Notes: generated by a model from the sequence alone, not told the origin. DNA of 45,164 bases from an uncultured Candidatus Saccharibacteria bacterium (GCA_964573155.1 CAZNIN010000003.1:1-45164), one strand, 5' to 3'; counted from the first letter of the stretch, positions 1 through 45,164 are shown. Numbers and translations: made by a program.

Positions 1-723
1 GACTCTGCCATGATAGTAGCCACCGATAAGCGAGTTTTATACTTAGACCACAAAATTATGTTTCAAAAAACCGATGAGCTTTCTTATGACGTAGTGAGTG
101 GTGTTAGCTACAACTACCAGGGGCGCTTTGCTGGAGTTGTGTTGCACACAAGGCTTGGCGATTTTAAACTTCGGTTCGTAAATGCAACCTGCGCAAAGAG
201 GTTCGTAAAGTTCATCGAGGCCAGACAAATAGAGACCACTCGTATATCGAAGCCCGATCCCGAGACTACGAATACAGATCCCTTAGAGAGCCCCGCATCG
301 GCTAGAGATCTTGCACAAGAAGCTCACAATTTTTTGATGACCCACGAAGTTGCAACTCTTTCGACTGTCGACGAGAACGGACAGCCGCATGGCGCTGCCG
401 TGTACTACGTTGCCGACAAAAATAATCTCTTATATATCGTCACCAAAGACCAGACCGCCAAGGCAAGAAATATCGACCGATATCCATTTGTCGCTGTCAC
501 GATAACCGACCAAAATCGTATGCAAACAATGCAAATCAAGGGGGTTGCACATGTCGAGACTGACCCACATATAACAAAGCATATTTACGAGACAATTCTT
601 CGGCCTCGTTTCCAAAATGGTCGTGCCCAACTAGCACCTATCCTTCATATACCAGCCGGTAATTATGAAGTAATTGTTATTGAGCCGACTACACACAAGC
701 TTACCGATTATAAAACTACCTAG
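1..723 (+). CDS. bacterial PH (bPH)-like domain fused to a pyridoxamine 5'-phosphate oxidase-like FMN-binding split-barrel domain; probably 5'-truncated by the window edge
   Basis: ORF track 10..723. Frame 1 stays open back to nt 1, so the true start may lie upstream. The N-part (ATDKRVLYLDHK...SYDVVSGVSYNYQGRFAGVVLHTRLGDFKLRF) resembles the C-half of a bPH domain. The C-part (HEVATLSTVDENGQPHGAAVYYVADKNNLLYIVTKDQTAKARN...MQIKGVAHVETD) fits the PNPOx-like pattern. Family calls are from memory. Confidence 0.55.
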   Translation, partial: DSAMIVATDKRVLYLDHKIMFQKTDELSYDVVSGVSYNYQGRFAGVVLHTRLGDFKLRFVNATCAKRFVKFIEARQIETTRISKPDPETTNTDPLESPASARDLAQEAHNFLMTHEVATLSTVDENGQPHGAAVYYVADKNNLLYIVTKDQTAKARNIDRYPFVAVTITDQNRMQTMQIKGVAHVETDPHITKHIYETILRPRFQNGRAQLAPILHIPAGNYEVIVIEPTTHKLTDYKTT

Positions 724-745
724 ACATATTGCTAGCTTCTCGTTG

Positions 746-1159
746 TCAGGCTGAAACTTCCATCCACATCATTGCATGGATATCGTCAAGATTGGGCTCT
801 GGCACAGGCTGCCAGGCACTGGCATTGCCATCAGAGGTAAGAACATGACCTGTATGGTTCGCCTGATCAGGTAACAGTGCCTGGAGTGCGGCGGGCGCGT
901 TGTTCTCGCCGGTACCTCCTTGATTGATCGGCAATGGAGCGGCGAGAGAGGTAGACACCACAAGCGGCGCATCAGCCGCACCACTTAGATCACCCGACAA
1001 CTGGACTTTTCCTTTTACCTCTGTTGTGGCATCAGGAGTTGCTTCGGGAATTTCCGGCAGCTTCAGCGTTCCGTCTAAGTTATGTCCAACAAGGAGGAAA
1101 TCATTGAGGATACCGCCCCACTGGCCAACATCTTGCCCTTCTTTTGGTAATCGCGCCAT
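746..1159 (-). CDS. small phage tail-fibre-like protein (fibre-tip-like); last gene of the 6185->746 operon
   Basis: ORF track 746..1225 begins at a TTG. The first ATG (1159) gives MARLPKEGQDVGQWGGILNDFLLVGHNLDGTLK, an N-terminus I recognise from phage tail-fibre/minor-tail-like proteins. It is followed by TTEVKGKVQLSGDLSGAADAPLV and INQGGTGENNAPAALQAL motifs. No signal peptide. Start choice (1159 vs 1225) is uncertain. Confidence 0.5.
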   Translation of the reverse strand: MARLPKEGQDVGQWGGILNDFLLVGHNLDGTLKLPEIPEATPDATTEVKGKVQLSGDLSGAADAPLVVSTSLAAPLPINQGGTGENNAPAALQALLPDQANHTGHVLTSDGNASAWQPVPEPNLDDIHAMMWMEVSA

Positions 1160-1230
1160 TTTCTTTTTTCTTTTTGTTTTAGTTAAGGCTAGTGATAGTA
1201 TCGCAAGTAAAGGGGATTGTGTCAAATTGA

Positions 1231-2643
1231 CTATTCTGAATAGTCTACTTGGTACACCACTTTAAGCGTCTGCGTACTATTTTTGGTAACTGGAGTGTCG
1301 AGCTTGGCTCGTGTAGCCATTCCGTCTGGTCTAAAACGTACGACAGAATAATACGGGCTAGCGCCTATAGAAAACGAATAGCAAGGCATAGCAAACTGAT
1401 GTTCGTCTATAATATCGAAATCAGTATAATTTGCAGAGTTATCAGCGCTTATAGAAGCCATGTAAATATAGCTTTGCTGGGAAATATCCCAGCCCCACAT
1501 AGATACCTCAGGCGTTTGCTCTTCGCCACTCGTGTTGAAACTGAGCATCGTTGCGCGGTTGACCCTGTAATACCACTCATGAGTTGGGCTTCCGTAGTCA
1601 TCGTCTGAGGGCATCGTCGTCCTAACCCACAATCTTTGGTTTGTCGGCTCCCAGCATAGCCCCGCCACGGTTTGACCATAATAGGAGTTTGGACTATAAA
1701 AATATAATTCGTGCATGAAGTTGCTTATGTCGTTCCCGTTCGCAGGATTGATACACCATGCCGTCATTGTTCCACCGGATTGTGTAGTACTCCATAAGTT
1801 AGTGCCGTCAAATGCAAGATAACGATAATCACGATTTGTTGCATTAAACGGTCCTTGCTGCAAGACACCATCAGAATCAAATTTTGCAATGACTTTGTTA
1901 GCGTTTGATTCACCTATAACCCAGAGAAACTGGCCAGTTCTGTCCCACGCGAGACCTCGTATACGCGTAAAATACGGGTGTACGGTAAATGTTGCCAACG
2001 TAGGAGCGTAATCGCCATCAAGCTTGATGACCGAAAGACCTGTGCCGCCATCGTGGGCAAAAGAAAGCGTTGTGCTTGCTCGTGCGAAATAATACCATTG
2101 GTTAGTCGTTGCCCAGGTCTGCTCGATGGTGCCAGAAACAGAAAACAATGATCTCGGACCGCCAGGGATTGTTGCAGTGTAATGGGGGTGACAAAATCCA
2201 ACCGATCCAATAGTGCCATTTGCAGCCGCATCCGGCCAGGTATATACCCATTTCGTATACGTGGGCTGAGCGTCGAGCTCGGTGATACTTGGCGTTCCCC
2301 TAAGAGTGTCTATGCCAGCATATGAAGTGCCGTCGGCCCAACCAATGGTTTTGCCCGACATCATCCATTCATTCTGTGGGTCGACTTCTTTCGTCGAGTC
2401 AGTCAGGACGATTCCACCAAAAGGACTTTTTGGCTTGTCGTCGGATACACTTGCATTAATCGCAGTAAGCCCGTCAGTATATGCATTGCGCATTTCCCAT
2501 TCCAGGCGACGCAGAGCTGGCAAGGCAACGAAGTTCTTCACAGACTGCCGATACTCTAGTTTGCCGGTGTTTGCGTTATGAAGCTGTAGTGTTATTGAAC
2601 CCTCTTGATAATGTGGCAGATGTAGTCTTGATGGATAGTTCAT
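1231..2643 (-). CDS. 470-aa hypothetical protein, tandem paralog 2; C-terminal half with beta-propeller-like blades
   Basis: Long ORF whose ATG (2641-2643) directly abuts the stop of the upstream paralog (2644-2646). It shares blocks with the 2644..4050 product: TLQLHNANTGKLE/TLELRNAKTGKLE, YTKWVYTWPDAAANGTIGSVG/YTKWVFTWPDIAANGTIGSVG, RGLAWD..LWVIG/RGVAWD..LWIIG, RDYRYLAFDGTNLW/RDYRTLTFDGTNLW, TQTLKVVYQVDY/TQTLTVTYQMNY. No signal peptide or TM helix. Confidence 0.7.
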   Translation of the reverse strand: MNYPSRLHLPHYQEGSITLQLHNANTGKLEYRQSVKNFVALPALRRLEWEMRNAYTDGLTAINASVSDDKPKSPFGGIVLTDSTKEVDPQNEWMMSGKTIGWADGTSYAGIDTLRGTPSITELDAQPTYTKWVYTWPDAAANGTIGSVGFCHPHYTATIPGGPRSLFSVSGTIEQTWATTNQWYYFARASTTLSFAHDGGTGLSVIKLDGDYAPTLATFTVHPYFTRIRGLAWDRTGQFLWVIGESNANKVIAKFDSDGVLQQGPFNATNRDYRYLAFDGTNLWSTTQSGGTMTAWCINPANGNDISNFMHELYFYSPNSYYGQTVAGLCWEPTNQRLWVRTTMPSDDDYGSPTHEWYYRVNRATMLSFNTSGEEQTPEVSMWGWDISQQSYIYMASISADNSANYTDFDIIDEHQFAMPCYSFSIGASPYYSVVRFRPDGMATRAKLDTPVTKNSTQTLKVVYQVDYSE

Positions 2644-4050
2644 TTAATACGCTCCTGGATACGGATAATTCATTTGGTATGTTACGGTAAGAGTCTGAGT
2701 ATTAAGCTTTGTAACCGTACTTGGCAACAAGGCTCTTGAACCAAGGCAAGTTCCTTTGATTGTACTAACAATAAAATTACCCAAGCTACTGCTATAGCCT
2801 GGTACTAAAAATGTATTTGCGTCCGCCATATCAAAATCTGCGAGATAGTGAGACATCGTATGGATATTAATGGTGCTTCCTGTATATGCCTTGACCCATG
2901 GTTCCATGGAGCTAATAGCACCCCCCATAATAACTCCGGACGTATCAAACGGGATAATTCTCGTCTCTCGGAAACTCCAGTTTGACGAATTTCCCGTGTC
3001 ATAACGTGTATGGATCTTTACCCACAGGAACTGTCGAGTTGCATCCCATGCTAAACCAGCATGGCTTTCTGCGTATCCAGATGGAGAAGGAATAGAATAG
3101 GTAAAATTACCGACGTCACTGCCATCACTCGGATTAATGGAGTATACGGTGACCGTAGTACCGTTCTGTACTGCAGTCCATAAATTCGTGCCATCAAAAG
3201 TCAACGTACGGTAATCTCTCCCTGTTATTGCAATGGGGCTTACCGTATTGGCCCCAGACGCATTGTAGGCAGCGATATAATAATTAGTATTATTTCTACC
3301 TATTATCCATAAGCGTGAATTGCCTCCGTCCCATGCAACTCCTCTGGTGTGAGTAAATTGTCCGTTTGTATTAAATGTACTGCTGGGTTGATACTGTGAA
3401 TTCAGTACCGAAACCGTAGTAGCCGTATCGGCGTTATCCATGAATACATTCTCGATAGCAAATGACTGAGTATCGCTTGCTCGCGCAAAATAACCCCATC
3501 TTGCGGTTGTGGTGTTGGAGCTAACAAAGGTAGTCGCCCCATTGGCTGCAGAAAGCGACAAGTTTAAATCATGACGTACACTCCCCATCCAGCCAACCGA
3601 GCCAATGGTTCCATTTGCGGCAATATCGGGCCAAGTAAAAACCCACTTTGTGTACGTCGTTGTTGCCTCAGAACCATTTCCTTCAGGTGACCCCCGATAG
3701 ATACTGGGCCCCGAATAGGTTTCTTTGACTGCGTGGCCCAAAATCTCACCGGGAACCATAAACTCTTCTTCTGGGCTATTTGTGTCTTTGGTACTCGTGC
3801 TCAAGTAGAACGTATTAAACGGACTTACAGGCTGATAATCGCTGTCGCGGTTATTTTGCAGACTGTAGATTCCCGACTTAAAATAATTTCGTTGTGCCCA
3901 CTGATGCCGCTCAAGTGCAGGCGGCGCAATGAAGTTGTGGCTCTCCACTCGGTCTTCAAGTTTGCCGGTTTTGGCATTTCTCAGCTCCAAAGTAACAACA
4001 CCTTCGATCTTGTCTAACCCGGAGCCGGTATTGAATTTTTCCCTAAACAT
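2644..4050 (-). CDS. 468-aa hypothetical protein, tandem paralog 1; C-terminal half with beta-propeller-like blades
   Basis: Long ORF that is a paralog of 1231..2643 (blocks listed there). It has repeated G[LV]AWD...LW[VI] blade-like motifs: RGVAWDGGNSRLWIIG, LTFDGTNLWTAV, AGLAWDATRQFLWVKI. No signal peptide. Confidence 0.7.
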   Translation of the reverse strand: MFREKFNTGSGLDKIEGVVTLELRNAKTGKLEDRVESHNFIAPPALERHQWAQRNYFKSGIYSLQNNRDSDYQPVSPFNTFYLSTSTKDTNSPEEEFMVPGEILGHAVKETYSGPSIYRGSPEGNGSEATTTYTKWVFTWPDIAANGTIGSVGWMGSVRHDLNLSLSAANGATTFVSSNTTTARWGYFARASDTQSFAIENVFMDNADTATTVSVLNSQYQPSSTFNTNGQFTHTRGVAWDGGNSRLWIIGRNNTNYYIAAYNASGANTVSPIAITGRDYRTLTFDGTNLWTAVQNGTTVTVYSINPSDGSDVGNFTYSIPSPSGYAESHAGLAWDATRQFLWVKIHTRYDTGNSSNWSFRETRIIPFDTSGVIMGGAISSMEPWVKAYTGSTINIHTMSHYLADFDMADANTFLVPGYSSSLGNFIVSTIKGTCLGSRALLPSTVTKLNTQTLTVTYQMNYPYPGAY

Positions 4051-4120
4051 AAAGCACGCTTACCCTAAGTATACAAAAAAGCTTGTGTTTGGTATACCGA
4101 TAAGATCCTAAACACTTCAC

Positions 4121-5356
4121 TTATTCAAGTGTCACATTCTCATCAGGAGGTAACGCATACACATGAGCATCGGCCACGGAAACCGATAGTGGTAACTCTG
4201 CCTCGGCTACAATTATCTGATCTGACTGCGGATTTAGATAGGTATGTTCATCATGTATTGAAATAACCGGTATTCCATTCGGGGCCACAGCCACCTCATC
4301 ACTAGGATCTGCCAGATACGTGTAACCCTCCGTAACAGAAATGACCGGATTACCAATCGCCGCAGCATTGCTCACTTGGTCAGTTGGGGCGGACATATAC
4401 GCATAACTGTCGTTGACGGTTAGTATTTGTATCGCATTTGAGCCAGCCACTACGGAATCATCGGGAGTATAGCTGTACTGGTAGTCATGTTTTACAAAAA
4501 TAAATAGATTGTCATCACTATTAAGCGTTACCCCGTTACCAGGGTTCTCGGTAGCCTGAAACTGGTAGTTAGCCGTTGGCACAAGCAATGAGGGTACAGT
4601 GAACTGGCTGGTTGCACGCCTAAACGGCATGTAAGGATCGTATCGAAGCGCCTGCACTTCCTCGACAGATATAGCCCTATCCCAGAAATAAAACGGTCCT
4701 ATGGTCCCACGCCAAGGTGCAGTCATTGCGGGATTGTTGCCAAGATTTATGCTGGTTGCGATATCGTATTGGGTGCCTTCGCCCGTATTAAACGTCTGGA
4801 AATTAGCTGGCTTCTGTGGTACTCCGCGCAAGCCAGGCTCTGTGCGCAGCTGAACAGGGGGGATGCCAATACCATGAAACACACTAACGATGAGCCGGAC
4901 GCCATCATCTGGAAAGTCATCTACTGGCATTACCGTATACGTGTCAGCAACACTTCGTTTTTGCCAGCTCCACACCCCCACTACATCGGTATACGACTGA
5001 GTCTGCGGTAAACCAGCATTATAAAAGCTAAATATGTCCCTTTTGCCTGTGATGCCAACATCGCTTTTGACCCAAACAGCATAGCTCCACTTTTTCGGTA
5101 TTTGTTTATTGATAGTCGAGTTCAGGGCTATTGCAGTATTGTTATCAAAATGCAGGCCATAAAGTCCGCTTTCACGACGCGTCCAGCTAACATTATTTAT
5201 CTCTAGATTAGCAATTTGCCCCCAGTTACCATAATTGCGCACAAGATTGCCTCTGCCCTCATGCATAAGATAGGCCAACAAAAGCCCACGAGATAAGAAC
5301 CTCGATCCATCATCAGCACCGCGAAACGGCAAAGACGGGAAACGAATATTTGACAT
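4121..5356 (-). CDS. LamG/concanavalin-A-like lectin-fold protein with five C-terminal ~25-aa repeats
   Basis: Laminin_G_3-like pattern: GLHFDNNTAIAL ... WSYAVWVKSD ... INLGNNPAMTAPWRGTIGPFYFWDRAISVEEVQALRYDPY. No signal peptide. Only a 3-nt gap separates it from the upstream gene. Confidence 0.6.
   Translation of the reverse strand: MSNIRFPSLPFRGADDGSRFLSRGLLLAYLMHEGRGNLVRNYGNWGQIANLEINNVSWTRRESGLYGLHFDNNTAIALNSTINKQIPKKWSYAVWVKSDVGITGKRDIFSFYNAGLPQTQSYTDVVGVWSWQKRSVADTYTVMPVDDFPDDGVRLIVSVFHGIGIPPVQLRTEPGLRGVPQKPANFQTFNTGEGTQYDIATSINLGNNPAMTAPWRGTIGPFYFWDRAISVEEVQALRYDPYMPFRRATSQFTVPSLLVPTANYQFQATENPGNGVTLNSDDNLFIFVKHDYQYSYTPDDSVVAGSNAIQILTVNDSYAYMSAPTDQVSNAAAIGNPVISVTEGYTYLADPSDEVAVAPNGIPVISIHDEHTYLNPQSDQIIVAEAELPLSVSVADAHVYALPPDENVTLE
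4124..4498 (-). repeat. five degenerate tandem ~21-28-aa repeats at the C-terminus of the LamG protein
   Basis: The repeats are FVKHDYQYSYTPDDSVVAGSNAIQI / LTVNDSYAYMSAPTDQVSNAAAIGNPVI / SVTEGYTYLADPSDEVAVAPNGIPVI / SIHDEHTYLNPQSDQIIVAEAELPL / SVSVADAHVYALPPDENVTLE. The shared core is [DE]xxxYxxxPxDxV. Confidence 0.6.
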
Positions 5357-5359
5357 AAG

Positions 5360-5851
5360 CTAATACTGATACACAACAAGACTGACTACTATGTCGTCAG
5401 CACTATTAAAGAAAGTATGGTTAGTAAGGGTCACGACGTAGCCATAGAGAGCTTGTGATTCGGCCACGAATGACAGACCGATTGCCGGCAACGATACTGC
5501 TTGGCTGTTCGTAAACTGGATTGGAGCTGGAAACGATATAGACCCAACATAATAATCCATATCAGCGTCGGCAAAGCCGGCCTGGGCATTATCGAGCGTA
5601 GGTGTAACTGCTCGACTAAAAAGATGGAGGTCGACTGCACCTATACTATTGGATTTATCTACCAAAGACGCACTGGCTATGGTGCCCGAACCACCTTCAA
5701 TTCGGGTGACATTATTGAATATCATTTGATTACCAAGTGTATCTCCCTGGGTATACGTAATAGTTGCAGTAGTAAGCCCACTCGACGAAGCTTGTATGCG
5801 TCTAGCTCTTGGCCTAGGATCAACAGAATTAAGACTGCTCGTCAACGCCAT
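5360..5851 (-). CDS. 163-aa hypothetical beta-rich protein (operon gene 2)
   Basis: ORF with ATG start, a 1-nt gap to the upstream gene and a 3-nt gap to the downstream gene. Ser/Thr/Asn/Gly-rich, with no signal peptide or TM helix. I recognise no family. Confidence 0.6.
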   Translation of the reverse strand: MALTSSLNSVDPRPRARRIQASSSGLTTATITYTQGDTLGNQMIFNNVTRIEGGSGTIASASLVDKSNSIGAVDLHLFSRAVTPTLDNAQAGFADADMDYYVGSISFPAPIQFTNSQAVSLPAIGLSFVAESQALYGYVVTLTNHTFFNSADDIVVSLVVYQY

Positions 5852-5852
5852 A

Positions 5853-6185
5853 TTACGACACCTCTACCCCAGATACCGTTACGGTTATCGCATTATTCGC
5901 ACTGCTGCTGGCATATAAAGACGATCCTTCAGGCATGACTATGCTGCAATCTAACGTGCTCATACCGCGTTGAGGAATCCCATAGTCTGAAAGTATACGA
6001 TTCGAGACCTGAGCCGTACCACCAGACGCTACGACATGCACACTGACCGTTGCATCGAGAGAAGTAGTATTTGTCAGTACAATATTTTTGACAATAGCAC
6101 TCTTGTTTGCGGGCACTGTATAAAGTGTCGAACCACTCGTAGTCGCAAAATTTGTTGGAAATAGTAGTGATGGTATATAGGCCAC
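5853..6185 (-). CDS. 110-aa hypothetical beta-rich protein (operon gene 1)
   Basis: ORF starting at GTG (6183-6185). The sequence (TLYTVPANKSAIVKNIVLTNTTSLDATVSVHVV...ITVTVSGVEVS) looks like a small beta-sandwich. No signal peptide. It is the first gene after a 312-nt non-coding leader. Confidence 0.55.
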   Translation of the reverse strand: MAYIPSLLFPTNFATTSGSTLYTVPANKSAIVKNIVLTNTTSLDATVSVHVVASGGTAQVSNRILSDYGIPQRGMSTLDCSIVMPEGSSLYASSSANNAITVTVSGVEVS

Positions 6186-6440
6186 AATCTCTGCTCTACT
6201 ACTACCCCTTCGGGTTATTACCGTATAGTCCAGGTATGTTACACAGCGAGATTCTGAAATAGCACTCAGCGGATGCTGTCATTATTTCTTAATCCCTTCG
6301 GGTAACCACCTCTTCATACATACGTTGCTATATAAAAAGCATAACAAAAAAGCTATTCATCTCAAACTCACATGTCCCGTAGGCCTCTCCTCGCATGCCA
6401 TAATGTCAACACCTCAGCCTATCTGAAGGTTACTCCCAGG

Positions 6441-6482
6441 AAATAAAACCAGACGCCGCAACCTATCGTCACGGCGTCTGGT
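6441..6482 (-). terminator. rho-independent terminator downstream of the GH16 gene
   Basis: An 11-bp perfect stem (6448-6458 ACCAGACGCCG / 6472-6482 CGGCGTCTGGT) with a 13-nt loop. On the minus strand it is followed by TTTATTT (6441-6447). Confidence 0.7.
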
Positions 6483-6497
6483 AGCTCTAATGGATTC

Positions 6498-8420
6498 CTA
6501 TTTGAGCGAGCAGTAGAACCACCAACACTGCGCAGTAGCGCTCGTTCGTGCTTCGCCAGACACATTACCTGCGGCGTCACGAGCCTTAACGGTTATCGTG
6601 TACTGCTTATTAGCTTCCATTTCGGTGTAGCCGAAAGTGGTGTCCGTGGTTGTATATACCTTGCTTCCATTTGGTGATGTGACGGTAACCTGGTAGTCTC
6701 TTACCCCGACGTTATCTTTGGATGCACCCCAATTGAGCCTGAGCACATAGCGCATCCATTCAACATTCAGAGACCTTGAAAGATTTGTAGGAACACTTGG
6801 CGCCTGCTTGTCCGCAGTCGTAGAACCTCCGCCAGAAGTATCGCCGCCGCCATCCGAGGAAGGCCTAACTACTTTAAATGATTGCTTCGGAGATGTCGTA
6901 GTATTGCCCTCATTGTCTGTGGCTCGTACGTATACCGAGTAACTACCTGCGGAAAGCTCTCTCATGGTAACAGCGTACGGTGCTGATGTATCGGTACCTA
7001 GCCATTCATCATTCTGATCATAGAAGGACACGCGATCAATGCCATCGCTATCTTTGGCAGTAACACCGACCGTGACTGTAGCTGGAGCAGTATACGACGA
7101 GCTGAGATTACTGAATGTCACCGTGGGAGAACCGTTTGATTCTGTTGGTGTATCAGGCTCCGGTTCCGGCGTACCAGGGACCGTTACGCGGAATGTACGC
7201 TCATTACTCGTTGCAGACAAACCCTTCTTATCGGTGGCCTTAGCTGTGACAGTGTATGCTCCTTCCTGGAAAGTTGATGTCACGCTATACGGAGAGGTAG
7301 TATCTTCTCCAATTTTTACCGTACCGCGGTAGAACTCTACTTTCGCTATACCATCGCTATCGCTTGCAGTTGCTGTCAGTGTGACACTAGCAGGCGCAGT
7401 ATAGGCTGTCTGCAAGCTACCTAGAGAAACAGTAGGAGGTGTATTGGTTGTAGATCCACCGCCAGTGTTACTGGTGCCACCATCGCCACTACCATCTCCC
7501 AATGCATAGTAACGGAACCAATCGACTTCCATAGTCGCAGGCACACTCTTCTGACCGCCGTGCTCAGACGAAATGCCGTTGTTAAATATCACATAGTGTG
7601 GAGAGCTGGTGAGGTTACTTGAGTTACTGCCTACTTCTTTTCCATCGTAGTAGAAAGTTTGCTTACCTGCTTCACGTTTCAGACCGAAAATATGCCACCC
7701 ATCGTGTCTTGACATGACTGGATCTGTCGTACTGATACTGCGGTTGTTTGGTTCTATGTTGTAGTGATAATGCCAGTCAAGCTCCCCTCTGCTTCCACCG
7801 CCAAGTATTTCAAATATATCAATCTCGCCGTCTTGTGCCCAACCTCGGGAGTGCTGACCATTAGTCCAGAACGCTGGGAAGTTATAGCCGTACTTGCCAT
7901 CTCCAGGTATAAAGACTCTTGCTTCATAATAACCGTATTTAAAATCTTCTTTTTTGGACATAACAATGCCGGACACATATCTGGCCGGACCGTCTTCACG
8001 CGTATTACAGCCAGAGAAAGAACGCTGTTCGGCTTTTAGCTTAAGCGTACCGTTGCCCACAGAAACATTCTTGGGGTCGTAACAACTCTCTTCTCCGGTA
8101 TTAATTGGATTTGTTACGGCGCTATCACTGCCACCATGCCAATTTGGCTGCCATTTCGACAAGTCCAAACTTGTGCCGTTGAATTCGTCAGACCAAAGCA
8201 GCGCTCCAACTCCTTTGACTTCCCCAACAGGAATGGTTGCTGCCATAGAATATTTGTATGTAACAAAAGCACCGACAGCTATAAATACTGCGGCAAATAC
8301 AAAGATTCTGTTGTTGAGCAAGGATCCTAACCTACCAAATCTTGACAACGAACTCGACCCTCTGCTCTTTGTATTCGTTCTCGTGTTTCTTTTACTTTGC
8401 GTTTTTCTTGTTGCGGGCAT
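6498..8420 (-). CDS. membrane-anchored glycoside hydrolase family 16 (beta-glucanase/laminarinase-like) with two Ig-like modules and a C-terminal fibronectin-III-like module
   Basis: The GH16 catalytic motif ExDxxE is present as GEIDIFE. An N-terminal basic region is followed by one TM helix (IFVFAAVFIAVGAFVTY). Two paralogous ~80-aa modules are present (TAPASVTLTATASDSDGIAKVEFY... / TAPATVTVGVTAKDSDGIDRVSFY...). The FN3-like tail reads APSVPTNL...YTITVKARDAAGNVS. Confidence 0.85.
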   Translation of the reverse strand: MPATRKTQSKRNTRTNTKSRGSSSLSRFGRLGSLLNNRIFVFAAVFIAVGAFVTYKYSMAATIPVGEVKGVGALLWSDEFNGTSLDLSKWQPNWHGGSDSAVTNPINTGEESCYDPKNVSVGNGTLKLKAEQRSFSGCNTREDGPARYVSGIVMSKKEDFKYGYYEARVFIPGDGKYGYNFPAFWTNGQHSRGWAQDGEIDIFEILGGGSRGELDWHYHYNIEPNNRSISTTDPVMSRHDGWHIFGLKREAGKQTFYYDGKEVGSNSSNLTSSPHYVIFNNGISSEHGGQKSVPATMEVDWFRYYALGDGSGDGGTSNTGGGSTTNTPPTVSLGSLQTAYTAPASVTLTATASDSDGIAKVEFYRGTVKIGEDTTSPYSVTSTFQEGAYTVTAKATDKKGLSATSNERTFRVTVPGTPEPEPDTPTESNGSPTVTFSNLSSSYTAPATVTVGVTAKDSDGIDRVSFYDQNDEWLGTDTSAPYAVTMRELSAGSYSVYVRATDNEGNTTTSPKQSFKVVRPSSDGGGDTSGGGSTTADKQAPSVPTNLSRSLNVEWMRYVLRLNWGASKDNVGVRDYQVTVTSPNGSKVYTTTDTTFGYTEMEANKQYTITVKARDAAGNVSGEARTSATAQCWWFYCSLK

Positions 8421-8453
8421 TGTTATACCTTTATTTTATTACTGTTTTCTCTT

Positions 8454-8481
8454 AGTTTACAAAAACGTAAGCAATATGCAA
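8454..8481 (-). promoter_or_regulatory. candidate sigma70-type promoter for the GH16 gene
   Basis: On the minus strand: TTGCAT (8481-8476), a 16-nt spacer, then TAAACT (8459-8454). It lies about 35 nt upstream of the ATG at 8420. Confidence 0.35.
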
Positions 8482-8563
8482 GCTTCACCTACAGAACTAT
8501 CCTGCTTGACCTTGCGGTAAGATAATGTCGCGTATTTCATATCATTCATCTATGTGAGTAATT

Positions 8564-9991
8564 TTATTCGCGCCAAGCGCTCCATCCGCGCGTCATACCC
8601 TGACTTGTGCTTGCCCTAACTGCTGAATCGATTTCTTTCTGCAACTCCTGAAGGCTCATTGCATCACTTGGAATTTCCACACTGATGTTCTGCGCGTTAA
8701 TCTTGGTGTTCGTTGTCCATTCCATGGATGCCTCTTTTTCATCAGCTGTAATCTTCACTTTTGTTGGATATCGATTCTTTTTACTCACCCACAGCTCGAT
8801 AACTGGCTTTATATCCTCCTCCGTATCACCACCTTTACGTAAGTTATCAATTTCTTTGTCGATATCTTCCTGCTTGATTTCACAGGCGCTTTTCACCTCC
8901 GAGAATGACTCAAGCTCTACGAAATCCTTCACGAATCGTATGGCCGCCTCCTCGTTGAGGTCTAACTTGTAATGAAAACTACTGTCGCCATCAACTGTCT
9001 CGTCGGGGAGTTCTTCGGAAGCTATTGCAAACTGATTATTCTTGAATATCTCCTTGACGCGCTTTTTATCGGAGTCGGATATACGCAAATTTCCAAATGA
9101 TTCAGCGCACTTATCAAATTTCTCTTCCGACTGAACAAACCCGTATGCGGCTAGACTTTTATCATCGATTTTTATCCATTTGCCATCAATTTTCTGTATT
9201 AGCGGTTTGAAGCCCGCAGTCATTGAAGGTATGCTCGGATCAAGCTGCTCCACTTGTCGTACCGTCTTCTGGAGATCATTTAGACGCACATAGATTGCCT
9301 CATCACCCTGAACAACAACACTACCCGATACCGTCACGTCTATTTGCGGTCCAGCCTGGACACGCACGTCAGTCGTGACTTCTCCGGCTTTGCTGACTTG
9401 TTTGGCATCCATATTAACTGTCAGCTCTAATGGCATACCCGCTTCACTGGACTTCACCTTTATATTACTCATAAGGTGTAGGGGCTTTTTATCAAACACG
9501 TCTTTCATTGTATTTGCCAGCGCATCAGCTAGAACTTTTTCTGGAGAATTGTTCATTATGTTGACATACGCAAAAGCACTCCCACCTAGGCCCAATAGCA
9601 AAACTGCCGCTACGCCGACTAAAAGTTTCTTACCTGGGAGCTTACGCTTAGGTGCTTGAGGGGGAACCGAATTGCCCACATTTGGTGCCGGAGCTAAAGG
9701 TCCAGCAACATTCTGCTGTTCTGGCATAGGTGAAAATGATGAAGTTTGCTGGGGACCAAATACCTGCGGCCCGCTAGGCGCAGCAGGAGGTGTATTATTT
9801 TGTAAAGAATTTGGTGAAGAAGCCAAATCAGGTATTGGTGTATGTAGTGACGCTTCAGGCTCAGGAGCACTTGACTGCGGAGATGGCGCCGGTGCCGGCG
9901 GCGTCGCTGTTTGCTGGGGACCAAATACCTGCGGCTGCAGCGAAGCAGCGTCAGGATTATCATCCGGCGGAATATTTTGCTGTGGGTTCAT
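8564..9991 (-). CDS. single-pass membrane protein with a Pro/Gln-rich N-terminal region and a large C-terminal extracytoplasmic domain
   Basis: The N-terminal ~115 aa are P/Q/S/A-rich, with PQVFGPQQT occurring twice. A TM helix follows (LLVGVAAVLLLGLGGSAFAYV). The remaining ~330 aa are a charged mixed domain of unknown family. Confidence 0.6.
   Translation of the reverse strand: MNPQQNIPPDDNPDAASLQPQVFGPQQTATPPAPAPSPQSSAPEPEASLHTPIPDLASSPNSLQNNTPPAAPSGPQVFGPQQTSSFSPMPEQQNVAGPLAPAPNVGNSVPPQAPKRKLPGKKLLVGVAAVLLLGLGGSAFAYVNIMNNSPEKVLADALANTMKDVFDKKPLHLMSNIKVKSSEAGMPLELTVNMDAKQVSKAGEVTTDVRVQAGPQIDVTVSGSVVVQGDEAIYVRLNDLQKTVRQVEQLDPSIPSMTAGFKPLIQKIDGKWIKIDDKSLAAYGFVQSEEKFDKCAESFGNLRISDSDKKRVKEIFKNNQFAIASEELPDETVDGDSSFHYKLDLNEEAAIRFVKDFVELESFSEVKSACEIKQEDIDKEIDNLRKGGDTEEDIKPVIELWVSKKNRYPTKVKITADEKEASMEWTTNTKINAQNISVEIPSDAMSLQELQKEIDSAVRASTSQGMTRGWSAWRE
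9744..9935. repeat. exact 27-nt direct repeat inside the Pro-rich coding region (copies 9744-9770 and 9909-9935)
   Basis: GTTTGCTGGGGACCAAATACCTGCGGC occurs twice, 165 nt apart. On the minus strand both copies encode PQVFGPQQT. Confidence 0.85.
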
Positions 9992-10121
9992 AGTCTACCT
10001 TTACTTTTTGTGTTGTCAGTTAACTTTTATTAAACAGTACCGCTTTCCTTTGTCAAGTTTTTGGGCGTAATTTTCTTTTAAATACGTTACGACTTTTTCT
10101 AAAACTATTTTCCGCTCATGT

Positions 10122-10802
10122 GTGTCATGTGTAGTATTCTTGAATTATATGAAAGTACATCCAATTAGTCGCTCCGAGCTATGGCTTGCTCAAAGCGCTT
10201 TAATATTCGCTATTATCCTCCAGGTTGCCGCATGGCATTTAAGTCCTGAGTTATCATATGGGCCGCACGGAGTCATAATCATCACGGAAGTTGCCCTCCT
10301 CGTCATAATCAGCCTTACGGCCAGTACACGACACATAAGGCCGAATTCTCTTTATCGAACCCTTTCGGTAATATTGCTCGGCATCATCTCGCTTGCGAAT
10401 ATAGATTCGTTCTTTCTGGTTGTGCGACTACTTTTGACGGAGGGCATGGCGCTTTCTGGTCGTGAGCTGATTGTATCGGCAATTGCAATATTCTTGACAA
10501 ACATCGTTATTTTTTCCCTTTGGTACTGGGAGATCGACAGCCCGGGCCTAAGTGGACGAAAGTGGTCAAAGCACGATAAGGACTTTCAGTTTACGCAGCA
10601 GAACATGCGTAAAGATTTTCCTGATTGGCAGCCAAGTTTTGTTGATTATTTATATCTTTCCGTTACCAACGCAATTAATTTTGCTCCCGCTGACGCAAAA
10701 CCGATTACATCACAGGCAAAACTTCTTATGGGTCTTCAGGCGCTAATCTCTGTTTTTACACTAGCACTTATCCTGGCTCGTTCGGTCAGTATCCTAAACT
10801 AA
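10122..10802 (+). CDS. multi-pass membrane protein (possibly DUF1345-like)
   Basis: ORF with 4-5 hydrophobic helices. The C-terminal segment FVDYLYLSVTNAINFAPADAKPITSQAKLLMGLQALISVFTLALILARSV loosely recalls DUF1345. The start is uncertain (GTG 10122 or ATG 10149). Confidence 0.45.
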   Translation: MSCVVFLNYMKVHPISRSELWLAQSALIFAIILQVAAWHLSPELSYGPHGVIIITEVALLVIISLTASTRHIRPNSLYRTLSVILLGIISLANIDSFFLVVRLLLTEGMALSGRELIVSAIAIFLTNIVIFSLWYWEIDSPGLSGRKWSKHDKDFQFTQQNMRKDFPDWQPSFVDYLYLSVTNAINFAPADAKPITSQAKLLMGLQALISVFTLALILARSVSILN

Positions 10803-10816
10803 CGCGAGTTAGAAAT

Positions 10817-11980
10817 ATGCACAAAAAAATACCGCACACAAAGCATCAGCTACCAAAAAATTATCACGCGATTACCACTTCATCGTATCAGCCAAACAAA
10901 CACAATCCAGATGAACCTCAACGGAATCTGCGGCAGAAAAAGACACGCCCTGTCTGGAAAAGGATGTTCTTTTTGGTCTTCGGTATATGTTTCGGCATAT
11001 TGTTGACGATAGTGATATGGGATATTCGAAATTTTTCTAACGCGAGTCAGAAACTATTCGGCACCGATAATGCCTGGGAAGTTTTCCGCACACAAGAACT
11101 GAAGCGAACCCTTAGCGGCAGAACAAACATCCTACTGGTTGGATATTCTATCGATGATCCTGGACACGGCGGTGCCAATCTAACCGACTCGATTCTCGTT
11201 GTCAGCCTCGATAGAACAAAGCAATCGGGATTTATGCTGAGCGTACCAAGAGATCTGTATGTTGATATTCCCGGCTATGGAGCTGCAAAAATTAACGAAG
11301 CATACCAGGCAGGGGAAGCTATCAAATTTCGTGAAAGTGGACGACCTCGTGGCGGCATGGGGTTGCTACAAAAAGTCATTACTAATACCTTGGGCATAGA
11401 GCTGCATTACTATGCGCTCATAAACTACACATCCGTCAAAGAAGTCGTCGACGCACTCGGCGGCATCGACGTCACCATACAAAACGAAGATCCACGCGGC
11501 ATATACGATCCGAACTTTCCACCAGAGCAAGGAGGTCCGCTCAGGCTAGCCAATGGCGTACATACTATCGATGGCCAAACTGCGCTGCGATTAACGCGAG
11601 CGCGTGGCGCCACATATGGATCCTACGGTTTCCCACGATCAGACTTCAATCGCACACAACACCAACAGCAAGTGTTCATGGCTATCAAACACAAGCTGGA
11701 CTGGAAACTCGTCCTCGATCCCCGCACTAACGGAGAAATATTCGAAGCTGCTGGCAGTAATATCAAGACAGACCTTAAAATTGGTGAAGTCATACCGTTT
11801 TACCGGCTCATCACCAGCGTACCGAATGGTGACTTGAAACCAATCTCGCTCGGCGACATCAACAAGGAGAGCCTGTTGGTCGGCTATACAACGCCAGAAG
11901 GTCTATCAGCGCTCATACCACGCACGGGCATAGCTGATTACACTGAAATCCAATCAGTTATAAAAAACCTTGGCAAATAA
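10817..11980 (+). CDS. LytR-CpsA-Psr (LCP) family cell-wall polymer ligase, membrane anchored
   Basis: An N-terminal TM helix is followed by the LCP core: NILLVGYSIDDPGHGGANLTDSILVVSLDRTKQSGFMLSVPRDLYVDIPGYGAAKINEAYQ ... LRLTRAR. Confidence 0.85.
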   Translation: MHKKIPHTKHQLPKNYHAITTSSYQPNKHNPDEPQRNLRQKKTRPVWKRMFFLVFGICFGILLTIVIWDIRNFSNASQKLFGTDNAWEVFRTQELKRTLSGRTNILLVGYSIDDPGHGGANLTDSILVVSLDRTKQSGFMLSVPRDLYVDIPGYGAAKINEAYQAGEAIKFRESGRPRGGMGLLQKVITNTLGIELHYYALINYTSVKEVVDALGGIDVTIQNEDPRGIYDPNFPPEQGGPLRLANGVHTIDGQTALRLTRARGATYGSYGFPRSDFNRTQHQQQVFMAIKHKLDWKLVLDPRTNGEIFEAAGSNIKTDLKIGEVIPFYRLITSVPNGDLKPISLGDINKESLLVGYTTPEGLSALIPRTGIADYTEIQSVIKNLGK

Positions 11981-12147
11981 CTTTTCGTATTATCTTTCAT
12001 TTCCCCACATTTCTATATTCGTAGTCGCCACGGCCTGGCGAAGCAGAGAAAAATATGTCGACTCGACATCAAGATACTTATGATTTTATATACATGCAGT
12101 TTGCTGTCACAGAATGTACAGCGAAATACCACACATACATCAGGGTA

Positions 12148-12396
12148 TTAGTTCATATCAGGATCGATCTTGGCCGCCTGCTTTTTCGCAGAATCGTATA
12201 TTTTTCTTATCACTTTTTTAGCCTCTTCCAGTCGCTTTTCAGCCCACTCAAACTCTAGTGAAAGCACAAAAAAGGCAAGGAGACTCACCAAGACACCTGG
12301 CCCTGGCAGTGGTATCAGCACAATGCCAAGTGCAAGGAGCGGAAAACCAATAAGCGCAATGACGAGCTTTTTGAATACTATTCGAACCTTTTTCAT
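12148..12396 (-). CDS. PGPGW-motif small transmembrane protein
   Basis: GFPLLALGIVLIPLPGPGVLVSLLAFFVLSLEFEWA matches the PGPGW family pattern. The ATG at 12396 is preceded by GGAG. The ORF-track start at 12426 is a TTG. Confidence 0.6.
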   Translation of the reverse strand: MKKVRIVFKKLVIALIGFPLLALGIVLIPLPGPGVLVSLLAFFVLSLEFEWAEKRLEEAKKVIRKIYDSAKKQAAKIDPDMN

Positions 12397-12527
12397 ACGC
12401 CTGCTCCAACTAGAGGTTTGTGACAAGCGTAATTATAAGGCAGGAATTTGTATGAGATGTAAGAAACTTCACAGTTTCAGGCACACCATTGAGCGATAGT
12501 AGTATAGGTAATTCAAAGGAGCAATCT

Positions 12528-12716
12528 ATGACACAAACCCAAACAGCAGAAGTACAAAAATACATAACGAGTCTTGCATATCCATGCAGTCGAGACGAGC
12601 TCGCAGCGCATGCTCGACAGCATGGCGCCAGCCGCAATGTTGTCAAGGCAATCTTGTCGTTGCCGTATGATTATTTCACTACCCCGTATGCAGTCCAGGA
12701 CGCCATGCGTGAATAA
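12528..12716 (+). CDS. DUF2795-like small protein
   Basis: YPCSRDELAAHARQHGASRNVVKAILSLPYDYFTTPYAVQDAM fits the DUF2795 pattern. The ATG at 12528 is preceded by AAAGGAG (12516-12522). The ORF-track start at 12489 is a TTG. Confidence 0.65.
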   Translation: MTQTQTAEVQKYITSLAYPCSRDELAAHARQHGASRNVVKAILSLPYDYFTTPYAVQDAMRE

Positions 12717-12862
12717 AGGTGACGCCACCTCAAATCTGCGCTGAAAAATAGAATTTTACATTGCTCACAATCTCTTGCTGATCTTCTGAAGGTTATCGAG
12801 GCAAATCTTACAGACCAAGTGACTCTTTTGACCTATAGTACATAATGCAAAGGAGGTCATCA

Positions 12863-13351
12863 ATGGATAAGGGATATTACCGTGCCGCAGTTGACAATAC
12901 TACCCATGCACCAGGACAAATTCGCAAACACAAAGCCATGGACGAATCAGCCGTCGAGTTAGCGCAAACCATAAACAGCTCCCACGAAGTATTGATCCGT
13001 GCTACCACCGTCTTCCCTTTTACTCTTTTTCCAGACACCATAACACTCGATCGCGCAAAGCTTACTATCGCTCATCGTGAATTTTTCTGGACGAGTGAAG
13101 TTATGAGCATTCGTATAGAAGACATTCTCAATGTAACTGTGGATGTTGGTCCATTTTTTGGCTCTCTCAAGATTTTCACGCGCTTTTTCAATACTGACAA
13201 ACCATATACTGTCAGCTTTTTGCGACGTAACGATGCACTCAAAATAAAACGGATACTGCAAGGTTACATTATCGCCCTGCAAAAAAATATCGATTGTTCT
13301 ACGCTACCCACCACCGAACTCGCCAACATGCTTGGCGATTTGGGCAAGTAG
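12863..13351 (+). CDS. bPH (bacterial PH)-like domain protein
   Basis: The ATG at 12863 is preceded by AGGAGG (12851-12856). The core TITLDRAKLTIAHREFFWTSEVMSIRIEDILNVTVDVGPFFGSLKIFT resembles bPH/YdbT-like domains. Confidence 0.5.
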   Translation: MDKGYYRAAVDNTTHAPGQIRKHKAMDESAVELAQTINSSHEVLIRATTVFPFTLFPDTITLDRAKLTIAHREFFWTSEVMSIRIEDILNVTVDVGPFFGSLKIFTRFFNTDKPYTVSFLRRNDALKIKRILQGYIIALQKNIDCSTLPTTELANMLGDLGK

Positions 13352-13413
13352 ATTCTATTACAATGAAGAAATTTCATTCATCAACAGCAGACCTCGTTTG
13401 ACTCATTACACTC

Positions 13414-15186
13414 ATGCCGGTGTACTATATAATTATGTATTTCGTAAATGCACGTAAGCGGCTTACTTCGAGCAACCTACTACTCCACCTACTGCCAACT
13501 GGCGCTGTTTTCATTACGATGATTGCCTTGACCATCTTGAGCTGGCGCAATGCCGAGGAGGCTTTCAGAGCTGAGCGACAAACTTCTATTAATAATGTCG
13601 TGAGCGAAACAAGAAACGGAATCAGTGACCGACTGGAATCCTACCAGCTCGTTTTGCTAGGAGCTTCTGGTTTATTTGTCGCATCCGACGATGTATCCCG
13701 TGACGAATGGCGAAAATTTATACGTAGTTTTGATATTCAAAAAAATTATCCTGGCGTAAAAGGGATAGGATATATGGTTAACGCTACTCAAGAAGAACTG
13801 CCGGGTATCATACGAGATATTCGAGCAGACGGGTTCAAGGATGCAAAAATCCATCCCAACACTAAGGCCAGCAATTATGCCATTACAAAGTATTTTATCC
13901 CCCAACATCCTTCGGGGCTCGGCTATAATATGCTTTCTCATCCTGCCAGGCAGTTTGCGATACAATCAGCCAAAGAAACCGGCAACGCAACAATCAGCGA
14001 CAGAGTAACGTACACAAAAACCGAGATGCCTTTTAGCGGCGTTGGTTTTTCGATGTACCTACCAGTCTGGGCGGACAGCGGGCAGCAAATTAAAGCTCCG
14101 ACGGAAAGAAATCTTCGCGGATATGTATTCGCGCCATTCCTAGCCGACGATTTGTTTGCAGCAGCATTGGAGCATAGCTCAAGCGGTCTGCATGGGCTTC
14201 GAATATATGATGGTAAAATTAGCGACGACACGTTGCTATATCAAACAGACAACTTCACATCGCTAGACGGTAGCAAAGCGTTGAAACATACCGAAAAGCT
14301 GACTCTTTTCGGACAAGAATGGATTATAGACTACCGCTTTTCACCTGGCATTATTGCAGAAACTACGCGAAACCGTCCACTTACCGCTCTGGTTGCCGGC
14401 ACAATGCTAAGCGTTTTGTTATCCGGTTTTGTACTGACACTGCTTGTGGCGAGGACAAGAGTATTGGCACATAGCAAGCAAGTCGAAATCCAATCCGCAA
14501 AAGACGAACTGCTTTCTTTAGCCTCACATCAATTGCGCACACCAGCCACATCAGTGAAGCAGTATGTAGGCATGGTTCTGGAGGGCTTTGCTGGCAAACT
14601 TACCAGACAACAAGCAGCGCTTCTCGACAAAGCATATGAGAGCAATGAAAGACAGCTCCATATTATTAACGAGATCCTCTACGTGGCTAAAATTGATGCC
14701 AAGGGTATCGTATTGACACCAAGACGACTCAATATTAATAAATTATTACGAGAACTAACCCAGGAACTTTCAGTTACAGCCAAAAAGAGTAAACAGAAAA
14801 TACGGTTACTCATGCCAAAAAAACAAGTTCACATAGAGGCAGATGAGCACAGCTTACGTATGGCGCTGGAAAACCTCATCAGTAATGCACTCAAATACTC
14901 TCACGAGAACACTACAACGACCGTCAAGCTCTTCGTCAAAGATAATGAGATTAATATTACAGTCAGGGACAAGGGCGTTGGTATCGCCGCCGAAGATCTG
15001 CCACTACTTTTTCAGCGCTTTTCACGCATACCAAACGAGCTGTCTAAACAAACGAGTGGTAGTGGCATAGGCCTATACCTTAGTCAGCAATTAATCCAGC
15101 TTCATGGCGGGGATATCGAAGTCAGTTCTATGAAGGACAAGGGAACCACATTTACGGTCATCTTGCCAAAAGTTCACACGTCATAG
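13414..15186 (+). CDS. sensor histidine kinase with an extracytoplasmic CHASE-like domain
   Basis: Two TM segments flank a ~280-aa CHASE-like domain (DEWRKFIRSFDIQKNYPGVKGIGY...). The H-box is SLASHQLRTPATSVKQY. The HATPase_c region has N/G boxes (ISNALKYS, DKGVGI, GSGIGLYLS). Confidence 0.85.
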   Translation: MPVYYIIMYFVNARKRLTSSNLLLHLLPTGAVFITMIALTILSWRNAEEAFRAERQTSINNVVSETRNGISDRLESYQLVLLGASGLFVASDDVSRDEWRKFIRSFDIQKNYPGVKGIGYMVNATQEELPGIIRDIRADGFKDAKIHPNTKASNYAITKYFIPQHPSGLGYNMLSHPARQFAIQSAKETGNATISDRVTYTKTEMPFSGVGFSMYLPVWADSGQQIKAPTERNLRGYVFAPFLADDLFAAALEHSSSGLHGLRIYDGKISDDTLLYQTDNFTSLDGSKALKHTEKLTLFGQEWIIDYRFSPGIIAETTRNRPLTALVAGTMLSVLLSGFVLTLLVARTRVLAHSKQVEIQSAKDELLSLASHQLRTPATSVKQYVGMVLEGFAGKLTRQQAALLDKAYESNERQLHIINEILYVAKIDAKGIVLTPRRLNINKLLRELTQELSVTAKKSKQKIRLLMPKKQVHIEADEHSLRMALENLISNALKYSHENTTTTVKLFVKDNEINITVRDKGVGIAAEDLPLLFQRFSRIPNELSKQTSGSGIGLYLSQQLIQLHGGDIEVSSMKDKGTTFTVILPKVHTS

Positions 15187-15243
15187 AGAAGTCAATCTTT
15201 GCAAAATAAGGTTTACTGGACAGATTCGGGTATAATACATGTG

Positions 15244-15621
15244 ATGGCAACTATATTAATCGTAGAAGACGAACAAAATCTTAATGAAGCCTACCAGATG
15301 ATTCTTCAGCATCAGGGGCATGAAATTCTCGCGGCATACGACGGCACTGAAGCACTCAAGATCACGGAAAAGGTAGAGCCGGATCTTATTTTGTTAGACC
15401 TTAGGATGCCTCAAATGGGCGGTGTCGATTTTCTGAAAAAGTATAATCTGAAGCAAAATCATCCGAACGTAAAGGTCGTTATATTTAGCAATCTCGATAC
15501 CCAGCACGAAATCGATGAAGCATATAGGCTTGGTGCCGAAAAATACATGCTGAAAGCATGGGCTTCTCCAAAGGAACTCATCCAGCTCGTAAACAGCTTA
15601 CTCAAAACCAAAAAGAAATAG
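15244..15621 (+). CDS. stand-alone response-regulator receiver (CheY-like, no output domain)
   Basis: MATILIVEDE...PDLILLDLRMPQMGG...KVVIFSN...KYMLKAW is a receiver domain only. The ATG at 15244 is preferred over the longer ORF-track start at 15199. Confidence 0.85.
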   Translation: MATILIVEDEQNLNEAYQMILQHQGHEILAAYDGTEALKITEKVEPDLILLDLRMPQMGGVDFLKKYNLKQNHPNVKVVIFSNLDTQHEIDEAYRLGAEKYMLKAWASPKELIQLVNSLLKTKKK

Positions 15622-15641
15622 ACTACGATAGCTTAGGCGTC

Positions 15642-16310
15642 TTATGCAAACGACAAATCTTTGAAATTATCTTCTCCGATACTTTGAATGAGTTTTTCTC
15701 TGTCAATAACGTATTCTCGTCCCTTGTACTTTAGCACGCCATTTTTCTTCAACTTAACCAGTTCTGCCGCAGTGGTTTCACGCGTCAGGCCGATAAGATC
15801 TGCGACCATTTGCTGCGTCAATTGGATATTGACCCGTATAATTCCCGGTTTTATTTCATCTCCGTAAACTTGAACTAGATAATACAAAGTATACAAAACT
15901 TTGTCGGAAGCTTTGGGCTGCTCAAGAGCAGTGATACGCATGAGTGAGCCAGCGTATTTACTTAGGTAGTGCGAAGCAACGACTTGGAGCGCCTTGGGGT
16001 TTGAGTGTATGTATTCTTCAAACGCTTCACGTGACATAACATACATTTCGCCATCTGTCTGAGCTTCATAATAATAAAAAGCCGAGGCAACTTTTTTAAA
16101 TGACCATGTGGTCGGGAACATATCGCCAGCGCGCTTAAAGGCCGCTATCCGTTCGTCGCCCTGTGCGGTAATGTTATACAACTTGATAATGCCGGACTTT
16201 ACCATGTAGACATTTCTCGGCACTTCGCCTTGGTATATCAAAATGTTACCCTGTTTAAACTTTTTGGTCATCAGGGTGCTCAAAAACGGCTGGAACGCTT
16301 CCTCTAGCAA
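15642..16310 (-). CDS. Crp/Fnr-family transcriptional regulator (no Fnr-type Cys cluster)
   Basis: A cNMP-binding-like beta-barrel (FKQGNILIYQGEVPRNVYMVKSGIIKLY) plus a C-terminal HTH (QQMVADLIGLTRETTAAELVKLKKNGVL). The TTG start at 16310 is preceded by GAGGGAG. No cysteines occur in the N-terminal region. Confidence 0.8.
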   Translation of the reverse strand: MLEEAFQPFLSTLMTKKFKQGNILIYQGEVPRNVYMVKSGIIKLYNITAQGDERIAAFKRAGDMFPTTWSFKKVASAFYYYEAQTDGEMYVMSREAFEEYIHSNPKALQVVASHYLSKYAGSLMRITALEQPKASDKVLYTLYYLVQVYGDEIKPGIIRVNIQLTQQMVADLIGLTRETTAAELVKLKKNGVLKYKGREYVIDREKLIQSIGEDNFKDLSFA

Positions 16311-16472
16311 ATACTATCTCCCTCGTTTGCTTGGCGATATACCTATTGTATAGCATACGAACCTGAAAGTCTGCTTGCCCAATCATGTACTATGCTAAAT
16401 TGTAATGTTTTTTACAGTTATTACTGCCATCTGCCGGTACGATAGATCGTAGTTACATAAAAGGAGGCATAC

Positions 16473-16607
16473 ATGATATTGTCGGAACCAGAACGAGATC
16501 GTAAGATTAACGATTTTTTGAACAGAAAGTTTAGGGAGTTCAACATAGACGATAACGAACCGACGATCCATGAGATACGATCATTTGGTAACCTCCGAAG
16601 CATATAG
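16473..16607 (+). CDS. candidate 44-aa small protein (below the ORF-track cutoff)
   Basis: The ATG at 16473 is preceded by AAAGGAGG (16460-16467) with a 5-nt spacer. It translates to MILSEPERDRKINDFLNRKFREFNIDDNEPTIHEIRSFGNLRSI. It lies in an otherwise empty 360-nt intergenic region. Confidence 0.35.
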   Translation: MILSEPERDRKINDFLNRKFREFNIDDNEPTIHEIRSFGNLRSI

Positions 16608-16673
16608 TTTTGCTGCTTCTTAAGATGTGTACATTCTTTTAATAGATAATGATTTAAATAATCGAGTAGGAAT

Positions 16674-16958
16674 ATGTGGTTAAGTTTATTATTGTGGTCC
16701 GTTATTGGTGTTTTGAGCGGATGGGTGGGCTTTTTGGCGAGTAGATCGCACAAAACGAAGAGAGCGCAGCCCTATCTACTCGTAGGCGCCGGAGGAGGAT
16801 TAGTTGGAGGTACCTCAGCAGAGGCGCTAGGATTATCAGAGACTGCAGCAAGCCCGCTTGATCCTGTAAGTGCGTTTAACGCATTACTCTTTTCCGGATT
16901 ATTTATCATTCTCTATATTGGAATTGTCCTACTACTAAGAAAGACGGAGTCAAAATAG
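16674..16958 (+). CDS. GlsB/YeaQ/YmgE-family small membrane protein
   Basis: WLSLLLWSVIGVLSGWVGFLAS...LLVGAGGGLVGG...FSGLFIILYIGIVLLL fits the transglycosylase-associated (YeaQ) family pattern. Confidence 0.6.
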   Translation: MWLSLLLWSVIGVLSGWVGFLASRSHKTKRAQPYLLVGAGGGLVGGTSAEALGLSETAASPLDPVSAFNALLFSGLFIILYIGIVLLLRKTESK

Positions 16959-16963
16959 ATATC

Positions 16964-17233
16964 TTAGTGAATAGTACGTGACTCAAGTGCAAGTCTTCGC
17001 TTCGCTGAAATAATTTCATACGATATTATAGCTAGGAAGGTCAAGCCAACGACACATGCTTCAAATAAGTGCGATGTGTTATGGAGCAAGAGATATCCAC
17101 CAGAGACCAGCATAGCACCGGTGAGAAAGTAAGCAATATATAGCTTAGACATTGACGGCTTGAGAAACGCAATACTCGCCGCAAAGATACTTCCTAGGGC
17201 GACAATAATATGCATTACGAGTACCATAAGCAT
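16964..17233 (-). CDS. 89-aa three-helix membrane protein co-transcribed downstream of cyoE
   Basis: A hydrophobic ORF 18 nt downstream of the cyoE stop on the same strand. I recognise no family. Confidence 0.5.
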   Translation of the reverse strand: MLMVLVMHIIVALGSIFAASIAFLKPSMSKLYIAYFLTGAMLVSGGYLLLHNTSHLFEACVVGLTFLAIISYEIISAKRRLALESRTIH

Positions 17234-17251
17234 AAGTATACATCATAAATG

Positions 17252-18121
17252 TCAGGGCAACCATGCGTCTACGGATATCAGCAAAGAAAATACCAACAAA
17301 ACTACAAGAGAATGCCTAAACACTTTTCGCCCCCAATCGTCATTGTTCTTGATGGCTAAACCCTTAGCGCCAAGCCACACCCAGTACAAGCACAGGGCTG
17401 TCATGCAGAGCAGATACGTATAGCCTACATACCCAGCAACTGGAAGCGCCAAAATAGCGAGCGTAAAAGCCACAAGATACAGCAATATTTGTCTCTTAGT
17501 ATGATCAATTCCCTTTACAACAGAAATTACTGGCACACCAGCAGCTTTGTATTCCTGCCGTCTGTATACTGCTATCGCGTAAAACTCCGGCATCTGCCAA
17601 AGAAAAAGAATTACGAACAGAATTAATGCCCCCAGATCAATCCTATCCACAACCGCTACATAACCAGCAAGAATCGGGGCTGCGCCCGATACACTGCCAA
17701 CCAATGTTCCATGTATCGACATTCGCTTGGACAACATGCCATACAATACGACATACGTTACAAAACCTAGTAATCCAATTACTACGACAAGCACGTTAAC
17801 CCATACATACAAGATCATCGTTCCGACAATACCCAATACAACAGAAAATATCACCGCACCAACACCACTCACCTCTCCAGCTATAAGCGGTCGTTTTTTG
17901 GTACGTTCCATTTTTTTATCGATATCCTGATCCAGGTAGTTATTCATGACGCAGGCCGAGGCTATGACCAAACTCGTACCTATAATGACGGAAATAAACA
18001 ACAACCAATCAACATTCCCTCGGCTTGCTAGCAAAAATCCGGCTGCAGCAGTCAGTACATTGCCATACAGCACACCGGGTTTGGTCAGTCGATAATACGC
18101 GCTGATTTTAGTTCTGTTCAA
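17252..18121 (-). CDS. cyoE: protoheme IX farnesyltransferase (heme O synthase)
   Basis: YYRLTKPGVLYGNVLTAAAGFLLASRG closely parallels the E. coli CyoE N-terminus. It contains the UbiA-family motif NNYLDQDIDKKMERT. The TTG start overlaps the cyoD stop (TTGA). Confidence 0.9.
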   Translation of the reverse strand: MNRTKISAYYRLTKPGVLYGNVLTAAAGFLLASRGNVDWLLFISVIIGTSLVIASACVMNNYLDQDIDKKMERTKKRPLIAGEVSGVGAVIFSVVLGIVGTMILYVWVNVLVVVIGLLGFVTYVVLYGMLSKRMSIHGTLVGSVSGAAPILAGYVAVVDRIDLGALILFVILFLWQMPEFYAIAVYRRQEYKAAGVPVISVVKGIDHTKRQILLYLVAFTLAILALPVAGYVGYTYLLCMTALCLYWVWLGAKGLAIKNNDDWGRKVFRHSLVVLLVFSLLISVDAWLP

Positions 18122-18492
18122 AAGCCTCTGTTACTTTCTTTTAGCATGTATTCGTTAACTTCATGTGGCGGCATTTCGGGCATCATATTGTAGTTCAAAT
18201 TGTGCATAATCCATAAGCTACCAATGACGATAATCAATAAAATCGAGCCCATAAACAGAAAAGTCCATAGGTTCCAGCGCGGCTTCGACTCGTCGCCAAG
18301 GTGAAGAAAGAAATACAACTGCACCGTAACCTGCAGTAATGCCAAAACCGTAATATAGGTGATAAGTTCATTGCGAGACAACATCTGATTGACGACAGCT
18401 ATGTATGCCGCGATCGTCAAAATTACTGACCAGCAAAAGCCCATGATATACATCCTGAGCGTCGTATTGAGTTTATGTCGTGTGCTGGTCAT
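18118..18492 (-). CDS. cyoD: cytochrome o ubiquinol oxidase subunit IV
   Basis: Three TM helices, with YIMGFCWSVILTIAAYIAVV typical of CyoD. There is an ATGA overlap with cyoC, and the operon position fits. Confidence 0.85.
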   Translation of the reverse strand: MTSTRHKLNTTLRMYIMGFCWSVILTIAAYIAVVNQMLSRNELITYITVLALLQVTVQLYFFLHLGDESKPRWNLWTFLFMGSILLIIVIGSLWIMHNLNYNMMPEMPPHEVNEYMLKESNRGF

Positions 18493-19073
18493 TTTACCGC
18501 TCCCAAAAGGTACACGAATGTAAATATGAATATCCAGATAACGTCCAGAAAGTGCCAGAACATACCCAGCATCGCCAGCCTCTTCTTCACGGTATCACCA
18601 AAGTCACCACGAAGCATCCGTACAAGTAATATGACCCCCCAGATAATACCGGCAAGAATATGCAGACCATGTGTACCAACAAGCGTAAAGAAAGCGGACA
18701 AAAATGCACTCTCTCGCCAGCTATAGCCTTCATGTACGAGCTCTTTGAACTCGTACAACTCCATACTCAAGAAGAATACCCCGAGCAGAACCGTTAGCAC
18801 CGTCCAGACCATAGCTTGTCTATCTTTACCTAGTCTTGCTGTCAAAACCGCCAATCCGATCGTAAAGCTACTGGTGAGCAGCACGATTGTTTCAGTTAGC
18901 ACGAATGGTAGGCTGAACAACTCTCCGCCGGACGGACCGCCAGCAACATTATTTCTGAGCACCGCAAACGTGGCGAATAGACTGGCGAACAATAGACAAT
19001 CCGTCATCAGATACACCCATAAGCCAAATGTGGATTTATCATCGACGTGATGCCTGGTAATTATCTGGCTCAT
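18489..19073 (-). CDS. cyoC: cytochrome o ubiquinol oxidase subunit III
   Basis: [21 protein letters not shown] parallels E. coli CyoC ([21 protein letters not shown]). There is an ATGA overlap with cyoB. Confidence 0.9.
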
Positions 19074-21034
19074 GCGTATTGTTTCCTGTTTGCTTTATCA
19101 AGCTTAGCGAGTTCTTCCGCTGATATGACATACTCCGTATTCTCACTGGTAAGACGGATTATCAACAATGTAACGACTGCAAGCAGTGCCGCAACGCTAA
19201 GCCACCATATGTGCCACACAACAGCGAAGCCGAAGGTTAGGCTCGCCGCAGCGATGAACACACCCATGCCACTATTTTTTGGCAGGTGTATGTCTCTGTA
19301 CTGTGGCTTGGATTCTTTTTGCTTTTTTTGCTTTTGGGCCCAGAACTCATCACGTTCAGTAACGTGGGGTGTAATCGCAAAATTATAAAATGGTGCCGGA
19401 GAAGTAGTTGACCACTCGAGCGTTCGTCCATCCCACGGATCCCCGCTTCTGTCAGGATTTTCCTTGCGCTTCCATATGCCATGAGCGACCTGCAGCAGCT
19501 GCAAGCCGATGCCTGCAACTATAACGAGTGCTCCGATGGCCGCAACTATAAAGAGGGACTGCCAGCCGTTACCCGCATCATAATGATCCAAACGCCGAGT
19601 AGCACCCATAAGACCTAGGATATATAACGGCCCAAAAGCTAAGGCAAAGCCAATGACCCAGCACCAGGCAGCTGCTTTGCCTATTAACTCATTAAGCTTA
19701 AAGCCGGTAACTTTCGGAAACCAATATGCAAGTCCTGCAAAGTATCCAAATACTACGCCGCCAATAATCATATTGTGAAAATGCGCCACTAGAAACAGGC
19801 TATTATGGACCTGAAAATCTATACCAGGAACCGCTAGTAGCACTCCTGTCAGACCACCAATCGTAAACGTATAAATAAATCCCATAAACCATACCATTGG
19901 CGAAGTGAATGATATGCGTCCGCGGAACATTGTAAACAACCAGTTGAATACTTTTACGCCGGTTGGTATAGCAATAACCATCGTCATAATGCCAAAAAAA
20001 GCGTTTACGTTCGCACCAGCACCCATTGTAAAGAAATGATGTAACCAAACAATGAATGACAGAAAAGCAATTGCCGATAGTGCGAAAACCATTGTGCCAT
20101 ATCCAAATAGCCGCTTACGCGAGAAAACCGGTACAATTTCCGAAAAGATACCGAACGCCGGAAGAATTAGAATATATACCTCCGGATGACCCCATGCCCA
20201 AATCAGATTAATGTACATCATCGGATTTCCCCCATGCGTCGATGTAAAAAAATGCATTCCCATGGTCCTGTCCAGCGCCAACATGGCTAATGTCGCTGTC
20301 AATATTGGAAACGCAAACAGTATCATCACCATAGTAATAAGAACACTCCAAACAAATACTGGCATTTTCATGAGTGACATGCCTGGCGCACGCATCTTAA
20401 TGATCGTCACAAAAAAATTCACGCCGGACAACAAACTGCCGATACCAGCTATCTGCAGTGCCCAAATCCAGTAATCAACACCAACCCCTGGACTATACTC
20501 GAGACCGGAAAGCGGCGGATATGCCAACCAGCCAGCTGTAGAAAATTCACCGATTACTAACGATATATTTATGAGCATCATGCCCACAGCAAACAGCCAA
20601 AAGCTGACTGAATTCATGAAAGGAAATGCCACATCACGCGCTCCAATCTGAAGCGGCAAAATGAGATTAATAATACCAAACATCAACCCCATCGCCACAA
20701 AGAAAATCATGATCGTACCGTGCGCAGAAAAGACTTGCTGGAACGTATCGGACGACACGATTCCACTTGCATCGCCAGAAGCCAATGCTTGCTGCGTCCG
20801 CATCATGAGCGCATCTGCAACACCTCGTAACAACATGAGAACCGCGACAACTATATACATAATGCCGATTTTTTTGTGATCTAATGACGTCAGCCACTCG
20901 CGCCATAGCCACCCAAGTTTTTTGAAGTACAGCAGCAGGACCAGTATACCTACAGCCGAGAGTGTCATCATTACTGCACCACCAATTGTAATTGGATCGT
21001 CCGGTAATGCGCTTAAACTAAGTCGTCCTAGCAT
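19070..21034 (-). CDS. cyoB: cytochrome o ubiquinol oxidase subunit I (heme-copper oxidase catalytic subunit)
   Basis: Carries the heme-copper oxidase signature [22 protein letters not shown], the HHFFTMG motif and about 14-15 TM helices over 654 aa. Confidence 0.95.
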
Positions 21035-21041
21035 ATATCCC

Positions 21042-21965
21042 CTAGTGCTGGTGCCCGCTACTTACATCATGATCATCGTGCGCCTGTTCTGGCGTTTTTT
21101 CTTGATGAGCATGGTCCATATATTTCATAACTATCGTATCATACAAACCTTGGTCGGTGGATGCATACGTCACAACTGGATGCTTCATGGAGGGTTGCAC
21201 TAACTTAGCGTACTCGACGTGGTCCAGGATGCCCTTACCCTTTTTGACCGAGTTCACCCACTTGTCGAACTCATCATAGGTTGACGAGCGAGCCTTAAAT
21301 TTCATGCTAGCAAATCCTTCGCCACTAATGTTTGCCGACATGCCGTCATACTCCCCTATCTCATGAGCCTGCAAATGCAGCTTCGTAACCATGCCGTTCA
21401 TAGCATAAATCTGCCCCCCAAGCTTCGGAATCCAAAATGAGTTCATGGGCGCATCGGCTGTAATCTCAAAATTCAGCGGTGTATGCTCGGGAAATTGTAT
21501 ATAATTCACAGTTGCAATATTCTGCTCAGGATAGATGAATAACCACTTCCACTGGAGCGCAACCACCTGGATAGTAACAGGGTTCTTATCGGACTCGAGC
21601 GCTCGATAAGGATCAAGCTCATGAGTACTTCGCCAAGTTACAACCGACAATATCAAAATAATAATCACTGGGATACCCCACCATATTGCCTCTAGCCAAT
21701 GATTCTTGTCCCACTCGGGCTTGTACGCAGCCTTTTTATTGCCTTCTCGATATCTCCATGCAAATAAAGCTGTCATCACAAAAACCGGAATAATCACCAC
21801 CATACCCAGCAGCGTTGCGAAGACCAACAGATTCCGTTGTTTATCACCTATCGTACCGCTTGGGTTAAGAATTGCAATATCATGTGTGCGGACAAAATTT
21901 ACAAGCAAGACACCCGCGACTAGTACAAACAGTAGGGGCAACAATATTCGTAGTTTTTTATTCAT
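21042..21965 (-). CDS. cyoA: cytochrome o ubiquinol oxidase subunit II (quinol-type, no CuA ligands)
   Basis: [60 protein letters not shown] parallels E. coli CyoA and lacks the CuA Cys/His motif. The preferred start is ATG 21965 ([14 protein letters not shown]). The C-terminal tail is His-rich ([23 protein letters not shown]). Confidence 0.9.
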
Positions 21966-22068
21966 AACGCTTACTCTCAAGCATACCATAAGCAAGTTAC
22001 TAAAAAGCAGTATCTGATGCATGCGTCAGTGTGTTACATTTAAAACATAACTAACAAGGATGCTCACT

Positions 22069-22608
22069 ATGGCAAAGAAACAAACAATAAGTCACACAGG
22101 CATACGTGCATGGGCACTGTTACGGATTGGAATAGGCGTAACTTTTTTGTGGGCGTTTTTCGATAAACTAGCAGGTCTTGGGTTTTCAACTTGTCGCGAT
22201 GCCGCAACTAATTCTGTCACAACTATGTGTTCAAAAGCTTGGGTCGAAGGTGGCTCGCCGACACTCGGTTTTCTAAAGTTTGGTACAAAAGGACCATTCG
22301 CTGAATTTTACCAAGGTCTTGCTGGCAATCCAGCTGTTGACTGGCTCTTTATGCTCGGCTTATTACTCATCGGTGTCGCCCTCATTCTAGGTATTGGTGT
22401 TCGATTAGCTACTGCCACCGGCTCGTTACTACTTTTCATGATGTGGACGGCAGCGCTACCGCCGGAGAATAATCCTGTCATTGACGACCATATAATCTAT
22501 ATTCTTGTACTAGCTGGCATCTATCGGACAAAAGACCAGCAGGCATGGGGACTTGGTGGCTGGTGGTCCAAACAAGCAGTCGTCAAGAAGTATCCGATCC
22601 TTCAGTAG
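22069..22608 (+). CDS. DoxX-family membrane protein
   Basis: LLRIGIGVTFLWAFFDKL...LLLIGVALILGIGVRLATATGSLLLFMMW fits the DoxX family pattern. It is divergent from cyoA. Confidence 0.7.
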   Translation: MAKKQTISHTGIRAWALLRIGIGVTFLWAFFDKLAGLGFSTCRDAATNSVTTMCSKAWVEGGSPTLGFLKFGTKGPFAEFYQGLAGNPAVDWLFMLGLLLIGVALILGIGVRLATATGSLLLFMMWTAALPPENNPVIDDHIIYILVLAGIYRTKDQQAWGLGGWWSKQAVVKKYPILQ

Positions 22609-22645
22609 GAGCATATCTGGAAAAAGCCCGGTTATTTCCGTTTAT

Positions 22646-24319
22646 CTAGAAATTTTTCCGGAAATGTTTAGTGGTGTATGCCCAGGTAGCTTCGGTCTTC
22701 TTGTTTGGATTAAAAATCCCTTTTGCATCAAAGATACTTTTAAGCTCCTTGAAATATCCAGTCACTTTCTCACCGTACATCTGTTCCAGCCAAGGGCCCC
22801 TGATTAACCCATCATTATGCTCACCGCTCAGAGACCCACCATAGCTGAGCACCAGCTCATTGACTTCCTTCATGGCAGGCAAGATCGTATCACGCTCGAT
22901 CTTGTTCTCGATATTCATGAGCGGGATAATATGGAAGTTTCCATCACCCATATGTCCGGCTATGGTTGCAAATAGCTTGTACTTTTTGATGATTTTGCGA
23001 ATTTTTGGCAAAAATTCTGCCAAGTGCTCAGGGTTCACTACGAGGTCATCAATAAATGGTGCCGTGTGCTTGTCCTTAACTTTGCTACGTAAAATCTGAA
23101 AACTATACCGACGCATTATCCAGAACTTTTCACCCTGTCGATCAGTTGGTGCTTCTTCAAAGCCACTAATGCCATAATACGACTGTTTTTCTTCGAGCTC
23201 TAGACGCAGGGCTCTAATTCGCTGCTTGATATCTTCTGGACTGCCCCCCTTTATAGACACCATCAATACAAGACGGGGCACCCCCTTAATGAGGAGCAGG
23301 GCGTCAGGAATCAAGCTAATCAACAAACGAAGAAACTTCCGTGGACCAAGGAACTTCAAAAAGTACGGCATGAAACGAATCGACAGTATAAGTGTGTTGT
23401 CATCAAATGACTCGAAACGCGACGGCTTCTTGTCGGCCACAACCTTAATAAGCTCTCCGAGTCGTTTCATATCTTTGACGAATATCACCAACAACCCCTC
23501 ATCAGACCTCGCACGTGTAACCCGGAATTCGATATCAGTCACCAAGCCAAGAGTGCCTTGTCCCCCGACAATAGCCTTCGTCAAGTCAAAAATCCCTTTT
23601 TCGCGATCCCATACGTCCCACAAGTTATATCCTGTCGCATTTTTACTGACTTTCGGTCTGGCTGCCTTAATTTCCTCATAGTTTTTATCAACCAACTCAA
23701 AGACTCTGCGATATACCTCGCCCTCAAAATCTTTTTGTTTCATTTTATTATCCAGCTCTGACTTATTAAGGGGCCGGACTTTCCTAGCTACCCCATCCGC
23801 AAACACAAATTCAAGCTCATTGACAAAGTTTGCCGCCTGACCAAACTCGATTGATTTTTCACCGCCTGAGTTGTTGCTGACCATACCGCCTACCGTACAA
23901 AGATCTCGAGACGCCGGATACGTTGGCATCAGTACACCCTTTTCCTTGGCACGTGCATCAAAATCACGAAAGTATACGCCAGGTTGCACATGCGCAGCTT
24001 TCTGATCGATACTTTTAATGTTTGTGAAATATTTCTTAAAATCGACAATTACCGATTCATTTATTGCGCCGCCAGACATATCAGTGCCGGCGCTTCGGGC
24101 AGTCAGTGATATATTTTTGATTTTGGACTTGGTTCGATTCGTGACCGCAACAAGACGCTCTACGTCTTTAGTGTGCTTGGGAGCAACAACCACTTCTGGT
24201 CGTATTTCAAACATAGATGCATCGTGACTATACATATCCAAGAGTTCATTTGATGTATCAATATCACCCTCGAAACCAGATTTTTTCAGAGCATCAATAA
24301 ATATCTGTATGTTTGTCAT
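22646..24319 (-). CDS. FAD-linked oxidase/dehydrogenase (GlcD / D-lactate dehydrogenase-like)
   Basis: FAD_binding_4 pattern: VVAPKHTKDVERLVAVTN...SLTARSAGTDMSGGAI. The C-terminus has GGSLSGEHNDGLIRG. The ATG at 24319 (MTNIQIF) is preceded by AGGAGA. The ORF-track N-terminal extension to 24511 overlaps ndh and is rejected. Confidence 0.8.
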   Translation of the reverse strand: MTNIQIFIDALKKSGFEGDIDTSNELLDMYSHDASMFEIRPEVVVAPKHTKDVERLVAVTNRTKSKIKNISLTARSAGTDMSGGAINESVIVDFKKYFTNIKSIDQKAAHVQPGVYFRDFDARAKEKGVLMPTYPASRDLCTVGGMVSNNSGGEKSIEFGQAANFVNELEFVFADGVARKVRPLNKSELDNKMKQKDFEGEVYRRVFELVDKNYEEIKAARPKVSKNATGYNLWDVWDREKGIFDLTKAIVGGQGTLGLVTDIEFRVTRARSDEGLLVIFVKDMKRLGELIKVVADKKPSRFESFDDNTLILSIRFMPYFLKFLGPRKFLRLLISLIPDALLLIKGVPRLVLMVSIKGGSPEDIKQRIRALRLELEEKQSYYGISGFEEAPTDRQGEKFWIMRRYSFQILRSKVKDKHTAPFIDDLVVNPEHLAEFLPKIRKIIKKYKLFATIAGHMGDGNFHIIPLMNIENKIERDTILPAMKEVNELVLSYGGSLSGEHNDGLIRGPWLEQMYGEKVTGYFKELKSIFDAKGIFNPNKKTEATWAYTTKHFRKNF

Positions 24320-24389
24320 TTTTCTCCTATAGGCTTTAGCGATATGGTACCATATCAGAGAAATCTTTAACAGGAGCTGACAAAAAGCT

Positions 24390-25604
24390 TTGAGCAAAAA
24401 GAAAATAGTTATTATTGGAGGCGGTTTCGGCGGCATTAAGGCCGCCCTGGAACTCGTTAACAATCCCGAGTTCCATATAACACTTATCAGTGCGCATCCT
24501 GACTTTCGCATCTATGGCACCTTGTATCGTGTTGCTACTGGGGGCAGTATGAAGGTAGCTAGTGTGCCGCTCGATGAAATCTTTGCTGGAAAGAAGATCG
24601 ATATTATCGTCGATAAAGCAGTCACCCTAGATAGAGAAACACATACCATTACAACCGGCAAAGGTCAGGTTTTTGCCTACAATGCGCTTATTTGTGCGCT
24701 CGGTGTCACAACCAATTATTTTGGCATCAAGGGGCTTGAACAATTTTCATTTGGCATAAAATCACCAGCCGAAGCCGAGGATCTCAAAGAACATTTACAT
24801 AGGCAGCTCACCGAAGACGGCAAACCAGACTTGCACTATGTTGTCGTAGGTGGTGGGCCAACTGGCGTAGAGCTGGCCGGAGCTTTACCATCATACATTA
24901 GAAAAATATGCGAACAACATGGCCTCCCGAAAAGAAAAGTAAAAGTAGACTTGATTGAAGCATCGCCTCGCATTCTGCCGCGTATGCCAAAAGATATATC
25001 ATACGCCGTGAAACGTCATCTCAAAAAAGAAGGTGTTCGAGTTTTAACAAAAAAGGTAGTCCAAGCCCAGACTGCAGAAGCGCTCTTAGTCAACGGCAGA
25101 CCAATCAAAAGCCAAACTGTTATTTGGACTGCGGGCGTGACAAATAACCCATTCTTTACTTCACAAGGATTCCAGCTAGCAGCCAACCGCAAAGTGCGCG
25201 TCGATCAATTCCTGCAAGCAGAGCCAGGGATATACGTAATTGGTGACAATGCCGACACGCCCTATAGTGGCATGGCCCAAGTAGCACTAGAAGATGGCAA
25301 GTATGTAGCGGAAAACCTCCAACGCATTGCACGAGGCGAAGATCCAAAGCCGTATCATGCCAAAAAACCGATCTATGTTATGCCCGCTGGACCTCGCTGG
25401 GCCGCGGTACTGTGGGGCAAATTCCGAATGTACGGCATACTCGGCTGGTGGCTGCGCCGCGCCGCTGATTTCATTGCTTATCATGACTATGAACCATGGC
25501 ACTCTGCGGTGCAGCGTTGGCTCGCTGATGATGACGAGGAAGAAAATTGCGTTACCTGCGATGCCAAACTTGCTCGGGTAATGTATGAGTCAGGCGAAAT
25601 TTAG
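24390..25604 (+). CDS. ndh: type II NADH dehydrogenase (NDH-2)
   Basis: Two dinucleotide-binding motifs are present: KIVIIGGGFGG and YVVVGGGPTGVELAGAL. Length and architecture are typical of NDH-2. The start codon is TTG. Confidence 0.8.
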   Translation: MSKKKIVIIGGGFGGIKAALELVNNPEFHITLISAHPDFRIYGTLYRVATGGSMKVASVPLDEIFAGKKIDIIVDKAVTLDRETHTITTGKGQVFAYNALICALGVTTNYFGIKGLEQFSFGIKSPAEAEDLKEHLHRQLTEDGKPDLHYVVVGGGPTGVELAGALPSYIRKICEQHGLPKRKVKVDLIEASPRILPRMPKDISYAVKRHLKKEGVRVLTKKVVQAQTAEALLVNGRPIKSQTVIWTAGVTNNPFFTSQGFQLAANRKVRVDQFLQAEPGIYVIGDNADTPYSGMAQVALEDGKYVAENLQRIARGEDPKPYHAKKPIYVMPAGPRWAAVLWGKFRMYGILGWWLRRAADFIAYHDYEPWHSAVQRWLADDDEEENCVTCDAKLARVMYESGEI

Positions 25605-25612
25605 CCTCAGCC

Positions 25613-25960
25613 CTAAGGATCAATCCCTTCAGCTCTATGTCGAGGGGCACGGGGCCAGACAATCTTAGCAAATACCACATCTGCATCCAGCCAACCGAAT
25701 TGTCGGCTATCCGCGCTGTCTGCATTATGATCACCAACTACATACACCTTCCTATCTCTGATATCAGCAATGCGTTTGATTTTTTCTTTGCCGTTATGAA
25801 AGAAAATAACTATGTCACCTGGCTGTAGTCGTATAAACCATCTCCAGCCGTACACAAGAGTACCAGGTGGTAACACCGGCAGCATACTATGTCCGCTAAT
25901 TTGTCGTACCGTAAATGGAAACCTACGACTTGGTCGCTTTGAAGATTTCTGCGATATCAT
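25613..25960 (-). CDS. sodX: S26-family nickel-superoxide-dismutase maturation protease
   Basis: A short signal-peptidase-like protein with the Ser motif ISGHSMLP and the Lys motif IKRIADI. It lies immediately downstream of sodN and overlaps it by 38 nt. Confidence 0.8.
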   Translation of the reverse strand: MISQKSSKRPSRRFPFTVRQISGHSMLPVLPPGTLVYGWRWFIRLQPGDIVIFFHNGKEKIKRIADIRDRKVYVVGDHNADSADSRQFGWLDADVVFAKIVWPRAPRHRAEGIDP

Positions 25961-26312
25961 CGATCATCTCCAGTAGTTTTTGACCTTCTTCCGGCTCCAG
26001 GTGATGCTTACACTCGCTGGCCTGCTTAATAGCTCTCCAGCACTTGTCATGCAGATCAGGAAACTTCTCTAGATGCTCTGGCTTGAAGTAATCCGCCCAC
26101 AACACCATCAGATGATGCTTGACGAGCTCGGCGCGCTCTTCTTTTATAATAATCGCCCGCATTTTATTGTGTTCATCAAGTCCTGGATATTTGTCCATAA
26201 TAGCTTTTACGCTTTGAGCCTCAATCCGCGCCTGAGCCGGATCATACACACCACACGGCAAATCGCAGTGGGCATACACGGGTTTTACAAATCTTTTTAG
26301 CATGCGAATCAT
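25923..26312 (-). CDS. sodN: nickel-containing superoxide dismutase precursor
   Basis: The pro-peptide MIRMLKRFVKPVYA is followed by the Ni-hook HCDLPCGVYDP. There is a strong SD sequence (GAGGAGGG) upstream of the ATG at 26312. Confidence 0.9.
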   Translation of the reverse strand: MIRMLKRFVKPVYAHCDLPCGVYDPAQARIEAQSVKAIMDKYPGLDEHNKMRAIIIKEERAELVKHHLMVLWADYFKPEHLEKFPDLHDKCWRAIKQASECKHHLEPEEGQKLLEMIDDIAEIFKATKS

Positions 26313-26372
26313 CTACCCTCCTCAGTTATACGTCTAGTATACCAAGTATCGGTTGTGTCTCTGTAAGTGAAA

Positions 26373-27032
26373 TTACTTCTTCTGAAGGTCAGACTGCTCT
26401 TGACGCCATTTTTCGATGGCAGCGTGGTTCCCGCTTAACAGCACATCTGGTACTTTCATGCCGCGAAACTCCTCAGGACGCGTATACTGTGGGAACTCTA
26501 GATTGTCACCATGACTAAAACTCTCAATCTGTGCGCTCATCTCCCCGCCAAGTACACCCGGGATCAACCGTACTACAGCGTCAATTATTACCATCGCCGG
26601 TAGCTCACCTCCGGTGAGTACAAAATCGCCGATACTCAGCTGTCTATCAACTAACGCTGTGATGCGCTCGTCGTAACCTTCGTACCTTCCACAGACAATA
26701 ATCAAGCCCCTGCTTTCGTCAGCCAATTCCTGGGCCACTTGCTGAGAAAATCGCTCTCCACGGGGTGTCATAAGGTATACATTTGCGCTCGTGTCCTGCT
26801 CTTTGGCGTACTCCACCGCAGCAAATAACGGCTCCGGCTTCAGCAACATGCCATCACCGCCGCCATATGGTGTATCATCAACGGTCTTGCGCTGCCCTAG
26901 GCCGAAATCCCGCAGGTTTATATACGAATACTCAACAATACCCTTATTCTTCGCCTTCCATAGCATCGAAGTTTCAAGCACGGGGGCAAACATTTCTGGA
27001 AATAAACTGATAACCTGAATTTTCATACTCAT
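26373..27032 (-). CDS. trmD: tRNA (guanine37-N1)-methyltransferase
   Basis: IQVISLFPEMF...VDDTPYGGGDGMLLKPEP...CGRYEGYDERI...GDFVLTGGELPAMVIIDAV are classic TrmD blocks. Confidence 0.95.
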   Translation of the reverse strand: MSMKIQVISLFPEMFAPVLETSMLWKAKNKGIVEYSYINLRDFGLGQRKTVDDTPYGGGDGMLLKPEPLFAAVEYAKEQDTSANVYLMTPRGERFSQQVAQELADESRGLIIVCGRYEGYDERITALVDRQLSIGDFVLTGGELPAMVIIDAVVRLIPGVLGGEMSAQIESFSHGDNLEFPQYTRPEEFRGMKVPDVLLSGNHAAIEKWRQEQSDLQKK

Positions 27033-27049
27033 ATTCTATCTCATAAAAC

Positions 27050-27082
27050 CACTAAAACCCGAGTATATCCCGGGTTTTAGTG
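27050..27082 (-). terminator. strong hairpin (terminator/attenuator-like) between the KH-protein gene and trmD
   Basis: A 12-bp perfect stem (27050-27061 CACTAAAACCCG / 27071-27082 CGGGTTTTAGTG) with a 9-nt loop. On the minus strand it is followed by GTTTTAT, 17 nt before the trmD ATG. Confidence 0.4.
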
Positions 27083-27210
27083 TCACATAAAGCTCCCACT
27101 AATCGTGGCTCGCAATGAGCTTATCGAGTGTTTGTTTTTTTGAAAGTTCTTGATCTTTGATAGACCAGAAGTAACTTTACAGCATGAGCGCTTCGAATGC
27201 AAGCGATTGT

Positions 27211-27579
27211 CTAGATGTCCAGATCGTCCAGATCTTCAAGTTCTTTTCGAGTGTTCTTGACGACGTCACTTTCACCAGACTCTTCTCTGACCTCTGTTTC
27301 AGAATCCCTATCTGGCGTAGAGGTCACCGTGCCAGTTGTGTCTACAATTTTCAGATTGTACCGTGCGTCATTCTTTGTTCCCAGCGCCCGAAGCAGTGTC
27401 CTAAGACTCTGTGCGGTTGCACCACGTTTTCCAATGACACGACCGAGATCTTCTCCGTCTACAGTAAGCTCTAGGAGCACACCCTTTTCATCTATGCGTC
27501 GTTCAATTTGAACAGCGTCCGGATTGCTGACTAGGGATTTTACGATAAATTCTACAAATTGTTGATCGATTGTACTCAT
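27211..27579 (-). CDS. KH-domain RNA-binding protein (YlqC/UPF0109-like) with an acidic C-terminal extension
   Basis: FVEFIVKSLVSNPDAVQIE...LLELTVDGEDLGRVIGKRGATAQSLRTLL is the UPF0109 KH core. A ~45-aa D/E/S/T-rich tail follows. GGAGG lies upstream of the ATG. Confidence 0.8.
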   Translation of the reverse strand: MSTIDQQFVEFIVKSLVSNPDAVQIERRIDEKGVLLELTVDGEDLGRVIGKRGATAQSLRTLLRALGTKNDARYNLKIVDTTGTVTSTPDRDSETEVREESGESDVVKNTRKELEDLDDLDI

Positions 27580-27645
27580 GCGCGGTCATACCTCCATTAC
27601 AGTCATACTTATTATACACTACGCTCGCTCGAGACCATACGCCAC

Positions 27646-27672
27646 AAAAAACCCCGCCATTTCTTGACGGGG
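27646..27672 (-). terminator. rho-independent terminator after rpsP
   Basis: On the minus strand: CCCCGTC-aagaaat-GGCGGGG (7-bp stem including one G-U pair), followed by TTTTTT. Confidence 0.7.
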
Positions 27673-27699
27673 CTCTTCAGGCATAGGTGATCGAGAGCT

Positions 27700-28134
27700 T
27701 TACGCTTCTTTTTTTTCTTCTGTCGTCACCGCTTCATCAGATGGCGCTTCCGCGGCAGACTGCTCGGCAGGTGCCTCATCGGTTGACAATTCTGCTACTT
27801 CTTCAGCGGCAGGCTCTTCTTTCGGCTGGTTTTTGCGTAGCTTATCTACGTTCTTGATTTCACGCTTTTTCTTGGTCTCTAGTTTTACCCAACCAGGCAA
27901 TTTGATACCTTCGGCTTTGAGTAACCGAGCAGCTCGGTCGGATGGCTGCGCACCATGATCAAGGTAAAACGAAGCCTTTTCTTTGTCGATAACAGCTTCT
28001 TTAGTGTGTGGATTGAAGTGACCTAGCGATGCGACAATACGCCCACTAGTCGGGGTCCGGCGCGAGTCTTGAACGACAACGCGGAATTGAGCGTGACCTT
28101 TACGGCCAGTACGCTGCATACGAATGACTAACAT
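27700..28134 (-). CDS. rpsP: 30S ribosomal protein S16 with an Ala/Glu-rich C-terminal extension
   Basis: MLVIRMQRTGRKGHAQFRVVVQDSRRTPTSGRIVASLGHFNP is the canonical S16 N-terminus. It is 144 aa, versus about 80-90 aa typically. Confidence 0.9.
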   Translation of the reverse strand: MLVIRMQRTGRKGHAQFRVVVQDSRRTPTSGRIVASLGHFNPHTKEAVIDKEKASFYLDHGAQPSDRAARLLKAEGIKLPGWVKLETKKKREIKNVDKLRKNQPKEEPAAEEVAELSTDEAPAEQSAAEAPSDEAVTTEEKKEA

Positions 28135-28176
28135 TCTTTTCTCTCTTCCCGTTAAGGTGTTAATAAATACCGGCTA

Positions 28177-28205
28177 AGTTTACAGGGTTTGACCCCTGTT
28201 GTCAA
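28177..28205 (-). promoter_or_regulatory. candidate sigma70-type promoter for rpsP
   Basis: On the minus strand: TTGACA (28205-28200), a 17-nt spacer, then TAAACT (28182-28177). The spacer contains the inverted repeat ACAGGG-N6-CCCTGT. Confidence 0.5.
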
Positions 28206-28211
28206 GCAAAA

Positions 28212-28907
28212 CTACTTCTTTATGACCCTAAGCGCTGACTCTGCGGCGGCCACTTGTGCGTTTTGCTTGCTCGGACCTGTACCTTTGCCGCGAAGCTTGC
28301 CGTCGACAAATACTCCCACCGTAAAGATCTTTTCATGATCAGGACCTTCTTCACCCAGCACCTTGTACTGCGGCGTATGACCTTCTTGGCTTTGAATAAT
28401 TTCCTGCAAATGCGACTTTGGATCCATCCAGGAACCGGTCTGCAAGATATCCTCAAAGGTGACCAGCAGGTTTTTTTCTATAAATTGCTTTGCCGAATCA
28501 TAGCCCTGGTCCAGATACAGCGCGCCGATAACAGCTTCGAACGAGTTAGCTAGAATCTGCGCCCTCGCCCGCGGTGTACCACGCTTCTCGCCTCGGCTCA
28601 GCCTGAGTAACGGCTCAAAATCAAGCCTGGCTGCGGCTGCGCCAATACTCTCTGTCCGTACCAGTGCACTGCGCCAGTTGGTCAGCACGCCCTCAGGATC
28701 GGAAAAGTTAGCATACAGATATTCGGTCACGACCAGTTCAAGTACCGCATCGCCCAGAAACTCCAATCGCTCATTGTGTTCACGGGCCGTCTTTTTGTGC
28801 TCATTAACATAAGAACGGTGAGTAAAAGCCGTCACTAACAGCTCCAATGTATTGAAAGTTACGCCAAGCTTTTCCGATGCGAATGTCTGGTATTTACTAA
28901 AATCCAT
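28212..28907 (-). CDS. rnc: ribonuclease III
   Basis: Carries the RNase III signature NERLEFLGDAVLELVV and a C-terminal dsRBD (PKSHLQEIIQ...GPSKQNAQVAAAESAL). Confidence 0.95.
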   Translation of the reverse strand: MDFSKYQTFASEKLGVTFNTLELLVTAFTHRSYVNEHKKTAREHNERLEFLGDAVLELVVTEYLYANFSDPEGVLTNWRSALVRTESIGAAAARLDFEPLLRLSRGEKRGTPRARAQILANSFEAVIGALYLDQGYDSAKQFIEKNLLVTFEDILQTGSWMDPKSHLQEIIQSQEGHTPQYKVLGEEGPDHEKIFTVGVFVDGKLRGKGTGPSKQNAQVAAAESALRVIKK

Positions 28908-28913
28908 GCGTTT

Positions 28914-29465
28914 TTATAGTCCGGCTTGCCGAATCTTCTTGAGCCCCAGCAATATTATTTTACCGATATCTTCGTACTCGATCTTATCCAATGCTTGCGC
29001 GGCCGGGAACCACTTAATGCCATTCATCCAATCTTCGGGCTGCAGCTTATCCGTGTCGCCTTTACCCTGCACCAAAAATATTTCAGTAGTCATTAGAACG
29101 AGACTCGTCCCACGACGATATCGAAAGTTAATCTTGCCCAGCCAGTTTAGGACCTTCATTTCTTGCAAACCAGTTTCCTCTCGGATTTCGCGTTCAGCTG
29201 TCTCTTTTGCTGATTCACCTTCCTCTATGTGCCCCTTAGGGATTGTCCAGCGATCTTTGGCGTCCTGAATCAGCAAAATTTCAATTTCATTACTTTTCTG
29301 ATTACGACGAAAAATAATGCCGCCAGCTGTCGGCTCACGCACAACCTCACTGATTGCAGGTCGCCGTTTGTTTACAAATTTCCTAATACCTTGGATAGGC
29401 TTCTGGATGCCTTGAATCGGCTTCTGAATGCTTTGAAACGGTCTTGATCTTTTAGGCTTCTTCAT
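28914..29465 (-). CDS. NUDIX hydrolase with a basic, repeat-containing N-terminal extension
   Basis: Nudix box GHIEEGESAKETAEREIREETGL. The N-terminus is MKKPKRSRPFQSIQKPIQGIQKPIQGIRKF. There is an ATGA overlap with nusB. Confidence 0.85.
   Translation of the reverse strand: MKKPKRSRPFQSIQKPIQGIQKPIQGIRKFVNKRRPAISEVVREPTAGGIIFRRNQKSNEIEILLIQDAKDRWTIPKGHIEEGESAKETAEREIREETGLQEMKVLNWLGKINFRYRRGTSLVLMTTEIFLVQGKGDTDKLQPEDWMNGIKWFPAAQALDKIEYEDIGKIILLGLKKIRQAGL
29376..29435 (-). repeat. about three imperfect 21-nt tandem repeats encoding a heptad (IQKPIQG) in the NUDIX N-terminus
   Basis: The protein reads QSIQKP IQGIQKP IQGIRKF. The DNA shows the corresponding CTTCTGGAT/CTTCTGAAT periodicity. 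Confidence 0.6.
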
Positions 29466-29941
29466 ATTTTTTCAACTTTCGGGGATTTGCCACTAGCCGG
29501 CGTGTCATCGGGCTTACTGACTCGCTCCTTGAGTACGGTCCCTAGGACGCCGTTCACAAACTTACTTGAGTTTTCACCACCGAAACCCTTAGCAAGCTCA
29601 ACGGCTTCATTTATGACGACCTTTGGAGGGACATTGACACCAAACAGCAGCTCGTACGCCCCCATTCGCAACACGATACGATCCATGCGCGCAATCTGAT
29701 CGATTGGCCACTCCGGAGCAACAGGCTGGAGTACCTCATCAAGTTCATCACGCTTCGCATCGACACCATTCACTAGACCCGCTATAAAATCTTGGTCCTC
29801 GACCATGTCACGATAGCGGCTAATATTACGTGCCAGCACCTCCTTGAGACTAAAGCTATCATCACGGCACTCTATACGAAATTCCTGCTCGTACAGCGTT
29901 TGCAAGGCGATGATGCGGCCGAGATGACGGTTCGATGCCAT
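29462..29941 (-). CDS. nusB: transcription antitermination factor NusB
   Basis: RIIALQTLYEQEF...APEWPIDQIARMDRIVLRMGAYELLF...PPKVVINEAVELAKGFG are NusB family blocks. Confidence 0.9.
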   Translation of the reverse strand: MASNRHLGRIIALQTLYEQEFRIECRDDSFSLKEVLARNISRYRDMVEDQDFIAGLVNGVDAKRDELDEVLQPVAPEWPIDQIARMDRIVLRMGAYELLFGVNVPPKVVINEAVELAKGFGGENSSKFVNGVLGTVLKERVSKPDDTPASGKSPKVEKI

Positions 29942-30004
29942 ATTGTTAATTCCTTGTTTAAAGGTTCTACTCAGTACCAGTATACGCTACCGGAACCAAA
30001 ACTT

Positions 30005-30151
30005 TTAGGCAGCTTTTTTGCCAGTCTCTTTTGCAGTCGTCCGAGCTTTTACCGGCGATTTTGCATTAACAGCGCGTGCCAGTTTGAGCACTAAGTGGCT
30101 CCGGCGCGCCCCTGTGCGGCGTGGGCTAGTTCGTTTCTTGGGCTTTCCCAT
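30005..30151 (-). CDS. rpmF: 50S ribosomal protein L32 (Cys-free form); missing from the ORF track
   Basis: The ATG at 30151 is preceded by AGGAG. It translates to MGKPKKRTSPRRTGARRSHLVLKLARAVNAKSPVKARTTAKETGKKAA (48 aa). The KKRTS..R...RRSH N-terminus is the L32 signature. There are no zinc-ribbon cysteines. Confidence 0.75.
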   Translation of the reverse strand: MGKPKKRTSPRRTGARRSHLVLKLARAVNAKSPVKARTTAKETGKKAA

Positions 30152-30251
30152 GCGAAAACTACTCCTATTATCTAAACTTATTCTGATAAATATTACATCC
30201 TATGGTAGCGCAAAAACAGATATAACTCAAGTAGTGAGTCTGAATTGACTA

Positions 30252-30280
30252 TTGACAAAATATGGATTTTTTGTTATAAT
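30252..30280 (+). promoter_or_regulatory. perfect-consensus sigma70 promoter (TTGACA-17 nt-TATAAT)
   Basis: TTGACA at 30252-30257, a 17-nt spacer (AAATATGGATTTTTTGT), and TATAAT at 30275-30280. The first in-frame ATG (30288) begins 8 nt after the -10 element. Confidence 0.7.
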
Positions 30281-30287
30281 TCATTTT

Positions 30288-30665
30288 ATGAACATGTATG
30301 AAGGTTCTACTGGTTACGAAAATCAAGAAATGAACACGTATTCGAGGTTTGTTGATTGGTTAGGACGTCTTGGCACAGAGCGTCGCTGGGGAAGAAACCT
30401 AGACGCCAACGAAGCCTACATGTACGGCAGACGCCGTTTAGCCGTGTTGGCTGCACCGATTGCACTTTCAGCCGTTGGCGTCGCAGCTGTTGCAGGGCTC
30501 TCTGCTTTGGAGCAGTCACAAAATGAACACCTCGAAAGTCTTGAACTATGCGTAAGCGAAGCAGCGGGACGACCTATTGATCTTCAGATTGACCCCAAAG
30601 ATGGAGAAATCATAAAGCCCGAGACAATCTACGATGAAATCGTTGCCTGTCAGCGTGAACGCTAG
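30288..30665 (+). CDS. 125-aa hypothetical single-pass membrane protein (probably leaderless mRNA)
   Basis: The ORF-track start (TTG 30252) coincides with the -35 box, so ATG 30288 (MNMYEGSTGYEN) is preferred. The TM helix is LAVLAAPIALSAVGVAAVAGLSAL. Confidence 0.55.
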   Translation: MNMYEGSTGYENQEMNTYSRFVDWLGRLGTERRWGRNLDANEAYMYGRRRLAVLAAPIALSAVGVAAVAGLSALEQSQNEHLESLELCVSEAAGRPIDLQIDPKDGEIIKPETIYDEIVACQRER

Positions 30666-30689
30666 ACAAATATAGGAGGAATACCATCC

Positions 30690-30986
30690 ATGAAAACATC
30701 CAAACGTTTTACAAGTCCTTTCGGCTTCAAGCCACTCGAAACTCTGCCTGACGTACGATTGACAGAGCCGACAACGCATATACGAATAGTTGGCCCCGCC
30801 CAGCCAAAGTTGTATGACTGGGCGACGGAAGCTCCGGAACTTATGGATTATTCAGAGCAAGCAAGCGATCCTCAGCAAGCAGAGAAACTAGCGCCTGTTA
30901 TCGGTTCAATTGGAATTGGCAGTATAGAAGTCGCAGACCAGCGTACAGTATTAAACTTTCTACAAGAGGGTCCAACAAGCTCATAA
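30690..30986 (+). CDS. 98-aa hypothetical protein
   Basis: The ATG at 30690 is preceded by AGGAGG. It follows 30288..30665 on the same strand. I recognise no family. Confidence 0.55.
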   Translation: MKTSKRFTSPFGFKPLETLPDVRLTEPTTHIRIVGPAQPKLYDWATEAPELMDYSEQASDPQQAEKLAPVIGSIGIGSIEVADQRTVLNFLQEGPTSS

Positions 30987-31058
30987 ATAGCCTGTGGTCG
31001 TCACGCCACAAAGGCACAAAAACACCTAACTCGTTGACGAACATCGTTTTAGCTTGCT

Positions 31059-33491
31059 CTAGACAACGAAATTCACCAACCGGCCGGGCACGTATATTTC
31101 ACGCCGGACATTCTTGCCATCCAGATATGTATGCACTTTTTCGTCCGTCATGGCTGCAGCTACGATCGCAGTCTGGCCTGCGTCCTGTGGCACCTCTATG
31201 GTCGAGCGAACCTTGCCGTTTACCTGTACAACAATTTTCATCGTGTCGCTTACGAGATATTTTTCGTCATAAACTGGCCATTCTGACAGGTGAACTGATT
31301 CATCATGACCAAGATTTTGCCATAGTTCCTCTGTAATATGTGGCGCAAATGGTGCGAGCAACTTAGTTAAGGTTTCGAGCGCAAATTTCCAAGACTCCCT
31401 GTCGATGAATCCCATCTCTGCCTTAATTTTGTATAGCTCGTTAGTCATCTCCATTAATGCAGCAATTGCCGTATTGAACCCCATGTCGTGCATATCTTCT
31501 GACACACGTTTTATCGCTTTGTGACTGGCTATGGTGACCTGCGGCTGGTCATCTTGGGCCTCAGGAGCGGTCAAAAATTCCTGAACCAGTGTCCAGACGC
31601 GCTGCAAAAAACGGAAACAACCACCTAGTCCTTCAACACTCCAGGCCGCCTCCTGATTCCACGGTCCAATGAAAAGTTCCATCAACCTTACTGAGTCTGC
31701 TCCGTAGCCTTGGTCGATAAGTTCATCAGGAGCGATAACGTTGCCCCAACTCTTGCTCATCTTACGTCCATCAGGTGCAAGAATCATTCCGTGGTTGCGC
31801 AGAGCCTTAAAGGGCTCATCGAATTCAATCAACCCTGCGTCAAACATTACCTTTGTCCACATACGAGCGTATAACAGATGCATGACCGCGTGCTCTGCTC
31901 CACCAATATAGTCATCAACAGGCAGCCAGAAGCTTGCTTTATCTTTACTGAATGGCTCCTGGTCATTGTGCGGATCGGCAAACCGCAGAAAGTACCAGCT
32001 CGAACACGCAAAACCGTCCATAGTATCCGTTTCACGCTTTGCGGGACCACCACATTGGGGACAGGTGGCATTAACCCAGTCGTGTACACTAGCCAATACG
32101 CTCGTGCCTTCACCCGTGGGCTGATAGCTTTCAACCTCAGGGAGCTCTACTGGCAACTGCTCATCGGGAACGGCCACTGCGCCGTCTTTTTCGCAGTGCA
32201 CGATAGGAATCGGAGCACCCCAATAGCGCTGACGAGATATAAGCCAGTCTCTGATTTTGTAATTCACTTTTTCGCCAGCTTTGTTATCTACCGCAAGATC
32301 AGCGACAATCTTCTCGCGCATCTCAGACGTACGCATACCATCGTAGCCACCAGAGTTTTTGACGACGCCTTCACCGCCAAAATTATCACTTGTTGTTCCG
32401 TCTTTGTCATAAACCTCGATAATCGGAAGGTCGAACTTCTGCGCAAATTCAAAATCACGTTCGTCGTGAGCCGGAACGGCCATGATAGCACCCGTTCCAT
32501 ACCCATAAAGTACATAGTCAGCAATCCAGATCGGTATCTTTTCGTTATTCACAGGGTTGATAGCATATGCACCCGTAAACACACCTGTTTTTTCCCGATC
32601 CGTTTCTTGACGCTCTATTTCACTCTTAGCCTGTGTTGTTTTTTTATACTCATCAACCTTAACTTTTTGCGATTCTGTCGTAATAACTTCGACAATAGGG
32701 TGCTCAGGCGCCAATACCATAAACGTCACCCCATAGAGAGTGTCAGGACGGGTTGTAAATACTCGGATAACATCTTCCCTGCCCTCAACCGCAAAGTCAA
32801 TTTCCGCGCCAATACTTTTACCAATCCAGTTACGCTGCATTGATTTGATAGCATCTGACCAATCAAGTTTATCCAAGTCATCCACTAGCCGGTCTGCATA
32901 ATCAGTAATCTTAAAGAACCATTGGTTTAACGGTTTTTTTGTCACTTGACTGCCACATCGCCAACACTTACCCGACTCGACCTGCTCATTTGCCAACACT
33001 GTTTTGTCTGTATCACACCACCACTGAAGGCTTATATCCTGATACGCCAGGCCTCGCTCAAAAAGCAACTTAAAAAACCATTGAGTCCATTTGTAATAGC
33101 CGGGATCCGATGAGTTAACCTCTCGATCCCAGTCATAACTAAACCCCATTTGAGTCAGTTGTTGCTTGAACTTGCCGGTATTTTCGGCTATCGCTTGTTT
33201 GGGGCTTATATTATGTTTGATCGCATAATTCTCGGCAGGCAGGCCAAAAGCATCCCATCCCATGGGATGGAGTACATTCTCACCCTGCATGCGATAATAA
33301 CGAGCCACAGCGTCACCAATTGTATAGTTGCGTACATGTCCTACATGCATGGCCGCACCACTCGGATACGGAAAATACTCGAGCACATAACGTTTTGGCT
33401 TGCCTGGATCTTCGGTAGCTCTATAGATACCGCTTTCTTGCCATATTTTTTGCCACTTTGGCTCAATATCTTTTGGATTATATCGTTTCAT
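31059..33491 (-). CDS. leuS: leucyl-tRNA synthetase
   Basis: HIGH motif (PSGAAMHVGHVRNY), KMSKS motif (GRKMSKSWGNV), and an 810-aa bacterial LeuRS layout with a CP1 insertion. Confidence 0.97.
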   Translation of the reverse strand: MKRYNPKDIEPKWQKIWQESGIYRATEDPGKPKRYVLEYFPYPSGAAMHVGHVRNYTIGDAVARYYRMQGENVLHPMGWDAFGLPAENYAIKHNISPKQAIAENTGKFKQQLTQMGFSYDWDREVNSSDPGYYKWTQWFFKLLFERGLAYQDISLQWWCDTDKTVLANEQVESGKCWRCGSQVTKKPLNQWFFKITDYADRLVDDLDKLDWSDAIKSMQRNWIGKSIGAEIDFAVEGREDVIRVFTTRPDTLYGVTFMVLAPEHPIVEVITTESQKVKVDEYKKTTQAKSEIERQETDREKTGVFTGAYAINPVNNEKIPIWIADYVLYGYGTGAIMAVPAHDERDFEFAQKFDLPIIEVYDKDGTTSDNFGGEGVVKNSGGYDGMRTSEMREKIVADLAVDNKAGEKVNYKIRDWLISRQRYWGAPIPIVHCEKDGAVAVPDEQLPVELPEVESYQPTGEGTSVLASVHDWVNATCPQCGGPAKRETDTMDGFACSSWYFLRFADPHNDQEPFSKDKASFWLPVDDYIGGAEHAVMHLLYARMWTKVMFDAGLIEFDEPFKALRNHGMILAPDGRKMSKSWGNVIAPDELIDQGYGADSVRLMELFIGPWNQEAAWSVEGLGGCFRFLQRVWTLVQEFLTAPEAQDDQPQVTIASHKAIKRVSEDMHDMGFNTAIAALMEMTNELYKIKAEMGFIDRESWKFALETLTKLLAPFAPHITEELWQNLGHDESVHLSEWPVYDEKYLVSDTMKIVVQVNGKVRSTIEVPQDAGQTAIVAAAMTDEKVHTYLDGKNVRREIYVPGRLVNFVV

Positions 33492-33543
33492 TACCCGCGC
33501 ATTATACCTTACTTAACAGATAGAGTTAAGGATCGCGTAGACC

Positions 33544-34329
33544 CTAACGTGACAACACGGCCGTTTTTTCTGGCGTTTCGTCGAGGTGATCGAGTGATGA
33601 TATGGGGTTGGTCGCAACATGCCAACAACCTCTCCCCTCTGGAAGTTCAGTAATAAAAGCAAGTTCTCCACGTTCGGCAGCATCTTCGAGAGCTGACTGG
33701 AACGCATGTATCGGCATATCGCTGTACAGTTCTGAATTCTGCAGTCCATTTACCGCGATCGTACGACCCCTGCTGTCTCGAACATAGTAGCCTGAATGGT
33801 CTACATCGAAAGCTACCCCAAACGTATGAGCGCTGTCTCCATCAAATGCCAAAGCATTTTCCGACGTTAACCTTTTCTGATAAATGCTTGTGCGTGTCAT
33901 GCTAGTAATGGAGTACTGTACATTTGACAGCCCAAATCTTTGCATATAGTCACAGGATTCTTCATTCGCCATCAACTTCCTTGCTCCCAATGCAACTCGC
34001 ATCATGGTCGCAAGCGACTCTGGTCGTAAGTATGGAATACTAAAGTCTGTCTCAGCTAGGCGCCTCAAGGCGTCATCCGCAACCCTGTCCTGGTAGTACT
34101 GACGGAATGGCAATTCAGGTCCAGTCGGTACCGGCACGAGTCGCCCCAGCGCTATATCACCCAATGCACTTGTTTTATCTTCGTAGGGCGCTAACCCCGC
34201 GCTTTCCAGCCATGTTCGTTCCTGCCGAAGCTCTATGGGCAATCGGGCCAACTCAGCTGCTTGGGATTCGGGCGACGTATGCTCGAACCGTCTTGTTCGG
34301 ATGCCAGTAGGGAGAGGTTGAGAAATCAT
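33544..34329 (-). CDS. LAS/M15-family zinc peptidase-like protein (VanX/VanY-like), tentative
   Basis: SAHTFGVAFD matches the M15 SxHxxGxAxD motif exactly. A distal CWH could supply the last His ligand, but the usual ExxH glutamate is not obvious. The start codon abuts the ddl stop (0-nt gap). Confidence 0.45.
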   Translation of the reverse strand: MISQPLPTGIRTRRFEHTSPESQAAELARLPIELRQERTWLESAGLAPYEDKTSALGDIALGRLVPVPTGPELPFRQYYQDRVADDALRRLAETDFSIPYLRPESLATMMRVALGARKLMANEESCDYMQRFGLSNVQYSITSMTRTSIYQKRLTSENALAFDGDSAHTFGVAFDVDHSGYYVRDSRGRTIAVNGLQNSELYSDMPIHAFQSALEDAAERGELAFITELPEGRGCWHVATNPISSLDHLDETPEKTAVLSR

Positions 34330-35496
34330 CTAAAACTGCTGTAGATAATTCGTATTAAACACTGTCGCATGTTGCTTTTGTCGTTGCCAGCGCTCTTCGG
34401 CCAAGCGCACCAGTGTCTGCACAAGCTCTACGCTACTTACGCCGGCTGCTTGCCAGTTATGTTCGTACAATCCACCAGGAAGCGGGTTCGCCTCATTGAA
34501 ATAAACCGCATCGGTCTTACTGTCTATTAGCATGTCGATTCGTGCAATGCCCTGGCAACCAAGCGACCGGTATACCTGCTTGCCGAGTGTTTCAGCTTTG
34601 GCATAGAGTTTTTTGTCCAGCTTGGCAGGTATTTCACTGTAACCTTGTGAGCCCTTGGTGCCACTTTTTTGACCGCCCTTCTTGCCACCTTGCATATATT
34701 TAGTGTCAAAGTCAAAGAAATCTTCCGGCTTGGTTAACGGCTTCTCAAGTAAAGCTGGCCTCAGCTCTTCATTACCCAGAATTGGCAGTGTAACTTCTAT
34801 CAAGTTAGAGATCTCTTCTTCGACGATGACTTTCTCGTCGTAGTGCGATGCAACCTCGATCGCATTTTGCAGCTCTTGGCGAGTAGTTACGCGACTAATA
34901 CCGATACTTGACCCGAGGTGCGCCGGTTTAACAAATATCGGGTACTTTAGCGCCGCTTCGATGCCGTCTATCACAGCTTTCGTTTTCTGGGCGAATGCAT
35001 CTCGATACAGGTATTCATATTTAGCAACTGGTATATCATTGGCTTCCGCCACTTGCTTGGCGAGCACTTTATCCATCGCCAGCGTCGAGGCGTCCATGTC
35101 ACAACCGACGAATGGCACATTGGCCATCCTGAGCAAACCCATCAGACTGCCATCCTCGCCATACGTTCCGTGCATGGCCGGAAAGACAATGTCGACCTTT
35201 TGCAACTTTTTCCGACCCGCGATGCCAGTGGACTTGACGAGTGTCATGCCGCCATCAAACTGAATACTAGCCGGCTGCGTCTTGTGCAAAAGCTCCTTAA
35301 TTGCCCCCGAGCTAAACACGTCAATATCTTTGAGTTTCTCATCCCAGTACCAGGCGCCGTCTTTAGCGATATACACCGGCTCTACACGATACTGTTTTGT
35401 GAGTTCTAGCGGCTTGATAATACTCGCGATGGCCGTCACGACCGAAACGTCATGCTCTGTCGATCGGCCGCCAAATATAACTGCAATTGTTTTCAT
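34330..35496 (-). CDS. ddl: D-alanine--D-alanine ligase
   Basis: KTIAVIFGGRSTEHDVSVVTA...VFPAMHGTYGEDGSLMGLL...PIFVKPAHLGSSIGISRV...IARIDMLID...YFNEANPLPG are Ddl/ATP-grasp blocks. Confidence 0.93.
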   Translation of the reverse strand: MKTIAVIFGGRSTEHDVSVVTAIASIIKPLELTKQYRVEPVYIAKDGAWYWDEKLKDIDVFSSGAIKELLHKTQPASIQFDGGMTLVKSTGIAGRKKLQKVDIVFPAMHGTYGEDGSLMGLLRMANVPFVGCDMDASTLAMDKVLAKQVAEANDIPVAKYEYLYRDAFAQKTKAVIDGIEAALKYPIFVKPAHLGSSIGISRVTTRQELQNAIEVASHYDEKVIVEEEISNLIEVTLPILGNEELRPALLEKPLTKPEDFFDFDTKYMQGGKKGGQKSGTKGSQGYSEIPAKLDKKLYAKAETLGKQVYRSLGCQGIARIDMLIDSKTDAVYFNEANPLPGGLYEHNWQAAGVSSVELVQTLVRLAEERWQRQKQHATVFNTNYLQQF

Positions 35497-35539
35497 ATTG
35501 CAATTGTAGCATACAATTAATCACTACAATTAAATAAAA

Positions 35540-36976
35540 CTAGGCGTAGTTATCCGTCCAGTCGTTCTGGAGCATTATAACGTCACCTGCTGCAATGAAG
35601 TGTTCTAAATTTGTATAATACTCAAGAGGGTCATCGACAAGCCTTATTTCACCTGTATAGTCATGCAGCTGCATTCCTTGAATAACAAATTTCGTGACAG
35701 AATTCTCCATCAATACAACGCTATCTGGACTTGCTTGGGCGATAAGCTCCCCCATCTGAATATGCACACGTTCTGTCTCTGTCCCCTGATCAACCAAGCC
35801 TGGCGTAACATATATTTTTCGTCTTGCCGGCAACTCAGTTAACAGGTCAAGCCCAGCCTTGATGCCGTCGATATTACCATTATACGTATCGTCGATAATC
35901 CAAGCTCCTCCTACGTTCCTGGCTTGCATTCTGTGCTCAAAAGAAGTGGTTTTTGCTACCCCTGCTTCGATTTGTTTTTTTCCCATTCCTAATGTGTCTG
36001 CTATGGCCGCCACGGCCGCCAGCGGACCAACCTGGTGACGTCCCAATAAACCACTTCGCAGATGTAAACTCTTGCGGTCTTTGGACATGACGAAACTCGT
36101 GCCATCAAAATTAACTTCAACATTAGATATCTTCCATGCCTCCACTCCACTTGTTGAATATAAGATGTGTGGGTCTTTTATATATGGCCTGGCTGACTCC
36201 GACGCGGCATTGACATAAACATTCTCATCATGCAAATAATCTGCAAGTGAAAAAATATCTCTTGCTGCTGCTTCGAGCGTCGGATACTGGTCTAGGTGTG
36301 CCGGTGCAATGCCCGTAATTACACCCAGTGTTGGTTTGACAGTATCCGCGAACTGCGCAACGTCACCTGGTCGTCCTTCGCCAAATTCAACAACCAGCAC
36401 ATCTTCATCGCCCGTGAGCCCGAGCGCAAACTGGGCGTGTGAACTGGCAACGTTTTTATTGGCAGGAGTTATCGCAACGTTCTTGCCTTCACTTAACACC
36501 GCTCCAAGTAGCTCCTTCATCGTTGTCTTGCCATAACTTCCCGCTACGGCAATTTTGATACCTGGATGTTCAGCAAAGATTTTTCCTGACTGTTCGATCA
36601 GGCGTCGACTTTTCGGTCGCACAATAAGCCAGTCACCCAATATTAAAGGCAAAGCTATAAGATGTGCCCAGACCACAGGATATGAGACAACAAGCGCAAC
36701 ACCGAGGGGCCAAGCACCTTTGCTGTCACGCGCCAACCCAAGCCACATAAAAAGTATCCCAACAATTAACTGCAAAACTATACCGAAGCGCAGCACTGCC
36801 AGAAGCATCTTTGCAGCTTTGGTGCGCTCGAGCGAACGACGTTTCATTACTCGGCTAAAGTCTGACGTCCGCCAGAACCATCGTATGTATGGCAAAACCT
36901 GATACTCGGTGCTTTGAAGCATATAAACAATCACGTTCGGGAACTTGGGGGAAAATAAGCTCAACACACTTTTCAT
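35540..36976 (-). CDS. murF: Mur-ligase family protein, MurF-like, with a membrane-spanning N-terminal region
   Basis: P-loop IAVAGSYGKTTMKELLGAVL. MurF-like blocks: TPANKNVASSHAQ, VVEFGEGRPGDV, KPTLGVITGIAPAHLDQY and IIDDTYNGNIDGIKAGLDLL. The first ~120 aa contain 2-3 hydrophobic helices instead of the usual soluble domain 1. Confidence 0.7.
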   Translation of the reverse strand: MKSVLSLFSPKFPNVIVYMLQSTEYQVLPYIRWFWRTSDFSRVMKRRSLERTKAAKMLLAVLRFGIVLQLIVGILFMWLGLARDSKGAWPLGVALVVSYPVVWAHLIALPLILGDWLIVRPKSRRLIEQSGKIFAEHPGIKIAVAGSYGKTTMKELLGAVLSEGKNVAITPANKNVASSHAQFALGLTGDEDVLVVEFGEGRPGDVAQFADTVKPTLGVITGIAPAHLDQYPTLEAAARDIFSLADYLHDENVYVNAASESARPYIKDPHILYSTSGVEAWKISNVEVNFDGTSFVMSKDRKSLHLRSGLLGRHQVGPLAAVAAIADTLGMGKKQIEAGVAKTTSFEHRMQARNVGGAWIIDDTYNGNIDGIKAGLDLLTELPARRKIYVTPGLVDQGTETERVHIQMGELIAQASPDSVVLMENSVTKFVIQGMQLHDYTGEIRLVDDPLEYYTNLEHFIAAGDVIMLQNDWTDNYA

Positions 36977-37725
36977 GCTAGAAACTCCAAAAGTGCATTC
37001 GCTACAGCCTCGGTGTGATTGCGGTGCACAAAGTGGTCCGCCCCATCGATAATCTTTAGTTCACTGCCAGCTATCGCTTTTTGGTACAGCTTTCCAAACT
37101 CTGGTGGTGTTGCAGTATCCTGCGAACCGTAAACGATGAGACAAGGCAGCCGCATTTTTTTCGCATCAGCCTGCGTGTCATCAGTGACAATGCGCTTGAA
37201 TGTCTCCTGCAGGTGCTCTGCTACAAATAAGTCAGAACCGACCACGTGATACGCTTTGCGCTTCAAGCGCGACTGAATAGTTTTCGGTAACGGCTTGGTC
37301 GCAAGCTTGGCAGTCTTAGCCGCAAGTCGCAGAGCTTTTTTGCGACCTTTGTAGACATCTCGAATGCCAGCCGATGCAATTAACACAAGCTTGTCTGCTT
37401 GCAAATAGCCCGTACTCAGACCACGTAGTGCAATAGCTCCACCATTTGAGTGCCCAACCACGGCCAAAACATGCTGGCAGCCAATTTTTTTCAAAAAGTC
37501 AGCAACAAACATGGCGTAGTTATCCAGCCCCCATGTCTCATGTGGTGCCTGCGTGCCACCAAAGCCAGGCAGGTCGATTGATATGACAGTGAATTTTTTT
37601 GCCAAATTTTTGGATATTGCGTCGAAAGTATGGCGCGCATCTCCCCAACCATGCAGCATCAATACTACAGGACCAGTTCCTGCCTTGTCATAACTGGTCA
37701 TAAGCGAATTGACTACTACTTGCAT
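36973..37725 (-). CDS. alpha/beta-fold hydrolase
   Basis: Oxyanion HG (VVLMLHGWGD), nucleophile elbow VGHSNGG, and the C-terminal DGADHFVH catalytic His region. There is an ATGA overlap with the murF-like gene. Confidence 0.8.
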   Translation of the reverse strand: MQVVVNSLMTSYDKAGTGPVVLMLHGWGDARHTFDAISKNLAKKFTVISIDLPGFGGTQAPHETWGLDNYAMFVADFLKKIGCQHVLAVVGHSNGGAIALRGLSTGYLQADKLVLIASAGIRDVYKGRKKALRLAAKTAKLATKPLPKTIQSRLKRKAYHVVGSDLFVAEHLQETFKRIVTDDTQADAKKMRLPCLIVYGSQDTATPPEFGKLYQKAIAGSELKIIDGADHFVHRNHTEAVANALLEFLA

Positions 37726-37755
37726 GCTTTTGATAGTTTATTACGGGGATCGTTA

Positions 37756-38664
37756 CTATTGCTGGATCGACTGAAGTTTCGCTTGAAGTTCTTCGAGTGG
37801 AATTGATTCTTTAGGGGGTTCGATACTATGGCTTGCACCATAACTCCCAATTTGCTCTGTCGTACCACTCGGATCAGACACTGCAACAATATGTTGGCCC
37901 CAAACGTCAACTTTCATCCTAAATGTTTCGGCTGGCATACCCTGGAATTGAGATGGGTCAATATCCTTGAGCTGTTGTATCCCAGCAATTTCGCCGTATT
38001 GCTTTATAAACTTATAAAAAGCAACTGGGCTTACCTGTACCTCATAGATATACACTGGTCGTCCGTTTTCAACCTTGCGCTCGATCCTTGAATGATCGAA
38101 AGTATATACTTTTTCATTACGCACAATATCCATCAAAGCTCGTCTATCGTGTGCGTTAAAGTTACCTGTCGGCACCACTCCAGACAGAAGAGCCATCTGC
38201 AGCTGACCCACTTGCCCGCCTTGATCGGTAGAACTCCTCCCCCATACATTGACAAGTCCCTCGAAATCAAGCTCCTCACCCCTTGCGTTCTTTTGATCAG
38301 TCTCAATCTTTGTCCAGCGAACATACTCCGCGCTCGGAGTGTTGATAGCTTCTGTTTGCACAGTTGTGCTACCACCCCCTGCACCACTCGTCTGAGTAGT
38401 AAGCGAACGCGTTCTTAGTTCTGGCGATACCAAAAACTCCATGGCTTGATCCGATCCGTCATACGTAACCTTCCTCGTGACACTGCGAGTTCGAAGGCTG
38501 TTTTCTACAGCACCGTACAACACACTCTCAGGACTATTACGCACCTGCCGCCACCAGGCAAGACCGCTTATTACAAAAATTACTACTGCCATGCCTAACA
38601 ATAAGCGAGTTATTTGTTTTGACAGGATTCCACCTCTTTGCGCGATTAGTGAAGTTTTGCTCAT
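37756..38664 (-). CDS. 302-aa N-terminally anchored hypothetical extracytoplasmic protein
   Basis: One TM helix (LLLGMAVVIFVISGLAWW) followed by a ~260-aa soluble domain. I recognise no family. Confidence 0.6.
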   Translation of the reverse strand: MSKTSLIAQRGGILSKQITRLLLGMAVVIFVISGLAWWRQVRNSPESVLYGAVENSLRTRSVTRKVTYDGSDQAMEFLVSPELRTRSLTTQTSGAGGGSTTVQTEAINTPSAEYVRWTKIETDQKNARGEELDFEGLVNVWGRSSTDQGGQVGQLQMALLSGVVPTGNFNAHDRRALMDIVRNEKVYTFDHSRIERKVENGRPVYIYEVQVSPVAFYKFIKQYGEIAGIQQLKDIDPSQFQGMPAETFRMKVDVWGQHIVAVSDPSGTTEQIGSYGASHSIEPPKESIPLEELQAKLQSIQQ

Positions 38665-38681
38665 TGCTTTATTGTAACAGG

Positions 38682-38709
38682 TTCACTTCATGCTCGCACA
38701 TGCTATAAT
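38682..38709 (+). promoter_or_regulatory. candidate promoter for the tRNA-Ala transcript
   Basis: TTCACT (38682-38687), a 16-nt spacer, then TATAAT (38704-38709). This would give a ~135-nt 5' leader before the mature tRNA. Confidence 0.4.
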
Positions 38710-38722
38710 AGGCAGTCGTTAT

Positions 38723-38800
38723 GGGGATACAGCTCAGTTGACCCGCTGCATATGCTGCACTAGTAACAATTGCGCATTTAGCGCTCTAGTCAACTGAGTC
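38723..38800 (+). other. tRNA-derived sequence fragments in the tRNA-Ala leader (direct copy of the 5' end plus an inverted copy of the D-arm)
   Basis: 38723-38741 GGGGATACAGCTCAGTTGA matches tRNA nt 1-19 (GGGGATATAGCTCAGTTGA) at 18/19 positions. 38781-38800 GCGCTCTAGTCAACTGAGTC is the reverse complement of a D-arm-like GACTCAGTTGACTAGAGCGC. The two can form a 10-bp stem. No cloverleaf can be completed. Confidence 0.6.
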
Positions 38801-38851
38801 AATATCATAAGGTTACAAAAAACAGCACCTTTCAGGCGAATCAATTAACGA

Positions 38852-38928
38852 GGGGATATAGCTCAGTTGATTAGAGCGCTTCGCTGGCAGCGAAGAGGTC
38901 CGGGGTTTGAGTCCCCGTATCTCCACCA
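38852..38928 (+). tRNA. tRNA-Ala (anticodon GGC), with encoded CCA
   Basis: Manual cloverleaf: acceptor GGGGATA/TATCTCC with G3:U70, D stem GCTC/GAGC, anticodon stem CTTCG/CGAAG, loop CTGGCAG, T stem CGGGG/CCCCG, discriminator A and CCA. The D-loop has A at position 19 and the T-loop has T at position 56. Confidence 0.9.
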
Positions 38929-38930
38929 GA

Positions 38931-38971
38931 AAATACAACCTACGTTTACACGCGAAAGAGGTTGTATTTTT
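38931..38971 (+). terminator. hairpin terminator after tRNA-Ala
   Basis: A 10-bp stem (AATACAACCT 38932-38941 / AGGTTGTATT 38959-38968) with a 17-nt loop, running into TTTTT. Confidence 0.5.
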
Positions 38972-39040
38972 ATGTGACATACTTTACATCTTTGTATTCG
39001 CCTCCTTGTTACACTGAGCAATGGTTACAAAAGGAGAGGT

Positions 39041-39418
39041 ATGGCGCACGAGTTTGATTTCTCAGGGATCTGGCACAGCATATATGATTATACGAGCAGC
39101 TCCAAGCCAGGAAACTTTACGAGCGAATATGACGTAAAGATCCAAAGCATCGGCAATCAAGTCATCGTCCAAAGTATTCCAAATGACTACGGAGACTACA
39201 TCATCATGCGACTTACGCAAGATAATCGCATATTGACCGGTAGCTGGTATGAGCAAACTTCTCCAAAGGGACCTTACAAAGGAGTTGCCTATTATGGCGC
39301 GATTCAACTCGTCGTTAGTGAAGACGAAGCTCGGATCGAAGGAAAGTGGGTAGGTTTCGATAGGCAGATGAACGTTCGTTGTGATAGATGGGTTCTTCAC
39401 CGTACGGATAAAAAATAA
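39041..39418 (+). CDS. 125-aa hypothetical soluble protein
   Basis: The ATG is preceded by AAAGGAGAGG. The ORF ends inside a strong terminator. I recognise no family. Confidence 0.6.
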   Translation: MAHEFDFSGIWHSIYDYTSSSKPGNFTSEYDVKIQSIGNQVIVQSIPNDYGDYIIMRLTQDNRILTGSWYEQTSPKGPYKGVAYYGAIQLVVSEDEARIEGKWVGFDRQMNVRCDRWVLHRTDKK

Positions 39419-39441
39419 CCACTAGCTATCGTAGTGGTTAT
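39415..39441. terminator. bidirectional hairpin terminator between convergent genes (39041..39418 and ligA)
   Basis: A 10-bp stem (ATAACCACTA / TAGTGGTTAT) with a 7-nt loop. It is followed by TTGTT on the plus strand and TTTTTTA on the minus strand. Confidence 0.65.
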
Positions 39442-39549
39442 TTGTTCGTGCGCGCCCACCCTGCGGCGGGTGAACGCTCATCTTTTGTTTTGGATGTTTG
39501 TTTTGTCGCCGCAAATGCGCACGATTACTTTTAGCTTAACCTTTTTGAC

Positions 39550-42557
<3,008 letters not shown>

Positions 42558-42577
42558 ATCGTTCCTTGCATACGTTA

Positions 42578-43453
42578 CTATCTATGAAAGCCCAATTTGC
42601 GCAACCGAGCGACACGGTCCTCAACTGGCGGATGGGTACTAAAGAGCGCCGAAAGGCTCTTGCCCTTGAGTGGATTAGCAAAAAACAAATGTGCCGTAGA
42701 AGCGTTTTGTCGTTTCATAGTGCTACCGTAGGCTCCTATTTTCTCCAATGCACTCGCCAAACCTTCTGGATGTCGTGTCGTTTCGGCACCTGTCGCGTCA
42801 GCAAGGTATTCACGCTGACGTGAGATGGCTAACTGTATAAACGTTGCAATCATTGGGGTCAGAATCGCCGCTATGATACCGATGACAAAGAACAAATTGC
42901 CTCCGCTATCGTCGTCTCTGTCTCGAAAGAATGTCATATGCAATATGATATCCGCCAACATGCCTATAACCGCTACGAGTGCGAAGGCGATCATTGATAC
43001 ACGAATGTCATAGTTTTTGATATGGCCCAACTCGTGGGCCATAACGCCCTCCAGCTCTGTATCACTCATTATGTCCAGGATGCCAGTCGTAGCTGCAACC
43101 GATGCGTGTTTCGGATCACGACCAGTAGCCATAGCATTTGGTGCTGGATCGTCAATGATATATACCTTTGGCATCGGCATACCTTCTGTAATGCTTAGGT
43201 TTTCTACAATGCGCCACAAACGCGGGTTGTCACGTTTTTGAATTTCGCGAGCACCATTGAAAGCTAGTGCCATACGCGATCCGGCAAAATAGCTTATAAG
43301 CGCATACACTGCAGCCCCTACCAGTACATAAGGTGTAAGTAACGGCTCTCTGAAGTACATGGCAAACAGCCATCCAAGTCCAGCTACAAGCGCGACGAAG
43401 AGTGTCATCATGAAAACCGTCTTGCGCTTGTTTGCAGCAATCTCTTTATACAC
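42578..43453 (-). CDS. htpX: M48-family zinc protease HtpX
   Basis: HELGHIKNYD (HExxH) lies between TM helices. The C-terminal EYLADATGAETT...FSTHPPVEDRV block is typical of HtpX. Confidence 0.9.
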   Translation of the reverse strand: MYKEIAANKRKTVFMMTLFVALVAGLGWLFAMYFREPLLTPYVLVGAAVYALISYFAGSRMALAFNGAREIQKRDNPRLWRIVENLSITEGMPMPKVYIIDDPAPNAMATGRDPKHASVAATTGILDIMSDTELEGVMAHELGHIKNYDIRVSMIAFALVAVIGMLADIILHMTFFRDRDDDSGGNLFFVIGIIAAILTPMIATFIQLAISRQREYLADATGAETTRHPEGLASALEKIGAYGSTMKRQNASTAHLFFANPLKGKSLSALFSTHPPVEDRVARLRKLGFHR

Positions 43454-43484
43454 CGTTCGTCACACCTCCAAAATGTGTCTTTTG

Positions 43485-44045
43485 TTATTCGAAATTCACG
43501 TCTGTCGGCTTAGAAATGGCAGCCATTTCCGCTTCTTCAACCTCAAAGAATTCGCGTGCCTTGAACCCGAATATACCGGCAAAAATATTGTACGGTACTG
43601 TCTTGACCTTAATGTTCAAATCACGTACAGACCCGTTGTAGAATCGGCGTGCAGCTTGGATTTTGTCTTCAGTGTCGACGAGCTCTTCCTGTAGGTGTTT
43701 GAAGTTTTCGTTAGCCTTCAAATCAGGGTAAGCCTCAGCTACGGCAAAAAGACTCTTTAGAGCACCCGTCAACATGTTTTCAGCATCAGCTGTCTCTTGC
43801 ACGCCTTGGGCGTTCACGACTGCTGAACGTGCTTTGGTGACCTCTTCAAATACGCGGCTTTCATGTTTTGCATAGCCCTTGACTGTGTTTACAAGATTCG
43901 GGATCAGATCGGCACGTCGCTTTAGTTGAACGGTAATATCACTCCAAGCTTCATCTACTCTAACGTTGGTGCGCACCAATGCGTTGTACATCACCACAAG
44001 TGCGATAACAACAACGGCGATTACCGCAATAATAATCCATGTCAT
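43485..44045 (-). CDS. lemA: LemA family protein
   Basis: An N-terminal TM helix is followed by [33 protein letters not shown]...[10 protein letters not shown]...[12 protein letters not shown], the canonical LemA blocks. Confidence 0.9.
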
Positions 44046-44077
44046 AGGTATATATTCCCTCTTATATTTACCTTAGA

Positions 44078-44086
44078 ATTATACCA
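44078..44086 (-). promoter_or_regulatory. extended -10 promoter element (TGGTATAAT) upstream of lemA-htpX
   Basis: The minus strand reads TGGTATAAT about 33 nt upstream of the lemA ATG. There is no good -35 element, which is consistent with the extended -10 class. Confidence 0.45.
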
Positions 44087-44105
44087 CCTCTAGCCGTACA
44101 GAGTA

Positions 44106-44255
44106 CTATTTCTTTGGTTTTGGTTGTTCGTTTTCGGCTAGGAGCTGCTTTTCGATATGGTGCAGCGCAGCCTGCACCCGTTGATGAGTATCTAGATTCG
44201 CCTGTATAGAAGCACATGCTTGTCGAATAATCACCAATGCTTCCTCGTTCGTCAT
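44106..44255 (-). CDS. candidate 49-aa helical small protein downstream of the fibre-like gene (below the ORF-track cutoff)
   Basis: The ATG at 44255 is preceded by AAGGAGAG with a 4-5-nt spacer. It translates to MTNEEALVIIRQACASIQANLDTHQRVQAALHHIEKQLLAENEQPKPKK. Confidence 0.4.
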   Translation of the reverse strand: MTNEEALVIIRQACASIQANLDTHQRVQAALHHIEKQLLAENEQPKPKK

Positions 44256-44303
44256 ATAACTCTCCTTGTTAGTTCGAAACTATTATAGCAACTAAGCTTC
44301 GGC

Positions 44304-45164
44304 CTATGCAGGGCCGATAGTTGTGACCGTGCCGCCCGACCCACGGTACTTGAGCGCACCAGCTTCAACGTATAAATACCCACCATCGACTGGATTGCCA
44401 GTAGGTGCTGTCTCGACATTCCCGATGAATATACCACGGTCCATGGATTGCCAGTCAGGCAGACTTGGAGAGAGTAAGGCTATGTTCTCACTCGTATCAG
44501 TCGCATCTGTAAAGAACATGTACGGCAGCGTATCTCCCGCCATCCTGACATCAGAGTTAGCATCTCCATTAATATTGAAGATGACCCTGCCCGCATTTGT
44601 GACAATGGCATTATTTGCCAGCGTACCAACATTTTGGTCCTTGATTTCAAGACCTGTCACAATTTCTGTTGCACCCGCTCCGGCATTAATCGCCTCATAA
44701 ACTAATATTCCTCGTGCGTGGCCAACTGTTCCTCCGCCTGTATTTACGGCAACAGCCGAAACGCCCAATAGCGTATCAATGGTGCCGCTGGCCTGTTGAG
44801 CATGAGCCGTTGCCGAGAGTCCAGTGAGACCCTGCAGGCTAGCAGCACCGCTATCCGGTGTCCGAGCAGCACCCGACACTCCTACGAATGAAGCAATGCC
44901 GTCATTTGGAGCTTGTATGGTAAATGCACCACCCGAGGTTTCTATTCCGCCAGTGTAATCAGATATATGAAGTTGCGAAATTTGTCCCGCAAGTTGGACG
45001 AGACTTGGTTGCGTGTAGTCGTTGTTGAAGAATAGGTTTTGCCCGACCTGAACGAAACCGGTGACATTGTCCAGTATAAACCAGCCTTCGGCTCCTAGGC
45101 TGCCGTTGTTGTTGAACTGAATATTCCCATCTGCACCTGCTGGCGTAATGCCCCCAATCCCTGA
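44304..45164 (-). CDS. phage tail-fibre-like protein, C-terminal part (5' end beyond the right window edge)
   Basis: The ORF-track GTG at 44879 is internal. My manual translation shows the frame stays open to nt 45164 (...GADGNIQFNNNGSLGAEGWFILDNVTGFVQVGQNL...). The NIQFNNNGxxG...F.YD motif and the C-terminal YLYVEAGALKYRGSGGTVTTIGPA are fibre-like. Gly/Thr/Asn/Ala-rich. Confidence 0.55.
   Translation of the reverse strand, partial: SGIGGITPAGADGNIQFNNNGSLGAEGWFILDNVTGFVQVGQNLFFNNDYTQPSLVQLAGQISQLHISDYTGGIETSGGAFTIQAPNDGIASFVGVSGAARTPDSGAASLQGLTGLSATAHAQQASGTIDTLLGVSAVAVNTGGGTVGHARGILVYEAINAGAGATEIVTGLEIKDQNVGTLANNAIVTNAGRVIFNINGDANSDVRMAGDTLPYMFFTDATDTSENIALLSPSLPDWQSMDRGIFIGNVETAPTGNPVDGGYLYVEAGALKYRGSGGTVTTIGPA

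What the first reader, a model, noticed from the sequence alone, without database searches (positions are those of the whole stretch)
746..6185. Orphan six-gene operon of phage receptor-binding-like proteins with no virion, lysis or integration genes
Seen in sequence:
- Six same-strand ORFs run 5853-6185, 5360-5851, 4121-5356, 2644-4050, 1231-2643 and 746-1159.
- The gaps between them are 1, 3, 70, 0 and 5-71 nt.
- A 312-nt non-coding leader precedes them, and the GH16 terminator insulates them upstream.
- All six products are beta-type, rich in Ser/Thr/Asn/Gly.
- None has a signal peptide, lipobox or TM helix.

Recognisable parts:
- a LamG/ConA-like jelly roll;
- two ~470-aa paralogs with propeller-like blades;
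- a small protein with the RLPxxGxDxGxWGxILNDFL, GDLSG..APLV and NQGGTG motifs, which I associate with phage tail fibres.

Established knowledge: these folds and motifs are typical of phage baseplate and fibre receptor-binding modules.

Inference:
- The neighbouring genes are ordinary chromosomal genes (GH16 and a PH-PNPOx fusion). There is no portal, terminase, capsid, tape-measure, holin or integrase gene in 45 kb.
- The block therefore looks like a stand-alone, possibly domesticated adhesion or recognition apparatus.
- It could serve host attachment in an episymbiotic small-genome bacterium, or be a tailocin-like remnant.
- How signal-less proteins would reach the surface is unexplained, and that is part of the interest.
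Basis: partly seen in the sequence, partly recalled or inferred. Interest (0 to 1): 0.8.

Follow-up and report, generated by a model that had tools for sequence, protein, structure and literature searches.

The report
Domesticated phage receptor-binding gene cassette
A small clade of uncultured Saccharibacteria has kept a chromosomal set of phage tail-fibre and receptor-binding genes, with no other virus genes nearby, for a long evolutionary time; in most relatives the set is interleaved with Tat folded-protein export genes, which suggests how it could reach the cell surface.

Summary
The six ORFs, their spacing, the 312-nt leader and the upstream terminator are all confirmed. The window is Saccharibacteria chromosome made of housekeeping genes, with no virion, lysis or integration genes.

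**Phage relatives**
- g4/g5 are full-length homologs of the last tail gene of siphoviruses, the gene after Dit–Tal.
- g6 is a short DUF5907 tail fibre.
- g1 and g2 belong to families found in phage tail modules.
- g3 (LamG-like domain plus five repeats) is specific to the cassette.
- No viral contig examined carries more than one of these families.

**Conservation**
- The same gene order occurs in at least nine Saccharibacteria species, in different neighbourhoods.
- ORFs are intact, synonymous sites are saturated and dN is low.
- This is a domesticated module, not a decaying prophage.

**New finding: Tat linkage**
- In 10 of 13 distinct related loci, a small protein of about 80 aa with a twin-arginine-like motif is translationally coupled to g6.
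- In those loci tatA, tatC and a histidine kinase flank the cassette in three different arrangements.
- This suggests Tat "hitch-hiker" export of folded fibre complexes.
- The window's own lineage lacks the small protein, the tat genes and the kinase locally.

A role in surface adhesion is inferred, not shown.

The parts
6448..6482 (-). Intrinsic-terminator-like hairpin (15 bp stem, 9 GC pairs, T-run) ending the upstream GH16-like gene. It insulates the cassette from read-through.
   Evidence: sequence read
6186..6497 (-). 312-nt non-coding leader. It contains a promoter-like site at 6365-6338 (TTGAGA-16-TATGCT with a TG extension) whose -10 block TGTTATGCT is conserved in the ortholog leader of L003. 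It also contains a ~90-nt window-specific insertion carrying two ACCCGAAGGG copies (6294-6303 and 6206-6215).
5853..6185 (-). g1, 110 aa, all-beta small protein. It belongs to a family that is widespread in phage tail modules (phrog_1276), for example Streptomyces phage Spernnie gp17, which lies between the Tal-like minor tail protein and the tail fibre gene.
   Evidence: (HMM E=5e-15)
5360..5851 (-). g2, 163 aa, jelly-roll beta-sandwich of the TNF/C1q/single-jelly-roll class. It is the most conserved cassette member. Distant relatives lie in phage tail modules just upstream of large fibre or glycosidase-type genes.
   Evidence: E=4e-14; pLDDT 88
4121..5356 (-). g3, 411 aa. It has an N-terminal LamG/ConA-like domain of about 250 aa, an invariant DPYxPFR motif, and five degenerate C-terminal repeats of the form IxIxDxYxYxxxPxD. 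It is specific to the cassette: only 8 full-length clusters at 50% identity among 1.84 billion representatives, and no phage match.
2644..4050 (-). g4, 468 aa. It has a phage-type N-terminal domain of about 165 aa, a beta-propeller, and conserved C-terminal strands. It is a paralog of g5 (38% identity) and the more variable of the two; it is duplicated in some species.
   Evidence: (pLDDT 86, pTM 0.87)
1231..2643 (-). g5, 470 aa, same architecture as g4. The g4/g5 family is homologous over its full length to Geobacillus phage GBSV1 gp33 and to a 441-aa protein on an IMG/VR siphovirus contig. Both of those are the last tail gene after Dit and Tal.
   Evidence: E=3e-41; E=7e-43
1197..1225 (-). 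Best promoter-like match in the region (TTGACA-17-GATACT with TG, 10 of 12), in the 71-nt g5-g6 gap. In most relatives this position is occupied by the small Tat-motif gene.
746..1159 (-). g6, 137 aa, a short tail-fibre-like protein. It has an N-terminal module MARLPxPGxDxGxWGxxLNDFLxVxHNxDGTLK that also heads viral proteins of 63-1309 aa (the shortest likely a fragment), one DUF5907-type repeat module (1-3 in orthologs), and a conserved C-terminal DDxxAxxWMEV.
   Evidence: (PF19264, 34.3 bits against a cut-off of 27)

Best explanation
**What it is.** The block is a phage tail-tip (receptor-binding) module that was captured by an ancestor of a small clade of Saccharibacteria and has been kept under purifying selection as an ordinary chromosomal operon.

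**What it probably makes.** I propose that its products assemble in the cytoplasm into a multi-subunit, lectin-like complex:
- two propeller-headed receptor-binding-type proteins (g4, g5);
- a short DUF5907 fibre (g6);
- a LamG-plus-repeat adaptor (g3);
- two small beta-sandwich proteins (g1, g2).

**What it probably does.** The complex would be displayed on the cell surface and recognise the envelope of another cell, most plausibly the bacterial host of this epibiont.

**How it probably gets out.** In the ancestral form, which most relatives retain, the operon is tatA-g1-g2-g3-g4-g5-s82-g6(-tatC). Here s82 is a protein of about 80 aa carrying [ST]-R-[RK]-x-F-L followed by a hydrophobic helix, and it is translationally coupled to g6. 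The folded, signal-less proteins would be carried across the membrane by the Tat translocase, hitch-hiking on s82, and might be tethered by it.

**The window's version.** It is a derived six-gene form that has moved away from tat, the histidine kinase and s82. It must either use copies encoded elsewhere in the genome or use another route.

**Shown:** phage ancestry of g1, g2, g4, g5 and g6; the orphan chromosomal setting; conservation and purifying selection; the physical Tat linkage in relatives.

**Inferred:** formation of a complex, surface location, Tat hitch-hiking, and the binding target.
For: **Phage ancestry**
- The g4/g5 HMM matches GBSV1 gp33 over its full length (E=3e-41). gp33 follows Dit and the Tal-type tail protein and precedes holin.
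- A second case is L051, ordered major tail protein, tape measure, Dit, Tal, two small ORFs, the g4/g5-like gene, then an integrase.
- The g4 model shows a propeller, and its best full-length structural matches are siphovirus proteins.
- g6 passes the DUF5907 threshold. Orthologs hit BppL_N and a minor-tail PHROG at 1e-10. The four best PDB hits are all phage fibre or nozzle proteins. The N-terminal module heads proteins on 20 viral contigs.
- g1 lies between Tal and the tail fibre gene in Streptomyces phages and occurs on 28 IMG/VR contigs.
- g2 lies in phage tail modules.

**Domestication**
- The gene order is identical in at least 9 GTDB Saccharibacteria species and in further metagenome contigs.
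- No phage genes occur in the 10-kb flanks, including on contigs of 160 kb and 700 kb.
- dS is saturated while dN is 0.1-0.44. Protein identity between the window and L003 is 52-81%, against 74% for flanking genes.
- GC content is native, and no PADLOC defence model is hit.
- The variation is of the kind seen in receptor-binding genes: 2-3 g4/g5 paralogs, 1-3 g6 repeat modules, and a propeller more variable than the anchoring ends.

**Tat link**
- s82 is present in 10 of 13 distinct loci, always abutting or overlapping the g6 start. The motif plus a hydrophobic region reached my scan threshold in eight of those loci.
- s82 is a distant match to NCBIfam NF038009, 'twin-arginine translocation system-associated protein' (E down to 4e-15).
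- tatA lies 25-35 nt upstream of g1 on the same strand in five loci. tatC overlaps the g6 end in four loci, and tatA-tatC follow g6 in one. That makes three arrangements in all.
- tatA and tatC pass their NCBIfam cut-offs.
- Tat was reported as rare in Saccharibacteria (PMC6031116).
- There is precedent for small Tat-signal subunits that escort signal-less partners (PMC6719666, PMC4273604).
- There is precedent for a bacterium that attacks other bacteria using phage-fibre-like adhesins (PMC10769870).
Against: - The window itself has no tatA, tatC, s82 or kinase next to the cassette, and none was detected anywhere in its 45 kb. L003 and L010 lack them too, yet their cassettes are intact. The cassette therefore does not need physical linkage to Tat, and the link could be inherited neighbourhood rather than function.
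- No cassette protein has a twin-arginine signal of its own.
- s82 scores below the curated cut-offs of both NF038009 (22-56 bits against 100) and the Tat-signal model TIGR01409 (12-13 bits against 16.7). It could be a general Tat accessory protein or an unrelated small Tat substrate.
- A complex of several trimeric ~50-kDa proteins may be too large for Tat.
- No hub or anchor protein (Dit, Tal or gp27-like) was recognised, so what the fibre N-terminal module docks onto is unknown.
- No expression, localisation or binding data exist, and all the organisms are uncultured MAGs.
- Whole genomes could not be searched for a virion gene cluster elsewhere.
Confidence: 0.45

Rival explanations
1. The cassette is a fibre and receptor-binding locus acting in trans for a phage-like particle (a gene transfer agent, a tailocin or a resident prophage) whose head and tail genes lie elsewhere in the genome. 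The proteins would assemble onto that particle in the cytoplasm and leave the cell by lysis, which would explain why they have no signal peptides.
For: - Every recognisable part is of tail-tip type, and none is a hub, tube or capsid protein.
- The g6 N-terminal module is the one that heads fibres of many viral contigs, which implies a docking partner of phage type.
- None of g1-g6 has a signal peptide or transmembrane helix.
- From my own knowledge: the Rhodobacter gene transfer agent encodes its tail fibres and head spikes at loci separate from the main structural cluster.
Against: - No phage structural gene occurs in the 45-kb window or in the 10-kb flanks of more than 10 related loci, two of which are on contigs of 160 kb and 700 kb.
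- The repeated interleaving with tatA, tatC and a Tat-motif protein is unexplained by a lysis-release model.
- These genomes are very small, and a complete soil Saccharibacteria genome with Tat was reported to have no prophage (PMC6031116). That is a different organism, however.
Confidence: 0.2
2. The cassette makes a functional phage-derived binding complex, as in the best explanation, but Tat is not its export route. The adjacency to tat, the kinase and s82 would be inherited neighbourhood, and the proteins would act in the cytoplasm or reach the outside another way, such as a type IV secretion system, vesicles or lysis of a subpopulation.
For: - Three lineages (the window, L003 and L010) keep an intact cassette without tat, the kinase or s82 nearby, and this loss happened at least twice.
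- g1-g6 carry no RR signal.
- s82 resembles a family that NCBI names simply as Tat-system-associated, so it may belong to the tat locus rather than to the cassette.
Against: - s82 sits inside the cassette, between g5 and g6, with its stop overlapping the g6 start in every locus that has it.
- Tat genes remain adjacent through three different rearrangements.
- Tat is the one known pathway that suits pre-folded oligomers (PMC6708511, listed).
Confidence: 0.2
3. The cassette is an anti-phage or phage-interference system. Captured tail-tip proteins would stay in the cytoplasm and poison or mis-direct tail assembly of infecting phages, or act as decoys.
For: - The proteins are phage-derived structural proteins with no export signals, and they are conserved in a host genome.
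- The neighbouring kinase gives weak hits to a candidate PADLOC family, PDC-M43B (E=3e-7, ATPase domain only).
Against: - No PADLOC hit for any of g1-g6.
- A six- or seven-gene set with lectin-like heads, variable repeat number and paralog expansion looks like a binding apparatus rather than an assembly inhibitor.
- The Tat linkage is unexplained.
- No nearby defence genes.
Confidence: 0.07
4. The block is a non-functional remnant of a decayed prophage tail module.
For: - All relatives outside the clade are phage genes.
- One related locus, L089, contains a frameshifted partial duplicate of the cassette.
Against: - All ORFs are intact, with the lengths of g1 (110 aa) and g2 (163-164 aa) conserved across at least 9 species that differ at saturated synonymous sites.
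- dN is 0.1-0.44, and divergence equals that of flanking housekeeping genes.
- Composition is native.
Confidence: 0.03

Closest known systems
Siphovirus tail-tip receptor-binding module: the gene or genes after Dit and Tal, e.g. Geobacillus phage GBSV1 gp33 and the IMG/VR contig 3300027566_000351
   Same: - g4/g5 are full-length homologs (E=3e-41 and 7e-43) of the last tail gene in these phages.
- g1, g2 and g6 belong to families found next to fibre genes in other phages.
- The genes are tightly packed on one strand and encode signal-less beta proteins.
   Different: - There is no tape measure, Dit, Tal, tube, capsid, lysis or integrase gene.
- The combination g1+g2+g3+g4/5+g6 was found on no viral contig.
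- g3 has no viral relative.
- The cassette is vertically inherited in a cellular chromosome, and in most lineages it is interleaved with tat genes.
Bdellovibrio bacteriovorus MAT (mosaic adhesive trimer) fibres (PMC10769870)
   Same: [quoted passage not shown] These proteins are displayed on its surface to recognise prey envelopes. Functionally this is what I propose for the cassette.
   Different: - MAT proteins are single long polypeptides, each with its own signal peptide followed by a conserved ~130-aa domain. Many end in an S74 chaperone-protease.
- Here there are six or seven separate short proteins, with no signal peptides and no S74 domain detected.
- The fold set differs (propeller, LamG, jelly roll, DUF5907).
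- There is no sequence relationship between the two.
Tat 'hitch-hiker' export complexes, e.g. Burkholderia FAD-glucose dehydrogenase gamma-alpha (PMC6719666) and E. coli PaoABC (PMC4273604)
   Same: A small subunit with a twin-arginine signal is co-encoded with signal-less partners that fold and assemble in the cytoplasm and are exported together. s82 is small, carries [ST]R[RK]xFL plus a hydrophobic helix, and is translationally coupled to g6.
   Different: - Known hitch-hiker cargos are cofactor-containing redox enzymes, not phage-derived fibres.
- s82 is below the curated Tat-signal threshold and has no obvious cleavage site.
- Export is untested.
- The window copy lacks s82 and tat genes.
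Phage tail-like bacteriocins (tailocins), contractile injection systems, and gene-transfer-agent fibre loci
   Same: These are phage tail components retained and used by cells, with fibres that determine target specificity.
   Different: - All of them include tube, tape-measure or sheath and baseplate-hub genes, and usually lysis or dedicated release genes. None of those is present here.
- A gene transfer agent with a remote structural cluster cannot be excluded with the data to hand.

Membership tests
Prophage or phage tail module | Receptor-binding or fibre genes homologous to those of phages | tested here: met
   g4/g5 against GBSV1 gp33 E=3e-41 and L051 E=7e-43; g1 against Spernnie gp17 E=5e-15; g2 against RHph_N38 gp036 E=4e-14; g6 matches DUF5907, BppL_N and a minor-tail PHROG.
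Prophage or phage tail module | Contiguity with tape measure, Dit, Tal and tube genes, and with capsid, portal and terminase, lysis, or integrase genes | tested here: not met
   Pfam scans of the other long ORFs of the 45-kb window show only cellular genes. The same holds for the called genes in the 10-kb flanks of L003-L007 and L089-L091.
Tailocin, contractile injection system or T6SS | Tube and sheath (or tape measure), a gp25/gp27-type baseplate hub, and a release mechanism | tested here: not met
   No Pfam or PHROG hit of these kinds for g1-g6 or their neighbours. g2 is a jelly roll and g4 a propeller by structure prediction.
Gene-transfer-agent accessory fibre locus | A head-tail structural cluster elsewhere in the same genome | not testable with these tools
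Bdellovibrio MAT fibre superfamily | A single polypeptide with a signal peptide followed by a conserved ~130-aa beta-rich domain and a trimeric beta-helical stalk, often with a C-terminal S74 domain (PMC10769870) | tested here: not met
   None of g1-g6 has a hydrophobic N-terminus. There is no S74 or other matching Pfam hit. The architecture is multi-gene.
Tat-exported hitch-hiker complex | tatA and tatC present and a co-encoded subunit with a twin-arginine signal peptide | tested here: inconclusive
   In related loci, tatA (54.7 bits against a cut-off of 53.9) and tatC (157 against 132.7) are adjacent in three arrangements. s82 has [ST]R[RK]xFL plus a hydrophobic region but scores only 12-13 bits against 16.7 for TIGR01409. 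In the window none of these is present near the cassette or anywhere in the 45 kb.
Tat-exported hitch-hiker complex | Tat-dependent export of signal-less partners demonstrated | not testable with these tools
   This needs an experiment.
DUF5907 repeat proteins (PF19264) | Score above the Pfam gathering threshold | tested here: met
   g6 scores 34.3 bits against 27. The L015 ortholog scores 69 bits with 3 repeats.
Laminin_G_3 / ConA-like lectin (PF13385) | Score above the Pfam gathering threshold, or a confirmed fold | tested here: inconclusive
   Window g3 scores 20 bits against 27.6, on the C-terminal motif only. PF13385 is on record for several orthologs. The exhaustive HMMER scan hits the same ~190-250 motif region in hundreds of large proteins. 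The fold was not modelled.
Known anti-phage defence systems (PADLOC) | A match to any PADLOC model | tested here: not met
   No hits for g1-g6 at E<=0.01.

The most novel reading that the evidence does not exclude
A clade of epibiotic Saccharibacteria has turned a phage baseplate-periphery module into a host-recognition organelle that is assembled in the cytoplasm and exported whole by a dedicated Tat system. It would ride on, and be anchored by, an ~80-aa twin-arginine protein. That would be a new way of domesticating phage parts: a receptor-binding complex without any tail. It would also be a new class of Tat cargo, and it would add a candidate host-specificity determinant in Patescibacteria besides type IV pili.
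Probability: 0.25. Interest if true: 0.85.

Novelty: new variant of a known kind. Interest (0 to 1): 0.66.

Why it matters
How ultrasmall epibiotic bacteria find and hold the right host is largely unknown beyond type IV pili. This cassette is a conserved, selectable and modular set of phage-type receptor-binding proteins in such organisms, so it is a concrete candidate for a host-recognition device.

The Tat interleaving gives a testable answer to how phage-style proteins, which must fold and oligomerise before export, could be put on a cell surface. If that is confirmed, it would broaden both the catalogue of phage-part domestications and the known range of Tat cargo.

If instead the cassette serves a particle encoded elsewhere, it would point to gene-transfer-agent-like or tailocin-like elements in Patescibacteria. 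That would also be new.

Tried and rejected
**Searches that found nothing useful**
- Sequence-profile searches of the PDB with g1 (narrow and broad profiles), g2, g3 and the g4/g5 N-domain gave nothing meaningful.
- tblastn of g3 against phage genomes found no match.
- IMG/VR scans with g2 and g3 found no relatives.
- Tandem Repeats Finder on the g3 repeat region found nothing, because the repeats are degenerate at DNA level.
- Rfam found only the tRNA, and no known RNA element in the leader.
- Literature searches for Saccharibacteria with 'tail fiber', 'phage tail-like' or 'DUF5907' found no description of this cassette.
- Cluster-member names gave only 'hypothetical protein' and 'Candidatus Saccharibacteria bacterium'.
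- The window's exact g4 protein could not be looked up in the contig index, so the 7.7 kb of the source contig outside the window was not seen.

**A whole-module ancestor in viruses**
- The five cassette HMMs were run over 58 viral loci. No contig carries more than one family.

**Remote homology of phage neighbours**
- hhalign of g3 against the LamG or ~250-aa proteins that follow g2-like genes on phage-like contigs matched only the generic LamG C-terminal motif (E=0.012) or nothing.
- The 105-aa and 168-aa ORFs between Tal and the g4/g5-like gene in L051 have the sizes and order of g1 and g2, but show no detectable similarity in any pairing.

**Other**
- I considered the g2 N-terminus (…PRPxxRR…) as a Tat signal and rejected it. 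The RR is not invariant (AR and KR variants occur), no hydrophobic region follows, and residues 15-22 form a strand of the confident fold.
- The TTG-extended start of g6 at 1225 was rejected because no ortholog has it.
- dN/dS ratios could mostly not be computed because dS is saturated.

Full report
**1.
- One search lists six minus-strand ORFs at exactly the stated coordinates: g1 5853-6185, g2 5360-5851, g3 4121-5356, g4 2644-4050, g5 1231-2643 and g6 746-1159. The gaps between them are 1, 3, 70, 0 and 71 nt.
- The alternative TTG start of g6 at 1225 is not used, because all orthologs begin MARLP, MPRLP or MSRLP.
- The leader is 312 nt. A 15-bp GC-rich hairpin with a T-run at 6482-6448 follows the stop of the upstream gene.
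- That upstream gene is GH16-like at sub-threshold level and carries Big_7 domains.
- None of g1-g6 has a hydrophobic segment: the maximum Kyte-Doolittle value over 19 residues is 1.28 or less, against 1.93 and 2.26 in the two neighbouring envelope proteins.
- The motifs quoted for g6 are present.

**2. Context.**
- The rest of the window is ordinary chromosome. It encodes cyo-type oxidase subunits and UbiA, LytR, a CHASE histidine kinase with a response regulator, Crp, Ni-SOD, TrmD, S16, RNase III, NusB, LeuRS, Ddl, a Mur ligase, LigA and one tRNA-Ala.
- GC content is uniform across the window.
- Full-length relatives of g4/g5 in one-genome-per-species GTDB contigs come only from Candidatus Saccharibacteria MAGs, plus one unclassified MAG that is syntenic with the window. 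The organism is therefore a Saccharibacterium.

**3. The cassette is conserved and selected.**
- HMM mapping shows the order g1-g2-g3-g4(x1-2)-g5-[small gene]-g6 in every sufficiently long locus.
- The neighbourhoods differ: a GH16-like gene and PH-PNPOx in the window and L003; a kinase and a methyltransferase in L005; tat and kinase genes in the others.
- g1 is always 110 aa and g2 is 163-164 aa in the aligned loci.
- Synonymous sites are saturated in almost every pairwise comparison, while dN is 0.1-0.44. Between the window and L003 the cassette proteins are 52-81% identical, against 74% for the flanking GH16-like and LytR genes.
- This is long-term vertical inheritance under purifying selection.
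- The family is rare. There are 22 clusters for g4/g5 and about 34 cassette-type clusters for g2 among 5.8 billion proteins. Full-length g3 forms 8 clusters at 50% identity among 1.84 billion representatives.

**4. What the proteins are.**
- *g4 and g5* are paralogs (38% identity).
  - The AF2 model of g4 (pLDDT 86, pTM 0.87) has an N-terminal domain, a beta-propeller and C-terminal strands.
  - Foldseek finds YncE, WD40 and NHL propellers in the PDB. In BFVD its best matches, which run the full length, are uncharacterised siphovirus proteins.
  - The family HMM matches Geobacillus phage GBSV1 gp33 through both its N- and C-terminal parts (E=3e-41). gp33 is the last tail gene, after Dit and the Tal-type tail protein and before holin.
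  - An IMG/VR contig repeats this layout: major tail protein, tape measure, Dit, Tal, two small ORFs, the g4/g5-like gene, then an integrase.
  - The anchoring ends are slightly more conserved than the propeller (0.44-0.46 against 0.35).
- *g6* passes the DUF5907 threshold.
  - Orthologs have 1-3 repeat modules. They hit BppL_N and a minor-tail PHROG.
  - The four best PDB sequence matches are all phage fibre or nozzle proteins (best E=0.0055).
  - The first ~33 residues head viral proteins of 63-1309 aa on 20 viral contigs.
- *g1* matches phrog_1276. It matches 42 phage records, mostly Streptomyces phages, where it lies between the Tal-like minor tail protein and the tail fibre gene, and it matches 28 IMG/VR contigs.
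- *g2* is a confident jelly roll (pLDDT 88).
  - Its structural matches are low-TM hits to single-jelly-roll capsid proteins and to C1q/TNF-like heads and lectins.
  - Its relatives lie in tail regions of N4-like Rhizobium phages and of phage-like contigs.
- *g3* has a LamG-type motif, an invariant DPYxPFR and five degenerate repeats. It has no viral relative.

**5. It is not a phage, and no phage has the set.** The five cassette HMMs were run over 58 viral loci and found no contig with more than one family. PADLOC gives no hit for any of the six proteins.

**6. Tat linkage, the new element.**
- In 10 of 13 distinct loci, a gene of 76-85 aa (s82) lies between g5 and g6, with its stop abutting or overlapping the g6 start.
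- The family carries [ST]-R-[RK]-x-F-L followed by a hydrophobic stretch of about 18 residues and a conserved GAYGxSxYSG tail.
- It is a distant, sub-threshold match to NCBIfam NF038009, 'twin-arginine translocation system-associated protein', and to the Tat-signal model.
- tatA lies 25-35 nt upstream of g1 on the same strand in L013, L014, L089, L090 and L091, with tatC and a divergent histidine kinase just beyond it.
- In L006 and L093, tatA and the kinase lie upstream and tatC overlaps the end of g6. L012 and L015 show the same g6-tatC overlap. In L016, tatA-tatC follow g6.
- So adjacency has survived at least two rearrangements.
- Starr et al. reported Tat as exceptional among the Saccharibacteria analysed in 2018 (PMC6031116).
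- The window, L003 and L010 lack s82, tat and the kinase locally. Identity matrices place L010 with L005, L013 and L014, so the loss happened at least twice.

**7. Mechanism.**
- Phage fibres and receptor-binding proteins fold and oligomerise in the cytoplasm. Tat is the pathway that moves folded, oligomeric proteins, and it does move signal-less partners bound to a signal-bearing small subunit (PMC6719666, PMC4273604).
- I therefore propose a cytoplasmically assembled binding complex that is exported by hitch-hiking on s82 and possibly anchored by s82's uncleaved helix. Its job would be recognition of another cell's envelope.
- Bdellovibrio's MAT fibres show that a bacterium living off other bacteria can use phage-fibre-like adhesins in this way (PMC10769870).
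- Complex formation, surface exposure, Tat dependence and the ligand are all inferences. The window's copy must rely on components encoded elsewhere or on another route.
- The rival explanations are:
  - a fibre locus serving a particle encoded elsewhere in the genome;
  - the same binding complex but without Tat involvement;
  - phage interference;
  - an inert prophage remnant, which the conservation data effectively exclude.

**8. Novelty.**
- No paper in the searchable library describes this cassette.
- It is a new variant of phage-part domestication. It contains only receptor-binding and peripheral components, spread over several genes, fixed in a reduced genome, and usually embedded in a tat locus.
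- The evidence is entirely computational, and the clade is small and uncultured. This limits the score.

Noticed in passing
L089:7487-17857: One related contig carries g1 followed by frameshifted fragments of g2, g3, g4 and g5 (7823-12284), and then an intact g3-g4-g5-s82-g6 set. This looks like a tandem partial duplication in which one copy is decaying and no intact g2 remains. It could instead be a strain-mixture assembly artefact.
   Followed up: partly
window 6206-6215 and 6294-6303 (minus strand): Two exact copies of ACCCGAAGGG lie 88 nt apart in the cassette leader (expected 0.01 per window). They sit inside a ~90-nt insertion that is absent from the L003 leader, and the motif occurs upstream of g1 in no other locus. 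It may be a lineage-specific operator or small hairpins.
   Followed up: partly
L090:4517-6133 and its equivalents in L005, L006, L011, L013, L014, L089, L091 and L093: A histidine-kinase-like gene of 520-645 aa always lies divergently just upstream of the cassette, between tatC and tatA where those are present. No response regulator was seen in the gene calls for the loci that have them. Its ATPase domain gives weak PADLOC PDC-M43B hits. It could regulate the cassette.
   Followed up: no
window 1197-1225 (minus strand): The best sigma-70-like match in the region (TTGACA-17-GATACT with a TG extension) lies in the g5-g6 gap, exactly where relatives carry the small Tat-motif gene. g6 may be transcribed separately in this lineage.
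   Followed up: no
L051:9128-9955: In the siphovirus contig that carries a g4/g5-like gene, two ORFs of 105 and 168 aa sit between Tal and that gene. Their sizes and order match g1 (110 aa) and g2 (163 aa), but hhalign finds no similarity.
   Followed up: yes
window 17252-22022 and 25613-26312: This Saccharibacterium encodes a cyo-type quinol oxidase operon (COX1, COX2, COX3 and UbiA) and a nickel superoxide dismutase next to an S26-type peptidase. These point to an aerobic lifestyle, which is unusual for the group.
   Followed up: no
window 8564-9991 (minus strand): A 475-aa protein has a proline-rich N-terminal third, one strongly hydrophobic helix near residue 123 and no Pfam match. Family-less genes of 490 and 475 aa occur near the cassette in L003 and L089, but homology was not tested.
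   Followed up: no
L013:7265-11242 and L014:7260-11248: Two species carry three g4/g5 paralogs instead of two. g6 ranges from 130 to 294 aa through 1-3 repeat modules, or through inserted GGTG-type segments. This is the kind of copy-number and length variation seen in receptor-binding genes.
   Followed up: partly
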